Source of the DNA: Paramoeba atlantica
Taxonomy: Eukaryota; Protista; Discosea
Reading direction: 5' to 3'
DNA: 64,000 nt
Assembly: GCA_977017575.1 (NCBI GenBank)
Contig: CDRNVI010000145.1
Coordinates: 1-64,000, forward strand
In this document: positions 1 through 64,000 of the stretch, one piece after another
Layout of the letters: each line of letters begins with the position of its first letter
Position numbering within the stretch: the first letter of the stretch is position 1
Notes under the pieces: generated by a model
Told to the model about the DNA's origin: nothing
What the model saw: the letters and a program-made list of their open reading frames with translations, nothing else
Database searches by the model: none
Made by a program: the position numbers and the translations under genes

Positions 1-292
1 CCACAATGGTTTCAAACGACGAATTGGAGGTTGGCATTAAAAAAAAAAAAACAAAAAATACAAAAAATACACAAAAAAAATACACCAAAAATACACAAAA
101 AAAAAACAAAAAAAACAAAAAAAAACAAATAAAAAACAAAAAAAAACAAAACTCTAGAATCTAAAGATTTCCATAAAGGTTTCAAACGACGAATTGGAGG
201 TTGATTTAGTCCGCTTACAACTGCTGCGCATCCCTCAAAATTGTGCATCTTGAAGAGAGAAGAGAGAAAGAGAGAGTGGAAGAGAAGAGAGG

Positions 293-323
<31 letters not shown>

Positions 324-461
324 GGGGAAGAGAGAGAGAGAGAAGAGAGAAAGAGAAGAGAGAAAGAGAAGAGAGAAAGAGAAAGAGAGAAAGAGAGAGT
401 GAAAGAGAAGAGAGAGAGAGAAGAGAGAAAGAGAGAGAGAGAGAGAGAAGAGAGAGAGAAG

Positions 462-497
<36 letters not shown>

Positions 498-3400
498 AGA
501 GAGAGAAAGAGAAAGAGAGAAATAAATAAAAATTTGTTCCTTGATTTTTTTCGATTAAACAAAAACATCAAATTCCGATTTCTCTCTTCAGAAGAAGAAA
601 TACAAAAAAAAAAAGAGATATTTTGTTTCATTGATTTATTTATTTTTATTTATTTATTTTTATTAATTAATTTATTTTTATTTTTATTTTTTTAATAATA
701 ATTAATAAAAAAGAAAAAAACCTTTAAAAGATGGTTAGCAAGCTTAATCATAAACATCAAATTCCGATTTCTCTCTCCAGAAGAAGAAATACAAAAAAAA
801 AGAGATATTTTGTTTCATTGATATTATTTATTTTATTTATTTTATTTTATTAATTAATTTAGATTTATTTTTTATTTTTTTAAGATTAATATAATAATAA
901 AAAGAAAGAAAAAGAAAGAAAAAAACCTTTAAAAGATGGTTAGCAAGCTTAATCATAAACATCAAATTCCGATTTCTCTCTTCAGAAGAATCACAAAAAA
1001 GAAGCGATTCGACAACCATTGACGAAATTCGATTGAATGTTTCGCTCATTGCCAGAATGTTTGGCGATCGAAGATATTTTTCTTGTTTCTATTTTGTTTT
1101 TTTTAATTTATTCATTGTTATTTTTTTATTCTTTTTTTAATGAAATAATTATGAAATGGAAAAATTATTGTCGAAAATAATAATAATATTTTCATTTTAT
1201 ATAAAAAGAGTTTACATTTCAAAACAATTCTTCAAAAAAAATAATAATAAAAAATAATAAAAAAAAAAAGAAAAAAAAGAAAATAAAAAATAAAATAAAA
1301 AATAAAATAAAAAATAAAAAAAACCTCCCAAAAACCATCAAAAAACTCTTCAGGTTTGATATTTTTATAAGATTGAAACATAATCAAAGTCAATAATTGT
1401 GCGACATGTTGACTTGATCCGCACAAACTTAAACTCATTCCTTTCCAAATCTGTTGTTTCATGATTTAATATTTATTTAATTAATTAAATATTTTGTTAA
1501 TAATTCATTTTTAATGATTCATTTCTTAATAATTTAATTATGAATAATCGAAATAATTATTATTTAAGATTGAAACATAATCGAAGTCAATATTTGTGCG
1601 ACGTGTTGGCTTGATCCGCACAAACTTAAACTCATTCCTTTCCAAATCTGTTGTTTCATGATTTAATTTCATGATTTAATATTTATTTAATTAATTAAAT
1701 ATTTTGTTAATAACTCATTTGTAATAATTCATTTCTTCATAATTTAATAATTAATCTAAATAATTATTAGAAAGTCAATATTTGTGCGACGTGTTGACTT
1801 GATCCACACAAACTCAAACTCATTCCTTTCCAAATCTATTTTTTCTTATTTGAATTTTTTTTGATTTAATTTTAATAAAATTGAATTAGAAAAAAAATGT
1901 ACCAAAAGTTGGGAGAGTTGAGGGTTGAGGGTATCTAAAAACGTTTCAATTTCTCTAAAAAATAAGAGGAGTGAGAAAAAAGAAAGGAGAAAGAAAAGAA
2001 AGAAAGAGAAAGAAAGAGAAAAAAAGAGAAAGATAAGAGAGAAAGATAAGAGAGAAAGAAAAGAGAGAAAGAAAAGAGAGAAAGAAAAAAAAAGAAAGAA
2101 AGAAAGAAAAGAGAGAAAAGAAAAGAAAGAAAAGAGAGAAAAGAAAAGAGAAAAAAAGAAAAGAAAAAAGAAAAGAAAAAAGAAAAGAAAAAAATAACTG
2201 TGACAAAGGAGGATTAAAAGTTCGATAATAAGGAGTTAAAATTTTTCTCCAAGTAAGAACAATTTTTACAACTTCTTCTTTCGGAGGATCTTCTTCTTCT
2301 TCTTCTTCTTTTTGGACAATTTCTTTCATTGTCTCTAATAATTGAAACTATTTTGTTTGTTTTTTGAGCAAGGAAAAAAAAAGAATGAAAAATGAAAAAA
2401 GAAAAGAAAAGAAAAAAAAAGAAAAGAAGAAAGAAAAGAAAGAAAAACAAAAAATAAAATAAAAAAAAAAACCAAAAAAAAAAATAAACAAAAAAAAAAA
2501 AACCTGATCAATCTCAAAAGTCTGTTCAAAACCGATAAAAAAACTCTCAACTTTCTCAGAAGAAGAAGACAAATCAATCAAATAACGAACAATTTCGAGA
2601 AAAGAATCACAACGAAATCGAGAAGAAGAGAGAGAGAGAGGAGAGAGAGAGAGGTTCTTTTGGGGGGAGAGAGTGGTGTTTGATGAGTAAGAGAGAGGAG
2701 AAGAGAGAGGGGAGAAGGGAGAAGAGAGAGAAGATTGCTGGTGGTGGTGGTGAATAGTAGTAGAAGAAGAAGACAAAGAACAAGTAGAAGAAGAAGAAGA
2801 AGAACGAACAGAAGAAGAAGAACGAACAGAAGAAGAAGAATGAGAAGAAGAAGAATGAGGATGAGAAGAAGAATGAGGATGAGAAGAAAAATGAGAAGAA
2901 GAAGAAGAGAAAGGAAGAGGAGGAGCAGATCTCTTTCTCGAAGAAACAACCTCTCCTCCTCCTCTCGGATCACAAGGACTACTCGATTTCGATTTTTTCA
3001 CCAGATCACAATCTCTCTCTTCTCTCTCTCCTCTCTCTTCATTTACTCTCCCCTTCTTCCCCTTCTTCCCTTTCTCCTCTCTCTCCCCCTTTCCTCCTTT
3101 CTCTCCCTTTCCTCCTTTCTCTCCCTTTCCTCCTCTCTCTCCCTTTCCTCCTCTCTCCCCCTTTCCTTCTCTCCTTTCTTTAGACGGAGAAGAAGACACT
3201 TCAACTTCTCGAGAATTTCCAGAACTTTTCCAAGTTCGAGAAGATCCTGAGAATTCTGGAGGGGGGAGATCTTTTTCCTGGAAGACAATTTTTTATTTTT
3301 GTGTAGAGGGGAAAGGAGAGAGAGAGAGAGAGAGAAAAGAGGGGGGAGAGAAGGGGGAGAGAAAAGAGGGGGGAGAAAGGAGAGAAAGAAAAAGAGAGGA

Positions 3401-4082
3401 GAAAAAAGGAGGAGAAAGAAGAAGGGAAAGAGAAAAGAAAGAGAGAGAGAGAGAAAGAAAGAGGAGAGAGAAAGAGAGACCCAAGAACGAGAAGCACCAC
3501 TCCCAAAGGGGAGAGGGAGACTAAAAGAGAGAAAAGAGGAGAGAAAGGAGAGAGGAGAGAGGAGAAAAAAGAGGAGAGAAAAGAAAGAGAGAGAGAAGAG
3601 AGAAAGAGAGACCCAAGAACGAGAAACGCACTCCCAAAGATCGAAAATCGACTCTTTTTCTTTTTATGAAGAATAAAAGAAGATTTTTTTCTTTTCTTTG
3701 CAAACCCTTGGACATGGAGGATGAAAGGGAAAGGGGAAAGAGAAGAGAGAGGAAGAGAGAGAAAAGAGAAAGAGATACCCAAGAACGAGAAGCACCACTC
3801 CCAAAGATCGAAAATCGACTCTTTTTCTTTTTGTGAAGAAAAGAAGATTTCTTTTTCTTTTCTTGACAACTCTTGGTCATGGAGGATGGAGGGGAAATCT
3901 CTTCCCCTCTGTCACTCTCCTAAAAAAAAAGAAAGAAAGAATCAGAAAGGAAAAAAAAGAAAAAGAAAAAGAAAAAGAAAAAGAAAAAGAAAAAGAAAAA
4001 GAAAGAGAAAGAGAAAGAGAAAGAGAGAGAGAGAAAAAAAAAAAAAAAAAAAAACCCCAGAAGATCTCTTACTCCTCCTCAT
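1..4082 (-). CDS. RasGEF (REM + CDC25 domain) gene, copy 1; multi-exon, 3' end runs off the window; carries internal partial exon duplications
   Basis: Exon peptides FRCDSFLEIVRYL..FFIGFEQTF (REM-like), AQLLTLIMFQSYKNIKPEEF, FNRISSMVVESLL and HNFEGCAAVVSGLNQPPIRRLKPLW match the CDC25 motifs QLTL..F..I...E, FN..S..V and NF....A+...L....I.RL..TW. Putative ATG at 4082 (MRRSKRSSG|gt) is less certain. Confidence 0.85.
255..520. repeat. GA-rich microsatellite/low-complexity intron tract (similar tracts at ~1975-2195, 3315-3620, 3950-4050)
   Basis: Near-pure (GA)n/(GAAA)n runs inside introns; source of the spurious R/E/K- and S/L/F-rich ORFs. Confidence 0.9.
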
Positions 4083-4761
4083 TTGTTGAATAAAATCTTT
4101 TTCTCTCGTTTTTTTTTTTCCCCAAAACCAAAAACCAAAAAAACAAAAATACAAAAAAAATTTTCTCAACCAAACAACGCTCTTTTTCCCCAAACCAAAA
4201 AATCAAACAAAAAACAACAACAAAACAAACCAAAAAAAACAGAAGTTTTTCTCAACCCAATGTTCTTTTTCCCCAAAACCAAAAACCAAACAAACAAAAC
4301 AAAACCAAAAAAAACAGAAGTTTTTCCCACAACCCAACGTTCTTTTTCCCAAACCAAAAAAAACCAAAAAAAAAACCAAAAAAAAGAATTTGGAAGAGGG
4401 ATTTTTCGGCTCACCGGAATTTCCATTTTTGAAATTTCAGGGGAATTTCGAAGAAAAATTTGCGGGGATTTTTCTCTTTTACCCTTATTTGGGTTGTTGT
4501 TTTTTTCTTTGACTTTTTTTAGATTTTTAGATTTTTCTGTTCCGCTGAGAACAGTATCACAAGAATCTGGCTCGAAAAAAAGAGGACAACAGTTTTTCTT
4601 TTTGATTCTTTTCTTTCTTTTCATCAAGAGAAAAATGGAAATTCATTTTTCCTGAAAGGAAGGAAGATAATATTTTTATAAATAGTTTTTTTTTTTTTTT
4701 AAACACAGCCCTCTCAAAAACAGAGAGTTATCGGTTTCCCTCAACTCTTTTTGTCTTCCGT

Positions 4762-7395
4762 CTAAAATTTTGGTGAGACTTTTGTTCCTTGTTCTTTTTT
4801 CGGAGTCTCAAATAAAGAAAGAGATCGTTTGTAACAAATTTCCTGAACATATAAAAATAAGAACAGAAGCAAGGAGAAAATAAAAAAAAGAGAAAAAAAC
4901 CTCAGGAACTGAACGTTTTTGGAAAAATCCAAACAACAAAGAATTTTCACATTCAGGCAATGGATAGGGAAATTGTTGATATTGTAAAAACAAGTTGATT
5001 GATTCTCCAATTTTCTGTTTTTTTTTTTTGTTAAATTCTTTTTTCAAGACTAAATTACAAAAAACAAAAAAATGAAAAAGAAACCATGAGATAAGGTAAA
5101 TTAACAAATCCTTCTTCTGTTTTTGGCTGATTTCCATCGTACAGATATCTTAACTCTCTCAACTGTCAAATTTGTTTTAAAACAACAATGAAAAGATCAA
5201 ATCTTGAAAAATAAAAAGAAAATCAAAAAAAAAGAAAGAGAAAAATACCTTTGGAGCAAACCAAGGAAGAAGAGGTGGTTCTGAAGACTGGAACACATTT
5301 TGATAGTTTTTAAAATTCGATTCAGGAGATAAAATTTCATCCAACAATTCAAATCTCTTTTTGTACTATTTTTTTGTTTTCCATAAATCATTAATATTAA
5401 ACAATTTAAATTCACAAACAAAAAAGAGAAAAAAGAAAGGGAGAAAAATCAAAACTCTCAAATTCAAAGATTCCCACAATGGTTTGAAACGTTGAATTGA
5501 AGATTGATTCAATCCACTTATTACAGCTGCACCTCCCTCAAAATTTCGAAGCTTGTAAAAAAAAAAGGAGTCAAATTTAGAGAGAAAAAAGAGAAACAAA
5601 AGAAGAAACAAAAAAGAAGAAAACCTTGAAAAGTTTGGTTGCAAGTTTGATCATAAACATTAAATTCTGAGAACGATTTTCAGACTCACAAAATAGGATT
5701 GATTCAACAACCATTGATGAAATTCGATTGAATATTTCACTCATTGCCATAATATTTGGTGATCGAATATATTTCTCTCTTTTCTATTTGTAAAATAATA
5801 ATAAAAAAAAAGAGTCAAAGAAAGAAAAACATCAAAAAGAAAAGAAAAAAAAAGGAAAAAAAACCTGCCAAAAACTATCATAAAATTCATGAGGTCTTAA
5901 ATCTTTGTATCTTCGAAACATAAAGGAAGTTAACGTTTGTGCAACATGACGACTCGTTCCACAAGAACTCAAACTCATTCTTCCTTTCCAGATCTATTTT
6001 TCAACAAAAGAAAAAAATCAATAAGAATTTCTGAGGAGCTTAGGAACTCAGGATCTCAGAAGCTCAGGATCTCAAAGAGATCCGCCCTCAACCTCAATTC
6101 AAAGGTTTATCCAATCCAATAGAAAAAGATGTGTTTAGGGTTGGTGGGTTGTTTGAAATATTTGAAGGAAAGAAAAAGAAGAGAAAGAAAAAAAGAAGAA
6201 AAAAAGGACCAAAGTTGATTCGAAAGGGGTTGATTCCAAAGAATCCAAAAATTCTTCAATTGCTCTATTTTTGACAACAAGGTCAATACCCAAAGAATGA
6301 AAGAAAGAAAAAAAGAAAAAAGAAAATGAAAGAAAAACTTGGATAAAAGGGGATTAAAAGTTTGATAAAAAGATGTTAAAGTTTTTCTCCAAGAAAGAAC
6401 AATTTGAATAATTTGTTCTTTCTTTTCGTTTTGTTGTTCCTCTCCTTCTTTTGTGATTATCATCTCTTTCATTGTTTCCAAAAGTTTAAACTATTTTTTG
6501 ATTTTGAGTAATTGGGAATCGTTCATGAGTTGTTTTTTTTTGTGAAAGAGAGGGAGAGGAGAGGAGAGGAGAAAAGAGAAAAAAACCTGATCAATATCAA
6601 AAAAAGATTGTTCAAAACCAATAAAAAAAATCTCGATTTTCTCTGGAGATAAACCAACCAAATAATTTATAATCTCCAAATATGAATCACAACGAAATTG
6701 GGATTCGCTTTCTTCCTCTTCAAAACTCGAAAGAGACAACATGGGATATCGAGGAGAAGGACTTGAAAAAATAGATTTCAAATGGGGAGAAAGAGCTATA
6801 AATGGACTTGGAGAAGAACGGGGAGGAGAGGGAGAATAATGGCCAGAGTGGACAGAAGGAGAAAAACGAGGAGATTGATGAACGGAGTTTGGTTTGGATG
6901 GAGGAAAAGAAGAACTGGGAGTATAGGCAGATTGGGCAGAAGAAGGAAAAGGAAAAGAGTGGTGTGAATTTGGGTCAGAAGCAGAACGAGCAGAGGAGAC
7001 CTTTTTTTCTTCTTGTTGGTAAGAAGGTTTTTTAAGGCACATTTTTCTTCGAAAGCTCTTTTGAACTTCCTCTTTGGTCTTAGATTTGGAGGTGGTTTCA
7101 GGGGGTTGTTCATCAAAATCAAAGATTCCTTTTGGTTGAAGAGGTGGTGTTGAAGAAGGCTGTGGAAGAGGTGTAAAATTTTCCATGAGAAGATCTTTCT
7201 CCTGTGTTGTGAAAGAAAGGGTGAGGAAAACAAGAAAAAAGAATCAAACAACAACAAAAATTGAAATACCCAAGAACGTGAAGGTTGGCCAAAAGGAGGA
7301 CATTCATTCTTTCTTTTGGGGGGAGAAGTGTTACAACCAAGAAAATCAGGACGGAAGCGGGAATGGAGAGCCGTTTTTCGATTCAACTTGTCCAT
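4762..7395 (-). CDS. RasGEF (REM + CDC25) gene, copy 2, apparently complete
   Basis: ATG 7395 (MDKLNRK..PSRSW|gt); exons FRCDSYLEIINYL, FNRISSMVVESIL, LRNFEGGAAVISGLNQSSIQRFKPLW, SNFKNYQNVFQSSEPPLLPWFAPK|LRELRYLYDGNQ..GFVNL and EICYKRSLSLFE; stop at 4762-4764. Confidence 0.9.
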
Positions 7396-7480
7396 TGCTT
7401 GAAACAGACAAAAGAAAAAAACAGAATAACCAGACAAGTTTCAGGGGCTAGGATCACAAATTGCTTCAAAACAATCACAA

Positions 7481-7740
7481 CCAGAAGTCCAAAGCCCTCT
7501 CCCAGTGTCTCCGTTTGCACTGTTCTGCGGTCGTTCCGGTCCCAAAAAAAGCAACAAAACAAGACCAACAAACAGACAAAAGAAAAAAACAGAAAAAACA
7601 GACAACCCACCCAGAAGTCCAAAGCCCTCTCCCAGTATCTCCGTTTGCACTGTTCTGCGGTCGTTCCGGTCTCAAAAAAGCAACAAAACAAGACGACCAA
7701 CAAAACACCAAAACAAGAAAAAAGCGCAATGGGTCCAAAA
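7481..7740. repeat. 130-bp two-copy tandem duplication upstream of RasGEF copy 2
   Basis: ccagaagtccaaagccctctcccagt[g/a]tctccgtttgcactgttctgcggtcgttccggtc starts at 7481 and at 7611; the period is not a multiple of 3. Confidence 0.9.
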
Positions 7741-8356
7741 ACAAAAAAGGAAAACAAAACGTGCCTTCTCAAAAAACAAAAACGCTTATTACCAAAAGTT
7801 GAAGCGTTGAATTAGGTTAGAAATTTTTTGGAATGAGGCGTTTTTGTTTTTGCCAAATCAAAAATAGGGTTCAAAAACGTATTAATAGGGTCCAAAAAAA
7901 ATTAGCCCAAATGATTTCCCTAAAATTTTTTTCCCCGCACACTAGAAATGGATGAATGGATAAAATAAAAGGATGGTTTGATAATTGAATGGATGATTTG
8001 AGAGAGATTTTTGGATTCAAGGGGTTGGTTGATTCTTTTTTTTGAAATCTTTTTATTTACAATGACTTTTTATTTTCGACACACCAAAATTTCTTTTTTT
8101 TCGTTCTTTCTTTCGATCAGTTGAGTTGTACTACTTTCAAGCCTCAAACAGATCAATCACAGGAAGACTCGAGATGGTTTACAAGGCCTTTTTAGAAAAA
8201 GGAAAACTAAAAAAGAAAACACGTCTTTCTTCAAGAACAAGAACGTTCAACGGACACTTACAAATAAAGACATTCAAAACAAGACAACCCCTCAGGTTCA
8301 AATCCCAAACAAACAAACATTCTTTCAAAACACTTCAGGTGACAACCCAATACAAT

Positions 8357-11079
8357 CTAACCCTTCTCAAGTAAAGAAAGAGATTGTTTGTAACAAATTT
8401 CCTAAACATTTTCCATCAAAATGATGTGAGTCTCGAAAAAAAAAAAAGGGTATTTTGAAAGAGAAAAAAACCTCAGAAATTGAACGTTTTTGTAAAAATT
8501 TCAACAATAATGTATTGTCAGGAGAATGGGGAAAATCGTACCAAAATTGTTGATATTGTAAAAACGAGTTGATTGATGATCCAATTTTCTGTTTTTGTTA
8601 CTTTTCGTTCAGTCCTTTTTCAAAACGAAATTTACAAAAAACAAAAAAATGAAAAAGAAACCATGAGATAAGGTAAGCTAACAAATCCTTCTTCTGTTTT
8701 TGCTTGATTCCCATCGTACAAATATCTTAACTCTCTCAACTGTTTAAATCATCAGTTGGTTTGAAAACAAAAAGAAAAATAATAGTAAAAAATAAATAAA
8801 AAAAAATAAAAAAAAAAGAGAAAAACACCTTTGGAGCAAACCAAGGAAGAAGAGGTGGTTCTGAAGAATGTAACAAATTTTGATAGTTTTTAAAATTCGA
8901 ATCAGGAGATAACATTTCTTCAAACAACTTAAATCTCTTTTTGTACTATTTTTGTTTTTATCAATATTTACAACAATTTAAATTCACAAACAAAAATAGA
9001 AAAAGAAAAAACAAAACTCTTGAATTCAAAAGTTTCCACAATGGTTTTAAACGTTGAATTGAAGATTGATTCAATCCACTTATTACAGCACCCCATCCCT
9101 CAAAATTTCGAAGCTTGTAAAAAAAAGAGTCAATTGAAAGAAGAGAAAGAAGAGAGAAAGAGAGAAACGAAAAAAGAAACAAAGAAAAAGAGAAAAAAAA
9201 GAAAAAAAGAAGAAAACCTTGAATAATTGAGTTGCAAGTTTGATCATAAGCATTAAATTCTGAGAACGATTTTCAGACTCACAAAATAGAATTGATTCAA
9301 CAACCATTGATGAAATTCGATTGAATATTTCGCTCATTGCCATAATATTTGGAGATCGAATATATTTCTCTTCTTTCTATTTGTCAAAAAAGTTCATTTA
9401 AAAGAGTCAAAGAAAGTAAAACATCATAGAAAAAAAAAGGAAAAAAACCTGCCAAAAACCATCATAAAATTCATGAGATCTTAAATCTTTGTATCGTTGG
9501 AACATCATGGAAGTTAACATTTGTGCAACATGACGACTCGTTCCACAAGAACTCAAACTCATTCTCCCTTTCCAACTCTATTTTTTTCAACAAAAAATTA
9601 AAAAATCTCCAAAAAGAGAATTCAAATAATCCCAGGAAAGACCTCAGGCATAAAAAAAAAAGAGAGAAAAAGATGTGTTTAGGGTTGGTGGGTTGTTTTA
9701 AATATTTGAAGGAAAGAAAAAGAAGAGAAAGAAAAAAAGAAGAAAAAAAGGACCAAAGTTGATTCGAAAGGGGTTGATTCAAAAGAATCCAGAAATTCTT
9801 CAATTGCTCTATTTTTGACAACAAGGTCAATCCAAAGAAAGAAAGAAAGAAAGAAAGAAAAAGAATAGAACTTGGATAAAAGGGGATTAAAAGTTTGATA
9901 AAATGGTGTCAATATTTTCCTCCAAGAAAGAACAATTTGAATAATTTGTTCTTTCTTTTCATTTTGTTGTTCCTCTCCTTCTTTTGTAATTATCATCTCT
10001 TTCATTGTTTCCAAAAGTTTAAACTATTTTTTGATTTGATTAATTGGGAATTGTTCAAAAAAAGAGAAAAGAGAGAGAAAAAGAAAAAGAGAAAGGAAAA
10101 GAAAAGAGAAAAGAGAAAAAAACTTGATCAATATCAAAAAAAGACTGTTCAAAACCAACAAAAAAATCCTTGATTTTCTCTGGAGATAAACCAACCAAAT
10201 AATTGAGAATATCCAAATATGAATCACAACGAAATTGACATTCGCTTTCTTCTTCTTCTTCAAAACTCGAAAGAGAGGGAGATGGAGGAGAAGAACTTTG
10301 ATTAGAAAAAATAGATTTCAAACGAGGAGAAAGAGCTACAAATGGACTTGAAGAAGAAGAAGGAACCACAAATGCACCAGAAGAAGAAGAAGAGAGAGGA
10401 GATCGACGAAAAGGCAATTTAGATGGAGGAGAAGAAGAAGAAGAAGAGGGAGAATCATAATCGGCTTGGACAGAAAAATATGGAGGTGATGGAGAATGAG
10501 AACGAGCAGAATCAGGTGCTTTGGTAAAACGAGGGGATTTACAAAAATATTCAGAAAGAGTAGAAGCAGAAGAGATTTTTTCTTCTTGGAGAGAAGGGAG
10601 TTTTTTCAGTAAAATTTTTTCCCGAAAGCTCTTTTGATCCTCCTCCTCTTTGATCTTTGATTTGATGGTGGTTTCAGGGGGCTGTTCATCAAAATCAAAG
10701 AAGTCTTTTTGTTGAAGAGATAGCGCTGAAGAAAATTGATTAATGTGAAGATCTTTGTCCTGTGTGTGGCGGAAAGAAAGTGTGAGGAAAACAAGAAAAA
10801 GTAATTGAAAAAAAATTGAACAAAAATATCTTACCCAAGAACGAGAAGTTGAGACAAAAGGAGGAATAAGTTCATTCTTTCTGTTGGGTGGAGTTTTACT
10901 CTCAAAAATAGATTTCAACCCTTTCTTTTTTGGGGGGGATTTTGAATCTCTCCTCCGCCCAGAAGGGGCCTAAAAAAAAACAAAAACCATTTTTCGATTT
11001 AGAATTCAAAAAGAGCTGAGAGATTTTGGGAGAACAAACTTACCGAATCAGAAAGTGAAACAGTAGGAAAACGTCTCAT
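8357..11079 (-). CDS. RasGEF (REM + CDC25) gene, copy 3, apparently complete
   Basis: ATG 11079 (MRRFPTVSLSDS|gtaagt), exon APSGRRRDSK..; same conserved RasGEF exons as copy 2; last exon EICYKQSLSLLEKG* with stop at 8357-8359. Confidence 0.9.
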
Positions 11080-11769
11080 TCCTCTCCGAAAACAAAAACC
11101 AAAAAAATGAACGTTCCAACCCCAACGTCTTGACGTTCCCGAAAACTCATCGAAATTTCAATGATATCCCACGAAAATTTATGATGTTTCCGAAATTTTT
11201 TGGCTTTTTGCGTCTGATGTGAAAATTAGTTCAAAAGAGATGAGTTCAAAAAAAATCACAAGGAAGAGGGGGCGTATCCTTCGTTCTTATCTGGTGATTG
11301 GACATCAGTGAACCATCTTGCTTGGGGAGATAGGATCCACACCTCTCGTCCCCCATCTCTGACGGCAACAAACACTGGTGGCATGATGACCTCAAGCAGC
11401 TCGAAGGTAACCGCCCTATCAGCTCCAAACCGACCCCCAGGTTCCGAAAAGAGAGAGGACCTTGCAGAAGACCGACTGAGAGCACCTGAAAAAATTCAAC
11501 ACTGTCAAAAAAGTGTCTCTCAAGTATCCCGAAAACCTCTCTGGTTGAGAACCATAGGATGTCCTAATTTTCAAAAAAATTTGAAGTCGTGACTTTTTTC
11601 TTTGTTTTTTTTTTTGAGTTTTGTGATTTTTCTTGTGGAAGCTGCTGTGTAGAGAAACAAAGAGAAAGTCTTTGACGATTAAATCGCAATCATTTTTAGT
11701 TTTTCTGACTCTACAACTCTTTCACCAAGAACGTGAACAACTCCTTCCTCCTCCCCCTCCTTATTATCC

Positions 11770-12738
11770 ATGGAAGACTCTCCCATTCAAAAAAAGAAAA
11801 GAAAGAAGAGGTCAGGACTTCTCAGACTGGTACGATATCTAAAAACGAATACAAAGCCAACATGGGAGCCCAACCCAAATTGTCTTCGTGTTAATAGCTC
11901 AGCTTATTTACAAGTTGAGCGACAGGGAAAGTGGTGTTATCGGGCCCATTTTCTCAAGGAAGTATTTACTCGCGATGAAATGAAGGATTTTCAACAAGCT
12001 CTGTTGGCCTGTCGTGAGACACATTGGGATCATTCAAATGACCCAACAAGAGGGGAGAGAGCCTTTATGTTTTGTGGTGAATGGAGGCAACGAGGTCACT
12101 CCACGATCCACCCTGCTGGAATTGGGGGGCGTTATGAAGCTGAAGTGAAGCCAGTTCTGCAACCTTGTCTTGAAAACCTTGGGCGAACACTTTCTCAGAG
12201 GGTTCAAAGATATCGACCAGATATTTGGAATTGTTTAGAGGAAAACAACTTGCTGGAACGAAATTTTGGAATCTTTCACTTATTTATGTGTCCTGCTGGA
12301 AGATCAATTATGCATTACGACAGGAATGATTTTATTTCTGTTTTGGTTATGATCCATTTGGATGATGACCAACAAGGTGGGCTTGAGATTGGGGGTATTG
12401 ATCTTGCTTTTAATTTAAAAATTGGGGATGTTCTCATTTTGGACACTGACCAACTGTGTCATGGAACAGAAGAAGGTTATGACGATAGTTTGGAAGATGT
12501 TTTGTCTGTTTCTGCAACCGATAGATTGGTTGGCCTTTTTATTATCCACCGATCTTATTTACGACTTTTTGGTGTTGATCCAAACACTCTTTGCCGGGAG
12601 AAAATTGAAGCTCTGACCATCCCTGTACCTCCTCCACTGAAAAAGAGAGAGAAAGTGGGGGAACAAACCCCCTCTTGTCCTTCTTATTGTAACAAACTCT
12701 CCTCCTCCTCAACAACCTCTCCTTTCTCCAAAAAATAA
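11770..12738 (+). CDS. TET/JBP-type 2OG-Fe(II) dioxygenase, 322 aa, single exon, N-terminal basic NLS-like stretch
   Basis: HxD (HYDRND, H at 12313), GGL-x-GDVLILD strand, distal His (LCHGT, 12460) and 2OG-binding Arg (DRLVGLF, 12523); KKKRKKR near the N-terminus; in-frame stop at 11734-11736 upstream of the ATG. Confidence 0.8.
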   Translation: MEDSPIQKKKRKKRSGLLRLVRYLKTNTKPTWEPNPNCLRVNSSAYLQVERQGKWCYRAHFLKEVFTRDEMKDFQQALLACRETHWDHSNDPTRGERAFMFCGEWRQRGHSTIHPAGIGGRYEAEVKPVLQPCLENLGRTLSQRVQRYRPDIWNCLEENNLLERNFGIFHLFMCPAGRSIMHYDRNDFISVLVMIHLDDDQQGGLEIGGIDLAFNLKIGDVLILDTDQLCHGTEEGYDDSLEDVLSVSATDRLVGLFIIHRSYLRLFGVDPNTLCREKIEALTIPVPPPLKKREKVGEQTPSCPSYCNKLSSSSTTSPFSKK

Positions 12739-12792
12739 AAATAAAATAAAAAGAGGAAAAAAATGGTTTGGGTTGTGTTTGTTTCTGTGGTT

Positions 12793-13580
12793 TTATTGGC
12801 TCTGATTTTTCTCAGCTGCAAGTGAAACAATAAGATTGGAGACTTCTGAACGTTCTTTGTTTTTGGTGAACCATGATTGAGTCAGAAAACTATCTGGTTT
12901 TTCCTCCTGGCTCAAATGCAACAGAAATTCCTCAACATATTTCATGACAAAGACTCCACAATCCACATCATTTTCCTGTTGGGGTACAATGGGTTTCACC
13001 ACTTCCAATCTTTCCAATCTCCCCAATCTCTTGGGAAGAAAGTTTGACTGAAAAAGCTTCTTGATTTTTTCAATAACAGTGTCGACACGGTGTGACAAAA
13101 ACCCTCTCATTGAATCAAGGTGCCACATTTTTTGTTCTGGGATACTAAGAACGAATAAAGACCAATGGGAATCCTTAATGTTGAAAGGAAGAAACAAATA
13201 GTCGATTTTATCATAGTCCAAGAACCAGCGTGAAAGAATTGAATAATCGTGTTCCAAATTCTCCAACTTGGTGAGAAAGAATGTAGAGAGACAGAGAAAT
13301 GAGAAGGCAGTTGTTTGTTTGTTCTACAAAATAAAATTAAAAAAAAAATTAAAAAAAAAACCCTTTAAAAAAAAAAACCCTTTAAAAAGTAAAAAAATGA
13401 AAAAACAAATACTTTCATCAAATACTTCAAGTAGAAATCAATTAGTGAATCATTCAAATAAGCGTTAGATACCAAACTATTGAGATCCTTTGGAAAAATT
13501 TCAACAGAAGACCTATCGAGATTAGGGTACAGTAAAATTCTTTTTTGTGGGTCAGAGGATAAAAACTTCTCCGTTTCAGG
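12793..13580 (-). other. Ulp1/SENP (peptidase C48) deSUMOylase-like domain
   Basis: LLYP..DLNSL..AYLNDSLIDFYLKYL, STFFLTKL, LPFNIKDSHWSL (His), HLDSM (Asp), PQQENDVDCGVFV (Gln, Cys); triad intact. Confidence 0.92.
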
Positions 13581-16500
13581 CTATTTTATTTGTGGTGAGC
13601 AGATAACAGAAAAAAGAGAAGAGAAAAATGAGAAACCAACCAAAAAAGAATACGATTTTTTAAAGTTCAGTTGTTCTGAATATTTACGCAGCCCTGTTGT
13701 GAAATTCCTTTTCTCTCCCTCTCTCTGCCTTTCCTTTTTTTCTCTTACTTTTTTCTCTTTTTCTCTCTTGATTTTCTCTCTTTTTTTTTTCTCTCTCTCT
13801 CCCTCCCTCTCTCTCTCCCTCTCTTTCCTCTCTCTTTCCCTTTCTCTTTCCTTCTCCTCTTCTCTCTCACTTTCCCAAGTTGTTTTACTTTCCTCCCTCT
13901 TCCTCTTCCTCTTTCCTTCCTCCTCCTTCCCTTTCTCTCTCTCCTTCTCCTTCTCCTTCTCTTCTTTCTTCACCTTGTTCTCCCTCTTCTTCCCTTTCCC
14001 CTCCCTTCTTACAATTTTTTTCTCAACATAAAAATCCACCAAAAATTGAGAAAGGGATAATTCTGGCAGTACCCTCTTTAAAATTCTCTCGTCAGGTTTC
14101 CTGGCATCAGATGATGTGGCTTGGCGATATTCTTCATTTGGTGCATTTTGGACCAGGTGAATTTTGAGTTTCGCATTTTCGGTTTTGTATTTTTCATAAA
14201 GAAATTCAACAATTTTCAGTTGAACCCGTGCATCAAGTAAAGCATCATGGCATTTTCCCCGTAATGATCTATCAATCGAAAATGTTGTACAAATATGGTC
14301 GACACTCCATTTTGGGTAACGATCCAAAGAGCCTTTGTCTCGTCCAATCTCGAAATATAACTCCTTGCTATCAAAAAATCGTACAAATGAAGGAACCTGA
14401 ATCCCATAACGCTGACAGTCATTCTTCAATGTTGGTTCATCGCAACCCTTACCATTATGAGCAATCATCATCACAAGTGGTTTTTCTTTTGTCCGGAGAA
14501 GATTTAAAAATCGAAAAAATCGAGGAAAGACTTGATCAAATGTATCCCTTTTTCGGAGAAACTGATGTGACAATCCGTGAATGTTGTAAGCCTGGGAAGT
14601 TATTGGAATCTCCTCCCCTATTGTTTTTGGTATTGTGAGTTGTATTTCTAATTAAAAAGAAAAAAGAGAAAAAAGGAGAAGAGAGAAGAGAGAGGAGAAG
14701 AAAAAATACCTGGATTAATTGCTTCATGAAATTCAAGTTTTTTTTTGGATGACTCTCCAAATTTCCAAGCAACAAGGGCAAGAGAAACAAATGATTGCTT
14801 ATTACTTCCCTTCGTTTTACCTGTTGTCTCACCATCCCAAACAACAAACCCACCAAAACAGTTATCATCCTTTTTACCAACTACACTTTTACAAAATTCC
14901 TCCACACTTTCACAAGATGCATCCTCAATTTCAACCACACTTTCACAAGATCTGTCCTCAATTTCAACCACTTGTCCTTCGAGGCTTGAGAAGTCTGGTT
15001 CATTTGGAGGAGTAAGAGTGACATTCGAATTCTTTGATGTTTCAGTTGGAAATGGATGTTCACCACTATGTCTTTTAACAAGATGGTTATTTAAATAGCC
15101 AAGAAATCGGTACTGTTAATAATTATTGTATTAGAAAAAAAAAAAGAAAAAAATTCTTGAATTTTCCTTCTTGAAAAAAAAAAAAAAAATCCAAACTTGC
15201 TTTGGGCAATCTTCCCATGGACATGGATAAAGTTGTGATGGGAAAGAATCAGATGTTTGAAGCGTTTGAACAATTCGATGTGATTCATCACCTCCAACAA
15301 CTAAGCAGGTCATTTGTCGAGTTGTCAATCTTTTTCGGGTGCAACGGTATGCATCAGCAATCATTTTAGCAAGAGCAACTTGCTCTGGAGTTGCAGATGG
15401 AAACAGAGAAGAAGAAGATTTTTTTCTTTTCTCCTTAGTATAAGAAATCAACGAAGAAAGCTCAGAGAAATCAAAGATAACTCCTGTTTGGTCATTATAC
15501 TTCAAAGCAGATTTCTTGCCAAGAGTGCGTTTGGGCATGGCATACAACCGATTTGGGGAGAATTTTTTGATCAATTCAATCCATCCATGTGACTCTAAAA
15601 AAGCATACTCATAAAGAGATGGGTATCGGATCTGTAGAAAAAGACAAAAAAACAAAAGAAAACACAAAGAAAAATGATATAAGATGAAAGAAAAATGACC
15701 AAAGGATAGAGGAGGTAAACAAAAAGAGAGGAAGAGGGAAAAAAATATTGGAGAAAAGAGCATAAAAGAAAAGAAGGTGTAAAAGAGAAAAAAGAAGAAA
15801 AGAAAATAATAAATAAACAAAAACCTTGCTTCGAATCACAGAAAAGTGATTTTCACACAAATTGGTTCCTAACATTGATGTTCTTCGATGGGTCATAAAA
15901 TACACATCTTCTTTCTTCAAAAAGGTGACTAAGTTGTTTAAAGTCTGAAGAGTCTATTGAAAAAAAAAAAAAAGAGATAAATAACATTTTTGCAAAAACA
16001 ATTTTTGGGAAAACAATTAGACCACAAAAGTTGAAAAGAGAGTGTGTGGTGTGTCATGTAATTCATTTAATTAAATAATAAATAATAAATCAATTGAAAG
16101 AAAATAAAATACCTGGTTAAAGAACTCTGTGGTTGTAAACTGTCTTTTTGATTGGGCCTGGTAGGTCTCGAGTCGTTTTATCAATCCTGTTGCTGTCTCA
16201 ATCTTACAATCAATGTCCCAAGAGTTGTTTGAAAAAAGATCATGAAGACAAAGCAACATTTCAAGATACTTGACAAGAGCAAAGACTTTCTTTTTTTCCC
16301 TTTCATTCGCAGTGTTCTGACCAAATTCCTTGATTTTGGTGGCAGCACGGAGCAAATTCATCACAGGGACAAGATTTTGCTTATCTGATGGACATATATC
16401 ATCTAACTTCAAAGCAAGTTGTAATTCAACGGAATTGGACCACCAGTTCGAGAGGGTTTTCATCGAAAATTTCACTCCATCAATTTGAATCAGTCGATTG

Positions 16501-18750
16501 AGTAAGTTATTTCGACCATTCTTGACCAGATGAACATAATCAAAAAAATGTAAAACATCCTTCATTTTCGTTGAATAATCAAGAGAACCTGAAAATCCAT
16601 CAGAGCTGGTCCACATAACAACGATTTCCTTTTCCTTCATTTCATTTGAGATCTTTGTAAACACTTCAAACAGCTGGGTCCCTGTCAGCGATATTGTTGG
16701 AATAAATGTAACTGGGAATGCAATGGTACCACAATTCGAAATAAAAAAAATTTGACACACCTATTAATACTTTTGTTTTAAAACAAAAGAAAAAGAAAAA
16801 GAGAGAAACACACAAACAACAACAACTAGTGTTTTAGTTTTAGTTTTTTGTTTGTGTATATTTTTAAGGATTTATGAAAACAATTATTTGGAAAACAAAA
16901 CAAAAAAAACCTTCTTTGCAAGTTCTGGTGTATAGTCAACCAATAGATTTGGATCCAATTCGCAATCTTTTAAATATTTGTCAACAAGACCCACAAACCG
17001 TCCTGATGTACGTAAATATACAAGACCAGATCTGATCTCCATTTCATCACAAATGAGCCCACCTCCTTGAAGATCATGGCCATCGATTCGTTGTTTTTTG
17101 AGCATTTGAACAAGGATCTGAATCCGTTGGGTAACTTGAGCACCTTTATCATCAAACCATTGATAAGGCTCAACAGGAGGAATGAGTCGACGGAGAGTTG
17201 AATCAGCTGGAATACAGAGGTTTGTTGTTTTAAGATCATAATGAAAATCCCCTTTTTTTCCCTCGCATCCTTTACCACGCAAAAGATTAATCACTCGCTT
17301 ACCCCCATAAAACTGAAGTGTTGCAAAGAAATTTAAAATCTCTTGGTCCCATCGATTTCCATTTGGAGTATTGTTCAAAAGCACCTCAAGTTGGGTTTGA
17401 ATAAATTTCCCATTGAAGGAGTTCACCCATTCATCACCATACTGTTCAATGACTTGATGTACAAGAAGAGAGAGAGGATGACAAGAGGCTGGAGGCTGTT
17501 CTTGGTTCTTCTATTGGAACACAAGCAAAATAAAGTCAGTTAAAAAATCTTTACTTTTTTATCATACAGGATGATATTTTTTTAAAAAGATCTCAAAAAA
17601 AAAAGACAAACACATACCATTAAATATTCTTGATTTGCATTCCACTTTTTCAAGTATTGGATTGCTTGGTGACATGAGGGACAAAAGCGACCTGCAGCTG
17701 AAGAACTACCTTCTTGACGAACCTTCACAGAATCAAAAGAAAAAAAATGTAAATATTTCTTTTCCTATCCACCACACACACTATCCCCATTCCATCATCA
17801 TCATCACACAAATCATCCCTCATCAATAAATATTTTATCAATAAAAAGAAATAGATAAAAAAAGAGAACCCGTTCACAAAATGAAAAAAAAAGTTTTCCA
17901 GCTTGAAGAACTCCAATTACTCTGGACCCAGACTTCGATTTCTCCGCTATATATTTCCGCTTCACAACTCCATCAGAATCTGCAATTCTTTGTGCATTCT
18001 GAACAACTGTCGCAGTATCAGAGATTCCAGGGCACAAATCATGGTGATGATCATCAATAAACTCAAAAAAGGGGGAAAAGAATAATGGCTTCTCCTCCTC
18101 CTTTGTAATCATCATTGGTTCAGGACTCAACTCACTCCTGTCATGGGCAAGCCCCACCTTCTGATGTTTCTTCCTTCTTCTAAAAAAGAAAAATGGGGGT
18201 AAGAAAAATATTTCATTTTTCCCCTCAAATACACTTTTTTTTCTCAAAAAACACTCTCAGTGAACACTAAAAAAGAAAAGAACACCACTTACCTTCTGGG
18301 TGGTGGCAACCCAACTTCAAACAAAGTTGTTTGCTTCCAAGTTCTTTTTAGAAGATGATGACAAAATGATTGGATAAAGGGATCCAATCTTGGTTTGATT
18401 CCAGTGGAATGTTTCAGAGGGTATTTTTTCCAGTTCCTCACCCTTTTGACATCAAAGAGTTTAGATATCAATGGTGGGATATAAGTGGAAAATTTTGCGC
18501 TCTCAATTGATCGAATCTCTGGGCAACATTGAGAACATTTCGCGACAATCTCATTAAATGAGATCGCATCATACTCCTTCTCATCCTCACTCAACTTGTC
18601 AAAATGATGGTAAAGGGTCAGTGCAAGGTATTGGTAAACAACAAGAAACTCACGTTTCTTTGGGAGTCCATCAGGGATTAAATCCATTTTTCTCTCTTGG
18701 AAACACTGTGAAAAAGGAGAGGGAAGTTCAGTCAACTGAGAATAGTGGCA
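12793..18750 (-). CDS. Spliced polyprotein (>=1601 aa): N-terminal region, P-element-type transposase, C2H2 finger, DEDDh exonuclease, KE-rich linker, Ulp1/SENP protease; start codon unresolved upstream of 18750
   Basis: Exons 18750-18293, 18179-17870, 17764-17618, 17510-16911, 16760-16113, 15953-15825, 15631-15197, 15112-14710, 14617-13641, 13580-13413, 13323-12793. All introns are GT..AG, all phases are compatible, total 4806 nt with no internal stop. Confidence 0.85.
14200..14850 (-). other. DEDDh 3'-5' exonuclease domain
   Basis: ExoI VVWDGETTG (D ~14835); INPG|EEIPITSQAYNIHGL across the splice; ExoII IAHNGKGCD; ExoIII HDALLDA. Confidence 0.88.
15065..15225 (-). other. C2H2 zinc finger split by an intron
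   Basis: CPWEDCPKQ|YRFLGYLNNHLVKRH (C-x4-C-x12-H-x4-H), formed only by the 15197/15112 splice. Confidence 0.75.
15500..17400 (-). other. P-element/THAP9/Galileo-type transposase catalytic region
   Basis: FYGGKRVINLLR..PADSTLRR; ICDEMEIRSGLVY (D ~17047); TSSDG (D ~16600); FDYVHLVKNGRNNL; DKQNLVPV; LGTNLCENHFSVIR (E ~15853). Order and spacing fit the P-element DD-E fold. Confidence 0.85.
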
Positions 18751-19187
18751 CTAATTTTAAGAAAAAAAAGAAAGGGAAACCAAAAACTACAGAAGATCCA
18801 ATTTCAAGTGTGTTTTCACTGCAGAACTCCACCAGTGTTTGGAGGACAATGAAAGAGGGGAGAGGGTGGGGGTTGTTTCAGGGTGGAACCACACTCTGAG
18901 TGTTGATGAGATCTTTTGGTCTGGTGGAGAGTAGTCAAGAGTTTGTAGATGCTGAAAATTGGAATTTTTGCAAGTAATTTTAATTATTTGTTCACGATAT
19001 TTGTTCCTTCTCAAAGATTTGCAGGGAACAGAAACTCTCAAGGAATTTCTGATCACAACAGCACAAGCAGACCAAACTTTCAAGAACAAATGAATCACCA
19101 CAGAATCTCCAAAATCTTGACCACAAACCAATTTTCCTATCTCTCACTTGTTGTATGGTGCCAACCCTTTCGCAAACCCACAGCAGA

Positions 19188-19255
19188 TTCGCCCAGTTTC
19201 GCCCAGTTTCGCCCAGTTTCGCCCAGTTTCGCCCAGTTTCGCCCAGTTTCGCCCA
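19188..19255. repeat. 10-bp tandem repeat (GCCCAGTTTC)x6 plus partial unit
   Basis: Six perfect units at 19191-19250 followed by gccca; GC-rich in AT-rich context, upstream of the transposase gene. Confidence 0.95.
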
Positions 19256-19623
19256 ATGCCACACCAACGAAAGTTCGTTCTTTTTCGTGACCTTCGCTCA
19301 AATGAATCCCAATATTTCACTGAGATTGAAAGAATCCTATGATAATCAAAACGTCAAAATCACATTCCTGAATTGGATGTCAAAGAAACTCTTGGTCATT
19401 TGGCTTGAGTTAGAACCCCGTGAAAAATTTAGCCAAAATGGTTGCCCTAAATTTTTTTTCCTTTCCTTTCCTCCCACAAAGAAATGGATTGAAGAAATGG
19501 GTTCGATTGAGATTTTGAATCAAGGTGAATCTTTTTGAAATCTTTGTTTGTCAATGATGACATTTTATTTTACTCCTTGATCCACTCAAAATGAAAATAA
19601 ATTGATTTCTTTCTTTTGATCGC

Positions 19624-22335
19624 TCAACTCATCTCAAATAAAGAAAGAGATTGTTTGTAACAAATTTCCTAAACATTAAAAACTATGTGAGTTTTGAAAA
19701 AGAGAGAAAGAAAAGAAAATATTTGAAGAGAAAAAAACCTCAGGAACTGAACGTTTTCGTAAAAATATCAACAACAAAGAATTGTCAGAAGGATGGGGAA
19801 AATCATATCGAAATGATTGATATTGCAAAAATGATTTGATTGATTCTCCAATTTTCTGTTTTTGTTACTTTTTATTAATTCTTTTTTTCAAGACGGAATA
19901 AAACAATAAAAAATAAATGAAAAAATGAAAAAGAAACCATGAGATAAGGTAAATTAACAAATCCTTCTTCTGTTTTTGATTGATTCGCATCATATAAATA
20001 TCTTAACTCTCTCAACTGTTCAAATCATCAGTTAGTTTGAAAATAATAAAAAAAAATAAAAAAAAAATTAAAAAAAAAGAAAGAGAAAAATACCTTTGGA
20101 GCAAACCAAGGAAGAAGAGGTGGTTCTGAAGACTGGAACACATTTTGATAGTTTTTAAAATTCGATTCAGGAGATAAAATTTCATCAAACAATTCAAATC
20201 TCTTTTTGTACTATTTTTGTTTTCATCAATATTTACAACAATTTAAATTCACAAACAAAAAAATAGAAATAGAAAAAAATAAAACTCTTGAATTCAAAAG
20301 TTTCCACAATGGTTTTAAACGTTTAATTGAATATTGATTCAATCCACTTATTACAGCTGCACCTCCCTCAAAATTTCGAAGCTGTCAAAAAAGAGTCCAA
20401 AATATTAAGAAATGAGAGAGAGAGAGAAAGAAAAGAGAAATAAAAGAAGAGAGAAGAGGAGAAGAACCTTTAACAATTGAGTTGCAAGTTTGATCATAAA
20501 CATTAAATTCTGAGAACGAGTTTCAGATTCACAAAATAGGATTGATTCAACAACCATTGATGAAATTCGATTGAATATTTCACTCATTTCCTTAATATTT
20601 GGTGATCGAATATATTTCTCTTCTTTCTACATGTTTAACAGAGTCAAAGAAAGAAAAACATCAAAAGGAAAAGAAAAAAAAGGAAAAAAACCTGCCAAAA
20701 ACCATCATAAAATTCATGAGGTCTTAAATCTTTGTATCTTCGAAACATAAAGGAAGTTAACATTTGTGCAATATAGTTACTCGTTCCACAAGAACTCAAA
20801 CTCATTCTTTTCCAAATCTATTTTTTTCGACAATTAGAATTTCTGAGGAGCTTAGGAACTCAGGATCTCAGGAACTCAGGATCTCAAAGAGATCCGCCCT
20901 CACCCTCAATTCAAAGGTTTATCCAATCCAATAGAAAAAGATGTGTTTCGGGTTGGTGGGTTGTTTTAAATATTTGAAGGAAAGAAAAAGAAAAAAAGAA
21001 GAAAAAAAAGACCAAAGTTGATTCGAAAGGGGTTGATTCCAAAGAATCCAAAAATTCTTCAATTGCTCTATTTTTGACAAGAAGTCAATACCAAAGAATG
21101 AAAGAAAGAAAAAAAGAAAAAAGAAAATGAAAGAAAAACTTGGATAAAAGGGGATTAAAAGTTTGATAAAATGGTGTTAATATTCTCCTCCAAGAAAGAA
21201 CAATTTGAATAATTTGTTCTTTCTTTTCATTTTGTTGTTCCTCTCCTTCTTTTGTAATAATCATCTCTTTCATTGTTTCCAAAAGTTTAAACTATTTTTT
21301 GATTTTGAGTAAATTGGAATCGTTCATTTGTTGTTTTTTTTTGTTAAAGAGAGGGAGAGGAGAGGAGAGGAGAAAAGAGAGAAAAACCTGATCAATATCA
21401 AAAGATTGTTCAAAACCAATAAAAAAAATCTCGATTTTCTCTGGAGATAAACCAACCAAATAATTGATAATATCCAAATAAGAATCACAACGTAATTGAT
21501 CGCCTGAATCAGAAAAAGAGAGAAGAGAGGGAGAAGAAAGAGGAGGAGGAGAAGGAGGAGGAGAATCTTGAGTTGAAAAAAGAGATTTCCAACGAGGAGA
21601 AAGAGCTAGAAGTGGACTTCCAGAAGAAGGAAAATCTGATTGGGAGGAAGGATAAGAGAAAGGAGATAGGGACAGAAAAGAGAGGCGTGAACTTGAAGAA
21701 CGAGGCGATGTGCAAGATGAAGGAGAAGGAGTGAGAGCAGGAAGTGATTGGAGAGAGGGAGGAGATTTGGGTTGAGGAGAATGAGAACGAGGGCGGATCA
21801 CACCCTCTTCTTGTTGTGATGGGAGAGAAGAGATTTTTTTCATGAAAAGTTTTGCGTGGGAGCTCTTTCGGTTCTCCTCTTTGGACTTTGCTTTGGTTAT
21901 TCTGGGGTTCCCCTGGTCAAAATCTTCGTCTTTTAGTTGGAGGTACTTTGGAGGAGGAAAAGGTTCAGTGGTTGTTGTCTGTGAAAGAGGGATGAGATCA
22001 AAAAGAAAGAAAGAAAAAAAAAAAGTGGTTCATTTTTACCCAAGAAGGCGAAGATGGGACAGAGACAGAACGTTCCTTTCGTCCGGCTTTCTTTCTTTCG
22101 TCCTTTCTTTCATGGAGAGTTTTACTGCGAACTTTCTTTCTCTCTTTCTTCTTTCTTTGGGGGGGTTCTTTTCCCTCAAGGTCCGACTTCCCAAAATCCA
22201 GTTCCTAAAGATGAGAAAAAGAAAAACAAGATGAATTTTGAGGCAGAGATCAAACTGAAGGGAAAAAAAAACTCTCACCAAAGAAACAGAAAGTGGGCTG
22301 GATGGGAGAGTGTTTTGTCTCGTTCGTTTTTCCAT
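19624..22335 (-). CDS. RasGEF (REM + CDC25) gene, copy 4, apparently complete
   Basis: ATG 22335 (MEKRTRQNTL..SVSL|gt), exons ELDFGK..SPSW| and TTTTEPF..LRCDSYLDIINYL; conserved CDC25 exons; last exon EICYKQSLSLFEMS* with stop at 19624-19626. Confidence 0.88.
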
Positions 22336-23272
22336 TTTTCTTTTTTGTTTTTTTTTTTTTACCAATCAAAGAAAATAACAAATAATAAAAAAAGAAAATG
22401 TTCTTTTTTTGGAAACAGCGGAAAAAATAAAGACCGTTCCGCTCTTCGTTTTTTAAAAGAGCGTGGATATTTCATTTTTTTTCCTTTTGCGGGTTTGATA
22501 TTTCAGCTCGTGCTTTTTTTCTTCTCCAAAACCAACGAGACGGACACGGAAAGCGCTCCGGTTCAGCTCGAGATTGAAGAATTTAAAAGAGGAGTCTGAG
22601 ATCTTAATTTGTCAAAGTGTGAGAAGACAAAGAAAGATGAGAGTTAAAAGAAGAACTTCGAAAAACCGCTGTCGAAACAAAACGAATTTTGCAACGAATC
22701 TCTTCGCGGAAAAGTTTTCAGAATCTCTTCGTGGAAAAAGTTGTTCAAAAAACGATATTTTTTGAACTGAAAAAAATCCAAACTTGATGAAAAGAAACCC
22801 AAGAGAGAGACAAGAACAAAAAAGGAACCCAAAAAGGAAGATTTTTTCCACACGAAAAAAACAAAAACTCCCACCACCAGGTCCTGTTTTGTGGAGTCTC
22901 TCAAAAGGAGGGGAAACTACATTTTTTCGGTGAACTCTTTTTCGAAACCAGAGAGTCTCTGTTCCAAAGTTTTGCGACAAAACCCAAACGAAAAAAAGGA
23001 GGCGCAAAAAAAAGAAAAAGAAAGAAAAAGCAAAGAAAAATTTGGAGCTCTAAAAAAAACGAGAGAATCCCTTTTTTGAAGATCGGGATTCTCCCTCGTC
23101 GTCACTCGATTCCTCAAAAAATCTCTTTCCGCTTCAAAAAATCTTACTCGGATTTTTTCAGGATTTACTAAGATCATCTCCTTCCCCCTCATTTGGTATC
23201 ATTTAAAAGGTTCCCATTTTCTCGATTTTTGCTCGCACCGCACCACCCGGTTGTTGTTTGGTTGCTTGTTGA

Positions 23273-26200
23273 ATGAATTGTGTTTTTCTTTGTCAGGAGA
23301 GGAGTTCTTCTTCTTCTTCTGGCTTTGCTTTTGATGGTGGTGGAGGTCAAAAACGAAGATTGTTTTTTTTGACCTTTTTTGTGGTTGTTCTTCTCATTTC
23401 GCAAGGAGAGGGAGGTATTTTGACCATACAAGATAACAATCAAGATCAAGCTGCGCCAACCGCAGTCTTCTATTATCGAATTGAATCGAACGAGTCAATT
23501 CCCCAAGCTATCCTCAATCTTCCAACTGGAAGTTGGTCTTTTCCAACGGAAGATGAACCTCTTTGTGTCTCCGATGATCCTGCTTCATGTCCCATCACAG
23601 AGATTTCAATCACCAATTGGTTTGTTTTTTTGTTTTTTGTTTTTTTTTGTTTTTTTGTTTTTTTGTTTTGTTTTTTTTTGTTTTTTTTTGTTTTTTTTGT
23701 TTTTTATTTCTTATTTTCTTGGTCTCCCAATTTCTGTTTTTTTTTACCTTTGAACAAAAGCTTTTCTGTCCACCAAAATATTTCGTGTTAATGTTTCAAA
23801 AAGGGATGATGTTGAACAAGAGTATTATCACCAATCGATTGAATTTATCACTCCATACGAAATGATCAATTTTTTGGGTTATGGTAAGTTTTTCTTTTGT
23901 GAAAAATAGAATTTTTGTTGGGTTCTCAAAACAATTAATCTTCCTTTTTCCACAGTCCAATTTACTGGTGATCTCAGGAGTGTTAAAAATGACATTGGTG
24001 AGGATTTTTGATTACCAATACCTACTTTAGTCTCTTGATCATTTTTTTGATGTTTTTTTTTTAGAATCTCTTCGTTTAATGTATCGTAGTGGAACTGAAA
24101 CAATCGGAGGGAATGAGTATGAAGGAAATGAAATTTCAGCAGGACCCGTCTATGTTACCGAAGATGGAATCCTTCGAAACAGTTGGGCTGTTACAACCGA
24201 TCAAAGTTACGATTTCGATGAACCAGTTGAAGATTGTTCGACTTCTGCTCTTTGTCCCCTGAATACTCCAATCCCTTGTCTTCTGAATAAGGATTGTTCT
24301 GCGAACGAGTGTCCGTTGTTACCTCAATGGTGGGAAGAAGCCACTTTTTTCGATGAGTATGGGTGTTATGCTCGACAAGGAGCTGATTACAAAACTGACC
24401 CAGCCAGAGACGAAGCAGTGGTTGAAGCAATCACAGGAAGAAAACAATGTTGTTTGCCAGAGCTTCCCAATCAATTCCCAACTGAAGAGTATTATCCTTA
24501 CAATAGTTATGGAGATACAAAGAAAGAAATCCCTTGTTCTTTGTTACCTTATTGTTCTGATGATGTATGGTCTGAAGATCCTTTTCATACAACGATGCCT
24601 GATGGAATGGATTATACATACTTTTATTTGGATAATGATGGTCGTATTTCGAATCTTGATCCATCAGATATTGTTGTTGAAGATGGAAGTGACTTTGTTC
24701 CTGACTTAAGAAGGAAGAAGTCTGCGATGTGTGATCCTGATATCTGGCCTCCTCGCCCTCGAAACGGACCTCGTTTGGATTTCTTCATTTCTGGGTATCG
24801 ATCACTTACTGAAGAAGATTTACCTTTTCCAATCCAATGGGGAGGTACTGGTTCAAATACTATCGATGGTCTGAAACAAACAATGCAAATTGGAACAATT
24901 GGATTCAAAAACTATGTTTCTGATGATGATTGGAGTGTGAAAGCTCTTGGTTTGAATCATGGTGGGACTGGAGGAACAACAGCTGAAGAAGCACGCCAAA
25001 ACCTCGTGTTGGGTCGATTAGCTCGTTTTGATACAATCGATGATTCCAATTGGAATGGTCGTGCTCTTGGTTTGTTGAATGGTGGGACTGGAAGTCGAGA
25101 ACAAGAAACTGCTCGTCGAAATTTAGGTCTTGGTCTCTCTTCTGTTGAAGGAATTGATTATGAAATTGAATTCAATCAACAAATTAGTGGTATTCAAGTT
25201 ACTGTTGATGCTCTTGGTGCTCTTGCTTTTGAAGATACCATTCGACCTGCACTTTGGAGTGGAGAGACCCTTCCTCTTGTTGATGGTGGTGTTGATGCCA
25301 GTAATGCGATGGATGCTCGTTACAATCTCCTTCTTGGTCAAATGGCTCTGTATGATTATATTGGAGATAATAATTGGATGGGACCTCCTCTTTCTGTTGC
25401 GAATGGAGGAACTGGTTCAACTTCTGTTGAAGAGATTGGTGATACTCTTGAACTTGGAGATTTAGCTTATCTTGATTATGCAACAGATTTTGTGTGGGGT
25501 GGGGATCCTTTAAGTATTGAAAATGGTGGAGTTGAAGCTACCAATGTTATTGATTCTCGTTTCAATCTTCTTCTTGGAGCTCTTGCGACTTTTGATTATG
25601 TTGGAAATGAACAATGGTTAGGACCTCCTCTTTCCATTGAAAATGGAGGAACTGGTGCGAACACTCTCGAACAAGCTGTTGATAATTTCGAACTTGGTCA
25701 AATGGCTTTTGTGGATGGAGTTGCTGATTATCTTTGGTCTGGTGATTCTCTCACAATGGTCAATGGGGGTCTTGAAGCAAACAATGCGATTGATTCTCGT
25801 TTCAATCTTCTTCTTGGTCATTTATCAACTCTCGATTATGTTGGGAATGAACAATGGCTTGGATCTCCTCTTTCAATCGAAAATGGAGGAACTGGAGCCA
25901 ACACTTTCGAACAAGTTGTTGATAACTTTGAATTGGGAGAACTTGCCTTTTTGGATGTTGTTGGAGATTCATTATGGAGTGGTGATTCTCTTAGTATTGA
26001 AAATGGTGGGTTCGATGCATCCAATGTGATTGATGCTCGTTACAATCTTCTTCTTGGTTATTTATCAACTCTCGATGCTGTTGGAAATGACCAATGGCTT
26101 GGATCTCCTCTTTCGATTGAAAATGGAGGAACTGGAGCCAATACTTTTGAAGAAGCTGTTGATAATTTCGAGTTGGGAGAACTTGCCTTTTTGGATGTTG

Positions 26201-29200
26201 TTAGAGATTCATTGTGGAGTGGTGATTCTCTTAGTATCGAAAATGGAGGACTTGAAGCATCCAATGTGATTGATTCTCGTTACAACCTCCTTCTTGGTGC
26301 TTTATCAACTCTCGATTATGTTGGAAACGAACAATGGCTTGGATCTCCTCTTTCCATTGAAAATGGAGGAACTGGAGCCAATACTTTCGAACAAGTTGTT
26401 GACAATTTCGAGTTGGGAGAACTTGCCTTCTTAGACGTTGTTAGAGATTCTTTATGGAGTGGTGATTCTCTTAGTATTGAACATGGAGGACTTGAAGCAT
26501 CCAATGTGATTGATTCTCGTTACAATCTTCTTCTTGGTCATTTATCAACTCTCGATTATGTTGGAAACGAACAATGGCTTGGATCTCCTCTTTCAATCGA
26601 AAATGGAGGAACTGGAGCAAATACTTTCGAACAAGTTGTTGATAACTTTGAGTTGGGAGAACTTGCCTTTTTGGATGTTATTGGAGATTCATTATGGAGT
26701 GGTGATTCTCTTGGTATTGAGAATGGTGGTTTTGAAGCATCCAATGTGATTGATGCTCGTTACAATCTTCTTCTTGGTGCTTTGTCAACCCTCGATTATG
26801 TTGGAAACGAACAATGGCTTGGATCTCCTCTTTCGATTGAAAACGGAGGAACTGGAGCCAATACTTTCGAACAAGTTGTTGATAATTTCGAGTTAGGAGA
26901 ACTTGCCTTTTTGGATGTTATTGGGGACTCTTTATGGAGTGGTGATTCTCTTGGTCTTGAAAATGGAGGACTTGAAGCATCCAATGTGATTGATGCTCGT
27001 TACAATCTTCTTCTTGGTGCTTTATCAACTCTCGATTATGTTGGAAATGAACAATGGCTTGGATCTCCTCTTTCGATTGAAAATGGAGGAACTGGAGCAA
27101 ATACTTTCGAACAAGTTGTTGATAACTTTGAGTTGGGAGAACTTGCCTTTTTGGATGTTGTTAGAGATTCATTGTGGAGTGGTGATTCTCTTGGTATTGA
27201 AAATGGTGGGTTTGAAGCATCAAATGTGATTGATGCTCGTTACAATCTTCTTCTTGGTGCTTTGTCAACCCTCGATTATGTTGGAAATGAACAATGGCTT
27301 GGATCTCCTCTTTCAATCGAAAACGGAGGAACTGGAGCAAATACTTTTGAACAAGTTGTTGATAATTTTGAGTTGGGAGAACTTGCCTTTTTGGATGTTA
27401 TTGGGGACTCTTTATGGAGTGGTGATTCTCTTAGTATTGAAAATGGTGGGTTTGAAGCATCCAACGTGATTGATGCTCGATATAATCTTCTTCTTGGTGC
27501 TTTATCAACTCTCGATTACGTTGGAAATGAACAATGGCTTGGATCTCCTCTTTCCATCGAAAATGGAGGAACTGGAGCCAATACTTTCGAACAAGTTGTT
27601 GATAACTTTGAGTTGGGAGAACTTGCCTTTTTGGATGTTATTGGAGATTCTTTATGGAGTGGTGACCCTTTAACTTTCGAAAATGGAGGACTTGAAGCAA
27701 ACAATGTGATTGATTCTCGTTACAATCTTCTTCTTGGTGCTTTATCAACTCTCGATTATGTTGGGAATGAACAATGGCTTGGATCTCCTCTTTCAATCGA
27801 AAATGGAGGAACTGGAGCCAATACTTTCGAACAAGTTGTTGATAACTTTGAGTTGGGAGAACTTGCCTTTTTAGATGTTGTTGGAGATTCATTATGGAGT
27901 GGTGACTCTCTTAGTATTGAAAATGGTGGGTTTGAAGCATCCAATGTGATTGATGCTCGTTACAATCTTCTTCTTGGTTATTTATCAACTCTTGATTATG
28001 TTGGAAATGACCAATGGCTTGGATCTCCTCTTTCGATTGAAAATGGAGGAACTGGAGCAAATACTTTTGAAGAAGCTGTTGATAATTTTGAGTTGGGAGA
28101 ACTTGCCTTCTTTGACGTTGTTAGAGATTCATTGTGGAGTGGTGATTCTCTTAGTATCGAAAATGGTGGGTTTGAAGCATCTAATGTGATTGATGCTCGT
28201 TACAATTTGAATCTTGGATATCTCTCAACCTACGATTATTTCGGAGATAACCTTTGGATTGGTCCTCCTCTTTCAGTGGACAATGGAGGAACTGGAGTGA
28301 CCACATATTATGATCTCACAGATCGACTTGAACTTGGAGATTTGGCTTACTTAGATTATGTGATGGATTTCTATTATGGTGGTGATCCACTCTCAATCGA
28401 AAATGGTGGTTTTGAAGCTTCCAATGTTCTTGATGCTCGTTACAATTTGAATCTTGGATATCTTGCAACATATGATTATCTTGGAGATAACCTTTGGATT
28501 GGTCCTCCTTTGGGAGTCAACAATGGAGGAACTGGAGTGACCTCTTATTATGATTTGACTGATGAACTTGAACTTGGAGAGTTGGCTTACTTAGATTATG
28601 TGATGGATTATTATTACGGTGGTGATCCACTCTCAATCGAAAATGGTGGTTTTGAAGCTTCCAATGTTCTTGATGCTCGTTACAATTTGAATCTTGGATA
28701 TCTTGCAACATACGATTATCTTGGAGATAACCTTTGGATTGGTCCTCCTTTGGGTGTTGATAATGGAGGAACTGGAGTGACCTCTTATTATGATTTGACC
28801 GATGAACTTGAACTTGGAGAGTTGGCTTACATGGATTATGTGATGGATTATTATTATGGTGGTGATCCACTCTCAATCGAAAACGGTGGGTTTGAAGCTT
28901 CTAATGTTCTTGATGCTCGATACAATTTGAATCTTGGATATCTCTCAACCTTTGATTACCTTGGGGATAACCTTTGGATCGGTCCTCCATTGAGTGTTAA
29001 TAATGGAGGAACTGGAGTGACAACCTATTATGATTTGACTGATGCTCTTGAGCTTGGAGATTTAGCTTATTTAGATTATGTAATGGATTTCTATTATGGT
29101 GGTGAACCACTCTCAATCGAAAATGGGGGTTTTGAAGCTTCCAACATTCTCGATGCTCGTTACAACCTTAATCTTGGATATCTCTCGACCTTTGATTACC

Positions 29201-32200
29201 TTGGGGATAACCTTTGGATTGGTCCTCCATTGGGTGTTAACAATGGAGGAACTGGAGTGACAACCTATTATGATTTAACTGATGTTCTTGAACTTGGAGA
29301 TTTAGCTTATTTAGATTATGTAATGGATTTCTATTATGGTGGTGATCCTCTTTCGATCAAAAATGGGGGTTTTGAAGCTTCCAACATTCTTGATGCTCGT
29401 TACAATCTTAATCTCGGATATCTTTCGACTTATGATTATATCGGAGATGATCTTTGGATTGGTCCTCCTTTGGGTGTTGATAATGGAGGAACTGGAGTTT
29501 CTTCTTACTATGATTTGACTGACGCTCTTGAACTTGGAGAGTTGGCTTACATGGATTATGTGATGGATTATTATTATGGTGGTGAACCACTCTCAATCGA
29601 AAATGGTGGGTTCGATGCATCAAATGTGATTGATGCTCGTTACAATCTTCTTCTTGGTTATTTATCAACTCTCGATGCTGTTGGAAATGACCAATGGCTT
29701 GGAGCTCCTCTTTCAATCGAAAATGGAGGAACTGGAGCCAACACTTTTGAAGAAGCTGTTGATAACTTTGAATTGGGAGAACTTGCCTTTTTGGATGTCG
29801 TTGGAGACTCTTTATGGAGTGGTGATTCTCTTAGTATTGAAAATGGTGGTTTTGAAGCTTCCAACATTCTTGATGCTCGTTACAATCTTAATCTCGGATA
29901 TCTTTCGACTTTTGATTACATTGGAGATAACCTTTGGATTGGCCCTCCTTTGGGTGTTGATAATGGAGGAACTGGTGTTTCTTCTTATTATGATTTAACT
30001 GACGCTCTTGAACTTGGTGAATTAGCTTACTTAGATTATGTAATGGATTATTATTATGGTGGAGACGAACTATCCATTGTGAATGGTGGAACTCAAGCAA
30101 CTAATGTTTTTGATGTTCGATACAATTTGAATCTTGGATATCTCTCGACTTACGATTACATTGGAGATAACCTTTGGATTGGCCCTCCTTTGGGCATCAA
30201 CAATGGAGGAACTGGAGTGACCACTTATTATGAGTTAACTGACGAACTTGAACTTGGAGAGTTAGCTTATTTAGATTATGTGATGGATTTCTATTACAGT
30301 GGAGAAGATTTGTCTCGATACAATGGAGGAACTGAAGCTTCCAATGTTCTTGATGCTCGTTACAATCTTAATCTTGGGTATCTCTCGACCTTTGATTACA
30401 TTGGAGATAACCTTTGGATTGGCCCTCCTCTTTCAGTGGACAATGGGGGAACTGGTGTTTCTTCTTATTATGAGTTGACCGATGCTCTTGAACTTGGAGA
30501 GTTGGCTTATTTAGATTATGTGATGGATTTCTATTACAGTGGCGAAGATTTGTCTCGATACAATGGAGGAACTGAAGCTTCCAATGTTCTTGATGCTCGT
30601 TACAATCTTAATCTTGGGTATCTCTCAACCTTTGATTACATTGGGGATAATCTTTGGATTGGTCCTCCTCTTTCAGTGGACAATGGAGGAACTGGTGTTT
30701 CTTCTTATTACGAGTTAACTGACGCTCTTGAACTTGGAGAGTTAGCTTATTTGGATTATGTAATGGATTATTATTATGGTGGAGATGGACTCTCCATTGT
30801 AAATGGTGGAACTCAAGCAACCAATGTTCTTGATGTTCGATACAATCTTAATCTTGGATACCTCTCAACATATGATTACATTGGAGATAACCTTTGGATT
30901 GGTCCTCCTTTGGGCATCAACAATGGAGGAACTGGAGTGACCACTTATTATGAGTTAACTGACGCTCTTGAACTTGGAGAGTTGGCTTATTTGGATTATG
31001 TGATGGATTATTATTATGGTGGAGACGAACTCTCAATTGTGAATGGTGGAACTCAAGCAACCAATGTTCTTGATGTTCGTTACAATCTCAATCTTGGGTA
31101 TCTCTCAACCTACGATTACATTGGAGATAACCTTTGGATTGGCCCTCCTTTGGGCATCAACAATGGAGGAACTGGAGTGACCACTTATTATGAGTTGACT
31201 GACGAACTTGAACTTGGAGAGTTGGCCTATTTGGATTATGTGATGGATTTCTATTACAGTGGAGAAGATTTGTCTCGATACAATGGAGGAACTGAAGCTT
31301 CTAATGTTATTGATGCTCGATACAATCTTAATCTTGGATATCTTTCAACATATGATTACATTGGAAATGATCTTTGGATTGGTCCTCCTTTGGGTGTTGA
31401 TAATGGGGGAACTGGTGTTTCTTCTTATTATGATTTAACTGATGTTCTTGAACTTGGAGAGTTAGCTTATTTGGATTATGTGATGGATTATTATTATGGT
31501 GGAGACGAACTTTCGATTGTGAATGGAGGAACTGAAGCTGCCAATGTTCTTGATGTTCGTTACAATCTTAATCTGGGGTATCTTTCAACATCTGATTACA
31601 TTGGGGATAATCTTTGGATTGGTCCTCCTCTTTCAGTTGATAATGGAGGAACTGGAGTTTCTTCTTATTATGAGTTAACTGATGTTCTCGAACTTGGAGA
31701 GTTGGCTTATTTGGATTATGTGATGGATTATTATTATGGTGGAGACGGACTCTCCATTGTAAATGGTGGAACTCAAGCAACCAATGTTCTTGATGTTCGT
31801 TACAATTTGAATCTTGGGTATCTCTCAACTTACGATTACATTGGAGATAACCTTTGGATCGGTCCTCCTCTTTCAGTTGATAATGGAGGAACTGGAGTTT
31901 CTTCTTATTATGAGTTAACTGATGTTCTTGAACTTGGAGAGTTGGCTTATTTGGATTATGTGATGGATTATTATTATGGCGGTGATGAACTATCCATTGT
32001 GAATGGAGGAACTGAAGCTGCCAATGTTCTTGATGTTCGTTACAATCTTAATCTTGGGTATCTCTCAACCTTTGATTACATTGGAGATAATCTTTGGATT
32101 GGTCCTCCTCTTTCAGTGGACAATGGAGGAACTGGAGTTTCTTCTTATTATGAGTTGACTGATGTTCTTGAACTTGGAGAGTTGGCTTATTTAGATTATG

Positions 32201-35200
32201 TGATGGATTATTATTATGGTGGAGACGAACTCTCCATTGTAAATGGAGGAACTGAAGCTTCCAATATTCTTGATGTTCGATACAATCTTAATCTTGGATA
32301 CCTCTCAACCTTTGATTACATTGGAGATAACCTTTGGATTGGTCCTCCTCTTTCAGTTGATAATGGAGGAACTGGTGTTTCTTCTTATTATGAGTTAACT
32401 GACGCTCTTGAACTTGGAGAGTTGGCTTATTTAGATTATGTAATGGATTATTATTATGGTGGAGACGGACTCTCCATTGTGAATGGAGGAACTCAAGCAA
32501 TGAATGTTCTTGATGCTCGTTACAATTTGAATCTTGGATATCTTTCAACTTATGATTATATCGGAGATAACCTTTGGATTGGTCCTCCTTTGGGTGTTGA
32601 TAATGGAGGAACTGGAGTGACATCTTATTATGAGTTGACTGATGCTCTTGAACTTGGTGAATTAGCTTACATGGATTATGTAATGGATTATTATTATGGT
32701 GGTGATGAACTATCCATTGTAAATGGAGGAACTGAAGCTTCCAATGTTCTTGATGCTCGATACAATCTTAATCTTGGGTATCTCTCGACTTACGATTACA
32801 TTGGAGATAACCTTTGGATTGGTCCTCCTCTTTCAGTGGACAATGGAGGAACTGGTGTTTCTTCTTATTACGAGTTGACTGATGTTCTTGAACTTGGAGA
32901 GTTGGCTTATTTGGATTATGTGATGGATTATTATTATGGTGGAGACGAACTTTCTCTGGTGAATGGTGGAACTCAAGCAACTAATGTTCTTGATATTCGT
33001 TACAATCTTAATCTTGGGTATCTCTCGACTTACGATTACATTGGAAATAACCTTTGGATTGGTCCTCCTCTTTCAGTGGACAATGGAGGAACTGGTGTTT
33101 CTTCTTATTATGAGTTAACTGACGCTCTTGAACTTGGAGAGTTGGCCTATTTGGATTATGTAATGGATTTCTATTATGGTGGAGACGGACTCTCCATTGT
33201 AAATGGTGGAACTCAAGCAATGAATGTTCTTGATATTCGTTACAATCTTAATCTTGGATACCTCTCAACCTTTGATTACATTGGAGATAACCTTTGGATT
33301 GGCCCTCCTTTGGGTGTTGATAATGGAGGAACTGGAGTGACATCTTATTATGAGTTGACTGACGTTCTTGAACTTGGTGAATTAGCTTACATGGATTATG
33401 TAATGGATTATTATTATGGTGGCGATGAACTATCCATTGTAAATGGAGGAACTGAAGCTTCCAATGTTCTTGATGTTCGTTACAATCTCAATCTTGGATA
33501 TCTCTCGACTTACGATTACATTGGAGATAACCTTTGGATTGGTCCTCCTCTTTCAGTGGACAATGGGGGAACTGGTGTTTCTTCTTATTATGAGTTGACT
33601 GATGTTCTTGAACTTGGAGAGTTGGCTTATTTGGATTATGTGATGGATTATTATTATGGTGGAGACGGACTCTCCATTGTAAATGGAGGAACCCAAGCTC
33701 CCAATGTTCTTGATATTCGTTACAATCTTAATCTTGGGTATCTCTCAACTTATGATTACATTGGAGATAACCTTTGGATTGGTCCTCCTTTGGGTGTTGA
33801 TAATGGAGGAACTGGAGTTTCTTCTTATTATGAGTTAACTGATGCTCTTGAACTTGGTGAATTAGCTTATTTGGATTATGTAATGAATTTCTATTATGGT
33901 GGAGACGGACTCTCCATTGTAAATGGTGGAACCCAAGCAACCAATATTCTTGATGTTCGTTACAATCTTAATCTTGGATACCTCTCAACCTTTGATTACA
34001 TTGGGGATAATCTTTGGATTGGTCCTCCTCTTTCAGTGGACAATGGAGGAACTGGTGTTTCTTCTTATTACGAGTTAACTGATGCTCTTGAACTTGGAGA
34101 ATTAGCGTATTTGGATTATGTGATGGATTATTATTATGGTGGCGATGAACTATCCATTGCGAATGGAGGAACTGAAGCTGCCAATGTTTTCGATGTTCGT
34201 TACAATTTGAATCTTGGGTATCTCGCAACCTTTGATTACATTGGGGATAATCTTTGGATTGGTTCTCCTCTTTCAGTGGACAATGGAGGAACTGGTGTTT
34301 CTTCTTATTATGAGTTAACTGATGCTCTTGAACTTGGAGAGTTGGCTTATTTGGATTATGTGATGGATTATTATTATGGTGGTGATGAACTATCCATTGT
34401 GAACGGTGGGACCCAAGCAACCAATGTTCTTGATGTTCGTTACAATCTTAATCTTGGATACCTCTCAACATATGATTACATTGGAGATAATCTTTGGATT
34501 GGTCCTCCTTTGGGTGTTGATAATGGAGGAACTGGGGTGACATCCTATTATGAGTTAACTGATGCTCTTGAACTTGGAGAGTTGGCTTATTTAGATTATG
34601 TGATGGATTATTATTATGGTGGAGACGAACTCTCAATTGTAAATGGAGGAACCCAAGCAACCAATGTTCTTGATGTTCGTTACAATCTCAATCTTGGATA
34701 TCTCTCAACCTTTGATTACATTGGAGATAATCTTTGGATTGGTCCTCCTCTTTCAGTTGATCATGGAGGAACTGGAGTTTCTTCTTATTATGAGTTAACT
34801 GATGTTCTTGAACTTGGAGAGTTGGCTTATTTGGATTATGTGATGGATTTCTATTACAGTGGAGAAGATTTGTCTCGATACAATGGAGGAACTGAAGCTT
34901 CCAATGTTCTTGATGCTCGTTACAATCTTAATCTTGGATACCTCTCGACAGTTGATTACATTGGGGATAACCTTTGGATTGGTTCTCCTCTTTCAGTGGA
35001 CAATGGAGGAACTGGTGTTTCTTCTTATTATGACCTAACTGATGCTCTTGAACTTGGAGAGTTAGCTTATTTAGATTATGTAATGGATTATTATTATGGT
35101 GGTGATGAACTATCCATTGTGAACGGTGGGACCCAAGCAACCAATGTTCTTGATGTTCGTTACAATCTTAATCTTGGATACCTCTCAACATATGATTACA

Positions 35201-37299
35201 TTGGAGATAATCTTTGGATTGGTCCTCCTTTGAGTGTTGATAATGGAGGAACTGGAGTGACATCCTATTATGAGTTAACTGACGCTCTTGAACTTGGAGA
35301 GTTGGCTTATTTAGATTATGTAATGGATTATTATTATGGTGGAGACGAACTCTCAATTGTAAATGGAGGAACCCAAGCAACCAATGTTCTTGATGTTCGT
35401 TACAATCTCAATCTTGGATATCTCTCAACCTTTGATTACATTGGAGATAATCTTTGGATTGGTCCTCCTCTTTCAGTTGATCATGGAGGAACCGGAGTTT
35501 CTTCTTATTATGAGTTAACTGATGTTCTTGAACTTGGAGAGTTGGCTTATTTGGATTATGTGATGGATTTCTATTACAGTGGAGAAGATTTGTCTCGATA
35601 CAATGGAGGAACTGAAGCTTCCAATGTTCTTGATGCTCGATACAATCTTAATCTTGGATACCTCTCGACAGTTGATTACATTGGGGATAATCTTTGGATT
35701 GGTTCTCCTCTTTCAGTGGATAATGGAGGAACTGGTGTTTCTTCTTATTATGAGTTAACTGATGCTCTTGAACTTGGAGAGTTAGCTTATTTAGATTATG
35801 TAATGGATTATTATTATGGTGGTGATGAACTCTCCATTGCAAATGGTGGAACTGAAGCTTCCAGTGTTATTGATGTTCGTTACAATTTGAATCTTGGGTA
35901 TCTCTCAACATATGATTATATTGGAGATAATCTCTGGATTGGTCCTCCTTTGGGTGTGGACAATGGAGGAACTGGTGTTTCTTCTTATTATGACCTAACT
36001 GATGAACTTGAACTTGGAGAATTAGCTTACTTAGATTACGTGATGGATTATTATTATGGTGGTGATGAACTCTCCATTGTAAATGGTGGAACTCAAGCAA
36101 CCAATGTTCTTGATGTTCGATACAATCTTAATCTTGGGTATCTTTCAACATATGATTACATTGGAGATAACCTTTGGATTGGTCCTTCTCTTTCAGTGGA
36201 CAATGGGGGAACTGGAGTTTCTTCTTATTACGATTTAACTGATGTTCTTGAACTTGGAGAGTTGGCTTATTTGGATTATGTGATGGATTATTATTATGGT
36301 GGAGACGAACTTTCTATTGCAAATGGAGGGACCCAAGCAACCAATGTTCTTGATGTTCGTTACAATCTCAATCTTGGATATCTCTCAACCTACGATTACA
36401 TTGGAGATAACCTTTGGATTGGTCCTCCTCTTTCAGTGGACAATGGGGGAACTGGTGTTTCTTCTTATTATGAGTTAACTGATGCTCTTGAACTTGGAGA
36501 GTTAGGTTATTTAGATTATGTGATGGATTATTATTATGGTGGTGATGAACTATCCATTGCAAATGGAGGAACTGAAGCTTCCAGTGTTATTGATGTTCGA
36601 TACAATCTTAATCTTGGATATCTCTCAACATATGATTACATTGGAGATAATCTTTGGATTGGTCCTTCTCTTTCAGTGGACAATGGGGGAACTGGAGTTT
36701 CTTCTTATTCCGAGTTAACTGATGCTCTTGAACTTGGAGAGTTAGCTTATTTAGATTATGTGATGGATTATTATTATGGCGGTGATGAACTCTCAATGTT
36801 TAATGGTGGAACTGATGCTACGAAAGCAGTGGATCGAAGATATACCGCGCTTTTGGGACATCTTGCCACAGAAGATTATCTTTCGAATGATCTTTGGATT
36901 GGAACACCTCTCTCTGTGACGAATGGTGGAACTGGTGCTTCAACTCCATCAGAAGCTCAAGAGAATCTTTACATTGGATCAGTTGGGTTGTTGTGGTCTC
37001 TTGATAATGCTCATTGGAATTCTGGGCCACTTTCAATCGAAAATGGTGGGTCTGCTGGTTCTGATCTGACCGAGGCAAGAGAAAATTTGGGTGTCAGTTT
37101 ATTAGGTTTCAATAATGAAGTGAGTGATTTGATTTGGGATTATTATGGTCCTCCTCTTGGAGTTGAGAATGGAGGAACAGGTGCGGAGGATTTGCAATTG
37201 GGATGGAAGAATCTGGGTCTCTTTACGGAAGGTTTTATGGATCTATTTTGTGATATGTGGTTTGAGTATTATGAAGTTGATCTTTGTGATAATTCGTAG
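23273..37299 (+). CDS. Giant (~4567 aa) acidic repeat protein, probably secreted: hydrophobic leader, Cys-rich N-terminal region, ~103 GG-motif 40-aa units
   Basis: Exons 23273-23619, 23804-23883, 23956-23997, 24065-37299 join in phase (13704 nt); leader RLFFLTFFVVVLLISQGEG; the 4406-aa track ORF is exon 4. Confidence 0.88.
24841..37200 (+). repeat. Coding tandem array, 120-nt sub-unit alternating to a 240-nt (80-aa) period
   Basis: GG motif recurs every 120 nt without an indel from 25285 to 37045; three earlier units at 24841, 24961, 25081 and a last one at 37171. Confidence 0.95.
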
Positions 37300-37679
37300 A
37301 TTTAAAAACACAAAAAAAATAAAATCTGGTTCAACGAAAAAAATTCACTCAAAGGACAAGAGAAAGCCAGAAAAAATGAAAAAATAAACCTTTGTTTCTG
37401 AAACTGATACTCCCTTTGATTTGCTTTTTTATTTTTCTATTTTATTATTTTCCCCCTCTCTCCCACACCACCACCCCAAATAAAATAAACAATTTCTTTT
37501 TGAAAAAAGAAGATTTCCTTTTCAATTTTGTGGAGGTTGATCCATTCTAGGTTTTTTGAGTTCAATTTCATCACCAAAACCATATTCAGCTCCAATCTTT
37601 TTCTTTTTACTTTCTCTTTCTTCTTCTCCTTCTCTTTGTTCTTCTTCTATTTGTTCTTCTTTTCCATTTGATTTAATCT

Positions 37680-40600
37680 TCATTGTCGTTTTGCAGGTTT
37701 AATTGTACCATCAATGCGAGTGTATTCCTATCCAAAAATTGCAAAGAATTGCTTAGTTGTTGGGATTCAAAAATAATGAGAAAAAGAAAAAGAAAAACCT
37801 TCAAAAACTGCTTCACTGGTTGAGAGTAGGTGGTGTCTGCTGGTGTTTGTCCCTAAATATTTACATATTTCCAAATATCAAACAGAGAACAGAGATTCAT
37901 CAAAAAAGTCAATCAATAAATCAAAGAGAAAATAACAAAGTATGTGTTGATTTCAGGATCAGCACCATATTCACACAAAAGTTTCACCATCTCCATCAGA
38001 TTCTTTTTTGCAGCCAGGTGGAGCGCGGTACCCCCCTCCTATTATTTTGGGTTGATGAATTGTTCCCAAAAAAGAAAGAAATGAGAAAAACCTCGTTTGC
38101 TTTGTTGATTTGAACACCATTTTTCAGCAAATATAAAATAATTTCATTGGTTATCTCAGGAGATTGTAAACAGAGGAGATCCATGAGAGGGGTGCGACCC
38201 TTCAAAAAATGAAAGATTAAAATGACTCAGAAAAACCATTGAAAAAAATTAAATTAGAAAATACTTGATAGATTTCATTTACATCTGCTCCTTTTTCAAC
38301 TAAGAGCTTAACAACTGGTAAAGTAACAGAATAGGAACCACAAACTTGATGAAGAACACTCTGTCCCTGTTTTTCCAAAACCAAATTGATGGTAAATTGA
38401 AAGAAAGAAAAAAAAGAAAGAAGAGAGGGAAGTGATCAAAAAAAAACCAACAAACTTGAACAATGAGATGTGCTCCATTTTGTAATAATAATTCAACAAG
38501 ATCCAATAATTGGCTCTTACATGCAAGAGTCAGAGGTGATCGACCATTCTGTGGTGATGTGAGACTTTTGAAAAAGACAAAGAGAAAAGAAATTTCAAAG
38601 TTTTTGAAAAAAAAAAAGAAAAAAAGAGAATACAAATTGAGTGTGAACTCCATTGATTGGACAATTTTTAGAAATCAAAAATTGAGCCAAATCAAATTTC
38701 CCTTTTTCACTTGCAAAACATAAAGGTCCAACATTCAATTCCTGGTGTGTGTGGAGATAAAAAAAGGTATGAAAAAAAGGGGAGGTGGGGTGGTGAATTG
38801 TGAATAGTGTGTTGAAAACAGAAAAATTGTTCACAAATAATAAAAAATACCTCTTTCATATTCTCCAATAAATAAGAGATTACATCCATGTGGCCCTCTT
38901 CACATGCCAAGACAAGACCATCACTGTTCCCAACCTTAAGTCGAGCACCATGTTTGGTGAAGAAAGAAACAATTTTAAGATCTCCCAATTTACATGCAAT
39001 GTGAAAGGGGGTCATGCTGATCTGTAATAATTTGAGAGAGGAAATTTTAAAATCAATTTTTTTCCTTTTCACAAATTAAAAAATCAAAAAGAGAGAAAAC
39101 AAACTCGATTTTTAAAAAAGATTGAAGCACCTCTTTCCACCAATAAAGTAACAATGTCAAAATGACCTCCCTCAGTTGCCTCAAACAAAGCTGTCTTTTC
39201 CTTTTTGTTTCACAAAAGTTGATTTCAATAAATCGTCAAAGAAATCTCAAACAAGAGAGAAAAGAAAAAAAGAAAAAAACCTCTTTTCCTTGTTGATCAA
39301 TCTGAAGATCTTCTCTTTCCAAAAAACTTTTGACAATCTCAAAATTCCCTTTACGACAAGCAACATGCCATGGAGACATTTCATTCTAAAACAACAAAAG
39401 AGATCAATTCCTCTTTCTCCTCCTGCCTCCAACATAAAAAAAAAGAGAGACATTCAAAAAATAAAAACATACTTTTGAAATAAAATTTGGATTAGCACCC
39501 TTTTCAAAAAGGAAATGAACCATTTTGATATCATCCCCCAAAACTGCAACATCTAAAGGGCTCCAACCCTATCAAAAAAAAGAGAGGAAGATATTGAAAA
39601 ATGAGTTCTTTTCTCAAAAACTTTGAAAGTTGAGAAGGAGAAAAAAGGGGTATGGAAGAAAAAAGAACATTTGGTAAAGAAAAGTTGATATTTGCGCCTT
39701 TGTTGATCAAAAATTGTGCCATTTCGATATCCCCTCTTTCACAAACACGACACAAAGGAGTTTCAGTTCTCTGGCAAAAAAAAACGAGATTCGGAAAGAT
39801 AAGTTTTTTTTCCAAACATTCATTCAAAATGAAAAGAATCAAAATTTTACATTTGTTGACCAATCCATCTTCGCTTTGTTGTCAATCAAAAGATTTGCCA
39901 TTTCAAAGTCTCTCCTTTCACAACAAATCCACAAAGGGCTTTCACCTCCCTGTTCAAACAAAAGGGAACTTAAAAAAAATGGAAAGATCAAAAGAGATCT
40001 ATTTGATATGAGGAGAGAAAGAAAGAAAGAGAGAAAGAAAGAGAGAGACCCTCTTTGCTTGGTCGACCCGAGCTCCTTTTTCGATCAAAAATTTGGCAAT
40101 TTCAAAATGTCCTTTTTCACAAACTGAAGATAATGCAGTCTTTTTTCCTGCCAAAATCTGTTGCCAAAAAAGAAGAGAAATTGAGTTGAACATTGAAAAT
40201 GTGAGAAGAAAAAAAAAGAGAGATGACTTACTGAAATTGGATGAAGAGAAGAGCCTTTCTCAAAAAGAAACTGAACTATTTCAAGATTCCCAAATTCACA
40301 AGCAATAATCAATGGATCTGATCCATCCTTCAAAAACCACAACAATCAATCAATCAATCATCAAACTTTCTCTCTCCTCAAAAAAAAGACACAAAAAAAG
40401 AAAGAGAGAAAAACTTGAGCAAGACTATGAAGGGGAGCTCCATTTTCAATCAACAAAGTGATCATCTTTAAGTCTCCTTTTTCACAAGCTCTCATCAAAG
40501 GAGTAATCCCTTTCTTTTCTCAAAACTTTCAAATCAATATCACAACACACAGACACAGACATACACAGATCATCACCAGAGATGAAGATATGAACAAAAA

Positions 40601-40735
40601 AAGAAAGGAGAGAGAGACTGAACAAACCTGGTATCTTGGAGCTTGAGGGACAGCTACTTTTTGATTCAAAAGGAGTTGTTGAACCTTTCCATAATCCCCC
40701 TCTTCCACAGCTTCAAACAATTGGTGATCTGCCAT
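37680..40735 (-). CDS. Ankyrin repeat protein, copy A (~17 exons, ~16 repeats; tail truncated by frameshift)
   Basis: Exons such as GITPLMRACEKGDLKMITLLIENGA and MTPFHIACKLGDLKIVSFF; ATG 40735; TGA at 37680-37682. Confidence 0.88.
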
Positions 40736-41029
40736 TCCCCCTCTCTCTTTCTATCTCACCAAAAAAACAAACTTCTCAACCAAAAGAAAGAAAAGAAAAA
40801 GGAAAATGGCAAGTGGACATCAATTTCATCTTCTAAATAAGGAAATATACAAATAAGAAAAATTCCAAATATGACCCTTTTTTTTCTCTTCATTTTTCAT
40901 TTTCTCTTCTTGTTCTGAAATGGTCATCTTATTTTGGTTTCCATTTTATTGTCTCTCCCCTCCCTCTCCCTCTCCACCACCCCAAATAAAATAAACAATT
41001 TCTTTTTTGAAAAAAGGAGATTTCCTTTT

Positions 41030-44000
41030 TCAAGCTAAATTCATTTGAGGTTTTTTGAATTCAATTTCATCACCAAAACCACATTCATCTCCAATCTTTC
41101 TCTTTTTACTTTCTCTTTCTTCTCCTTCTTCTCCTTCTTCTCCTTCTTCTCTTTGTTCTTCTCCTTCTTCTCTTTGTTCTTCTTTTCCATTTGATTCAAT
41201 CTTTTCATTCCCTTCTCGTTTTGCAGGTTTAATTGAACCATCAATGTGAATGTATTCCTATCCAAAAATTGTGAAAAATTCTTTGCGAATTTCAAAAATA
41301 ATGAGAAAAAGAAAAAGAAAAACCTTCAAAAACCTCTTCACTCGTGGATGGGGGGTGGAGTTTGCTGGTGTTAGTCCCTAAAAACAGTTAAAAATATCAA
41401 AAAAAAGAGATTCATCAAAAAAAGTGAATCAATAAATCAAAGAAGAACATAGTTATTTTTGATTTCAGGATCAGCACCATATTCACACAAAAGTTTCACT
41501 ATCTCCAACTGTCCCTTGTGCAGCTGCATGGAGCGCAGTACTCCCATCCTATCATTTTGGGTTGAATGAATTGTTCCCAAAGAGTACCCCAAAAAACAAA
41601 GAAATGTGAAAAACCTCATTTGTTTTGTTGATTTGAACACCATTTTTCAACATAAATAAAACAACCTCTTTGATTGTCTGAAAAGTTTGACATCGGATAA
41701 GAACCATGAGAGGAGTGGAACCCTTTCAAAAAAAAAATGATTAAAATGATACTCAAAAACACCCATTCAAAAAATCAAATTAGAGAATACTTGATTGACT
41801 CCATTTACATCTGCTCCATTTTCAACTAAGAACTTAACAACTGGTAAATTATCAAAACGGGAACCACAAACTTGATGAAGAACACTCTGTCCCTGTTTTC
41901 CCAAAACCAAATTGATGGTAAATTGAAAGAAAAAAAAGAAAGAAAGAAGAGAGAGGATTATTTTGAGGAAAGTGATCAAAAAAACCAACAAACTTGAACA
42001 ATGAGATGTGCTCCATTTTGTAATAATAATTCTGCAATCTCCAAATTGTTTTGTACACATGCAAGAGTCAGAGGTGATTGATTTGCCTGTGATGATGTGA
42101 GGTTTTGAAAAAGACAAAGAGAAAAGAAGTTTCAAAGTTTTTGAAAAAGAAAAAGAAAAAAAAGAGAATACAAATTGAGTGTGAACTCCATTGATTGGAC
42201 AATTTTTAGAAATCAAAAATTGAGCCAAATCAAATTTCCCTTTTTCACTTGCAAAACATAAAGCTCCAACATTCAATTCCTGGTGTGTGTGTGGAGATAA
42301 AAAAAGGTAAAAAAAGGGGGGAGTGGTGAATTGTGAATATTGTGTTGAAAACAGAAAAATTGTTCACAAATAATAAAAAAGCTACCTTTTTCATATTCTC
42401 CAATAAATAAGAGATTACATCCATGTTACCACCTGGACAGGCCAACATAAGACCATCACTGAACCCAACCTTAAATTGAGCACCATGTTTTGTGAAGAAA
42501 GAAACAATTTTAAGGTTTCCAAAAAAACATGCAATGTGAAAGGGGGTATGTGAAGTCCTCTGTAACAATTTTAGAGAGAAATTTTAAAATCAATTCTGTT
42601 CATTTTTCCAAATAAAATTTTTAGAGAGAATTGTTCAAAAAATAAAAAAATCAAAAAGAGAAAACAGACTTGATTAACAAAATTGATTGAAGCACCTCTT
42701 TCCACCAATAAAGTAATAAGGTCAAAATGACCTCCCTCAGTTGCCTCATACAAAGCTGTCTTTCCCTTTTTGTTTCACAAAAGTTGATTTCAAAATCATC
42801 AAAGAAATCTCAAACAAGAGAGAAAAGAAAAAAAGAAAAACCTGGTTTCCTAGTTGATCAATCTGAAGATCTTCTATCTTCAGAAAACTTTTGACAATCT
42901 CTAAATTCCCTTTTTGACAAGCAACGTGAAATGGAGACATTTCATCCTAAAAATAAAATTCATAAATTCCTCTTTTCCCCCTCCCCCCTCCAACATAAAA
43001 AAGAGAGACATTCAAAAAATAAAAACATACTTTTGAAATAAAATTTGGATTAGCACCCTTTTCAAGAAGGAAAAGAACCATTTTGATATCATTCTCCAAA
43101 ACTGCAATACATAAAGGACTCCAACCCTACCAAGAAGAGATGAAAATATTTAAACTGAGTTCTTTTTTTCAAAAACTTTGAAAGTTGAGAAAGAGAAAAA
43201 ATAACAATGGTTGTGGGAGACAAAACACCTTGTTGTAAGGAAAAGTTGATATTTGCACCTTTGTTGATCAATAATTGTGCCATTTCAAAATCCCCTCTTT
43301 TACAAGCACAACAAAAAGAAGTTTCTCCTTCCTGCCCCCCCCGCCCCCAAAAAAAAGAAGAAGATTGGTAAAGATTAGTTTTTTTTGTGAAAACATCCAA
43401 AAAACTGAAGAAAAACTTTACATTTGTTGACCAATCCACTTTGGCTTTGTTGTCAATCAAAAGATTTGCCATTTTAATGTCTCCCCTTTCACAACAAATC
43501 CACAAAGGGCTTTTCCCTCCCTGTTCAAACAAATGGGAACTTTAAAGAATGGAAACATGAATAAACGAGGAGAAAGAAAGAGAGAAAGAGAGAAAGAAAG
43601 AGAGAGAGAAACCATCGTTGTTTGATCTACTGTGGCTCCTTTTTCAATCAAAAATTTGGCAATTTCAAAATATCCTTTTTCACAAACTGAAGATAATGCA
43701 GTCTTCTTTGGTTTTTGCTACAATCAAATAAAAATAAAAGAAGAAGAATTGAGTTGAACACACATAACAATCAATATGAAAAAATGTGATGAGAAAAAAA
43801 AGATGATTTACCGAAATTGGCTGAAGAGAAGAGCCTTTCTCAAAAAGAAATTGAACAATTTCAAGATTCCCAAATTCACAAGCAATAATAAATGGATCTG
43901 ATCCACCCTTCAAACACAACAACAAAAGAGACAATCAATCATCAAAATTTTCTCCTCCCAACAAAAGGAAAAAGAAAGAGAAAAAAACCTCAGCAGCAAG

Positions 44001-44245
44001 ACTCTTGAGGGAAGCACCATTTTCAATCAACAAAGTGATCATCTTTAAGTCTCCTTTTTCACAAGCTCTCATCAAAGGAGTAAACCCTTTCTTTTCTCAA
44101 AACTTTCAGATCAATATCACAACTCAACACACACAGAGACAACAGAATCATCACCAGAGAAATAATCAGGATAAAAAAAGAAAAGAAGATGAACCTTTTC
44201 AAAATCCCCTCCTTCCACAACTTCAAACAATTGGAGGTCTGCCAT
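41030..44245 (-). CDS. Ankyrin repeat protein, copy B (shortened first exon)
   Basis: Same exon series; ATG 44245 MADLQLFEAVEGGDFEK; stop at 41030-41032. Confidence 0.8.
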
Positions 44246-44524
44246 TTCCTTCTCTCTCTCTCTCTTTCTCCTCTCTCTTTCTCCTCACCCAAAACAAAAC
44301 GGGTTCCCTGGAAGGAACCCGAAAACAAAAAAAGCAACTTGCTCCTTCTTTTTAGAAAACTGAATTTAGCCATTTTCATGATTTCCTCCTCTTTTTGATT
44401 TTCATTTTCTCTCTCTCTCTTTGTTTTGAAATTGTCACCTTATTCTTTATTTTTCGGTTTATTACCTCTTTCCCCCACCACCCAAATAAACAAATTCTTT
44501 TTTTGAAAAAGAAGATTTCCTTTT

Positions 44525-47500
44525 TCAATTTTGTGGAGCTAATTCATCACCAAAACCACATTCATCTCCAATCTTTCTCTTTTTACTTTCTCTTTCTTCT
44601 CCTTCTCCTCTTTTCTCTTTTCCTCCTTCTCTTTGTTCTTCTTTTCCATTTGATTCAACCTTTTCATTCCCTTCTCGTTTTGCAGGTTTAATTGAACCAT
44701 CAATGTGAATGTATTTCTATTCGAAAATTGTGTTTCAATTCTTTGAGAATTTCAAAAAGAATGAGAAAAAGAAAAAGAAAAACCTTAAAAAACCTCTTCA
44801 CTGATTGATAGTAGGTGGTGTCTGCTGGTGTTTGTCCCTAAAATATTTCAAACAAATCAAAAATAAGAGGTTCATCAAAAAAATAAATAAATAAATCAAA
44901 GAAAAAAGAACCAAGTTATTTTTGATTTCAGGATCAGCACCATATTCACACAAAAGTTTCACTATCTCCAATTCACCCCTACTTGCAGCCACATGGAGCG
45001 CAGTACTCCCATCCTACCATTTTGGATTGATGAATTGTTCCCAAAGAGTACCCCCAAAAACAAAGAAATGTGAAAAACCTCATTTGTTTTGTTGATTTGA
45101 ACACCATTTTTCAACAAAAATAAAATAATCTCATTTTGTCGACCAGGCCTAAGGAGAGTCATGGGAGTGGAACCCTTTCAAAAAAAATGATTAAAATGAT
45201 ACTCAAAAACACCCATTGAAAAAACTCAAATTAGAAAATACTTGATTGATTTCATTTACATCTGCTCCATTTTCAACTAAGAGCTTAACAGCTGGTAAAG
45301 TAACAGAATAGGAATCACAAACTTGATGAAGAATACTCTTTCCCTGTTTTCCCCAAAACCAAATTGATGGTAAATTGAAAGAAAAAAAGAAAGAAAAAAG
45401 AGAGAGGATTGTTTTGAGGAAAGTGAGCAAAAACCAACAAACTTGAACAATGAGATGTGCTCCATTTTGTAATAATAATTCTGCAATATCTAAATTGTTG
45501 TTTATACATGCAAGAGCCAGAGGTGAATAACCCTCCTGTGGTGATGAAAATTTTTAATAAGACAAAGAGAAAAGAAATTTCAAAGTTTTTGAAAAAAGAA
45601 AAAGAAAAAAAGAGAATACAAATAGCTTGTGAACTCCGTTGATTGGACAATTTTTAGAAATCAAAAATTGAGCCAAATCAAATTTCCCTTTTTCACTTGC
45701 AAAACATAAAGGTCCAACATTCAATTCCTGGTGTGTGTGGAGATAAAAAAGGTAAAAAAAAGGGGGAGTGGTTGTGAATTGTGAATATTGTGTTGAAAAC
45801 AGAAAAATTGTTCACAAAGAATAAAAAAATACCTCTTTCATATTCTCCAATAAATAAGAGATTACATTCATGTGACCCCCTTCACATGCACGGACAAGAC
45901 CATCACTGTACCCAACTTGAAGTTGAGCACCATGTTTGGTGAAGAAAGAAACAATTTTAAGATCTCCTAATTTACATGCAATGGAAAAAGGGGTTCTGTG
46001 GAGCTGTAACAATTTTTAAAGAGAAATGTTCAAACAATAAAAAATCAAAAAGAGAGAAAACAGACTTGATTGAGAAAATTGATTGAAGCACCTCTTTCCA
46101 CCAATAAAGTAATAATGTCAAAATGACCTCCCTCAGTTGCCTCACACAAAGCTGTCTTTCCCTTTTTGTTTCACAAAAGTTGATTTCAATAAATTATCAA
46201 AGAAATCTCAAACAAGAGAAGAGAAAAAAAAAAAACCAGATTTCCTGGCTGATCAATCTGAAGATCTTCTATTTTCAGAAAAGGTTTGACAATCTCTAAA
46301 TTCCCTTTTTGACAGGCAATGTGAAAGGGAGACATTCGATCCTAAAATGACAAAAGGACAAAATAGAATTCATCAATTCCTCTTTCTCCCCCTCCCCCCT
46401 CCAACATAAATATAAAGAAGAGACATTCAAAAAATAAAAAACATACTATTGAAAGAACATTTGGCTTAGCACCCTTTTCAAGAAGGAAAAGAACCATTTT
46501 GATATCATTCTCCAAAACTGCAACACATAAAGGACTCCAACCCTACCAAAAAGAGAGAATTAAAGGAAATCTCTTTTGTTTCAGAAATCAATTGTGAAAA
46601 CTTTGAAAGTTGAGAAAGAGAAAAAATAACAATGGGTGTGGGAGAATAAACCCCTCGTTGTAAAGAAAAGTTGATATTTGCACCTTTGTTGATCAAAAAT
46701 TGTGCCATTTCAAAATCCCCTCTTTTACAAGCACAACAAAAAGAAGTTTCTCCTTCCTGTTCCCCCGCCCCCCCAAAAAAATAAGAAGATTGGTAAAGAT
46801 TAGTTTTTTGAAAACGTTCAAAAAAAACATTCAAAAAAACTTTACATTTGTTGACCAATCCACTTTTGCTTTGTTGTCAATCAAAAGATTTGCCATTTCA
46901 AAGTCTCTCCTTTCACAACAAATCCACAAAGGGCTTTTCCCTCCCTGTTCAAACAAATGGGAACTTTAAAGAATGAAAACATGAACCAATGAGGAGAGAA
47001 GGAGAGAAAGAGAGAAAGAGAGAAAGAGAGAAAGAAAGAGAGAAACTGTTGTTGTTTGGTCTACTTTGGCTCCTTTTTCAATCAAAAATTTGGCAATTTC
47101 AAAATATCCTTTTTCACAAACTGAAGATAATGCAGTCTTCTTTGGCTTTTGCTACACCGAATAAAAATAAAAGAAGAAGAATTGAGTTGAACACAACAAG
47201 CAATGAAAAATGGGATGAGAAAAAAAGAGAAAAATGATTTACTGATGATTGAAGAAGAGAAGAGCCTTTCTCAAAAAGAAACTGAGCTATTTCAAGATTC
47301 CCAAATTCACAAGCACTAATCAATGGATCTGATCCATCCTTCAAAACCATCACAACAGAGACAATCAATCATCAAACTTTCACTCATCACCAAAAAAAAG
47401 GAGAAAAAGAAAGAGAAAAAAACCTCAGCAGGAGGGCTCTCAAGGGAAGCACCATTTTCAATCAACAAAGTGATCATCTTTAAGTCTCCTTTTTCACAAG

Positions 47501-47743
47501 CTCTCATCAAAGGAGTAAACCCTTTCTTTTCTCAAAACTTTCAGATCAATATCACAACTCAACACACACACAGAGACAACAGAATCATCACCAGAGAGGA
47601 TAATGATAAAAAGAAGAAGAAAAGAAGATGATCACCTGGCGTCTTGGAGCTTGATTGACATCGACTCTCCGACTCAAAAGAAGTCGTTTGACTTTTTCAC
47701 AATCTCCCCCTTCCACAGCTTCAAACAATTGGCGGTCTGTCAT
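44525..47743 (-). CDS. Ankyrin repeat protein, copy C
   Basis: ATG 47743 MTDRQLFEAVEGGD; same exon series; stop at 44525-44527. Confidence 0.85.
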
Positions 47744-48075
47744 TTCCCCTCTCTCTTTCTCTCTTTCTCTCTTTCTCTCTTTCTCTCTTTTCTCTTTCTC
47801 TTTCTCTTTCTCCTCTTTGGCACCCGAAAAATACTTTTCTTTTTTGGAGCACTAAAATTTAGCGGTGCTCATTTCTTCATTTTCTTTTTCTCTCACCTCT
47901 TCTCTTCTCTTTTTCTCTGTCCTTCTCTCTCTCTCTCCTAGGTATGAAATTGGGATCTTATTTTTTATTTTTCTATTTTATTATTTCCCCCTCTCCCCCC
48001 CACACCACCACACCCAAATAAAATAAACAAATTCTTTTTGAAAAAAGAAGATTTCCTTTTTCAATTTTGTGGAGG

Positions 48076-51000
48076 TTAATCCATTCGAGCTTTTTTGAAT
48101 TCAATTTCATCACCACCAAAACCACATTCATCTCTAATCTTTCTCTTTTTACTTTCTCCTTCTTCTCCTTCTTCTCCTTCTCTTTGTTCTTCTTTTCCAT
48201 TTGATTCAATCTTTTCATTCCCATCTCGTTTTGCAGGTTTAATTGAACCATCAATGTGAATGAATTCCTATTCAAAAAATTGTGTTTCAATTCTTTGAGA
48301 ATTTCAAAAAGAATGAGAAAAAGAAAAAGAAAAACCTTAAAAAACTTCTTCACTGGTTGAGAAGAGGTGATGTCTGCTGGTGTTTGTCCCTAAAATATTT
48401 TGAAAATATCAAAAAAAAGAGATTCATCAAAAAAAATAAATCAATAAATCAAAGAAAAATGAACCTGCTTATTTTTGATTTCAGGATCAGCACCATATTC
48501 ACACAAAAGTTTCACCATCTCCAACTTACCCCCATGTGCAGCCACATGGAGCGCAGTACTTCCATCCTACCATTTTGGGTTGAATGAATTGTTCCCAAAG
48601 AGTACCCCAAAAACAAAGAAATGAGAAAAACCTCATTTGTTTTGTTGATTTCAACACCATTTTTCAACATAAATAAAATACGCTCATTGGCTGATCGAAA
48701 ATGTTGAAATTGGATAATAGTCATGAGAGGGGTGCGACCCTTCAAAAAAAAAAGGTTTAAAATGAGACTCAAAAACACCCATTCAAAAAAAATCAAATTA
48801 GAAAATACTTGATAGATTTCATTTACATCTGCTCCATTTTCAACTAAGAGCTTAACAATTGGTAAAGTAACAGAAGAGGAACCACAAACTTGATGAAGAA
48901 TACTCTTTCCCTGTTTTTCCAAAACCAAATTGATGGTAAATTGAAAGAAAGAAAAAAAAGAAAGAAAAAAGAGAGAGGATTGTTTTGAGGAAAGTTATTC
49001 AAAAAACCAACAAACTTGAACAATGAAATGTGCTCCATTTTGTAATAATAATTCTGCAATATCCAAATTGTTGTGCAGACATGCAAGAGTCAGAGGTGAT
49101 CGATTTGACTATGGTGATGTGAGACTTTGAATAAGACAAAGAGAAAAGAAATTACAAAGTTTTTGAAAAAAAAAAAAAAAAAGAGAATACAAATAAGCGA
49201 CTGTGAACTCCATTGATTGGACAATTTTTAGAAATCAAAAATTGAGCCAAATCAAATTTCCCATTGAGACTTGCAAAACATAAAGGTCCAACATTCAATT
49301 CCTGGTGTGTGGAGATAAAAAAGGTAAAAAAAAGGGGGTAGTGAGTTGTGAATTGTGAATATTGTGTTGAAAACAGAAAAATTGTTCACAAATAATAATA
49401 AAATACCTCTTTCATATTCTCCAATAAATAAGAGATTACATCCATGTGACCCTCTTCACATGCCAACACAAGACCATCACTGGACCTAACTTGAAGTTGA
49501 GCACCATGTTTGGTGAAGAAAGAAACAATTTTAAGATTTCCTAATTTGCATGCAATGGAAAAAGGGGTTCTGTGGAGCTGTCACAATTTTTAGAGAGAAA
49601 TGTTCAAACAATAAAAAATCAAAAAGAGAGAAAACAGACTTGATTGAGAAAATTGATTGAAGCACCTCTTTCCACCAATAAAGTTATAATGTCAAAATGA
49701 CCTCCCTCAGTTGCCTCACACAAAGCTGTCTTTCTCTTTTTTTTTCACAAAAGTTGATTTCAATAAATCATCAAAGAAATCTCAAACAAGAGAAAAGAAA
49801 AAAAGAAAAAACCTGGTTTCCTTGTTGATCAATCTGAAGATCTTCTATTTTCAAAAAAGTTTTGACAATCTCTAAATTCCCTTTTTGACAAGCAACATGC
49901 CATGGAGACATTTGATCCTAAAATAACAAAAGGACAAAATAGAATCCATAAATTCCTCTTTCTCCCCCTCCCCCCTCCAACATAAATATAAAAAGAGAGA
50001 CTTTTGAAAGAACATTTGGCTTAGCACCCTTTTCAAGAAGGAAATGAACCATTTTGATATCATTCTCCAAAACTGCAACACATAAAGGACTCCAACCCTA
50101 CCAAAAAAAGGTGAATTAAAGGAAATCTCTTTTGTTTCAGACATCAATTGTGAAAACTTTGAAAAATGAGAAAGAGAAAAAAAGGGGGTGTGGAAGAAAA
50201 AAATAACATTTCGTGAAGAAAAGTTGATATTTGCACCTTTGTTGATCAAAAATTGTGCCATTTCAAAATCCCCTCTTTTACAAGCACAACAAAAAGAAGT
50301 TTCTCCTTCCTGTTCCCCACCAAAAAATAAAAGATTAGTTTTTTTTGATGAAAACATTCAAAAAAACATTCAAAAAAACTTTACTTTTGTTGACCAATCC
50401 ACTTTTGCTTTGTTGTCAATCAAAAGATTTGCCATTTCAAAGTCTCTCCTTTCACAACAAATCCACAAAGGGCTTTTCCCTCCCTGTTCAAAAGTGATAA
50501 TTTTAAAAAAAACAAAAAGAAAGAGGAATCTAAAAATTGATTTGATATGAAGAGAGAAAGAGAAAGAAAGAAAGAAAGAAAGAGAAACTGTCTTTGTTTG
50601 GTCTACTGTGGCTCCTTTTTCAATCAAAAATTTGGCAATTTCAAAATATCCTTTTTCACAAACTGAAGATAATGCAGTCTTCTTTGGCTTTTGCTACCCC
50701 AAATAAAAAAAGAAGAAGAATTGAGTTGAACACACACCCATAACAATCAATGAAAAAATGGGATCAGAAAAAAAAAAGAGAGATGATTTACTGATGATTG
50801 AAGAAGAGAAGAGCCTTTCTCAAAAAGAAACTGAGCTATTTCAAGATTCCCAAATTCACAAGCACTAATCAATGGATCTGATCCATCCTTCAAAACCATC
50901 ACAACAGAGACAATCAATCATCAAACTTTCACTCATCACCAAAAAAAGGAGAAAAAGAAAGAGAAAAAAACCTCAGCAGGAGGGCTCTCAAGTGAAGCAC

Positions 51001-51292
51001 CATTTTCAATCAACAAAGTGATCATCTTTAAGTCTCCTTTTTCACAAGCTCTCATCAAAGGAGTAAACCCTTTCTTTTCTCAAAACTTTCAGATCAATAT
51101 CGCAACTCAACACACACACAGAGAGACACAGAATCATCACCAGAGAGGATAATGATAAAAAGAAGAAGAAAAGAAGATGATCACCTGGCGTCTTGGAGCT
51201 TGATTGACATCCACTCTCCGACCCAAAAGAAGTCGTTTGACTTTTTCACAATCTCCCCCTTCCACAGCTTCAAACAATTGGCGGTCTGTCAT
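48076..51292 (-). CDS. Ankyrin repeat protein, copy D
   Basis: ATG 51292; same exon series; TAA at 48076-48078. Confidence 0.85.
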
Positions 51293-51624
51293 TTCCCCTC
51301 TCTCTTTCTCTCTTTCTCTCTTTCTCTCTTTCTCTCTTTTCTCTTTCTCTTTCTCTTTCTCCTCTTTGGCACCCGAAAAATACTTTTCTTTTTTGGAGCA
51401 CTAAAATTTAGCGGTGCTCATTTCTTCATTTTCTTTTTCTCTCACCTCTTCTCTTCTCTTTTTCTCTGTCCTTCTCTCTCTCTCTCCTAGGTATGAAATT
51501 GGGATCTTATTTTTTATTTTTCTATTTTATTATTTCCCCCTCTCCCCCCCACACCACCACACCCAAATAAAATAAACAAATTCTTTTTGAAAAAAGAAGA
51601 TTTCCTTTTTCAATTTTGTGGAGG

Positions 51625-54600
51625 TTAATCCATTCGAGCTTTTTTGAATTCAATTTCATCACCACCAAAACCACATTCATCTCCAATCTTTCTCTTTTTA
51701 CTTTCTCTTTCTTCTCCTTCTTCTCTTTGTTCTTCTCCTTCTCCTTCTTCTTCTTCTCCTCCTTCTCTTTGTTCTTCTTCTTTTCCATTTGATTCAATCT
51801 TTTCATTCCCTTCTCGTTTTGCAGGTTTAATTGAACCATCAATGTGAATGTATTCCTATCCAAAAATTGTGTTTCAATTCTTTTTGCGAATTTCAAAAAT
51901 AATGAGAAAAAGAAAAAGAAAAACCTTAAAAAACTTCTTCACTTGTTGATAGGAGGTGATGTCTGCTGGTGTTTGTCCCTAAAATATTTTAAAATATCAA
52001 AAAAAAGAGATTCATCAAAAAAAATAAATCAATAAATCAAAGAAAAATGAACCAAGTTATTTTTGATTTCAGGATCAGCACCATGTTCACACAAAAGTTT
52101 CACCATCTCCAACTTACCCCCATGTGCAGCCAGATGGAGCGCAGTATCCCCATCCTATCATTTTGGGTTGAATGAATTGTTCCCAAAGAGTACCCCAAAA
52201 ACAAAGAAATGTGAAAAACCTCATTTGTTTTGTTGATTTCAGCACCATTTTGCAACATAAATAAAACAACCTCATTGGTTGACCCAAAATGTTGAAATTG
52301 GATAAGAGCCATGAGAGGAGTGCGACTCTTTGAAAAAAAAAATGATTAAAATGATACTCAAAAACACCCATTCAAAAAAATCAAATGAGAAAATACTTGA
52401 TAGATTTCATTTACATCTGCTCCATTTTCAACTAAGAGCTTAACAACTGGTAAAGTAGCAGAATAAGAACCACAAACTTGATGAAGAATACTCTGTCCCT
52501 GTTTTCCCAAAACCAAATTGATGGTAAATTGAAAGAAAGAAAAAAAAGAAAGAAAAGAAGAGAGAGGATTGTTTTGAGGAAAGTTATCAAAAAAACCAAC
52601 AAACTTGAACAATGATATGTGCTCCATTTTGTAATAATAATTTTGCAATATCCACATTGTTGTTTCGACATGCAAGAGCCAGAGGTGGTCGACCATGCTG
52701 TGGTGACATGAGAATTTGAAAAAGACAAAGAGAAAAGAAATTTCAAAGTTTTTGGAAGAAAAAGAAAAAAAAAAAAGAAAAAAGAGAATACAAATTGAAC
52801 TCCATTGATTGGACAATTTTTAGAAATCAAAAATTGAGCCAAATCAAATTTCCCATTTTCACTTGCAAAACATAAAGGTCCAACATTCAATTCCTGGTGT
52901 GTGTGTGGAGATCAAAAAAGGTAAGAAAAAGGGGAGGTGGGGTGGTGAATTGTCAATATTGTGTTGAAAACAGAAAAAAATGTTCACAAATAAAAAAAAA
53001 TACCTCTTTCATATTCTCCAATAAATAAGAGATTACATCCATGTGACCCCCTTGACATGCCAACACAAGACCATCACTGTTCCCAACTTGAAGTTGAGCA
53101 CCATGTTTTGTGAAGAAAGAAACAATTTTAAGGTCTCCTAATTTACATGCAATGTGAAAGGGGTTCTGCCTCTGGAACAATTTTTAGAGAAAAAAATTTT
53201 TTTATCATTTTTGTCATTTTGACAACAATAAAAAAATCAAAAAGAGAGAAAACAGACAGGATTTTGAAAATTGATTGAAGCACCTCTTTCCACCAATAAA
53301 GTAATAATGTCAAAATGACCTCCCTCAGTTGCCTCACACAAAGCTGTCTTTCCCTTTTTTTTTCACAAAAGTTGATTTCAATAAACAAAGAAATCTCAAA
53401 CAAGAGAAAAGAAAAAAAGAAAAAAACCTGGTTTCCTGGTTGATCAATCTGAAGATCTTCTATTTTCAAAAAAGTTTTGACAATCTCTAAATTCCCTTTT
53501 TGACAAGCAACATGAAATGGAGACATTCGATACTAAAATGATAAAAGGGCAAAATAAAATTTCGTAAATTCCTCTTCCTCACCTCCAACACAAATAAACA
53601 CAAGACATTCAAAAAATAAAAATAAAATATTTTTCAGATTTCCAAATTAAAAAAAAAATAAAAAAAAAAATAAAAAAAAAACAGACATTATCTCTAAAAT
53701 TGATTGAAGCACCTCCTTCCACCAATAAAGTAATAATGTCAAAATGACCTCCCTCAGTTGCCTCAAACAAAGCTGTCTTTCCCTTTTTTTTCAAAATCAT
53801 TAAAGAAATCTCAAACAAGAGAAAAGAAGAAAAGAAAAAACCTTTTTTCCTTGTTGATCAATCTGAAGATCTTTTATTTTCAAAAAAGTTTTGACAATCT
53901 CTAAATTCCCTTTTTGACAAGCAACATGAAATGGAGACATTCGATACTAAAATGACAAAAGGACAAAATAAAATTTCGTCAATTCCTCTTTCTCCCCCTC
54001 CCCCCTCCAACATAAATATAAAGACAAGACATTCAAAAAATAAAAAAAAAATAAAAAAGAGAAAACAGACATTATCTCTAAAATTGATTGAAGCACCTCT
54101 TTCCACCAATAAAGTAATAATGTCAAAATGACCTCCCTCAGTTGCCTCAAACAAAGCTGTCTTTCTCTTTTTTTTTCACAAAAGTTGATTTCAATAAATC
54201 ATCAAAGAAATCTCAAACAAGAGAAAAGAAAAACCTGCCTTCCTCGTTGATCAATCTGAAGATCTTCTATTTTCAAAAAACTTTTGACAATCTCTAAATT
54301 CCCTTTTTGACAAGCAATATGCCATGGAGACATTTGATCCTAAAATGACAAAAGGACAAAATAAAATTCATAAATTCCTCTTTCTCCCCTCCCCCCTCCA
54401 ACATAAATATAAAGAAGAGACATTCAAAAAATAAAAACATACTTTTGAAGGAATATTTGGATGAGCACCCTTTTCAAGAAGGAAATGAACCATTTTGATA
54501 TCATCCTCCAAAACTGCAACACATAAAGGACTCCAACTCTACCAAAAAGAGGTGAATGAAAGGAAATCTCTTTTGTTTCAGAAATCAATTGTGAAAACTT

Positions 54601-55769
54601 TGAAAAATGAGAAAGAGAAAAAAAAGGGGTGTGGAAGAAAAAAATAACATCATGGAAAGAAAAGTTGATATTTGCGCCTTTGTTGATCAATAATTGTGCC
54701 ATTTCAAAATCCCCTCTTTTACAAGCACAACAAAAAGAAGTTTCTCCTTCCTGTTCCCCCCAAAAATAAAAGATTAGTTTTTTTTATGAAAACCTCCAAA
54801 AAAACATTCAAAAAAACTTTACTTTTGTTGACCAATCCACTTTTGCTTTGTTATCAATCAAAAGATTTGCCATTTTAATGTCTCCCCTTTCACAACAAAG
54901 CCACAAAGGGCTTTTCCCTCCCTGTTCAAACAAAATGATCATTTTCAAAAAACAAATAATAACTTCCAAAAAAAATGGAAAGAGGAATCTAAAAATTGAT
55001 TTGATATGAGGGAGAGAAAGAGAGAGGAAGAAAGAAAGAGAGAAAGAAAGAGAGAGAAACTGTTGTTGTTTGATCTACTGTGGCTCCTTTTTCAATCAAA
55101 AATTTGGCAATTTCAAAATATCCTTTTTCACAAACTGAAGATAATGCAGTCTTCTTTGGCTTTTGCTACAATCAAATAAAAATAAAAGAAGAAGAATTGA
55201 GTTGAACACACACCCACAACAATCAATAAGAAAAAATATGATTAGAAAAAAAAGAGAGATGATTTACTGAAAGCGGATGAAGAGAAGAGCCTTTCTCAAA
55301 AAGAAACTGAACTATTTCAAGATTCCCAAATTCACAAGCAATAATCAATGGATCTGATCCACCCTTCAAAAAACAAAACAAAAGAGACAATCAACCATCA
55401 AAATTTTTAAAATTTATTTTTTTTTTGAGAAAAAGAAAGAGAAAAAAACCTGAGCAACTCTCTCAAGGGAAGCACCATTTTCAATCAACAAAGTGATCAT
55501 CTTTAAGTCTCCTTTTTGGCATGCTCTCATCAAAGGAGTAATCCCTTTCTTTTCTCAAAACTTTCAAATCAATATCACAACTCAACACACACACAGAGAG
55601 ACACAGAATCATCACCAGAGAGGATAATGATGATAAAAAAAGAAGAAAAGAAGATGATCACCTGGTGTCTTGGAGCTTGATTGACATCAACTCTCCGACT
55701 CAAAAGAAGTTGTTTGACCTTTTCACAATCTCCCCCTCCCACAGCTTCAAACAATTGGTGATTTGCCAT
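51625..55769 (-). CDS. Ankyrin repeat protein, copy E, with a triplicated exon pair (4 extra repeats)
   Basis: ATG 55769 MANHQLFEAVGGGD; SP[W/F]H[I/V]ACQKGNLEI and KTALFEATEGGHF exon pair occurs three times in 53255-54345; stop at 51625-51627. Confidence 0.85.
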
Positions 55770-55999
55770 TTCCCTCTCTCTCTCTTTCTCTCTTTCTCCT
55801 CTCACCCCAAAAAAACAAACTTTTCACCAAAGACACACCAAACCCGAAAAGAGGAAAATGGCAAGTTGCTCCTTTCTGTTTAGAAAACTAAATTTAGCCA
55901 TTTTCATAATTTCCTCTTCTTTTTGATTTTCATTTTCTCTCTCTTTGTTTTGAAATTGTCACCTTCTTCTTTATTTTTCTATTTTATTATTTCCCCCTC

Positions 56000-56176
56000 G
56001 TTGAAGTCTTGAATGTTCCACAAAATATTCCCATGACAAACAATGAATCCGGAAATCACTTTTCTGGATCGCCAAACAACTTTCTGAGAAAATTTCCTTC
56101 ACCGAAACCCCATCAAAACCGAATAATAAATCATTTCATTTTTCCCATTTCATTTGCTCGAGGAATTAACGCCGAA
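56000..56176. other. Unique 177-bp insert flanked by ~24-bp direct repeats in the F-E spacer
   Basis: tttctattttattatt(t)ccccctc at 55976-55999 and 56177-56201; the insert is absent from other spacers. Confidence 0.7.
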
Positions 56177-56269
56177 TTTCTATTTTATTATTTTCCCCCT
56201 CTTCTCCCCCACCCCACCACCCCAAATAAAATAAACAATTTCTTTTTTGAAAAAAGAAGATTTCCTTTT

Positions 56270-59200
56270 TCAATTTTGTGGAGGCGAATCCATTCGAGGT
56301 TTTTTGAATTCAATTTCATCATCACCAAAACCACATTCATCTCGAATCTTTCTCTTTTTACTTTCTCCTTCTTCTCCTTTTTCTCCTTCTCTTTGTTCTT
56401 CTCCTTGTTCTTCTCCTTCTCTTTGTTCTTCTTTTCCATTTGATTCAATCTTTTCATTCCCTTCTTGTTTTGCAGGTTTAATTGAACCATCAATGTGAAT
56501 GTATTCCTATCCAAAAATAGTGTTTCAATTCTTTGGGAAATTTCAAAAAGAATGAGGAAAAGAAAAAGAAAAAGAAAAACCTCCAAAAACTTCTTCACTG
56601 GTTGATAGGAGGTGATGTCTGCTGGTGTTTGTCCCTAAAATATTTAAAAATATCAGAAAAAAGGGATTCCTAAAAAAAGAGATTCATCAAAAAAATAAAT
56701 CAATCAAATCAAAGAAAAATGAACCTGATTATTTTTGATTTCAGGATCAGCACCATATTCACACAAAAGTTTCACTATCTCCAATTCACCCCTACTTGCA
56801 GCCACATGGAGCGCAGTCCTCCCATCCTACCATTTTGGGTTGAATGAATTGTTCCCAAAGAGTACCCCAAAAAACAAAGAAATGTGAAAAACCTCATTTG
56901 TTTTGTTGATTTCAACACCATTTTTCAACATAAAAAAAACAATCTCATGGGTTGACCCAAAATGTTGAAATTGGATAATGGTCATGAGAGGAGTGCGACC
57001 CTTTGAAAAAAAAAGATTTAAAATGATACTCAAAAACACCCATTCAAAAAAAATCAAATTAGAAAATACTTGATAGATTCCATTTACATCTGCTCCATTT
57101 TCAACTAAGAGCTTAACAGCTCGTAAATTAACAGAATAGGAACCACAAACTTGATGAAGAATACTCTTTCCCTGTTTTTCCAAAACCAAATTGATGGTAA
57201 ATTGAAAGAAAAAAAAGAAAGAAAAGAAAGAAAGAAAGAAAAGAGAGGATTGTTTTGAAGAAAGTTATCAAAAAACCAATAAACTTGAACAATGAGATGT
57301 GCTCCATTTTGTAATAATAATTTTGCAATATCCACATGGTGGTGTATACAGGCAAGAGTCAGAGGTGATTGACCATGCTGTGGTGATGAGACTTTGAATA
57401 AGACAAAGAGAAAAGAAATTTCAAAGTTTTTGAAAAAAAGAAAGAAAAAAAGAAAATACAAAGAAGTTAGTGTGAACTCCATTGATTGGACAATTTTTAG
57501 AAATCAAAAATTGAGCCAAATCAAATTTCCCTTTTTCACTTGCAAAACATAAAGGTCCAACATTCAATTCCTGGGGTGTGTGGAGATAAAAAAGGTAAAA
57601 AAAGGGGGTAGTGAGTTGTGAATATTGTGTTGAAAACAGAGAAAATTGTATCCTAATAAAAAAATACCTTTTTCATATTCTCCAATAAATAAGAGATTAC
57701 ATCCATGTGACCCTCTTGACATGCCAACACAAGACCATCACTGTTCCCAACTTGAAGTTGAGCACCATGTTTGGTGAAGAAAGAAACAATTTTAAGGTCT
57801 CCTAATTTACATGCAATGTGAAAGGGGGTATGTGAGGTCCACTGTAACAATTTTTAGAGAAAGAAATTTGAAAATCAAAGTTTTTTCATTTTTCCAAAAA
57901 AATCAAAAAAAGAAAAGAGACTTGGTTTTGAAAATTGATTGAAGCACCTCTTTCCACCAATAAAGTAATAATGTCAAAATGACCTCCCTCAGTTGCCTCA
58001 CACAAAGCTGTCTTTCCCTTTTTGTTTCACAAATGTTGATTTCAATAAATCATCAAAGAAATCTCAAACAAGAGAAAAGAAAAAACCTCATTTCCTTGTT
58101 GATCAATCTGAAGATCTTCTATTTTCAAAAAAGTTTTGACAATCTCTAAATTCCCTTTTTGACAAGCAACATGCCAAGGAGACATTCGATCCTAAAATGA
58201 AAAAGGACAAAAGAGAGTCCATCAATTCCTCTTCCTCCCCTCCCCCCTCCAACATAAATATCAAGAGAGACATTCAAAATAAAAACATACTTTTGAAGGA
58301 ATATTTGGATTAGCACCCTTTTCAAGAAGGAAATGAACCATTTTGATATCATTCTCCAAAACTGCAAAACATAAAGGACTCCAACTCTACCAAAAAGAGA
58401 TGAAAATATTTAAACTGAGTTCTTTTTTTCAAACATTTTGAAAGTTGAGAAAGAGAAAAAAATAACAATGGGTGTGGGAGAAAAAACACCTCGTTGTAAA
58501 GAAAAGTTGATATTTGCGCCTTTGTTGATCAAAAATTGTGCCATTTCAAAATCCCCTCTTTTGCAAGCACGACACAAAGAAGTTTCTCCTTCCTGCCCCC
58601 CCCCGCCCCAAAAAAAGAAGATGGGTAAAGATTAGTTTTTCTTGTGAAAATATTCAAAAAACTGAAGAAAAAACTTTACATTTGTTGACCAATCTACTTT
58701 TGCTTTGTTGTCAATCAAAAGATTCGCCATTTTAATGTCTCCTCTTTCACAACAAATCCACAAAGGACTTTCACCTCCCTGTTCAAACAAATAATAACTT
58801 ACAAAAAATGGAAAGGAAATCTAAAAATTAATTTGACATGAGGAGAGAGAAAGAAAGAGAGAAACTGTCTTTGTTTGGTCCACTTTGGTTCCTTTTTCAA
58901 TCAAAAATTTGGCGATTTCAGAGTGTCCTTTTTCACAAACTGAAGATAATGCAGTCTGATTTGGTTTTTGCTACAATCAAATAAAAATAAAAGAAGATGA
59001 ATTGAGTTGAATACACAACAACAATCAATGAAAAAATGTGATGCAAAAAAAAGATGATTTACCGAAATTGGCTCAAGAGAAGAGCCTTTCTCAAAAAGAA
59101 ACTGAACTATTTCAAGATTCCCAAATTCACAAGCAATAATCAATGGATCTGATCCATCCTTCAAAAACCATAACAACAGAGACAATCAATTAAACTTTCT

Positions 59201-59571
59201 TTCCCAAAAAAAAAATCAAAAAGAGAGAAAAGAGAAAAAAGAAAGAGAGAAAAACCTCAGCATGACTCTTGAGCGAAGCACCATTTTCAATCAACAAAGT
59301 AATCATCTTTAAGTCTCCTTTTTCACATGCTCTCATCAAAGGAGTAATCCCTTTCTTTTCTCAAAACTTTCAGATCAATATCACAACTCAACACACACAC
59401 AGAGACACAGAATCATCACCAGAGAGGATGATGAGATGAAAAAGAAGAAAAGAAGATGATCACCTGGCGTCTTGGAGCTTGATTGACATCCACTTTTTGA
59501 TTCAAAAGGAGTTGTTGAACCTTTTCACAATCTCCCCCTTCCACAGCTTCAAACAATTGGAGGTCTGCCAT
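56270..59571 (-). CDS. Ankyrin repeat protein, copy F
   Basis: ATG 59571 MADLQLFEAVEGGD; same exon series; TGA at 56270-56272. Confidence 0.85.
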
Positions 59572-59939
59572 TTCCCTCTCTCTCTTTCTCTTTCTCCTCT
59601 CACTCAAAAAAAAAACTTCTCAAACCAAAAGAGAGAAAAAGAGGAAAACTAAATTTAGCCATTTTCTCCCTCTCTCTCTTTCTTTGCTTTATTTTTGTCA
59701 CCTTCAGTTTTTGAGTTTTCTCTTTTATTATTTCCCCCTCTCCCCCCCACACCCAAATAAAATAAACAATTTCTTTTAAAATTTTTATTCCATCGCCAAG
59801 GGTAAAGATTTAAGGGAAAAGGTTCGAGAAGAGGAGAGTGGGAAATAATTTTCCCCCTCTTCCCCCTCTCCATCACCCCAAATAAAATAAACAATTTCTT
59901 TTTGAAAAAAGAAGATTTCCTTTTTCAATTTTGTGGAGG

Positions 59940-62900
59940 TTAATCCATTCGAGGTTTTTTGAATTCAATTTCATCACCAAAACCACATTCATCTCGAACC
60001 TTTCTCTTTTTACTCTCTCTTTCTTCTCCTTCTTCTCCTTCTCTTTGTTCTTCTTTTCCATTTGATTCAATCTTTTCATTCCCATCTCGTTTTGCAGGTT
60101 TAATTGAACCATCAATGTGAATGTATTCCTATTCAAAAATTGTGTTTCAATTCTTTGCGAAATTTCAAAAATAATGAGGAAAAGAAAAAGAAAAAGAAAA
60201 ACCTTCAAAAACTTCTTCATTTGTTGAGAGTAGGCGAAGTGTGCTGGTGTTTGTCCCTAAAATATTTTGAAAATAGTAAAAAAAGAGATTCATCAAAAAA
60301 ATAAATCAATCAAATCAAAGAAAAATGAACCTGCTTATTTTTGATTTCAGGATCAGCACCATGTTCACACAAAAGTTTCACCATCTCCAATTCACCCCTA
60401 CTTGCAGCCAGATGGAGCGCAGTATTCCCACCCTATCATTTTGGGTTGAATGAATTGTTCCCAAAGAGTACCCCAAAAAACAAAGAAATGAGAAAAACCT
60501 CATTTGTTTTGTTGATTTCAACACCATTTTTCAACAAAAATAAAACAATCTCTCTGATTGTCTGAAATTGTTGAAATTGGAGAAGAGTCATGAGAAGAGT
60601 GCGACCCTTTGAAAAAAAAAATGATTAAAATGATACTCAAAAACACCCATTCAAAAAAAAATCAAATTAGAAAAAATACTTGATAGATTTCATTTACATC
60701 TGCTCCATTTTCAACTAAAATCTTAACAACTGGTAAAGTAACAGAATAGGAACAAACTTGATGAAGAATACTCTTTCCCTGTTTTTCCAAACCAAATTGA
60801 TGGTAAATTGAAAGAAAGAAAAGAAAAAAAAAAAAGAAAGAAAAAAGAGAGAGGACTTGAACAATGATATGTGCTCCATTTTGTAATAATAATTTTGCAA
60901 TATCCACATTGTTGGAGGTACATGCAAGAGCCAGAGGTGATTGACCCTCCTGTGGTGACATGAGAATTTTGAAAAAGACAAAGAGAAAAGAAATTTCAAA
61001 TTTTTTGGAAGAAAAAGAAAAAAAAAAAAGAAAAAAAGAGAATACAAATAAGTTAGTGTGAACTCCATTGATTGGACAATTTTTAGAAATCAAAAATTGA
61101 GCCAAATCAAATTTCCCATTTTGACTTGCAAAACATAAAGGTCCAACATTCAATTCCTGGTGTGTGTGTGTGTGGAGATCAAAAAAGGTATGAAAAAAAG
61201 GGGAGGTGGGGTGGTGAATTGTAAATATTGTGTTGAAAACAGAAAAATTGTATCCTAATAAGAAAAAATACCTCTTTCGTATTCTCCAATAAATAAGAGA
61301 TTACATCCATGTTACCCCCTTCACATGCACGGACAAGACCATCACTGTTCCCAACTTGAAGTTGAGCACCATGTTTGGTGAAGAAAGAAACAATTTTAAG
61401 ATTTCCTAATTTACATGCAATGTGAAAGGGGTTATGAATCCTCTGTAATAATTTTGAGAGAGAAAAATTTTAAAATCAGAGTTTTTTTCATTTTGACAAT
61501 TAAAAAAAATCAAAAAGAGAAAACAGACTTGATTTTCAAAATTGATTGAAGCACCTCTTTCCACCAATAAAGTTATAATGTCAAAATGACCTCCCTCAGT
61601 TGCCTCACACAAAGCTGTCTTTCCCTTTTTGTTTCACAAAAGTTAATTTCAAAGAAATCATCAAAGAAATCTCAAACAAGAGAAAAGAAAAAAAGAAAAC
61701 CAGATTTCCTTGTTGATCAATCTGAAGATCTTCTATTTTCAAAAAAATTTTGACAATCTCTAAATTCCCTTTTTGACAAGCAATGTGAAAGGGAGACATT
61801 CGATCCTAAAATGACAAAAGGACAAAATAGAATTCATAAATTCCTCTTTCTCCCCTCCCCCCTCCAACATAAATATCAAGAGAGACATTCAAAAAATAAA
61901 AACATACTTTTGAAAGAATATTTGGATTAGCACCCTTTTCAAGAAGGAAATGAACCATTTTGATATCATTCTCCAAAACTGCAAAACATAAAGGGCTCCA
62001 ACTCTACCAAAAAGAGATGAAAATATTTAAACTGAGTTCTTTTTTTCAAACATTTTGAAAGTTGAGAAAAAGAAAAAATAACAATGGGTGTGGGAGAATA
62101 AACATCTCGTTGCAGAGAAAAGTTGATATTTGCACCTTTGTTGATCAAAAATTGTGCCATTTCAAAATCCCCTCTTTTACAAGCACAACACAAAGAAGTT
62201 TCTCCTTCCTGTCCCCCCAGCCCCAAAAAAAAGAAGAAGATTGGTAAAGATTAGTTTTTTTTTTGTGAAAACATTCAAACGAAAAGAATCAAAATTTTAC
62301 ATTTGTTGACCAATCCACCTTTGCTTTGTTGTCAATCAAAAGGTTTGCCATTTCAAAGTCTCTCCTTTCACAACAAATCCACAAAGGGCTTTTCCCTCTC
62401 TGTTCAAACAAAATGATCATTTTAAAAAAAATGGAAACAGGAACCAATGAGGAGAGAAAAGAGAGAAAGAAAGAAAGAAAGAGAAACCATCGTTGTTTGA
62501 TCTACTTTGGCTCCTTTTTCAATCAAAAATTTGACAATTTCAAAATACCCTTTTTCACAAACTGAAGATAATGCAGTCTTCTTTCCTCCCCACTGGTAAA
62601 AAACACAACAATAATCAATGAAAAAATATGGGCAGAACTAAAAAAGAGAAAAATGATTGACTGATGACTGAGGAAGAGAATAGCCTTTCTCAAAAAGAAA
62701 TTGAACAATTTCAAGATTCCCAAACTCACAAGCGCAAATCAGTGGATCTGATCCATCCTTCAAAAACCATAACAACAGAGACAATCAATCATCAAACTTT
62801 TTTCCTCCCAAAAAAAGAGAATCTTTTTTGGAGAAAAAGAAAGAGAAAAAAACCTCAGCAGCAAGACTCTTGAGCGAAGCTCCATTTTCAATCAACAAAG

Positions 62901-63168
62901 TGATCATCTTTAAGTCTCCTTTTTCACATGCTCTCATCAAAGGAGTAATCCCTTTCTTTCTCAAAACTTTCAGATCAATATCACAACTCAACACACACAC
63001 AGAGACACATCATCACCAGAGATAATGATGATAAAAAAAAGAAGAAAAGAAGATGATCACCTGGTGTCTTGGAGCTTGATTGACATCCACTCTCCGACTC
63101 AAAAGAAGTTGTTTAACTTTTTCATAATCTCCCCCTTCCACAGCTTCAAACAATTGGTGATCTGTCAT
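59940..63168 (-). CDS. Ankyrin repeat protein, copy G
   Basis: ATG 63168 MTDHQLFEAVEGGD; same exon series; TAA at 59940-59942. Confidence 0.85.
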
Positions 63169-63474
63169 TTCCCTCTCTTCTCTCTTTCTCTTTCTCTCTC
63201 TCACCCAAAAAAACAAACTTTTTAACCAAAGACACACCAAAACCGAAAAGAGAAAAAGAGGAAAACGGCAAACTTGCTCCTTTCTTTTTTAGAAAACTAA
63301 ATTTAGCCCTCTTTTTGATTTTCATTTTCTCTCTTTCTTTTGTTCTGAAATTGTCACTGGATGTTTATTTTTCTATTTTATTATTTTCCCCTCTCCCCCC
63401 ACACCACCACCCCAAATAAAAATAAACAAATTCTTTTTGAAAAAAGAAGATTTCCTTTTTCAATTTTGTGGAGG

Positions 63475-64000
63475 TTAATCCATTCGAGGTTTTTTGAATT
63501 CAATTTCATCATCACCAAAACCACATTCATCTCCAATCTTTCTCTTTTTACTTTCTCTTTCTTCTCCTTCTTCTCTTTGTTCTTCTCCTTCTCCTTCCCC
63601 TTCTTCTCCTTCTTCTCTTTGTTCTTCTTCTTTTCCATTTGATTCAATCTTTTCATTCCCTTCTCGTTTTGCAGGTTTAATTGAACCATCAATGTGAATG
63701 AATTCCTATTCAAAAAATTGTGTTTCAATTCTTTGAGAATTTCAAAAAGAATAAGGAAAAGATTTAAAAAACCTTCAAAAACTTCCTCACTGAGTGATAG
63801 TAGGTGGTGTCTGCTGGTGTTTGTCCCTAAAATATTTTGAAAATATCAAAAAAAAGAGATTCATCAAAAAAAATAAATCAATAAATCAAAGAAAAATGAA
63901 CCTGCTTATTTTTGATTTCAGGATCAGCACCATGTTCACACAAAAGTTTCACCATCTCCAACTTCCCCCCATGTGCAGCCAGATGGAGCGCAGTACTTCC
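63475..64000 (-). CDS. Ankyrin repeat protein, copy H, 3' part only
   Basis: Last three exons (..VKLLCEHGADPEIK, GQTPADTT, acidic tail); TAA at 63475-63477; the 5' part lies outside the window. Confidence 0.8.

Follow-up and report, generated by a model that had tools for sequence, protein, structure and literature searches.

Positions 11556 to 19422 of the 64,000-nucleotide stretch of Paramoeba atlantica DNA analysed here (hereafter, the window) probably represent one copy of a recently amplified P-superfamily DNA element in this amoeboid protist. Between paralogous RasGEF units there are two genes that converge, as originally predicted; the region is rich in tandem arrays, and the RasGEF domain (PF00617) is matched in unit 3 at E 6e-8. 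The interval first proposed for the element, 11770-19255, does hold both genes; it is slightly narrow, and the repeated unit extends beyond it on both sides. The setting is as follows:

About 100 to 3900: RasGEF unit, more diverged than the others
4806 to 7325: RasGEF unit
8365 to 10893: RasGEF unit
19626 to about 22060: RasGEF unit
11556 to 19422, no strand assigned: candidate transposon (repeated unit) of 7,867 bp with both genes inside; copies on contigs L014 and L016
19184 to 19253, plus strand: subterminal array of 7 tandem 10-bp repeats, CAGTTTCGCC, 8 matches versus 1.6 expected
19423 to 19461, no strand assigned: flank resembling the paralogous RasGEF spacer (7896-7934, 87%), beginning exactly at the right end of the unit

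The block with both genes probably acts as one repeated, mobile unit. The search for further copies that had been proposed with the original prediction returned one whole block and one right-hand 3 kb among the contigs of ENA assembly ERZ24900291. Specifically, L014 (656-8521) matches window 19425-11556, including both genes, at 99.2% identity with 36 differences and unrelated flanks, and L016 (7937-10944) matches window 19427-16435 at 99.3% identity, with a flank that differs again; a third contig, L015 (99.68% identity), is the window's own locus. Divergence between copies of the unit is 0.3-0.8%, and all three contexts share one identical right end, ...GAGTTAGAACCCCGTG; the left end is set by two copies only. 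Minor variation is seen in the subterminal repeat, of which L014 has two fewer copies owing to a 20-bp deletion. The presence of at least three near-identical copies at different sites in the genome marks this as an element that was recently mobile or duplicated, and three copies at least 99.2% identical, in unrelated contexts and with a sharp common right end, support the prediction of one unit, probably mobile, holding both genes.

Duplication without transposition would be an unlikely source of these copies. Under such an explanation, a host locus in which a P-type transposase-exonuclease gene, by now domesticated, sits beside a dioxygenase gene of the host was copied a few times by segmental duplication through recombination, which would be in keeping with the many tandem arrays of the region, with the three copies known, and with the lack of terminal inverted repeats (TIRs) and target-site duplications (TSDs) at the common boundaries (neither was found at 11556/19422 in the window copy). 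Poly(A)-tailed contigs also show that the transposase family is transcribed, apparently as ordinary mRNAs. Against this stand the three unrelated flanks with exactly one common right end, the resumption of the paralogous RasGEF spacer at that end, as an insertion would give, a divergence of less than one percent, and the location of dioxygenase paralogues elsewhere inside TIR-bounded transposons. In addition, L014, and only L014, carries a 13-nt exact inverted match of the right tip 66-78 bp outside the left boundary, suggesting that the left tip may be missing from the window copy. Transposition of a P-type element thus remains the preferred explanation, and its coding content is listed below:

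12796 to 18687, minus strand: multi-exon gene of about 1,567 aa in about 10 exons (model from stop-free segments and in-frame GT..AG junctions)
17816 to 18687, minus strand: N-terminal exons 1-2, inside the repeated unit and 94-100% conserved in L016
15819 to 17510, minus strand: P-superfamily transposase core, exons 3-5, with an HTH-like region and an RNase H-fold DDE domain with helical insertion
17051 to 17034, 16607 to 16593 and 15857 to 15840, minus strand: catalytic triad, with first D in CDEMEI, second D in SSDGF and E in CENHFS, respectively
15068 to 15229, minus strand: C2H2 zinc finger (YPCPWEDC...NNHLVKRH), split by an 84-nt intron
14229 to 14839, minus strand: DEDDh (DnaQ-type) 3'-5' exonuclease domain, with motifs Exo I at 14839-14819, Exo II at 14462-14445 and Exo III at 14252-14229
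12796 to 13580, minus strand: Ulp1/C48 cysteine protease domain in two exons (PF02902, E 3.7e-22, 79.7 bits versus a cut-off of 20.7)
11770 to 12738, plus strand: intronless 2OG-Fe(II) dioxygenase ORF of 322 aa with a basic N-terminal KKKRKKR
12310 to 12330, 12454 to 12474 and 12520 to 12552, plus strand: dioxygenase HxD motif, second His and Arg strand, respectively

As modelled, the minus-strand gene encodes, in order, an N-terminal region, a P-type transposase, the C2H2 finger, the DEDDh exonuclease, a K/E/R-rich linker and the Ulp1 domain. Two relatives that lack introns, P0007 and P0011, are collinear with the model over 17495-14268 (exons 3-8), and the model agrees with 58 of 65 family-conserved columns, including the D, D and E of the triad, which align with invariant or near-invariant positions. 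Exons 1-2 matched no Pfam family at E of 0.1 or below, and Pfam detected no THAP domain either there or in eight long relatives. Assignment of the transposase to the P superfamily, as originally predicted, is supported by both Pfam and predicted fold, which point to P and not to KDZ/Plavaka. For example, of eight relatives scanned for TNP-like_RNaseH_N (PF21787; cut-off 24.6 bits), seven score 28-52 bits (best E 1.3e-13) and the other reaches 24.3, just short of it. Exon 3 of the window falls below that cut-off (21.1 bits, E 4e-4) because an intron splits the domain. Likewise, a Foldseek search with the AF2 model of P0007, the closest full-length relative (pLDDT 82), returned the Drosophila P element transposase (6pe2/6p5a) as best match at E 7e-13 and TMt 0.64-0.65, versus E of at least 2e-5 and TM of at most 0.35 for the next best. 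As regards a GTP-binding insertion domain, the alignment spans 518 columns and the segment separating the second D from the E includes a helical insertion, although Pfam TNP-like_GBD had no match in the relatives scanned.

The fusion of this transposase to a zinc finger and an exonuclease also held up, on the evidence of the stop-free segments, the motifs and the collinear intronless relatives. The C-x4-C...H-x4-H pattern of the finger is kept in the consensus of the transposase family, and the exonuclease presents WDGETTG (Exo I, DxE), AHNGKGCD (Exo II, D) and CHDALLDA (Exo III, Hx4D). Pfam RNase_T is matched in the window exon at E 0.0015, and the family profile finds PolC/epsilon exonuclease domains at E 6e-18. 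Altogether, 111 relatives of the transposase were found, the named sources being Protostelium, Rhizamoeba, Pompholyxophrys and Naegleria; relatives from amoeboid protists have the transposase, C2H2 finger and exonuclease in one protein, and of the eight long ones scanned, five carry RNase_T at the C-terminus. As read from its predicted translation, then, the large gene is a member of a protist lineage of P-type transposases in which a C2H2 finger links the transposase to a 3'-5' exonuclease of the DnaQ-like kind.

At the C-terminus, a C48 domain with its His, Asp and Cys in place (DSHWS, HLDSM and VDCGVF, 13173-12949) is real, and is probably a SUMO protease. It is probably fused to the exonuclease-bearing gene, as had been claimed, but here the claim depends on a predicted 60-nt GT..AG intron (13640-13581), which takes out one in-frame stop. 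Ulp1 (C48 protease) domains occur in plant MULE/KAONASHI and Zisupton transposases. These likewise place C48 on a DNA transposase, but in other superfamilies. No Ulp1 domain was found in the other members of the transposase family examined, so the domain looks like a recent addition to the window element.

The plus-strand gene is, judging by its modelled fold, a 2OG-Fe(II) dioxygenase with a double-stranded beta-helix and intact HxD...H...R ligands; across 11 family members, H182, H231 and R252 are invariant and D184 is at least 90% conserved. With these ligands, the transposase D/D/E, Exo I-III and the Ulp1 H/D/C, the catalytic residues are all present, as originally predicted. The further description of the enzyme as TET/JBP-like stands for the fold and ligands, but the TET/JBP affinity itself is weak and lies below the PF12851 threshold. 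Among Pfam families, Tet_JBP (PF12851) alone recurs, in 4 of the 11 members (best E 0.005, 16.5 bits versus a cut-off of 34.9), and it has no match in the window dioxygenase. The AF2 model is of pTM 0.64 and pLDDT 62, and at that pLDDT the PDB structures matched by Foldseek at E ~1e-5 are PolD and FTO, at the top, together with CcTet and PHD2; CcTet, at rank 6, has the highest query-normalised TM (0.42), with similar scores for PolD, FTO and PHD2.

It is conceivable, if somewhat unlikely, that the enzyme is not a DNA-base oxidase but instead hydroxylates proteins or, in the manner of AlkB/FTO, acts in repair or demethylation, in which case any anti-silencing reading would be wrong even if the element is mobile. 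The leading structural matches to PolD and FTO, the high placing of PHD2, the far-below-threshold Tet_JBP scores and the best PDB sequence match, gamma-butyrobetaine dioxygenase at E 0.3, all lean in that direction. They are countered by the recurrence of Tet_JBP alone among Pfam families, the CcTet score, viral proteins with JBP1/TET domains at ranks 4 and 18 of a BFVD structure search, and an association with transposons that parallels that of fungal TET/JBP genes (PMC12730594). Membership of the dioxygenase in TET/JBP is thus weakly supported.

The relatives of the two genes bear on how they came to be together. The original prediction had named the separate occurrence of dioxygenase and transposase as evidence against it, and such separation is found in part: dioxygenase paralogues on L017 and L019 have no transposase nearby, and no dioxygenase neighbours the other transposase-family members (L006-L011). 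The dioxygenases form an orphan group that comprises about 10 clusters of sequences; a P0001-type paralogue is present on nine contigs, and the family also occurs by itself in another multi-copy unit, which has a sharp boundary of its own. On L018, 96-nt TIRs surround a piggyBac transposase and the dioxygenase paralogue P0146, and on L002, 59-nt TIRs surround a DDE_Tnp_4 (Harbinger) transposase, a dioxygenase and a SWIM/SAP protein. Since the paralogues with a transposase neighbour sit inside TIR-bounded elements of other superfamilies, movable cargo fits better than a host gene. On the preferred reading, the large gene of the window element additionally gained its C-terminal Ulp1, and the element carries, tail-to-tail with it, a separate dioxygenase gene of a small family whose members are also cargo in piggyBac and Harbinger elements.

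A different history, which we consider highly unlikely, would have two elements side by side, the dioxygenase being part of a separate small mobile or repeated unit that landed beside or inside the end of the P-type element and was then copied jointly, as a passive passenger that plays no part in the life of the P element. The absence of dioxygenases from the transposase relatives would fit, as would the family's occurrence with piggyBac, with Harbinger and alone; moreover, such genes have been described as passing passively from one transposon lineage to another (Kojima 2025, PMC12730594). The L014 copy also tolerates a dioxygenase frameshift (a 2-bp insertion at window 12282), indicating that a copy can persist without the gene. 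The physical arrangement argues otherwise. The dioxygenase lies 214 bp inside the common left boundary, and 55 bp separate it from the stop codon of its convergent neighbour; between the two genes no boundary of an internal repeat was detected, and L002, L012 and L013 show a comparably close convergent arrangement. A single element with the dioxygenase as cargo is favoured.

Dioxygenase cargo has fungal precedents. TET/JBP-encoding DNA transposons of fungi were reportedly described by Iyer et al. in 2014. Many DNA-transposon superfamilies in fungi have captured dioxygenase genes (PMC12730594), and the window element resembles these carriers, so far described only in fungi. In both settings, the dioxygenase is a separate ORF in unrelated DNA-transposon superfamilies of one genome, and the fungal Harbinger-type carriers, like L002, encode a third, non-Myb protein; by contrast, the known elements are all fungal with bona fide TET/JBP enzymes (PMC12730594), whereas the dioxygenases here fall below the Tet_JBP threshold. 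Similarly, KolobokD is a DNA transposon encoding a DEDDh (DnaQ) exonuclease for which 3'-end trimming in transposition has been proposed (Kojima and Bao 2022, PMC9587614). It belongs to the Kolobok superfamily, occurs in animals and has a TREX/ERI1-like exonuclease (PMC9587614), whereas the present one best matches PolC/epsilon-type domains by family profile and is fused to the transposase.

With the P element and THAP9, the window element shares an RNase H-fold DDE core with helical insertion, TNP-like_RNaseH_N and an HTH-like pre-catalytic region, but their THAP domain, 31- or 13-bp TIR and 8-bp TSD were not found in it. Relative to the P element (2.9 kb; PMC7776569), it is much larger (7.9 kb), resides in a protist and adds a second gene as well as C2H2, DEDDh exonuclease and, probably, Ulp1 domains fused to the transposase. 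As originally stated, no P-superfamily element with exonuclease, Ulp1 and dioxygenase cargo was found described in the literature, but to call it a new transposon type, as the original prediction proposed, is too strong. The superfamily is known and this is one of its lineages, equipped with accessory modules; transposon-borne dioxygenase cargo is likewise a known phenomenon, and a DEDDh exonuclease in a DNA transposon has a precedent too (PMC12730594, PMC9587614).

A mechanism can be proposed in which the DDE core would cut and paste the element and the fused exonuclease would trim the 3' single-strand ends left by P-type cleavage, which in the P element are 17-nt 3' extensions (PMC7776569). 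A nuclear-targeted dioxygenase might oxidise a base mark carried by the DNA of the element, and Ulp1 might strip SUMO from chromatin or repair factors, so that the two together may counter host silencing. In its fullest form, to which we give less than even confidence, this would be an undescribed protist P lineage with a permanently fused exonuclease processing long 3' overhangs, one member of which has an anti-silencing module of base-oxidising dioxygenase and deSUMOylase; the dioxygenase would have been exchanged among P, piggyBac and Harbinger elements in one amoeboid genome, as the first non-fungal transposon-borne TET/JBP-like cargo.

If this is true, transposon capture of DNA-modifying dioxygenases is not peculiar to fungi but has recurred independently in a distant eukaryote, and dioxygenase cargo extends to P and piggyBac, superfamilies not implicated before. 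The work further delimits a clade of P-type transposases in protists that have a DnaQ-like exonuclease built in, which offers a concrete, testable idea for how the unusual 17-nt 3' overhangs of P-type cleavage may be handled. Young, with its reading frames intact, the element offers experimental work in amoebae a candidate active transposon.

The gene pair sits in AT-rich, eukaryotic DNA of 30-40% GC, with short introns, inside an array of tandem units that were identified as RasGEF genes (PF00617, E 6e-8). The layout of this array bears out the original placing of the pair between units 3 and 4, which are spaced 8.7 kb apart versus 1.0 kb for units 2 and 3. Both convergent genes, a large one on the minus strand and a dioxygenase ORF on the plus strand, are held within a 7,867-bp repeat (11556-19422), and the description of a two-gene unit was essentially correct. 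Elsewhere in the window, positions 24079-37299 (plus strand) form one unbroken ORF of 4,406 aa, composed of ~240-bp (80-aa) units in tandem, 65-88% identical, that share a "...NGGTG(S/A)..." motif reminiscent of fibre-like repeat proteins; its sole Pfam match, DUF3373, is sub-threshold, and the gene is also present on an allelic contig, L015. Another tandem array fills positions 37425-64000; its ~7-8 units, each ~3.5 kb long and 78-92% identical, code for ankyrin-repeat proteins and are read from the minus strand.

The element has recently been amplified. A database protein matching exon 3 of the large gene was traced to contig ctg2445l (L014) of the same genome (ENA assembly ERZ24900291), where positions 656-8521 align with window 19425-11556 at 99.2% identity over 7,886 bp. 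This common block includes both genes, and the flanks of L014 are unrelated to those of the window. Among the 36 differences between the two copies are a 2-bp insertion in L014 (at window 12282), which shifts the reading frame of the dioxygenase, and the loss there of two units from a subterminal tandem repeat with a 10-bp period. The right 3 kb recur at 99.3% identity on a third contig, L016 (ctg3537l), up to the contig end and beside yet another flank, and L015 (ctg3937l) represents the window's own locus (99.68%). These copies support the proposal that the pair is a mobile unit.

The right end, ...GAGTTAGAACCCCGTG (window 19422), closes the shared sequence in all three contexts. From 19423 onward the window matches a paralogous RasGEF spacer (7896-7934) at 87%, and this match offers an internal control, much like an empty site, for the right junction. 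The left boundary at 11556 is defined by just two copies; unique sequence makes up the adjoining 660 bp on the left, and the left flank (10894-11555) did not align with the paralogous RasGEF spacer at 7326-7895. Direct and inverted repeat searches across 10500-20500 returned low-complexity matches only, with no terminal inverted repeat (TIR) in the window copy, and the same was true of fuzzy searches across the window for the inverted right tip. A target-site duplication, of 8 bp or any other length, was found at neither copy. Beyond the shared left boundary of L014, at a distance of 66-78 bp, 13 nt of the right tip recur exactly in inverted orientation (GGGGTTCTAACTC); the chance of such a match at that position is estimated to be of the order of 1e-5. 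This points to a candidate short TIR comparable to that of zebrafish P elements, which is 13 bp long (PMC7776569), and would mean that the window copy lacks its left tip. Some 170-240 bp inside the right end, at 19184-19253, is the 10-bp tandem repeat CAGTTTCGCC, present in seven copies; its copy number varies among the element copies and it has no counterpart near the left end. These repeats may be transposase binding sites.

The large gene is composed of stop-free segments running from 18750 down to 12796 on the minus strand, which can be joined through in-frame GT..AG introns of 50-360 nt into a model of ~1,567 aa. Domain searches employed exon pieces and relatives as queries. Using exon pieces, Pfam identified Peptidase_C48 (Ulp1; E 3.7e-22), RNase_T (E 0.0015) and TNP-like_RNaseH_N (E 4e-4), and the diagnostic motifs of each part were located in the sequence:

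Diagnostic sequence motifs of the large gene (12796-18687)
Minus strand, transposase D, D and E: CDEMEI, SSDGF and CENHFS
Minus strand, C2H2 finger: interrupted by an intron
Minus strand, exonuclease motifs I-III: WDGETTG, AHNGKGCD and CHDALLDA
Minus strand, Ulp1 triad: DSHWS, HLDSM and VDCGVF

The P-type DDE core, DnaQ-type exonuclease and C48 protease are intact in this gene, as had been claimed for its catalytic residues. The exonuclease and Ulp1 parts are probably fused, although the join needs a predicted 60-nt intron (13640-13581) that takes out one in-frame stop. A long K/E/R-rich, low-complexity linker lies in frame between the exonuclease and the Ulp1 exons (13584-14100, minus strand), and its complement forms the CT-rich repeats that dominated repeat searches.

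When a 208-aa exon was used in a length-limited search, the sole return was a near-identical protein from another element copy; an unrestricted HMMER search with exon 3 recovered 111 relatives. Named sources include Protostelium nocturnum and Rhizamoeba saxonica (Amoebozoa), Pompholyxophrys punicea and, distantly, Naegleria gruberi. Together with the gene content, the closest relatives point to an amoeboid protist as the host. TNP-like_RNaseH_N was matched in all eight long relatives scanned, seven of them above the Pfam cut-off (the exception, P0011, scored 24.3 bits, slightly under the cut-off of 24.6), and five of the eight possess a C-terminal RNase_T, one of them with a SAP domain in between. 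The closest relative, P0007, is 849 aa long and ~40% identical. Because P0007 and P0011 are intronless and collinear with window exons 3-8 (17495 to 14268), the fusion of transposase, C2H2 finger and exonuclease is a conserved architecture and not a splicing artefact. Likewise, the window model fits 58 of the 65 near-invariant columns of ten relatives, including the D, D, E and C2H2 ligands. Pfam detected no Ulp1 domain in the eight long relatives, and neither Ulp1 nor a dioxygenase adjoins the transposase relatives on contigs L006-L011. Four of these contigs, L008-L011, are environmental and encode a 1,201-aa transposase-exonuclease relative; each ends in a long poly(A) run, and they vary from one another at the 5' end alone. 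They were ruled out as element copies, being poly(A)-tailed transcripts, and are uninformative on element ends. Poly(A) ends on several environmental contigs indicate that the transposase family is transcribed.

The P element transposase was recovered by fold search alone and not by sequence searches of the PDB, where single transposase exons found no match and a family profile matched only through its exonuclease and zinc-finger parts. Residues 1-700 of P0007 were modelled with AlphaFold2 from a 42-sequence alignment (pLDDT 82, pTM 0.80), and the model best matches the Drosophila P element transposase (6pe2 and 6p5a; E 7e-13, target-normalised TM 0.64-0.65), followed by ISCth4, Hermes, RAG1 and Transib (E>=2e-5, TM<=0.38). 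Judged by this predicted fold, the window transposase is a member of the P superfamily, as originally proposed, and does not group with KDZ/Plavaka. Pfam found no THAP domain in the exon pieces or the eight long relatives, and no match to a GTP-binding domain.

The plus-strand ORF (11770-12738) encodes 322 aa and belongs to a tiny family of about ten clusters among 5.8 billion proteins. H182, H231 and R252 are invariant in the family and D184 is almost so, and the iron and 2OG site is intact. A moderate AlphaFold2 model (pLDDT 62, pTM 0.64) matches many 2OG oxygenases at E ~1e-5, with PolD and FTO at the top and Coprinopsis CcTet at rank 6, the latter having the highest query-normalised TM (0.42). 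In a viral structure library, JBP1/TET-domain proteins came 4th and 18th in a list of otherwise generic oxygenases. Tet_JBP was the sole recurring Pfam family, matched by four of the 11 members, which scored 13-16.5 bits versus a cut-off of 34.9; the window protein itself had no Pfam match to it, and a profile search to widen the family returned close kin only, with no bridge to annotated TET/JBP proteins. Since Tet_JBP scores are sub-threshold and structural matches mixed, the protein is best labelled a 2OG-Fe(II) dioxygenase with weak TET/JBP affinity; the dioxygenase part of the original assignment stands, but a place among the TET/JBP enzymes is not established. Near the N-terminus, the basic stretch KKKRKKR hints that the protein may be directed to the nucleus.

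The wider dioxygenase family shows the behaviour of transposon cargo. For example, the paralogue P0146, from the same assembly, adjoins a 594-aa piggyBac transposase (PF13843), both within 96-nt inverted repeats that are 92% complementary (L018, 7141-7236 and 11085-11180). This ~4-kb element (L018 7141-11180; ctg3775l, ENA ERZ24900291) has no obvious TTAA duplication at its arm ends, and a second piggyBac fragment lies directly upstream (5314-6438). A homologue from JGI metagenome contigs, P0003, has a DDE_Tnp_4 (PIF/Harbinger) transposase on one side and a SWIM/SAP protein on the other, and 59-nt inverted repeats enclose the three genes (L002, 120-178 and 3473-3531). The 3.4-kb Harbinger-type element (L002 120-3531) is also seen on L003-L005 and L013 from JGI metagenomes, and the "TA" at both of its flanks recalls the PHISTA elements of rust fungi, which carry TET/JBP and duplicate TA. 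A P0001-type paralogue, 56% identical to the window dioxygenase in amino acids, is present on nine of the assembly's contigs, in a repeated unit that differs from the window element (L001 9423-11462, L017 10079-12120) and whose left boundary, CCACTTTRGGTTAAAATTC..., is sharp and common to the copies; no recognisable transposase, P-type included, lies within 10 kb of it in L017. A 14-nt inverted match in L017 was dismissed as an element end, as it is not at the boundary, and the unit often adjoins LINE-like reverse-transcriptase fragments. Finally, the paralogue P0145 lies beside a GPCR gene. From these contexts, neither is bound to the other: the dioxygenase gene also occurs apart from the P-type element, and the P-type family without the gene.

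The same loose pattern of gene and element has been reported in fungi, where TET/JBP genes are carried by 11 DNA transposon lineages and passively transferred between them, and where Harbinger carriers hold a non-Myb third gene (Kojima 2025, PMC12730594). P and piggyBac are absent from those carrier lineages, all of them fungal (PMC12730594). The claim of a new transposon type was overstated; the element is better described as a new lineage and architecture inside the P superfamily, with a type of cargo already known in fungal transposons. The element would move by cut-and-paste transposition. When P elements are cleaved, 3' extensions of 17 nt remain (PMC7776569), and the fused exonuclease may act on 3' single-strand ends, much as has been suggested for KolobokD and its DEDDh gene (PMC9587614). 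The dioxygenase and Ulp1, in turn, would counter silencing based on chromatin or base modification.

Follow-up and report, generated by a model that had tools for sequence, protein, structure and literature searches.

A divergent TET/JBP-family dioxygenase gene in a recently copied block that may be a mobile element

Mobile elements that carry a TET/JBP gene are thought to use the enzyme against methylation-based silencing. Does a short intronless open reading frame, found near one end of a duplicated block, encode such an enzyme, on what would it act, and does it travel with the DNA around it? The window, by which we mean the whole stretch of 64,000 nucleotides analysed here, is part of contig ctg3937l (L010; 77.7 kb) of the ENA assembly ERZ24900291. 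Using relatives, sequence profiles, a predicted fold and a comparison of repeat copies, we arrive at an overall reading that we consider probable, although well short of secure: an active-looking, divergent TET/JBP enzyme lies in a recently copied block and would have an anti-silencing role. The gene and its main residues are as follows.

11770–12738, plus strand: divergent TET/JBP-family 2OG/Fe(II) dioxygenase, an intact intronless ORF of 322 aa (from relatives, profiles and fold)
11791–11811, plus strand: KKKRKKR, residues 8–14, an NLS-like basic cluster (read directly)
12313–12330, plus strand: H182-Y-D184-R-N-D187, the iron-binding HxD with Asp at HxD+3 (from the 30- and 46-sequence alignments)
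12460–12549, plus strand: distal iron ligand H231 (12460–12462), R252 (12523–12525) and H260 at R+8 (from the alignments)

The ORF runs uninterrupted for 322 codons from an ATG at 11770 to a TAA at 12736–12738 on the plus strand. Five relatives obtained by word search (E 3e-94 to 5e-42) are colinear with it from end to end, and the alignment with them has no gap that would suggest an intron; it is therefore not a chance ORF, and it has no intron, as an earlier sequence-only reading of this locus had claimed. That reading also placed the gene in an intron-dense genome, which stands locally, where two adjacent genes consist of stop-to-stop segments with GT...AG between them.

Three alignments were used, one of six sequences (A1), one of 30 close members (A3) and one of a wider set of 46 (A2). 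G103, H182, D184, D187, G219, D220, H231 and R252 are invariant in all 30 close members; in the wider set H182, D184, H231 and R252 occur in 46/46 and D187 in 45/46. The iron triad (HxD...H) that marks 2OG/Fe(II) oxygenases, together with their downstream Arg, is thus present as H182, D184, H231 and R252, the last being the likely binder of the 2OG carboxylate. The catalytic signature proposed earlier holds as a 2OG/Fe(II) pattern at H182/D184/D187/H231/R252, although its motif letters are not confirmed as they had been written. At least five Lys or Arg within seven residues, N-terminal of the core, are found in 24 of the 30 family members, and most of the six without such a cluster have short N-termini. 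The basic cluster is therefore a family feature rather than mere A-rich drift; of the nuclear localization signal that had been read into it, the cluster itself stands, and it may act in nuclear import or else in DNA binding.

To which family does the protein belong? Searched on its own, the window protein matched no Pfam family, Tet_JBP (PF12851; gathering threshold 34.9 bits) included, and no PDB sequence, and its close relatives reach 14–19 bits on Tet_JBP, below the 34.9 cut-off. With a limit of E 0.001 the six-sequence profile reached 128 representative clusters, 42 of them at E up to 1e-30. Two of the remoter proteins found by this profile, P0098 (E 7e-10) and P0112 (E 1e-6), score above the Tet_JBP threshold, with 45.7 and 43.1 bits, and hhalign of the 30 close members against P0098 gave 99.2% probability and E 8e-20 over 230 columns. 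The best match of the wider 46-sequence profile among PDB sequences was NgTet1 (E 6e-9). The source names that we noticed for family members were "hypothetical protein" throughout, and the locus adds a TET/JBP subfamily, of 128 representative clusters, that Pfam misses.

The predicted fold leads to the same family. An AlphaFold model built from 30 sequences (pLDDT 86.9, pTM 0.83) was compared with the PDB by Foldseek, and ranks 1–25 were held exclusively by TET/JBP enzymes (NgTet1, Coprinopsis CcTet, human TET2 and Chlamydomonas CMD1), with E 1.5e-9 to 3.4e-7 and TMq 0.45–0.53. AlkB homologues and other 2OG oxygenases form the class that follows, which begins at E 4.7e-6 with TMq of about 0.35, an E value some 3000-fold weaker. 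Against viral models (BFVD), the top named matches were JBP1/TET oxygenase domain proteins, down to E 7e-13, with a similar gap. A first model, from six sequences (pLDDT 62), had given a mixture of PolD, FTO, CcTet and PHD2 in Foldseek and is superseded. The sequence-only reading had allowed that the best structural match might be a 2OG oxygenase family that does not act on nucleic acids, which is not the case at any of these 25 PDB ranks. Identity to every characterised enzyme is 10–13%. With profile–profile and fold comparison in agreement, the assignment to TET/JBP that had been proposed is well supported, although Pfam has no match for the window protein itself. To our knowledge, TET/JBP enzymes are the only ones known to actively oxidise the methyl group of 5mC, and that the window enzyme writes or erases a base modification may reasonably be expected from its family membership.

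The closest comparison is with NgTet1 (PDB 4LT5, 5CG8/9), the top Foldseek match (E 1.5e-9, TMt 0.60), which like the window protein is a compact single-domain enzyme (about 300 aa), lacks the Cys-rich insert found in animal TETs and has the H-x-D-x-x-D motif. The two are about 11% identical, Pfam Tet_JBP misses the window protein, and in the latter, unlike in NgTet1, an additional acidic stretch separates the distal His from the Arg; moreover, the window gene lies in a duplicated block, whereas NgTet1 is a plain host gene. CcTet (PDB 7VPN, 8JKK) occupies Foldseek ranks 2–9. TET2 and CMD1 have the fold class of the window protein (E 2e-8 to 3e-7) and the HxD...H triad; unlike the window protein, TET2 has an Asn at HxD+3, a Cys-rich domain and a large insert, and CMD1 is about 870 aa long and uses vitamin C. 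The invariant R252 argues for ordinary use of 2OG by the window protein, in contrast to CMD1. Trypanosomatid JBP1 and JBP2 share the Asp at HxD+3 (PMC11804724), while their structures are not among the top Foldseek PDB matches and the window protein has neither a J-DNA-binding nor a SNF2 domain.

The dioxygenase gene is part of a larger unit, the recognisable features of which are listed here.

11556–19422, no strand assigned: duplicated 7,867-bp block, a candidate mobile element, holding the dioxygenase and its neighbour genes (from the second copy)
12793–13580, minus strand: Ulp1/SUMO-type cysteine protease (Peptidase_C48), two segments with a GT...AG gap (PF02902)
13584–15115, minus strand: DEDDh-type exonuclease (RNase_T), two abutting segments, then a Lys/Glu-rich low-complexity stretch (PF00929)
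15612–17510, minus strand: candidate P-element/THAP9-type (TNP-like RNase H) transposase exons 16887–17510, 16074–16760 and 15612–15953 (PF21787)
17816–18750, minus strand: further open segments with no recognisable domain (Pfam and reading)

The second copy, at L011:659–8521 (contig ctg2445l of ERZ24900291), aligns to window positions 19422–11556 at 99.2% identity over 7,883 columns. Both ends of the block are sharp, and the flanks of the two copies are unrelated on each side. The dioxygenase gene starts 214 bp inside the left end, is the outermost gene and reads inward. When the ends and flanks of the two copies were compared, neither terminal inverted nor direct repeats, nor LTRs or target site duplications, were seen at the block ends, and in a test for inverted repeats on the terminal 60, 200 and 500 nt the alignment scores lay within those of shuffles. 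A third copy is not on record. Three substitutions and one frameshift mark the dioxygenase gene of the second copy, whose other exons, where compared, are intact, so that the gene was not needed for the persistence of that copy. A unit of about 2.5 kb with Ser/Pro-rich minus-strand ORFs occurs in three direct copies (84–88%) at 4806–7325, 8359–10893 and 19626–21499, and the block sits between the second and the third. A search for an empty site between these repeats gave a 39-nt match only, of 7896–7934 to 19423–19461, abutting the right end of the block, and nothing convincing for the left end; the 39-nt stretch at 7896–7934 lies in the spacer before the second repeat copy.

All recognisable genes of the block other than the dioxygenase are on the minus strand; Pfam and PDB were searched with their single exons, and GT...AG was read at the gaps inspected. 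PF02902 matches 12796–13323 with E 2e-22 and 80.5 bits (cut-off 20.7), and the N-terminal segment of the protease at 13368–13580 was assigned by reading alone. This gene is tail-to-tail with the dioxygenase gene, 54 bp separating the stop codons. PF00929 matches 13584–14651 with E 3.4e-7 and 31.4 bits (cut-off 24), and an Asp-x-Glu motif was read in the segment 14651–15115; possibly the exonuclease and Ulp1 exons form one gene, encoding a fusion. Upstream of the exonuclease exons, a C2H2 zinc finger-like reading, made by eye, is split over 15134–15170 and 15060–15115 on the minus strand. The transposase assignment starts from PF21787 (TNP-like_RNaseH_N), matched over profile positions 10–56 with E 4e-4 and 20.8–21.1 bits, below the 24.6 cut-off; a GT...AG gap separates the first two segments. 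Members of the P-element/THAP9 superfamily have an RNase H-like transposase with a GTP-binding insertion, a THAP domain, 31-bp terminal inverted repeats and an 8-bp target site duplication. Searched one by one, the candidate exons matched neither the GBD, RNaseH_C or THAP families of Pfam nor any PDB entry, and a word search with them gave one non-self homologue (38% identity over 144 aa), the rest being the two block copies. An Rfam scan of the window returned nothing, and a sigma-70 promoter scan was discarded as irrelevant to a eukaryotic gene.

Is the dioxygenase then the cargo of a mobile element? Its closest paralogue is P0001 (56% identity), likewise from ERZ24900291, which heads a cluster of nine proteins that are near-identical and lie on nine contigs. 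Four loci of this cluster were compared and have a block in common at 96–98% identity, which makes at least four sequenced copies. The left end of this paralogous element is identical in three of the four loci, the right end is common to the two loci that reach it, and both ends occur together in L002 only, at 10079–19474, giving a length of 9.4 kb. Its termini, CACTTTGGG and CCCAAAGTG, form CAC...GTG in inverted orientation and are common to independent copies. Elements of the EnSpm/CACTA type have 5'-CAC...GTG-3' ends, a short target site duplication and a DDE transposase; around the single complete copy no matching 3-bp target site duplication was seen, and no transposase domain was recognised in the element. 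As in the window block, the dioxygenase gene is outermost and reads inward, and in a tblastx comparison of the 7.87-kb block with the 9.4-kb element it is all that the two have in common. Among four element copies, one paralogue has two internal stops and the others have a dN/dS of about 1, as is expected of element copies decaying after insertion. Near the window block the terminal motif of the 9.4-kb element occurs 20 times against 16.7 expected, not beyond chance, and megablast of the window and L011 against the contigs with the paralogous element found no repeats in common.

Some further observations concern the surroundings of this paralogue and of more distant relatives. The 9.4-kb element in L002 has retroelement-rich flanks (L002:1–10078 and 19475–21512), and at L003:9573–10362 the right end of another copy lies about 420 bp upstream of adjacent tRNA-Ile(AAU) and tRNA-Lys(UUU) genes. 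Differences between element copies are nearly all transitions (93/102 and 142/148), many in TpC and CpG contexts, which suggests cytosine deamination or hypermutation of repeats. Relatives from metagenomes adjoin long intron-free ORFs at L007:142–3255 (1,037 aa) and L005:3894–6302 (802 aa); these neighbour ORFs gave no Pfam match and no similarity to the window or to the paralogous element. A search of JGI metagenome contigs with the six-sequence alignment yielded no confirmed locus.

A duplicated block need not be a mobile element. The TET/JBP enzyme could be the product of a host gene that sits beside a decayed transposase in a segmental or assembly-level duplicate, and block ends without inverted repeats, target site duplications or LTRs, the presence of only two copies on record, the sub-threshold transposase match and the abundance of tandem and dispersed duplications in the window would all suit such an origin. 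However, the ends are sharp with both flanks unrelated, the recognisable domains of the block (Ulp1, exonuclease and TNP-like) are typical of genes of mobile elements rather than of housekeeping genes, the nearest paralogue is clearly within the multi-copy CAC...GTG element, and the dioxygenase is the sole module common to both blocks, as exchanged cargo would be. We regard a segmental or assembly-level duplicate as a serious alternative, if not a likely one. The earlier description of the gene as transposon cargo retains a sharply bounded block found twice at 99.2% identity between unrelated flanks, but it has behind it a transposase below threshold and no inverted repeat, target site duplication or LTR; on balance we lean, if only slightly, towards the dioxygenase being the cargo of a mobile element.

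For such cargo there is a precedent. In fungi, TET/JBP genes are carried by eleven lineages of DNA transposons, with gene transfers between carriers (Kojima 2025, PMC12730594), and the link between fungal TET/JBP genes and DNA transposons goes back to Iyer et al. 2014, as cited in PMC12730594. The carriers include KDZ, hAT, Harbinger, IS3EU, EnSpm, ESTA, Plavaka and Helitron (Iyer et al. 2014; Kojima 2025, PMC12730594), and escape from methylation-based silencing has been proposed as the role of the transposon-borne enzymes (PMC12730594). Like the fungal cases, the locus described here has a small TET/JBP gene with its own start codon beside transposase genes, here candidate ones, in a repeated element, and TET/JBP genes occur in unrelated elements of one assembly; the CAC...GTG ends of the 9.4-kb element are typical of EnSpm-type elements. 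Unlike the fungal carriers, the window block is without inverted repeats or target site duplications, its sole transposase hint is of the P-element type, a superfamily absent from Kojima's list (PMC12730594), and it co-carries Ulp1 and exonuclease domains, neither of which is mentioned in PMC12730594. It is possible that the window subfamily is one of Kojima's divergent types (PU, AG, PE; PMC12730594). As the concept has already been published for fungi, the locus adds to it only incrementally, unless its host or its carrier turns out to be new.

How might the enzyme work for the block? A double-stranded beta-helix enzyme with Fe(II) held by H182, D184 and H231 and 2-oxoglutarate held by R252 would oxidise the C5-methyl group of a flipped-out pyrimidine in DNA, either 5mC or thymine, and the conserved N-terminal basic cluster would bring the protein to the nucleus or help it to hold DNA. 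The block appears to have been copied recently to a second place in the assembly, and the enzyme would then oxidise the cytosine methylation that otherwise silences it, as has been proposed for fungal DNA transposons that carry TET.

Two residues bear on the choice between these substrates. H260 lies eight residues past R252, which we take to be the spacing of TET2 R1896/H1904, and by motif spacing it would correspond to the pyrimidine-edge His, NgTet1 H297 or TET2 H1904; the column is His in just 18 of the 30 close members and Gln in seven. By motif spacing and published assignments (PMC4678852, PMC11804724), D187 at HxD+3 would correspond to D234 of NgTet1 and N1387 of TET2, the residues in contact with the exocyclic N4 of 5mC (PMC4678852). 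The thymine hydroxylase TbJBP1 also has an Asp at HxD+3, and some activity on thymine is known for NgTet1, which has this Asp (PMC11804724, PMC4678852). Since the Asp is common to NgTet1, which acts on 5mC, and to TbJBP1, which acts on thymine, D187 does not decide between them, and from the residues examined, which do not separate the two, the substrate would be either 5mC or thymine.

The DNA itself points to methylated cytosine as one substrate at hand. The CpG observed/expected ratio is 0.46 in the 7.87-kb block, 0.22 in the paralogous 9.4-kb element, 0.18 in the tandem array of 3.5-kb units within the window, and 0.02 in the retroelement-rich flanks of the 9.4-kb element (6 CpG in 12.1 kb). 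The two copies of the 7.87-kb block differ by 25 substitutions, 9 of which are CpG transitions. These footprints fit cytosine methylation acting on repeats, so that a TET-type enzyme would have something to act on. Could the enzyme nevertheless be a thymine hydroxylase, JBP-like and forming 5-hydroxymethyluracil, or the maker of another modified base rather than a 5mC oxidase? This would agree with the Asp at HxD+3 of TbJBP1 and the measurable thymine activity of NgTet1, which has that Asp (PMC11804724, PMC4678852), with the Gln that replaces the R+8 His in 7/30 members, with the 5hmU produced by a dinoflagellate TET/JBP homologue, (PMC11572971), and with an identity of only 10–13% to every characterised enzyme. 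We think it unlikely, as the top structural matches act on 5mC, the CpG depletion and the excess of CpG transitions point to cytosine methylation as the substrate available in this assembly, and neither a glycosyltransferase gene nor any other gene for further modification of the base is present in the block. An anti-silencing role directed at 5mC is, for its part, a reasonable but tentative proposal, to which we would give somewhat less than even weight. The dioxygenase is the sole module that two unrelated repeated blocks of one assembly have in common, and repeats of this assembly have strong footprints of CpG decay; the locus is thereby a natural setting in which to ask whether TET-carrying repeats escape the methylation that hits their neighbours.

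A bolder account combines the unusual features of the locus. The block at 11556–19422 might be a kind of mobile element not described before, in an organism outside the fungal lineages known for TET-carrying transposons and without inverted repeats or target site duplications, made up of a P-element-like transposase, a zinc-finger/exonuclease/Ulp1 gene and a deeply divergent TET/JBP enzyme, whose modification may be other than 5mC oxidation. As a whole, we hold this account to be improbable.

Is the gene still in use? The public gene call on the dioxygenase covers its last 223 codons only. Many public calls on L010, the contig of the window, read through in-frame TGA in the style of genetic code 4, and in-frame TGA is absent from the conserved ORFs of the window; the read-through looks like a gene-caller artefact on low-GC DNA, which also explains the shortened call. 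An unexpressed relic, still open by chance of its recency, would be in keeping with that partial call and with the frameshift that the gene has already suffered in the sister copy of the block. However, all seven invariant family residues are intact in the window ORF, which is colinear with relatives down to 27% identity and stays open for 322 codons in DNA of 42% GC, and we consider a relic very unlikely.

One part of the profile evidence was ambiguous. Against PDB sequences, the 30-sequence profile placed gamma-butyrobetaine dioxygenase (E 0.005, over 30 residues) before NgTet1 (E 0.05), and some family members have matches to Pfam WelO5 and TauD, one of them above threshold (P0025, 30.7 bits). 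That the window protein is a 2OG oxygenase of small molecules or proteins (TauD/BBOX-, WelO5- or prolyl-hydroxylase-like) rather than of nucleic acids, as the best PDB sequence match of the close-family profile and these Pfam matches might suggest, is highly improbable, since such matches span just 30–37 residues or so around the distal His, the N-terminal basic cluster is conserved, and the full-length profile–profile and fold comparisons choose TET/JBP by a clear gap.

Finally, two further repeats occupy much of the window. An uninterrupted ORF of 4,406 codons at 24079–37299 on the plus strand consists largely of about 46 tandem units of 240 bp (80 aa), 80–90% alike and rich in turns of the Asn-Gly-Gly-Thr-Gly type; it matched no Pfam family. 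From 37425 to 64000 there follow about 7.5 tandem copies of a unit of about 3.5 kb, 82–96% alike, the minus strand of which carries short ankyrin-like exons, and this tandem array has a TpG observed/expected ratio of 1.35 beside its CpG ratio of 0.18.

Follow-up and report, generated by a model that had tools for sequence, protein, structure and literature searches.

The window, that is the whole 64,000-nt stretch of DNA analysed here, probably carries the principal gene of a cut-and-paste transposon of the P superfamily, multi-copy and recently active, in an AT-rich genome of protist type, whose 11-exon mRNA would be translated into a multi-enzyme transposase of 1549 aa. The predicted chain would begin with an N-terminal region, continue through a split RNase H core of P-element/THAP9 type with an alpha-helical insertion, a C2H2 finger, a DEDDh 3'-5' exonuclease, and a spacer with a Lys/Glu-rich linker, and finish with a C48 (Ulp1) domain. 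The original prediction had placed all four activities on one spliced protein. The transposase-finger-exonuclease part of that claim is borne out by uninterrupted ORFs elsewhere, and the attachment of Ulp1 is only likely, on indirect grounds.

Exon structure of the main gene

On the minus strand, 11 exons from 18687 to 12793 joined into a stop-free sequence of 4650 nt (1549 aa plus the stop codon), with 10 introns of 60–198 nt that are all GT..AG (Table 1). The 11 in-phase, stop-free GT-AG exons claimed originally could thus be rebuilt from the sequence, with junctions 15197/15112, 14710/14617, and 13641/13580 and the exon at 13580-13413 identical in the rebuilt model. The claimed length of 4806 nt was not recovered, as the rebuilt sequence measured 4650 nt when counted from its first ATG, or 4713 nt if position 18750 is taken as the start. 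A stop-free GT-AG path is by itself weak evidence, because a permissive search yields thousands of such paths. The sole RNA-like run contained only 17% of the words.

We compared the model with 51 proteins by local blastp, and aligned model aa 241-1200 with its relatives in a multiple alignment. Residues 250-1108 (exons 4-9) matched intron-free homologues in one HSP each (E = 1e-149 and 3e-146), and the alignment was seamless across introns 4-8 and free of gaps at introns 4, 6, and 7. Such a one-piece alignment to uninterrupted ORFs of other organisms validates these five junctions, and the exon structure is firmly supported at junctions 4-8 and 10. For exons 1-3, neither a THAP nor another domain was found in Pfam at E-values up to 1, and there was no PDB match. 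Exon 1 had a weak hhalign match (E = 0.03) to the N-terminus of an ORF of ~800 aa that lies upstream in the relatives. By eye, the C-x2-C of exon 3 is like the C-x2-C tail of the same upstream ORF.

Table 1 Position of the transposon, the exons of its main gene and neighboring features in the window.
Feature	Position	Strand	Description
Transposon copy	11556..19425	-	~7.87 kb; TET-side end shorter by 75 bp
TET/JBP-like ORF	11770..12738	+	Intronless, 322 aa, convergent; within the repeated unit
Exon 11	12793..13323	-	Catalytic part of C48 (H1426, D1443, Q1489, C1495) and stop codon
Exon 10	13413..13580	-	N-terminal part of C48 domain (LNDSLIDFYLKYL)
Putative intron 9	13581..13640	-	60 nt, GTTGGT..ATAG; predicted donor at 13640
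Exon 9	13641..14617	-	Exonuclease motifs II/III (D1051, H1115, D1120), 69-codon spacer, Lys/Glu-rich linker (13979-13707)
Exon 8	14710..15112	-	Second half of C2H2 (H867, H872) and exonuclease motif I (D950, E952)
Exon 7	15197..15631	-	C-terminal part of transposase and first half of C2H2 (C849, C854)
Exon 6	15825..15953	-	Catalytic Glu E703 (15854-15852), ENxFSxIR motif
Exon 5	16113..16760	-	Second catalytic Asp D507 (16601-16599); insertion domain with FDYVH..K..RN motif
Exon 4	16911..17510	-	Start of P-type RNase H core; first catalytic Asp D408 (17048-17046)
Exon 3	17618..17722	-	C-x2-C motif
Exon 2	17921..18179	-	Basic, with acidic stretch; predicted, in phase
Exon 1	18293..18687	-	Start ATG (18687-18685); N-terminal region without known domain
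Subterminal tandem repeat	19184..19255	+	10 bp x 7.2 (CAGTTTCGCC)
5' terminal inverted repeat	19407..19425	-	TTTCACGGGGTTCTAACTC (read inward)

A P-type transposase core

Exon 4 scored 20.7-21.1 bits against Pfam TNP-like_RNaseH_N (curated cut-off 24.6), and exon 9 alone scored 19.5 bits against RNase_T, also below the curated cut-off, so the assignment of the protein to the P-type and RNase_T families rests on its homologues. Those aligning over 860 aa reached 50.6 bits for TNP-like, with scores above the cut-off in several family members, and RNase_T reached 51 bits in the relatives. D408 (in DEMEI), D507 (in SSDGF), and E703 (in ENxFS) occupy invariant columns of the family alignment, and we take them to correspond to D230, D303, and E531 of the fly enzyme.

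The best PDB match of the AlphaFold model of the homologue P0002, which was modelled in place of the locus protein, was the Drosophila P-element transposase over ~520 columns (6pe2_A, E = 9.4e-14, TM-score by target 0.59; 6p5a_A, TM-score 0.62). The family would accordingly be predicted, from this homologue model, to adopt the fold of 6p5a, a split RNase H domain with a helical insertion. The P-element chains were reached by this fold search alone, and a search of the PDB with the family sequence profile did not reach them. The residues with which the P-element transposase binds its GTP cofactor have been listed (PMC7776569).

The finger and exonuclease are part of a conserved fusion

Splicing of intron 7 rebuilt the finger (C849-x4-C854-x12-H867-x4-H872), as had been predicted for the 15197/15112 junction, and its four ligand positions were kept in the 8 relatives that align across this junction. 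The two halves had no Pfam match when searched singly; the family profile had a weak match to a YY1 finger (E = 0.0018). Downstream, D950 and E952 (Exo I, D-x-E), D1051 (Exo II), and H1115 and D1120 (Exo III, H-x4-D) make up a DEDDh set. Among the exonuclease-bearing relatives, motifs I and II were conserved in 11 of 11 and motif III in 10 of 11, the remaining one (P0073) being cut short. The C-terminal domain in the AlphaFold model of P0002 matched Pol III epsilon (TM-score 0.80), ERI, and TREX.

P0002 (952 aa) and P0003, with 34% and 36% identity to model aa 250-1108, respectively, are single ORFs on their own contigs, each with both TNP-like_RNaseH_N and RNase_T. The family comprises ~25 database clusters from uncultured eukaryotes, many of them with both domains. 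These sequence comparisons strongly support the reading of transposase, C2H2 finger, and DEDDh exonuclease as a single conserved polypeptide. The upstream ORFs of the relatives (L001, L002) were considered as TET-like candidates, an idea set aside as unsupported, given that hhalign found no match to the TET-like ORF of the locus; their AlphaFold model was uninformative (pLDDT 33).

The locus is a multi-copy transposon

In one assembly the element occurs four times, on different contigs; two copies are 98.7% identical and two are degraded. The locus is a transposon gene of this multi-copy element. The second well-preserved copy (L005, 656-8596) represents the full element of ~7.94 kb; it aligns to the window copy over 7886 nt, and the homology stops at both element coordinates. 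At the TET-side end, L005 shares 75 bp more with the degraded copy L003, and 13-19 bp of the 5' terminus recur inverted at this opposite end in both. The subterminal tandem repeat has 5 units in L005. A generic repeat finder returned low-complexity matches only. Neither a target-site duplication nor an empty site was found, as no copy had both ends intact and the spacers on either side, which belong to a surrounding repeat array, could not be aligned.

L005 retained every GT-AG site and the complete ORF. Divergence between the two copies was ~4x lower in exons (11/4650) than in non-coding element DNA (23/2261; Fisher p = 5e-5), with 6 synonymous and 5 non-synonymous exon changes. Indels were confined to non-coding DNA (5, of which 2 in introns, vs 0 in exons). 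The degraded L003 holds the TET and linker-Ulp1 part only, with homology beginning at the first codon of the linker, where L003 has an ATG. The dead copies in the source genome also carry CpG-biased C-to-T hypermutation.

The convergent ORF next to the main gene probably encodes a TET/JBP-type dioxygenase, an assignment made by language-model match only: its neighbors in the language model were Tet_JBP clusters (score 0.95), and searches of Pfam and of PDB sequences returned no match.

The Ulp1 domain and its probable link to the exonuclease

Exon 11 scored 80.5 bits against Pfam Peptidase_C48 (cut-off 20.7) and matched residues 69-185 of Ulp1 (1euv), and exon 10 matched residues 28-63 of the same structure and 19-62 of SENP7 (3eay, E = 2e-4). 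The two halves are thus collinear with solved Ulp1/SENP structures, and the SENP6/7-like exon of the original prediction was exact in its coordinates. H1426, D1443, Q1489, and C1495 were all present, and the triad H1426/D1443/C1495 was intact in both full copies. By sequence, the C48 domain split over exons 10 and 11 appears to be real, intact, and specific to the present element. Among the family clusters examined, Ulp1 was found in no relative outside the source genome. A search of a set of 5.8 billion proteins with the Ulp1 exon and the exonuclease exon returned only the source genome's own copies, and an exact search of JGI metagenome contigs for the spliced exon 9/exon 10 junction and an exon 10 word returned none.

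We consider it likely, from the sequence of the two full copies, that the exonuclease and Ulp1 are on the same chain via the predicted 60-nt intron 9, on account of the lack of an independent ATG, the frame that stays open past the exonuclease, and the conservation in the second copy. If intron 9 is spliced, Ulp1 would be joined to the exonuclease; a transcript that retains the intron would yield a shorter isoform lacking Ulp1, as the TAG at 13583-13581 stops the protein 19 codons in. An unlikely but still plausible alternative is that the protein always stops at this TAG, or at a poly(A) site before it, and that the Ulp1 exons are a separate transcription unit or an untranslated captured fragment. 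It would fit the relatives, which all end soon after the exonuclease (~30 aa past motif III) and lack Ulp1, as well as the gene-caller ORF (P0001, 295 aa), which ends at the same TAG. The donor of intron 9, the shortest of the introns, is weak (GTTGGT); however, that of the homology-validated intron 7 (GTTTGG) is equally weak. L003, with linker-Ulp1 and TET but no transposase, starts from an ATG, as if the Ulp1 gene could once have been independent; against this, its ATG is one G>A change away from GTG, and 87% of the changes in L003 are C>T or G>A, so the ATG is probably derived. A separate Ulp1 gene is also hard to reconcile with the coding strand, which lacks an ATG in all frames between ~14140 and 13581 and also in exon 10 ahead of the C48 domain; the TAG of the acceptor itself closes the exon 10 frame. 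Past the exonuclease, 69 ordinary, non-repetitive codons are open in the gene frame only, as in 0.5% of shuffles (p ~0.005), and the intact triad in both full copies speaks against an untranslated fragment. The openness of the Lys/Glu-rich linker proves nothing, because a purine-only stretch is open in all frames.

A fusion through another junction, with the Lys/Glu-rich stretch as part of an intron, seems quite improbable to us. Several further in-frame donors could join the gene to the Ulp1 exons, e.g., the GTAAGA donors at 14012 or 13748 with the acceptor at 13581; the protein would be ~56-144 aa shorter and keep the four activities. These two donors are closer to the GTAAG consensus than GTTGGT and in phase with the acceptor at 13580, and the linker, made up of purines only, shows no coding signal itself. 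The validated introns are T-rich and 84-193 nt long, however, whereas the Lys/Glu stretch is rich in purines and the resulting introns would measure 168-432 nt, and this slippage-prone linker shows no indel between the copies. A domesticated host gene or an artefact of the assembly, instead of a transposon gene, is an extremely improbable reading of the locus: no target-site duplication is at hand and one terminus is missing from the window copy, but the four copies lie on different contigs with shared ends and inverted termini, two of them nearly identical, the degraded ones are hypermutated, and an independent assembly of the locus has the identical gene.

Comparison with known transposons and possible functions

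The multi-enzyme transposase favored here shares with the Drosophila P-element transposase and THAP9 the split RNase H DDE core with a helical insertion, and the element shares the short terminal inverted repeats. Unlike them, the locus protein has no detected THAP domain and carries a C-terminal C2H2 finger and DEDDh exonuclease (and Ulp1). GTP binding, a 17-nt stagger, and an 8-bp duplication are features of the P element, whereas the present element is known from sequence alone. When a P element is cut, unusual 3' extensions of 17 nt are left behind, and to our knowledge how these are processed is not understood. Guided by the adjacent finger, the exonuclease may process the 3' single-stranded ends left by P-type staggered cuts, at the donor or the transposon ends. 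The clade-wide fusion with invariant exonuclease residues argues that end-trimming belongs to element movement or donor-site repair, and such a natural fusion of transposase and exonuclease would be a direct handle on the processing of the 17-nt 3' extensions.

Each accessory module has a precedent on another transposase. The trimming of overhangs echoes a published suggestion for Dada transposases, in which an exonuclease domain lies inside the transposase and was proposed to process cleaved 3' ends (Kojima & Jurka 2013, PMC3706591). Dada and the present protein are both eukaryotic DDE transposases with an integral 3'-5' DnaQ-like exonuclease, but Dada belongs to another superfamily and its exonuclease is of the DEDDy type within the catalytic core, whereas the one described here is DEDDh, C-terminal, and placed after a zinc finger. 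Within a limited library, no account came to light of a P-type transposase that carries a DEDDh exonuclease. DNA transposases with a C-terminal C48 Ulp1 catalytic domain are likewise known, from Ginger1 and Mutator, with suspected roles in SUMO/ubiquitin-linked repair or regulation (Bao et al. 2010, PMC2836005), though these belong to other superfamilies and neither pairs Ulp1 with an exonuclease. DNA transposons carrying TET/JBP have been reported in fungi only, from KDZ, hAT, Harbinger, IS3EU, EnSpm, ESTA, Plavaka, and Helitron but not P, and a counter-silencing role was proposed (Kojima 2025, PMC12730594). They resemble the present element in having a TET/JBP-like gene beside the transposase gene, with the TET identity here given by the language-model match.

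Ulp1 and the TET/JBP-like gene may be later, lineage-specific additions, and could act on host silencing or repair that depends on SUMO and on cytosine methylation. The original prediction likewise suggested that the protease might deSUMOylate silencing factors, or else cleave the polyprotein itself. As both additions occur in a genome with hypermutated dead copies, the element lends itself well to testing transposon counter-defence outside fungi. A stronger version is doubtful: that the exonuclease is an obligatory, finger-guided part of the transposase throughout this protist P-clade, processing the element's own staggered 3' ends, and that the SUMO protease and TET were added to form a self-contained kit for repair and anti-silencing in a host where methylated copies become hypermutated. 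Between the transposase and the finger-exonuclease part, a VVGG motif was also observed at aa 823-826; it is absent from the relatives without Ulp1, and might be a candidate site for self-processing.

A spliced transposase, zinc finger and exonuclease

The window is AT-rich and eukaryotic, and the open stretches of three minus-strand frames can be joined via ten GT..AG introns (60-198 nt) into a single frame. The rebuilt gene has 11 exons and encodes 1549 aa with no internal stop, and eight of its ten introns are in phase 0. The original prediction had likewise described 11 stop-free GT-AG exons, but the 4806 nt it gave for them could not be reproduced, as we obtained 4650 nt; its junctions at 15197/15112, 14710/14617 and 13641/13580 and its exon at 13580-13413 are those of the rebuilt model. 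A permissive path search yields thousands of stop-free GT-AG paths, so such a path is cheap and the model needed other tests.

To test the model by homology, the exonuclease exon was used as query in a full HMMER search. Besides P0001, the bare ORF called at this locus, the best matches were the relatives P0002 (952 aa) and P0003 (849 aa), followed by weaker ones among other DEDDh exonucleases. Both relatives are uninterrupted ORFs on their own contigs, with Pfam TNP-like_RNaseH_N in front and RNase_T behind. Residues 250-1108 of the model align with 5-899 of P0002 in a single HSP (34% identity, E 1e-149), and the identity to P0003 is 36%. In a multiple alignment with the relatives, the junctions of introns 4-8 all lie inside continuously aligned sequence. 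The predicted C2H2 finger is rebuilt over intron 7 (C-x4-C before it, x12-H-x4-H after it) and aligned with the relatives, and the predicted segment across intron 8 (NP, then ..I..A..HG) is continuous as well. A word-indexed search with P0002 returned 25 clusters, drawn from metagenomes (JGI and ENA), Logan assemblies and, from EukProt, the Pompholyxophrys transcriptome; the transposase and the exonuclease occur together in many of them, and in one an additional SAP domain precedes the exonuclease. The alignments and the two-domain clusters therefore indicate a conserved transposase-finger-exonuclease architecture and no accident of this locus. Of the four activities predicted to share one spliced protein, homology shows these three to do so, and the Ulp1 tail is likely to be the fourth.

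In the relative P0068 (1392 aa), a SAP domain separates the C2H2 finger from the exonuclease, an order of SAP and DEDDh that recalls ERI-1/3'hExo.

Coordinates of the gene, the element and associated features
Feature	Location	Strand	Description
Spliced gene	18687-12793	-	ATG at 18687, stop codon 12795-12793
TET/JBP-like ORF	11770-12738	+	convergent, intronless, 322 aa; inside element, 54 nt from Ulp1 stop codon
VVGG motif	15301-15290	-	aa 823-826, in linker between transposase and finger-exonuclease
10-bp repeat	19184-19255		CAGTTTCGCC x 7.2 near element 5' end; 5 units in L005; single end only
Terminal inverted repeat	5' terminus		TTYCACGGGGTTCTAACTC, 13-19 bp; inverted complement at TET-side end of L005 and L003
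75-bp extra sequence	TET side of L005 and L003, beyond window copy		ends in inverted complement of 5' terminus
Array units	4806-7325, 8359-10893, 19626-21629		2-2.5 kb, three copies, 78-84% identical, flanking element
Degraded copies	L003 9231-11667; L006 1-2860		compared with window 11556-15113
Upstream ORFs of relatives	L001 382-2778; L002 721-3156		~800 aa, directly upstream, same strand

Catalytic residues and fold

Three acidic residues never vary in the family alignment, D in DE(I/M)EI, D in S(S/T)DGF and E in ENxFSxxR, corresponding to D408, D507 and E703 of the window protein. Exon 4 alone falls just below the Pfam cut-off for TNP-like_RNaseH_N, and several relatives score well above it. 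For the AlphaFold model of P0002, the best PDB matches are chains of the Drosophila P-element transposase, 6pe2_A (E 9e-14) and 6p5a_A (TM by target 0.62, about 520 columns); the C-terminal domain of the model resembles Pol III epsilon, ERI2/3, TREX1/2 and 3'hExo in fold. The family sequence profile alone found exonucleases and, weakly, the YY1 finger, and did not reach P-element chains. The window protein has all five DEDDh residues. Those of exonuclease motifs I and II are kept in 11/11 exonuclease-bearing relatives and motif III in 10/11, a count of the relatives reaching the column (the P0073 sequence is too short to do so).

Pfam and PDB searches detected neither THAP nor any other domain in exons 1-3. 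Exon 1 has a single link, and a weak one: hhalign pairs it (E 0.03) with the N-terminus of the relatives' long upstream ORFs, which are mutually homologous (E 6e-84), have no Pfam match and gave a poor AlphaFold model. In the relative P0057, the transposase is preceded, within a single frame, by the C-terminal half of this ORF, and the full protein of the relatives may be about 1750 aa.

Probable attachment of the Ulp1 domain

Exon 11 has a clear Pfam match to Peptidase_C48 (80.5 bits, profile 65-192) and aligns with residues 69-185 of yeast Ulp1 (1euv). Exon 10 alone matches SENP7 (3eay 19-62, E 2e-4), in line with its predicted SENP-like character, and 1euv 28-63. The two exons match consecutive parts of Ulp1, and therefore intron 10 splits one intact domain, with its His, Asp, Gln and Cys all present. 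The link to the exonuclease is the weak point of the one-protein claim. C48 was found in none of the relatives and P0002 stops about 30 aa past exonuclease motif III, thus the link is specific to this element.

Several features argue for the link. A TAG doubling as acceptor closes the frame of exon 10 just upstream, exon 10 has no Met ahead of the Ulp1 domain, and this strand has no ATG in any frame from about 14140 to 13581. Past the exonuclease, 69 codons of ordinary composition are open solely in the frame of the gene (0.5% of shuffles are stop-free). Intron 9 is T-rich, as are the validated introns, and its donor GTTGGT is no worse than the GTTTGG of validated intron 7. On the other side, no frame of the purine-only Lys/Glu linker contains a stop, and there are 34 in-frame donor/acceptor pairs, among them better GTAAGA donors whose use would splice out the linker. 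If intron 9 were retained, the TAG at 13583-13581 would end the protein 19 codons into the intron, without Ulp1, and both isoforms may be made. A formerly independent Ulp1 gene could be hinted at by contig L003, which holds just the TET-like gene and the linker-Ulp1 part, and where homology begins exactly at the first linker codon (ATG in L003, GTG in the window). However, 155/179 changes in L003 (87%) are C>T or G>A, and therefore the simplest view is that the ATG arose later, in a copy truncated at its 5' end. From these sequence features, we consider it likely that the Ulp1 tail is carried on the same spliced protein.

Copies of the element and their decay

Through exact-sequence look-ups, copies of the element were located on four contigs, all from one ENA assembly. 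The locus of the window itself is on L004, with an identical gene and only four homopolymer differences, all outside it. A second full copy lies on L005; it matches window 11556-19425 at 98.7% identity, with homology stopping at both ends, and keeps all GT-AG pairs and the 1549-aa frame. Between the window and L005, exons have 11 substitutions in 4650 nt (6 synonymous, 5 non-synonymous) and no indels, introns 12 in 1245 nt with two indels (2 and 3 nt), and other non-coding DNA 11 in 1016 nt with three indels (exon vs non-coding divergence, Fisher p 5e-5). As L005 and L003 extend 75 bp further to the inverted terminus, the element is about 7.94 kb and the window copy is missing one terminus. 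The 10-bp repeat may be a binding-site array. The element sits in the spacer of a tandem gene array, whose flanking spacers are too diverged for the empty site to be reconstructed.

L003 and L006 are degraded partial copies, and nearly all their differences from the intact ones are C>T or G>A. Half of the CpG sites are changed in the degraded copies vs 7-19% of other C contexts, and GC is down to 27%. Such a pattern would fit deamination of methyl-cytosine, or a RIP-like process, in silenced copies.

The convergent ORF has no sequence match in Pfam or PDB, and a language-model search places it nearest to Tet_JBP clusters (score 0.95; 71/100 matches). TET-carrying transposons have been described in fungi, in other superfamilies (PMC12730594). 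The ORF is intact in the window and differs by 1 nt in a homopolymer at 12010 in L004, from another assembly of this locus, so its integrity depends on which of the two assemblies is correct; in L005 it has a 2-nt insertion.

Possible roles of the accessory domains

P-element transposase makes a staggered cut, with the 3' strand cleaved at the transposon end and its partner 17 nt inside, and 3' extensions of 17 nt are left; the enzyme requires GTP and generates 8-bp duplications (PMC7776569). An exonuclease of the DEDDh type, linked to such a transposase by a nucleic-acid-binding finger or, in P0068, by finger plus SAP, could shorten single-stranded 3' ends at donor breaks or on aborted intermediates. 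Dada transposases have a DEDDy domain for which this idea was already put forward (PMC3706591). The predicted exonuclease might also act against small RNAs in an ERI-1-like manner, since ERI and 3'hExo are among the fold matches of the P0002 model. That the exonuclease residues do not vary within the clade speaks for a role under selection.

C-terminal Ulp1 domains are known on Ginger1 and Mutator transposases, with unknown function (PMC2836005). Here the domain might deSUMOylate host factors or serve self-processing, both of which are conjecture; these roles and the trimming would be reasonable hypotheses. The VVGG motif is a speculative candidate protease site, and relatives without Ulp1 have no Gly-Gly at the aligned position.

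The element is a new version of accessory-domain transposons, of kinds already known, and belongs to a P-type/exonuclease clade of which we found no description in the literature searched. The exonuclease-exon search also returned P0044 (1036 aa), a piggyBac-type transposase (DDE_Tnp_1_7) with an N-terminal RNase_T-like exonuclease region (17.7 bits, below the Pfam cut-off), which may represent a second, independent transposase-DEDDh pairing.

What the first reader, a model, noticed from the sequence alone, without database searches (positions are those of the whole stretch)
23273..37299. 4.5-kaa eukaryotic surface or secreted protein made of ~103 phage-tail-fibre-like GGTG repeats
Seen: signal-like leader, Cys-rich N-terminal region, then 40-aa units W/Y-x-G-x-x-L-S-x-x-NGG(T)-x11-L-x-LG-x-L. 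The terminal units read LNHGGTGGTTAEEARQNLVLG and NGGTGASTPSEAQENL. From recall, GGTGATTA..ARxNLGLG is a common phage tail-fibre shaft motif; about 100 copies in a spliced eukaryotic gene is unusual. The array is very rich in Asp, Glu and Tyr. Inference: a long fibrous, possibly trimeric and cation-binding, cell-coat or adhesion filament built from a phage-derived module.
Basis: partly seen in the sequence, partly recalled or inferred. Interest (0 to 1): 0.8.

Follow-up and report, generated by a model that had tools for sequence, protein, structure and literature searches.

The report
Giant eukaryotic protein of phage-fibre repeats
A spliced eukaryotic gene encodes a 4,567-residue, very acidic, tyrosine-rich secretory protein made of 103 copies of a 40-residue repeat otherwise typical of bacteriophage tail fibres. 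It is probably a borrowed viral building block used to make a very long extracellular filament.

Summary
A 4-exon gene (23273-37299, +) with three GT-AG introns in consistent phase encodes 4,567 aa. Exon 4 alone is a 4,406-codon open frame. It holds exactly 103 units, and 100 of 102 spacings are exactly 40 aa. Two unit types alternate, giving a 240-nt super-repeat.

Every unit scores 19-52 bits against a profile of 240 units from other, mostly phage or bacterial, proteins; shuffled units reach at most 6.6 bits. PHROG tail-fibre families, Kuravirus tail fibres, SU10 gp12 and R-pyocin fibres all match. No Pfam or NCBIfam model covers the repeat.

The array is under purifying selection (dN/dS 0.17-0.3, dS about 0.5). 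A second, independent assembly copy keeps the leader, the splice sites and the reading frame.

Derived features are net charge -600, 9.9% Tyr (0.1% in relatives) and no N-glycosylation sequon in 4,000 aa (about 39 expected). There is no receptor-binding head, chaperone domain or second membrane segment.

Best reading: a secreted or N-terminally anchored fibre, probably trimeric, with a structural coat or matrix role. Trimer formation, cation binding, expression and the host organism were not tested. No comparable giant array appeared among 1.84 billion representative proteins.

The parts
23273..23619 (+). Exon 1 (115 codons + 2 nt): start codon, leader, first part of the mature N-terminal region (one N-E-S sequon, 2 Cys)
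   Evidence: In L001 the frame is kept despite three in-frame indels in the leader, with 9 synonymous to 3 non-synonymous changes. Read-through into the intron hits a stop there.
23357..23401 (+). Hydrophobic leader core (residues 29-43, RLFFLTFFVVVLLIS) after KRR: a signal peptide or a type-II signal anchor
   Evidence: Kyte-Doolittle 15-residue mean up to 2.57. It is the only such stretch in the protein; the maximum elsewhere is 1.0 over 19 residues. Cleavage was not tested.
23620..23803 (+). Intron 1, 184 nt, GT..AG, T/G-rich low complexity
   Evidence: It is 36% divergent or gapped against L001, versus 0.7-6% in the exons.
23804..23883 (+). Exon 2 (80 nt)
   Evidence: Phase fits exon 1 (TG+G = Trp). 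Against L001 there are 4 synonymous changes and 1 conservative change.
23884..23955 (+). Intron 2, 72 nt, GTAAGT..CAG
23956..23997 (+). Exon 3 (42 nt)
   Evidence: Phase is consistent. It is identical in L001.
23998..24064 (+). Intron 3, 67 nt, GTGAGG..TAG
24065..37299 (+). Exon 4, including the TAG stop at 37297-37299
24079..24801 (+). Cys-rich acidic N-terminal domain (exon-4 residues 1-241; 11 Cys), an orphan domain
   Evidence: No Pfam, PHROG or NCBIfam hit. The only hit in two protein searches is its own fragment P0001. Nothing was found in JGI metagenome contigs.
24802..25161 (+). Units 1-3. Units 2-3 carry the phage-type GGTG..A(R)xNL.LG string; composition is not yet Tyr-rich
   Evidence: (22.5, 49.5 and 38.7 bits).
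25162..25245 (+). 28-residue insert between units 3 and 4 (the one 68-aa spacing)
25246..37251 (+). Units 4-103: two 40-aa unit types alternate. One has GGTG plus LELGELAYLDYVMD. The other has GG(T/L/F)(E/D/Q)A, RYNLxLG and DYYYGGD. Together they form a 240-nt super-repeat with an early block and a later block
37252..37296 (+). 15-residue C-terminal tail after unit 103. It holds 1 Cys; the other C-terminal Cys is the last residue of unit 103. No head domain
37318..37323 (+). AATAAA, 19 nt after the stop (another at 37383): a likely polyadenylation signal
   Evidence: This is sequence only, with no transcript evidence.

Best explanation
This is a resident, selectively maintained eukaryotic gene. 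Its product enters the secretory pathway through an N-terminal hydrophobic leader, either a cleaved signal or a type-II anchor. The product is an extremely long extracellular fibre.

The fibre is built from 103 tandem copies of the 40-residue shaft repeat of tailed-phage and tailocin fibres. That module most likely came from a bacterium or phage and was then amplified inside the gene.

By analogy with every characterised carrier of the motif, three parallel chains probably intertwine. Each unit would add one helix-plus-turn layer, giving a rod a few tenths of a micrometre long. This length is inferred by scaling the pyocin Shaft, 70 residues for about 93 A.

The Cys-rich N-terminal domain would form the membrane- or matrix-proximal base. 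There is no distal receptor-binding head, so the rod itself is the functional part. It is a polyanionic, Tyr-studded structural filament of a cell coat, envelope or matrix. It may bind divalent cations or be cross-linked through tyrosines.

Shown: the gene structure, the repeat homology, purifying selection, the leader and the derived composition. Inferred: secretion, trimer formation, length and role.
For: Gene model and eukaryotic context.

Repeat count and register.

Homology to phage fibre repeats:
- phrog_5481 (tail fiber) 1.7e-22, plus seven further tail-fibre PHROGs.
- tblastn to Kuravirus tail fibres.
- PDB 7z47_D, SU10 gp12.
- Pyocin fibres 6cl5 and 6cl6.
- All 103 units score 19-52 bits against the external unit profile; shuffles reach at most 6.6 bits.
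- Hit P0007 sits directly after a 697-aa ORF that follows the SU10-type adaptor gene in a phage contig. P0151 lies two genes from a tail-collar gene.
- Named relatives include 'Tail fiber protein [Caudoviricetes sp.]', with Peptidase_S74 partners.

Trimer analogy: SU10 gp12 and the pyocin fibre are trimers. The pyocin Shaft is an interdigitated helix-plus-turn trimer (PMC9509320, PMC6116203). An AlphaFold2 monomer of 3 units with a 116-row alignment gives pLDDT 84.6 but pTM 0.40. That is a locally confident, extended chain of short helices with no globular or solenoid fold. Its BFVD matches are all Caudovirales proteins, mostly tail or fibre proteins, down to E 1.5e-5. Its top PDB rows are the pyocin fibres, though not significantly.

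Selection: dN/dS is 0.17-0.3 with dS about 0.5 among super-repeats, and no two units are identical. Between the two copies, exon 4 shows 9 synonymous changes to 1 non-synonymous.

Secretory route: a single N-terminal hydrophobic segment. There are 0 N-x-S/T sequons in 4,000 aa against 39 expected (minimum 24 in 500 shuffles), while 42% of external units carry one.

Derived chemistry: D+E 15.6%, K+R 1.6% and Y 9.9%, against 5.7, 3.1 and 0.1% in external units.
Against: No oligomer prediction or experiment was possible.

The part of SU10 gp12 that carries the motif is not resolved; only 90 N-terminal residues were built. The pyocin match covers a single motif at E 0.003.

The first monomer model, made with an alignment of the protein's own units only, was uninformative (pLDDT 35).

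Half of the units have lost the conserved Arg and Asn of A-R-x-N-L-G, reading LTDALELG instead. Their packing may therefore differ from phage fibres.

There is no transcript or protein evidence.

The leader has a 28-residue N-region, so its status as signal or anchor is uncertain.

Sequon absence is only moderately strong. About 0.9% of non-synonymous changes would create a sequon, and the units are not independent.

The organism is unknown, so no cell-biological context exists.
Confidence: 0.55

Rival explanations
1. The chain, source and secretory route are the same, but the chain does not trimerise. It acts as a monomeric, highly charged, extended polymer: a mucin-like or biomineral-associated acidic matrix protein. 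The old fibre repeat serves only as a spacer scaffold.
For: Net charge is -600 with 1.6% K+R, which would oppose tight packing of three chains without counter-ions. One unit type has lost the conserved Arg and Asn. The monomer model is extended with low pTM.
Against: Gly, Leu, Trp and Asp positions are strictly conserved, with 83 invariant columns in 240. dN/dS of 0.17-0.3 indicates a defined packed structure rather than a loose polymer. Exact 40-aa spacing with no indels across 100 units is typical of a geometric repeat. All characterised carriers of the motif are trimers.
Confidence: 0.2
2. The fibre is not a surface coat. It is the stored content of a regulated secretory organelle (an extrusome-like or envelope-forming vesicle) and is discharged as a thread or wall layer.
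For: It has an ER-type leader and no other membrane segment or GPI-like tail. High Tyr content (9.9%) would suit oxidative cross-linking after release. Giant repetitive acidic proteins are common in such organelles (general knowledge, not tested here).
Against: Nothing in the window points to such an organelle. The neighbours are ankyrin genes and transposon ORFs. The organism is unknown.
Confidence: 0.15
3. This is an artefact or dead DNA: a collapsed or expanded satellite, a pseudogene, or bacterial or phage contamination joined to eukaryotic sequence.
For: The array length rests on one assembly. The independent contig L001 ends inside unit 6.
Against: The frame is open over 4,406 codons (P about 1e-129). 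Units differ by 5-25% at the DNA level with dS about 0.5 and dN/dS below 0.3. Introns and the leader are conserved in a second copy. GC3 of 0.23 fits the AT-rich host region. The eukaryotic flanks are continuous on both sides.
Confidence: 0.04

Closest known systems
40-residue GGTG...ARxNLGLG repeat of Caudoviricetes long tail fibres (E. coli phage SU10/Kuravirus gp12, PDB 7z47; PHROG 5481, 1591, 12321, 6578, 10316)
   Same: The period (40 aa) and the conserved string W-x-G-x-x-L-x-(I/V)-x-NGGTG-A-x-x-A-x-x-AR-x-NL-x-LG-x-L are the same. Best identity of any window unit to an external unit is 40-57%.
   Different: Phage proteins carry 2-8 units between a virion-attachment N-terminus and a receptor-binding or chaperone C-terminus. 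Here there are 103 units, an orphan Cys-rich N-terminal domain, no C-terminal domain, a secretory leader and introns. Composition has shifted from Ala/Ser/Thr-rich to Asp/Glu/Tyr-rich, and there are no N-glycosylation sequons.
R-type pyocin fibre Shaft domain (PA0620; PDB 6CL5, 6CL6, 6CT8)
   Same: It carries one copy of the motif (LPLARGGLGANTAAGARNNIG), matched through relative P0004 at E 0.003-0.01. These entries are also the top, non-significant, Foldseek PDB rows for the 3-unit model. It is a solved example of an interdigitated trimeric helix-plus-turn shaft (PMC6116203).
   Different: It has a single motif, an HxH iron site and a lectin foot. None of these is present here.
MYRF intramolecular-chaperone (Peptidase_S74) domain: the known case of a phage fibre or spike module domesticated in eukaryotes (PMC3742443, PMC8326128)
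   Same: A phage tail-fibre or tailspike-derived, trimer-forming module sits inside a eukaryotic protein of the secretory or ER membrane system. Several prokaryotic relatives of the present repeat carry Peptidase_S74.
   Different: It is a different module. No S74 domain is present here. MYRF uses it once for trimerisation and self-cleavage, not as a structural array.
Metagenomic proteins P0002 (2,120 aa) and P0003 (795 aa)
   Same: They are the best non-self hits (388 and 246 bits). Both have an N-terminal signal-like segment, acidic arrays (D+E 13-14%) and low sequon density. P0002 shares the LG-x-LAYxDY flavour. P0002 lies beside a Myb-domain ORF, and P0003 is on a transcript-like contig with AATAAA and an A-run.
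   Different: They have about 25-40 and about 9 units. They possess a shared C-terminal domain (phrog_34132-like) that the window protein lacks. They lack its N-terminal domain and are far less Tyr-rich. Their eukaryotic origin is not established.

Membership tests
Phage/tailocin tail-fibre proteins carrying the 40-aa GGTG..NLGLG shaft repeat | Repeat motif with a 40-residue period and a significant profile match to tail-fibre families | tested here: met
   PHROG tail-fibre families to 1.7e-22. All 103 units score 19-52 bits against the external unit profile, with shuffles at most 6.6 bits. 100 of 102 spacings are exactly 40 aa.
Phage/tailocin tail-fibre proteins carrying the 40-aa GGTG..NLGLG shaft repeat | Encoded in a phage, prophage or tailocin tail module | tested here: not met
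   It is a spliced gene with three GT-AG introns, flanked by multi-exon ankyrin genes and eukaryotic transposon ORFs. There are no phage genes in the 64 kb.
Phage/tailocin tail-fibre proteins carrying the 40-aa GGTG..NLGLG shaft repeat | N-terminal virion or baseplate attachment domain and C-terminal receptor-binding or chaperone domain | tested here: not met
   The N-terminal 241 aa have no Pfam, PHROG or NCBIfam hit and no homologue. The C-terminus is 15 residues.
Phage/tailocin tail-fibre proteins carrying the 40-aa GGTG..NLGLG shaft repeat | Parallel homotrimer with interdigitated chains | not testable with these tools
   Only monomer AlphaFold2 was available. The monomer is extended, with pLDDT 84.6 and pTM 0.40.
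Pfam phage-fibre repeat families (e.g. PF03406 Phage_fiber_2, PF12789 PTR) | Match to the Pfam model at or near the gathering score | tested here: not met
   No phage-fibre Pfam family appeared at E <= 1 for three 400-aa pieces. None appeared at E <= 0.01 for relatives P0004 and P0006. The repeat has no Pfam or NCBIfam model.
Eukaryotic secretory-pathway (secreted or type-II anchored) proteins | N-terminal hydrophobic signal or anchor segment | tested here: met
   Residues 29-43 score KD 2.57 after KRR, and this is the only hydrophobic segment. It is conserved, with in-frame indels, in L001. The cleavage site was not predicted because no SignalP-type tool was available.
Eukaryotic secretory-pathway (secreted or type-II anchored) proteins | Extracellular-type features: Cys-rich domain and control of N-glycosylation sites | tested here: inconclusive
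   There are 11 Cys in 218 residues. There are 0 sequons in 4,000 aa against 39 expected. This is suggestive, not proof of ER transit.
Expressed protein-coding gene | Purifying selection on the coding frame | tested here: met
   dN/dS is 0.17-0.3 among units. Between the two copies there are 22 synonymous to 5 non-synonymous changes over exons 1-4.
Expressed protein-coding gene | Transcript or peptide evidence | not testable with these tools
   No transcriptome or proteome of the unknown organism was at hand.

The most novel reading that the evidence does not exclude
Eukaryotes have captured the shaft repeat of phage tail fibres and turned it into a secreted structural polymer. In this organism it has been amplified to 103 units, giving a sub-micrometre, polyanionic, tyrosine-rich trimeric filament. 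It has also been adapted to the ER through loss of all N-glycosylation sequons. P0002 and P0003 hint that other, unrelated eukaryotic lineages carry signal-peptide versions of the same module. That would make this an undescribed eukaryotic family of phage-derived surface fibres.
Probability: 0.4. Interest if true: 0.8.

Novelty: new variant of a known kind. Interest (0 to 1): 0.68.

Why it matters
Domestication of phage structural modules by eukaryotes is known from very few cases, with the MYRF chaperone domain as the classic one. Here the borrowed part would be the load-bearing shaft itself. It is multiplied about 20-fold beyond any phage fibre seen in these searches and chemically remodelled.

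If the fibre is trimeric it would be a natural, genetically encoded rod of defined length, with about 40 residues per step. That is of interest for fibre-folding studies and protein materials. It would also be a clear marker of bacterium- or phage-to-eukaryote transfer followed by adaptation to the secretory pathway.

The work also shows that a very common 40-residue tail-fibre repeat still has no Pfam or NCBIfam model and no resolved multi-unit structure.

Tried and rejected
- Pfam and NCBIfam scans of the array, the N-terminal domain and exon 1 gave nothing relevant.
- AlphaFold2 on 6 units with an alignment of the protein's own units only gave pLDDT 35 and was unusable. It was replaced by a 3-unit model with 84 external rows.
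- Foldseek against the PDB gave only non-significant rows.
- An exact look-up of the 4,406-aa product found it is not on record.
- The N-terminal domain found only its own fragment in the word-indexed search. It found nothing in JGI metagenome contigs. A 240-aa piece of the derived array also found nothing there.
- The organism could not be named. Neighbouring ORFs are ankyrin repeats, a Ulp1 peptidase, a TNP-like transposase and orphans. There is no rRNA, tRNA or Rfam hit.
- Full-text searches found no paper describing this repeat in a eukaryote or the motif by name.
- Contamination and satellite readings were rejected on introns, selection and flanks.
- The window is not taken for human sequence.
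- The joined spliced protein was neither built nor searched. Exons were handled separately by reference. Exon 1 and exon 4 were searched. Exon 2 (26 codons) and exon 3 (13 codons) are too short for a meaningful search.
Full report

Yes. The + strand holds an open frame of 4,406 codons at 24079-37299. With the base composition of that stretch a stop is expected every 15 codons or so. The chance of such an open frame is about 1e-129.

Upstream, ORF 23273-23791 starts with ATG and runs into a T/G-rich low-complexity tract. Reading the DNA and checking coordinates gives a four-exon model:
- exon 1: 23273-23619
- exon 2: 23804-23883
- exon 3: 23956-23997
- exon 4: 24065-37299

The introns are 184, 72 and 67 nt and begin and end GTTTGT..AG, GTAAGT..AG and GTGAGG..AG. 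The phases fit at all three junctions. The CDS is 13,704 nt, or 4,567 residues plus stop. AATAAA follows the stop by 19 nt.

I did not build or search the joined protein. Exons were treated one by one by reference. Exons 2 and 3 (26 and 13 codons) are too short to search.

**2. The repeat**

Anchoring on [NDHW]GG gives exactly 103 units. Of the 102 spacings, 100 are exactly 40 residues, one is 42 and one is 68, the last being a 28-residue insert after unit 3.

Two unit types alternate, giving the 240-nt period that TRF reports with no indels:
- One type has the consensus DNLWIGPPLSVDNGGTGVSSYYELTDaLELGELAYLDYVM.
- The other has the consensus DYYYGGDeLSIVNGGTEASNVLDARYNLNLGYLSTYDYIG.

**3. Is it a live gene?**

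Comparison of the 48 super-repeats shows:

| Comparison | dN | dS |
|---|---|---|
| Within the later block | 0.10 | 0.58 |
| Within the first block | 0.13 | 0.46 |
| Between blocks | 0.40 | 0.95 |

No two units are identical. The array is therefore old and under purifying selection. It is not a recently blown-up satellite.

An independent assembly contig, L001 (ENA ERZ24900291), carries the 5' 2.3 kb of the same gene. Its features are:
- In exon 4 there are 9 synonymous changes and 1 non-synonymous change over 1,545 nt.
- In exon 1 there are 9 synonymous and 3 non-synonymous changes, plus three in-frame indels confined to the leader.
- Exon 3 is identical.
- All GT/AG sites are kept.
- Intron 1 is 36% divergent or gapped, and read-through of intron 1 hits a stop.

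L001 ends inside unit 6. The length of the array therefore rests on the window's assembly alone.

**4. Context**

Nothing in the window is phage-like or bacterial. There is no tRNA or Rfam hit.

Downstream (38-64 kb, minus strand) lie at least seven tandem units of about 3.55 kb of a multi-exon ankyrin-repeat gene. Upstream lie four copies of another unit of about 3.55 kb. These are interrupted by about 7.7 kb holding a Ulp1 C48 peptidase (2e-22), a TNP-like transposase RNase-H fragment and an RNase_T-like ORF.

GC3 of the fibre gene is 0.23, in line with the AT-rich region. This is a eukaryotic nuclear locus. I could not name the organism. It is not human sequence.

**5. What are the units related to?**

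Pfam and NCBIfam have no model for them. PHROGs does. A 400-residue piece hits phrog_5481 'tail fiber protein' at 1.7e-22, and seven further tail-fibre PHROGs score better than 1e-7 or weaker.

Other matches:
- tblastn against 50,697 phage records finds tail fibres of SU10-like Kuraviruses at 30-37% identity.
- In the PDB, the array profile and single sequences hit 7z47_D, the SU10 long-tail-fibre protein gp12.
- A close relative, P0004, also hits the R1/R2 pyocin fibres 6cl5, 6cl6 and 6ct8.

An exhaustive HMMER pass over 1.84 billion representatives gave 625 hits at E <= 0.001. Among the hits, P0007 sits directly after a 697-aa ORF that follows the SU10-type adaptor gene in a phage contig. 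P0151 lies two genes from a tail-collar gene. Named relatives include 'Tail fiber protein [Caudoviricetes sp.]', and several carry Peptidase_S74. Bacterial MAGs of several phyla carry the repeat too.

I cut 240 units in register from 122 of these other proteins and built a profile. All 103 window units score 19-52 bits, while 515 shuffled units reach at most 6.6 bits. The external consensus is N.nWSGTDLAVANGGTGASTAAGARTNLGLGSLATLSTIN, with the same 40-residue period.

The homology claim is therefore solid. The module is overwhelmingly prokaryotic or viral. The direction of transfer, into the eukaryote, is an inference from that distribution.

**6. What is different here?**

- **Scale.** The next longest arrays among the 150 best hits have about 25-40 units (P0002, P0011).
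- **Architecture.** The 241-residue Cys-rich N-terminal domain has no relative except its own fragment. After unit 103 only 15 residues follow. There is no attachment domain, no receptor-binding head and no chaperone.
- **Chemistry.** The array has D+E 15.6%, K+R 1.6% and Y 9.9%, against 5.7, 3.1 and 0.1% in external units. Net charge of the exon-4 product is -600. One unit type has replaced A-R-x-N-L-G-L-G by L-T-D-x-L-E-L-G.
- **Sequons.** The 4,000-residue array has no N-x-S/T sequon. Shuffling within units gives 39 on average, and never fewer than 24 in 500 trials. By contrast, 42% of external units carry one, usually the N-W-S at the start of the unit. Only about 0.9% of non-synonymous changes would create a sequon, so this is moderate evidence. 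It still fits a protein that must fold in the ER without glycans in its packed core.

**7. Leader**

Exon 1 has one strongly hydrophobic stretch, residues 29-43 (15-residue Kyte-Doolittle mean 2.57), preceded by KRR. Nothing else in the protein exceeds 1.0 over 19 residues. It may be a cleaved signal with a long N-region or a type-II anchor. I had no predictor for cleavage.

**8. Structure**

AlphaFold2 on six units with only the protein's own units as alignment failed (pLDDT 35). With three units and 84 external rows (A2) the model has pLDDT 84.6 but pTM 0.40. Each unit has a one-turn helix at the NGG site, a 7-residue helix over the A..AR.NL part and a 4-residue helix after LG. There is no globular or solenoid packing.

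That is the behaviour expected of one chain taken out of an intertwined fibre. Foldseek against BFVD returns only Caudovirales proteins, mostly tail or fibre proteins, down to 1.5e-5. Against the PDB the top rows are the pyocin fibres, but not significantly.

From the literature:
- SU10 gp12 and the pyocin fibre are trimers.
- The pyocin Shaft is an interdigitated 'helix-plus-turn' trimer of 70 residues per 93 A (PMC6116203).
- The part of SU10 gp12 that carries the motif was not resolved (PMC9509320).

There is therefore still no solved multi-unit structure of this repeat. Scaling the Shaft figure gives roughly 0.5 um for 103 units. This is an inference with wide error.

**9. Most likely mechanism**

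The chain enters the ER by its leader. Three chains probably intertwine in parallel from unit to unit. The disulfide-rich N-terminal domain forms the base at the membrane or matrix. The two C-terminal Cys may cap or link the far end.

The rod itself, polyanionic and studded with about 420 tyrosines per chain, would be the functional surface. It could serve as a coat, envelope or matrix filament, possibly bridged by cations or cross-linked through tyrosines.

Rivals are a non-trimeric acidic polymer, the content of a discharge or wall-forming vesicle, and an artefact or pseudogene. The last is unlikely on the selection and intron evidence.

**10. Known or new?**

The repeat is a known, if unnamed, phage-fibre element. 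The precedent for a phage fibre or spike module in eukaryotes is MYRF's S74 chaperone domain (PMC3742443).

Full-text searches found no description of this repeat in a eukaryote. No comparable protein appeared in the exhaustive search.

Two metagenomic proteins with signal-like N-termini and acidic arrays may be further eukaryotic carriers, but this is unproven:
- P0002 lies beside a Myb ORF on a 60% GC contig.
- P0003 is on a transcript-like contig with AATAAA and an A-run.

I rate it a new variant of a known kind, with interest 0.68.

Noticed in passing
window 25246-37245 (array): The 4,000 residues hold no N-x-S/T sequon, where about 39 are expected. The ancestral N-W-S at the unit start has been replaced by L-W-I or Y-Y-G. 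This may be adaptation of a prokaryotic module to the eukaryotic ER.
   Followed up: yes
window 38000-64000, minus strand: At least seven tandem units of about 3.55 kb (one spacing of about 4.66 kb) of a multi-exon ankyrin-repeat gene, 60-99% identical. A 393-nt tandem duplication lies inside one unit (53653-54437).
   Followed up: partly
window 1300-21500: Four copies of a different unit of about 3.55 kb with orphan ORFs (for example 6494-7243, 10058-10969 and 21295-22029, minus strand). It has no similarity to the ankyrin units.
   Followed up: partly
window 11700-19300: An insertion of about 7.7 kb between copies 3 and 4 of the upstream unit. It carries a Ulp1 C48 peptidase (12796-13323, minus, 2e-22), a TNP-like transposase RNase-H piece (16887-17510, minus), an RNase_T-like ORF (13584-14651, minus) and a 333-aa orphan ORF (11737-12735, plus) with an H-x-D...H pattern. 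It is probably a transposon.
   Followed up: partly
L001 1-845 and 846-2084: In the second copy of the gene (ENA ERZ24900291 ctg2125l) the sequence upstream of exon 1 matches the ankyrin units that lie downstream in the window. About 1.2 kb has no match in the window. This is a structural difference between haplotypes, strains or paralogous loci.
   Followed up: partly
P0002 (L002 4636-10998) and P0003 (L006 3-2390): These are signal-peptide-bearing proteins with acidic arrays of the same repeat. They share a C-terminal domain of about 250 residues ending in a coiled-coil-like helix, matched only by phrog_34132 (unknown function). They are possibly eukaryotic.
   Followed up: partly
window 254-520; 23621-23717: An (AG)n microsatellite of about 140 copies, and a T/G-rich (TTTGTTTT)n tract that fills most of intron 1. 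The tract is length-variable between the two copies.
   Followed up: no
window 25246-36765: The array has higher-order structure. Super-repeat 19 is of the early-block type but embedded in the later block. Super-repeats 39-41 are about 95% identical to 42-44, a 720-nt duplication.
   Followed up: partly
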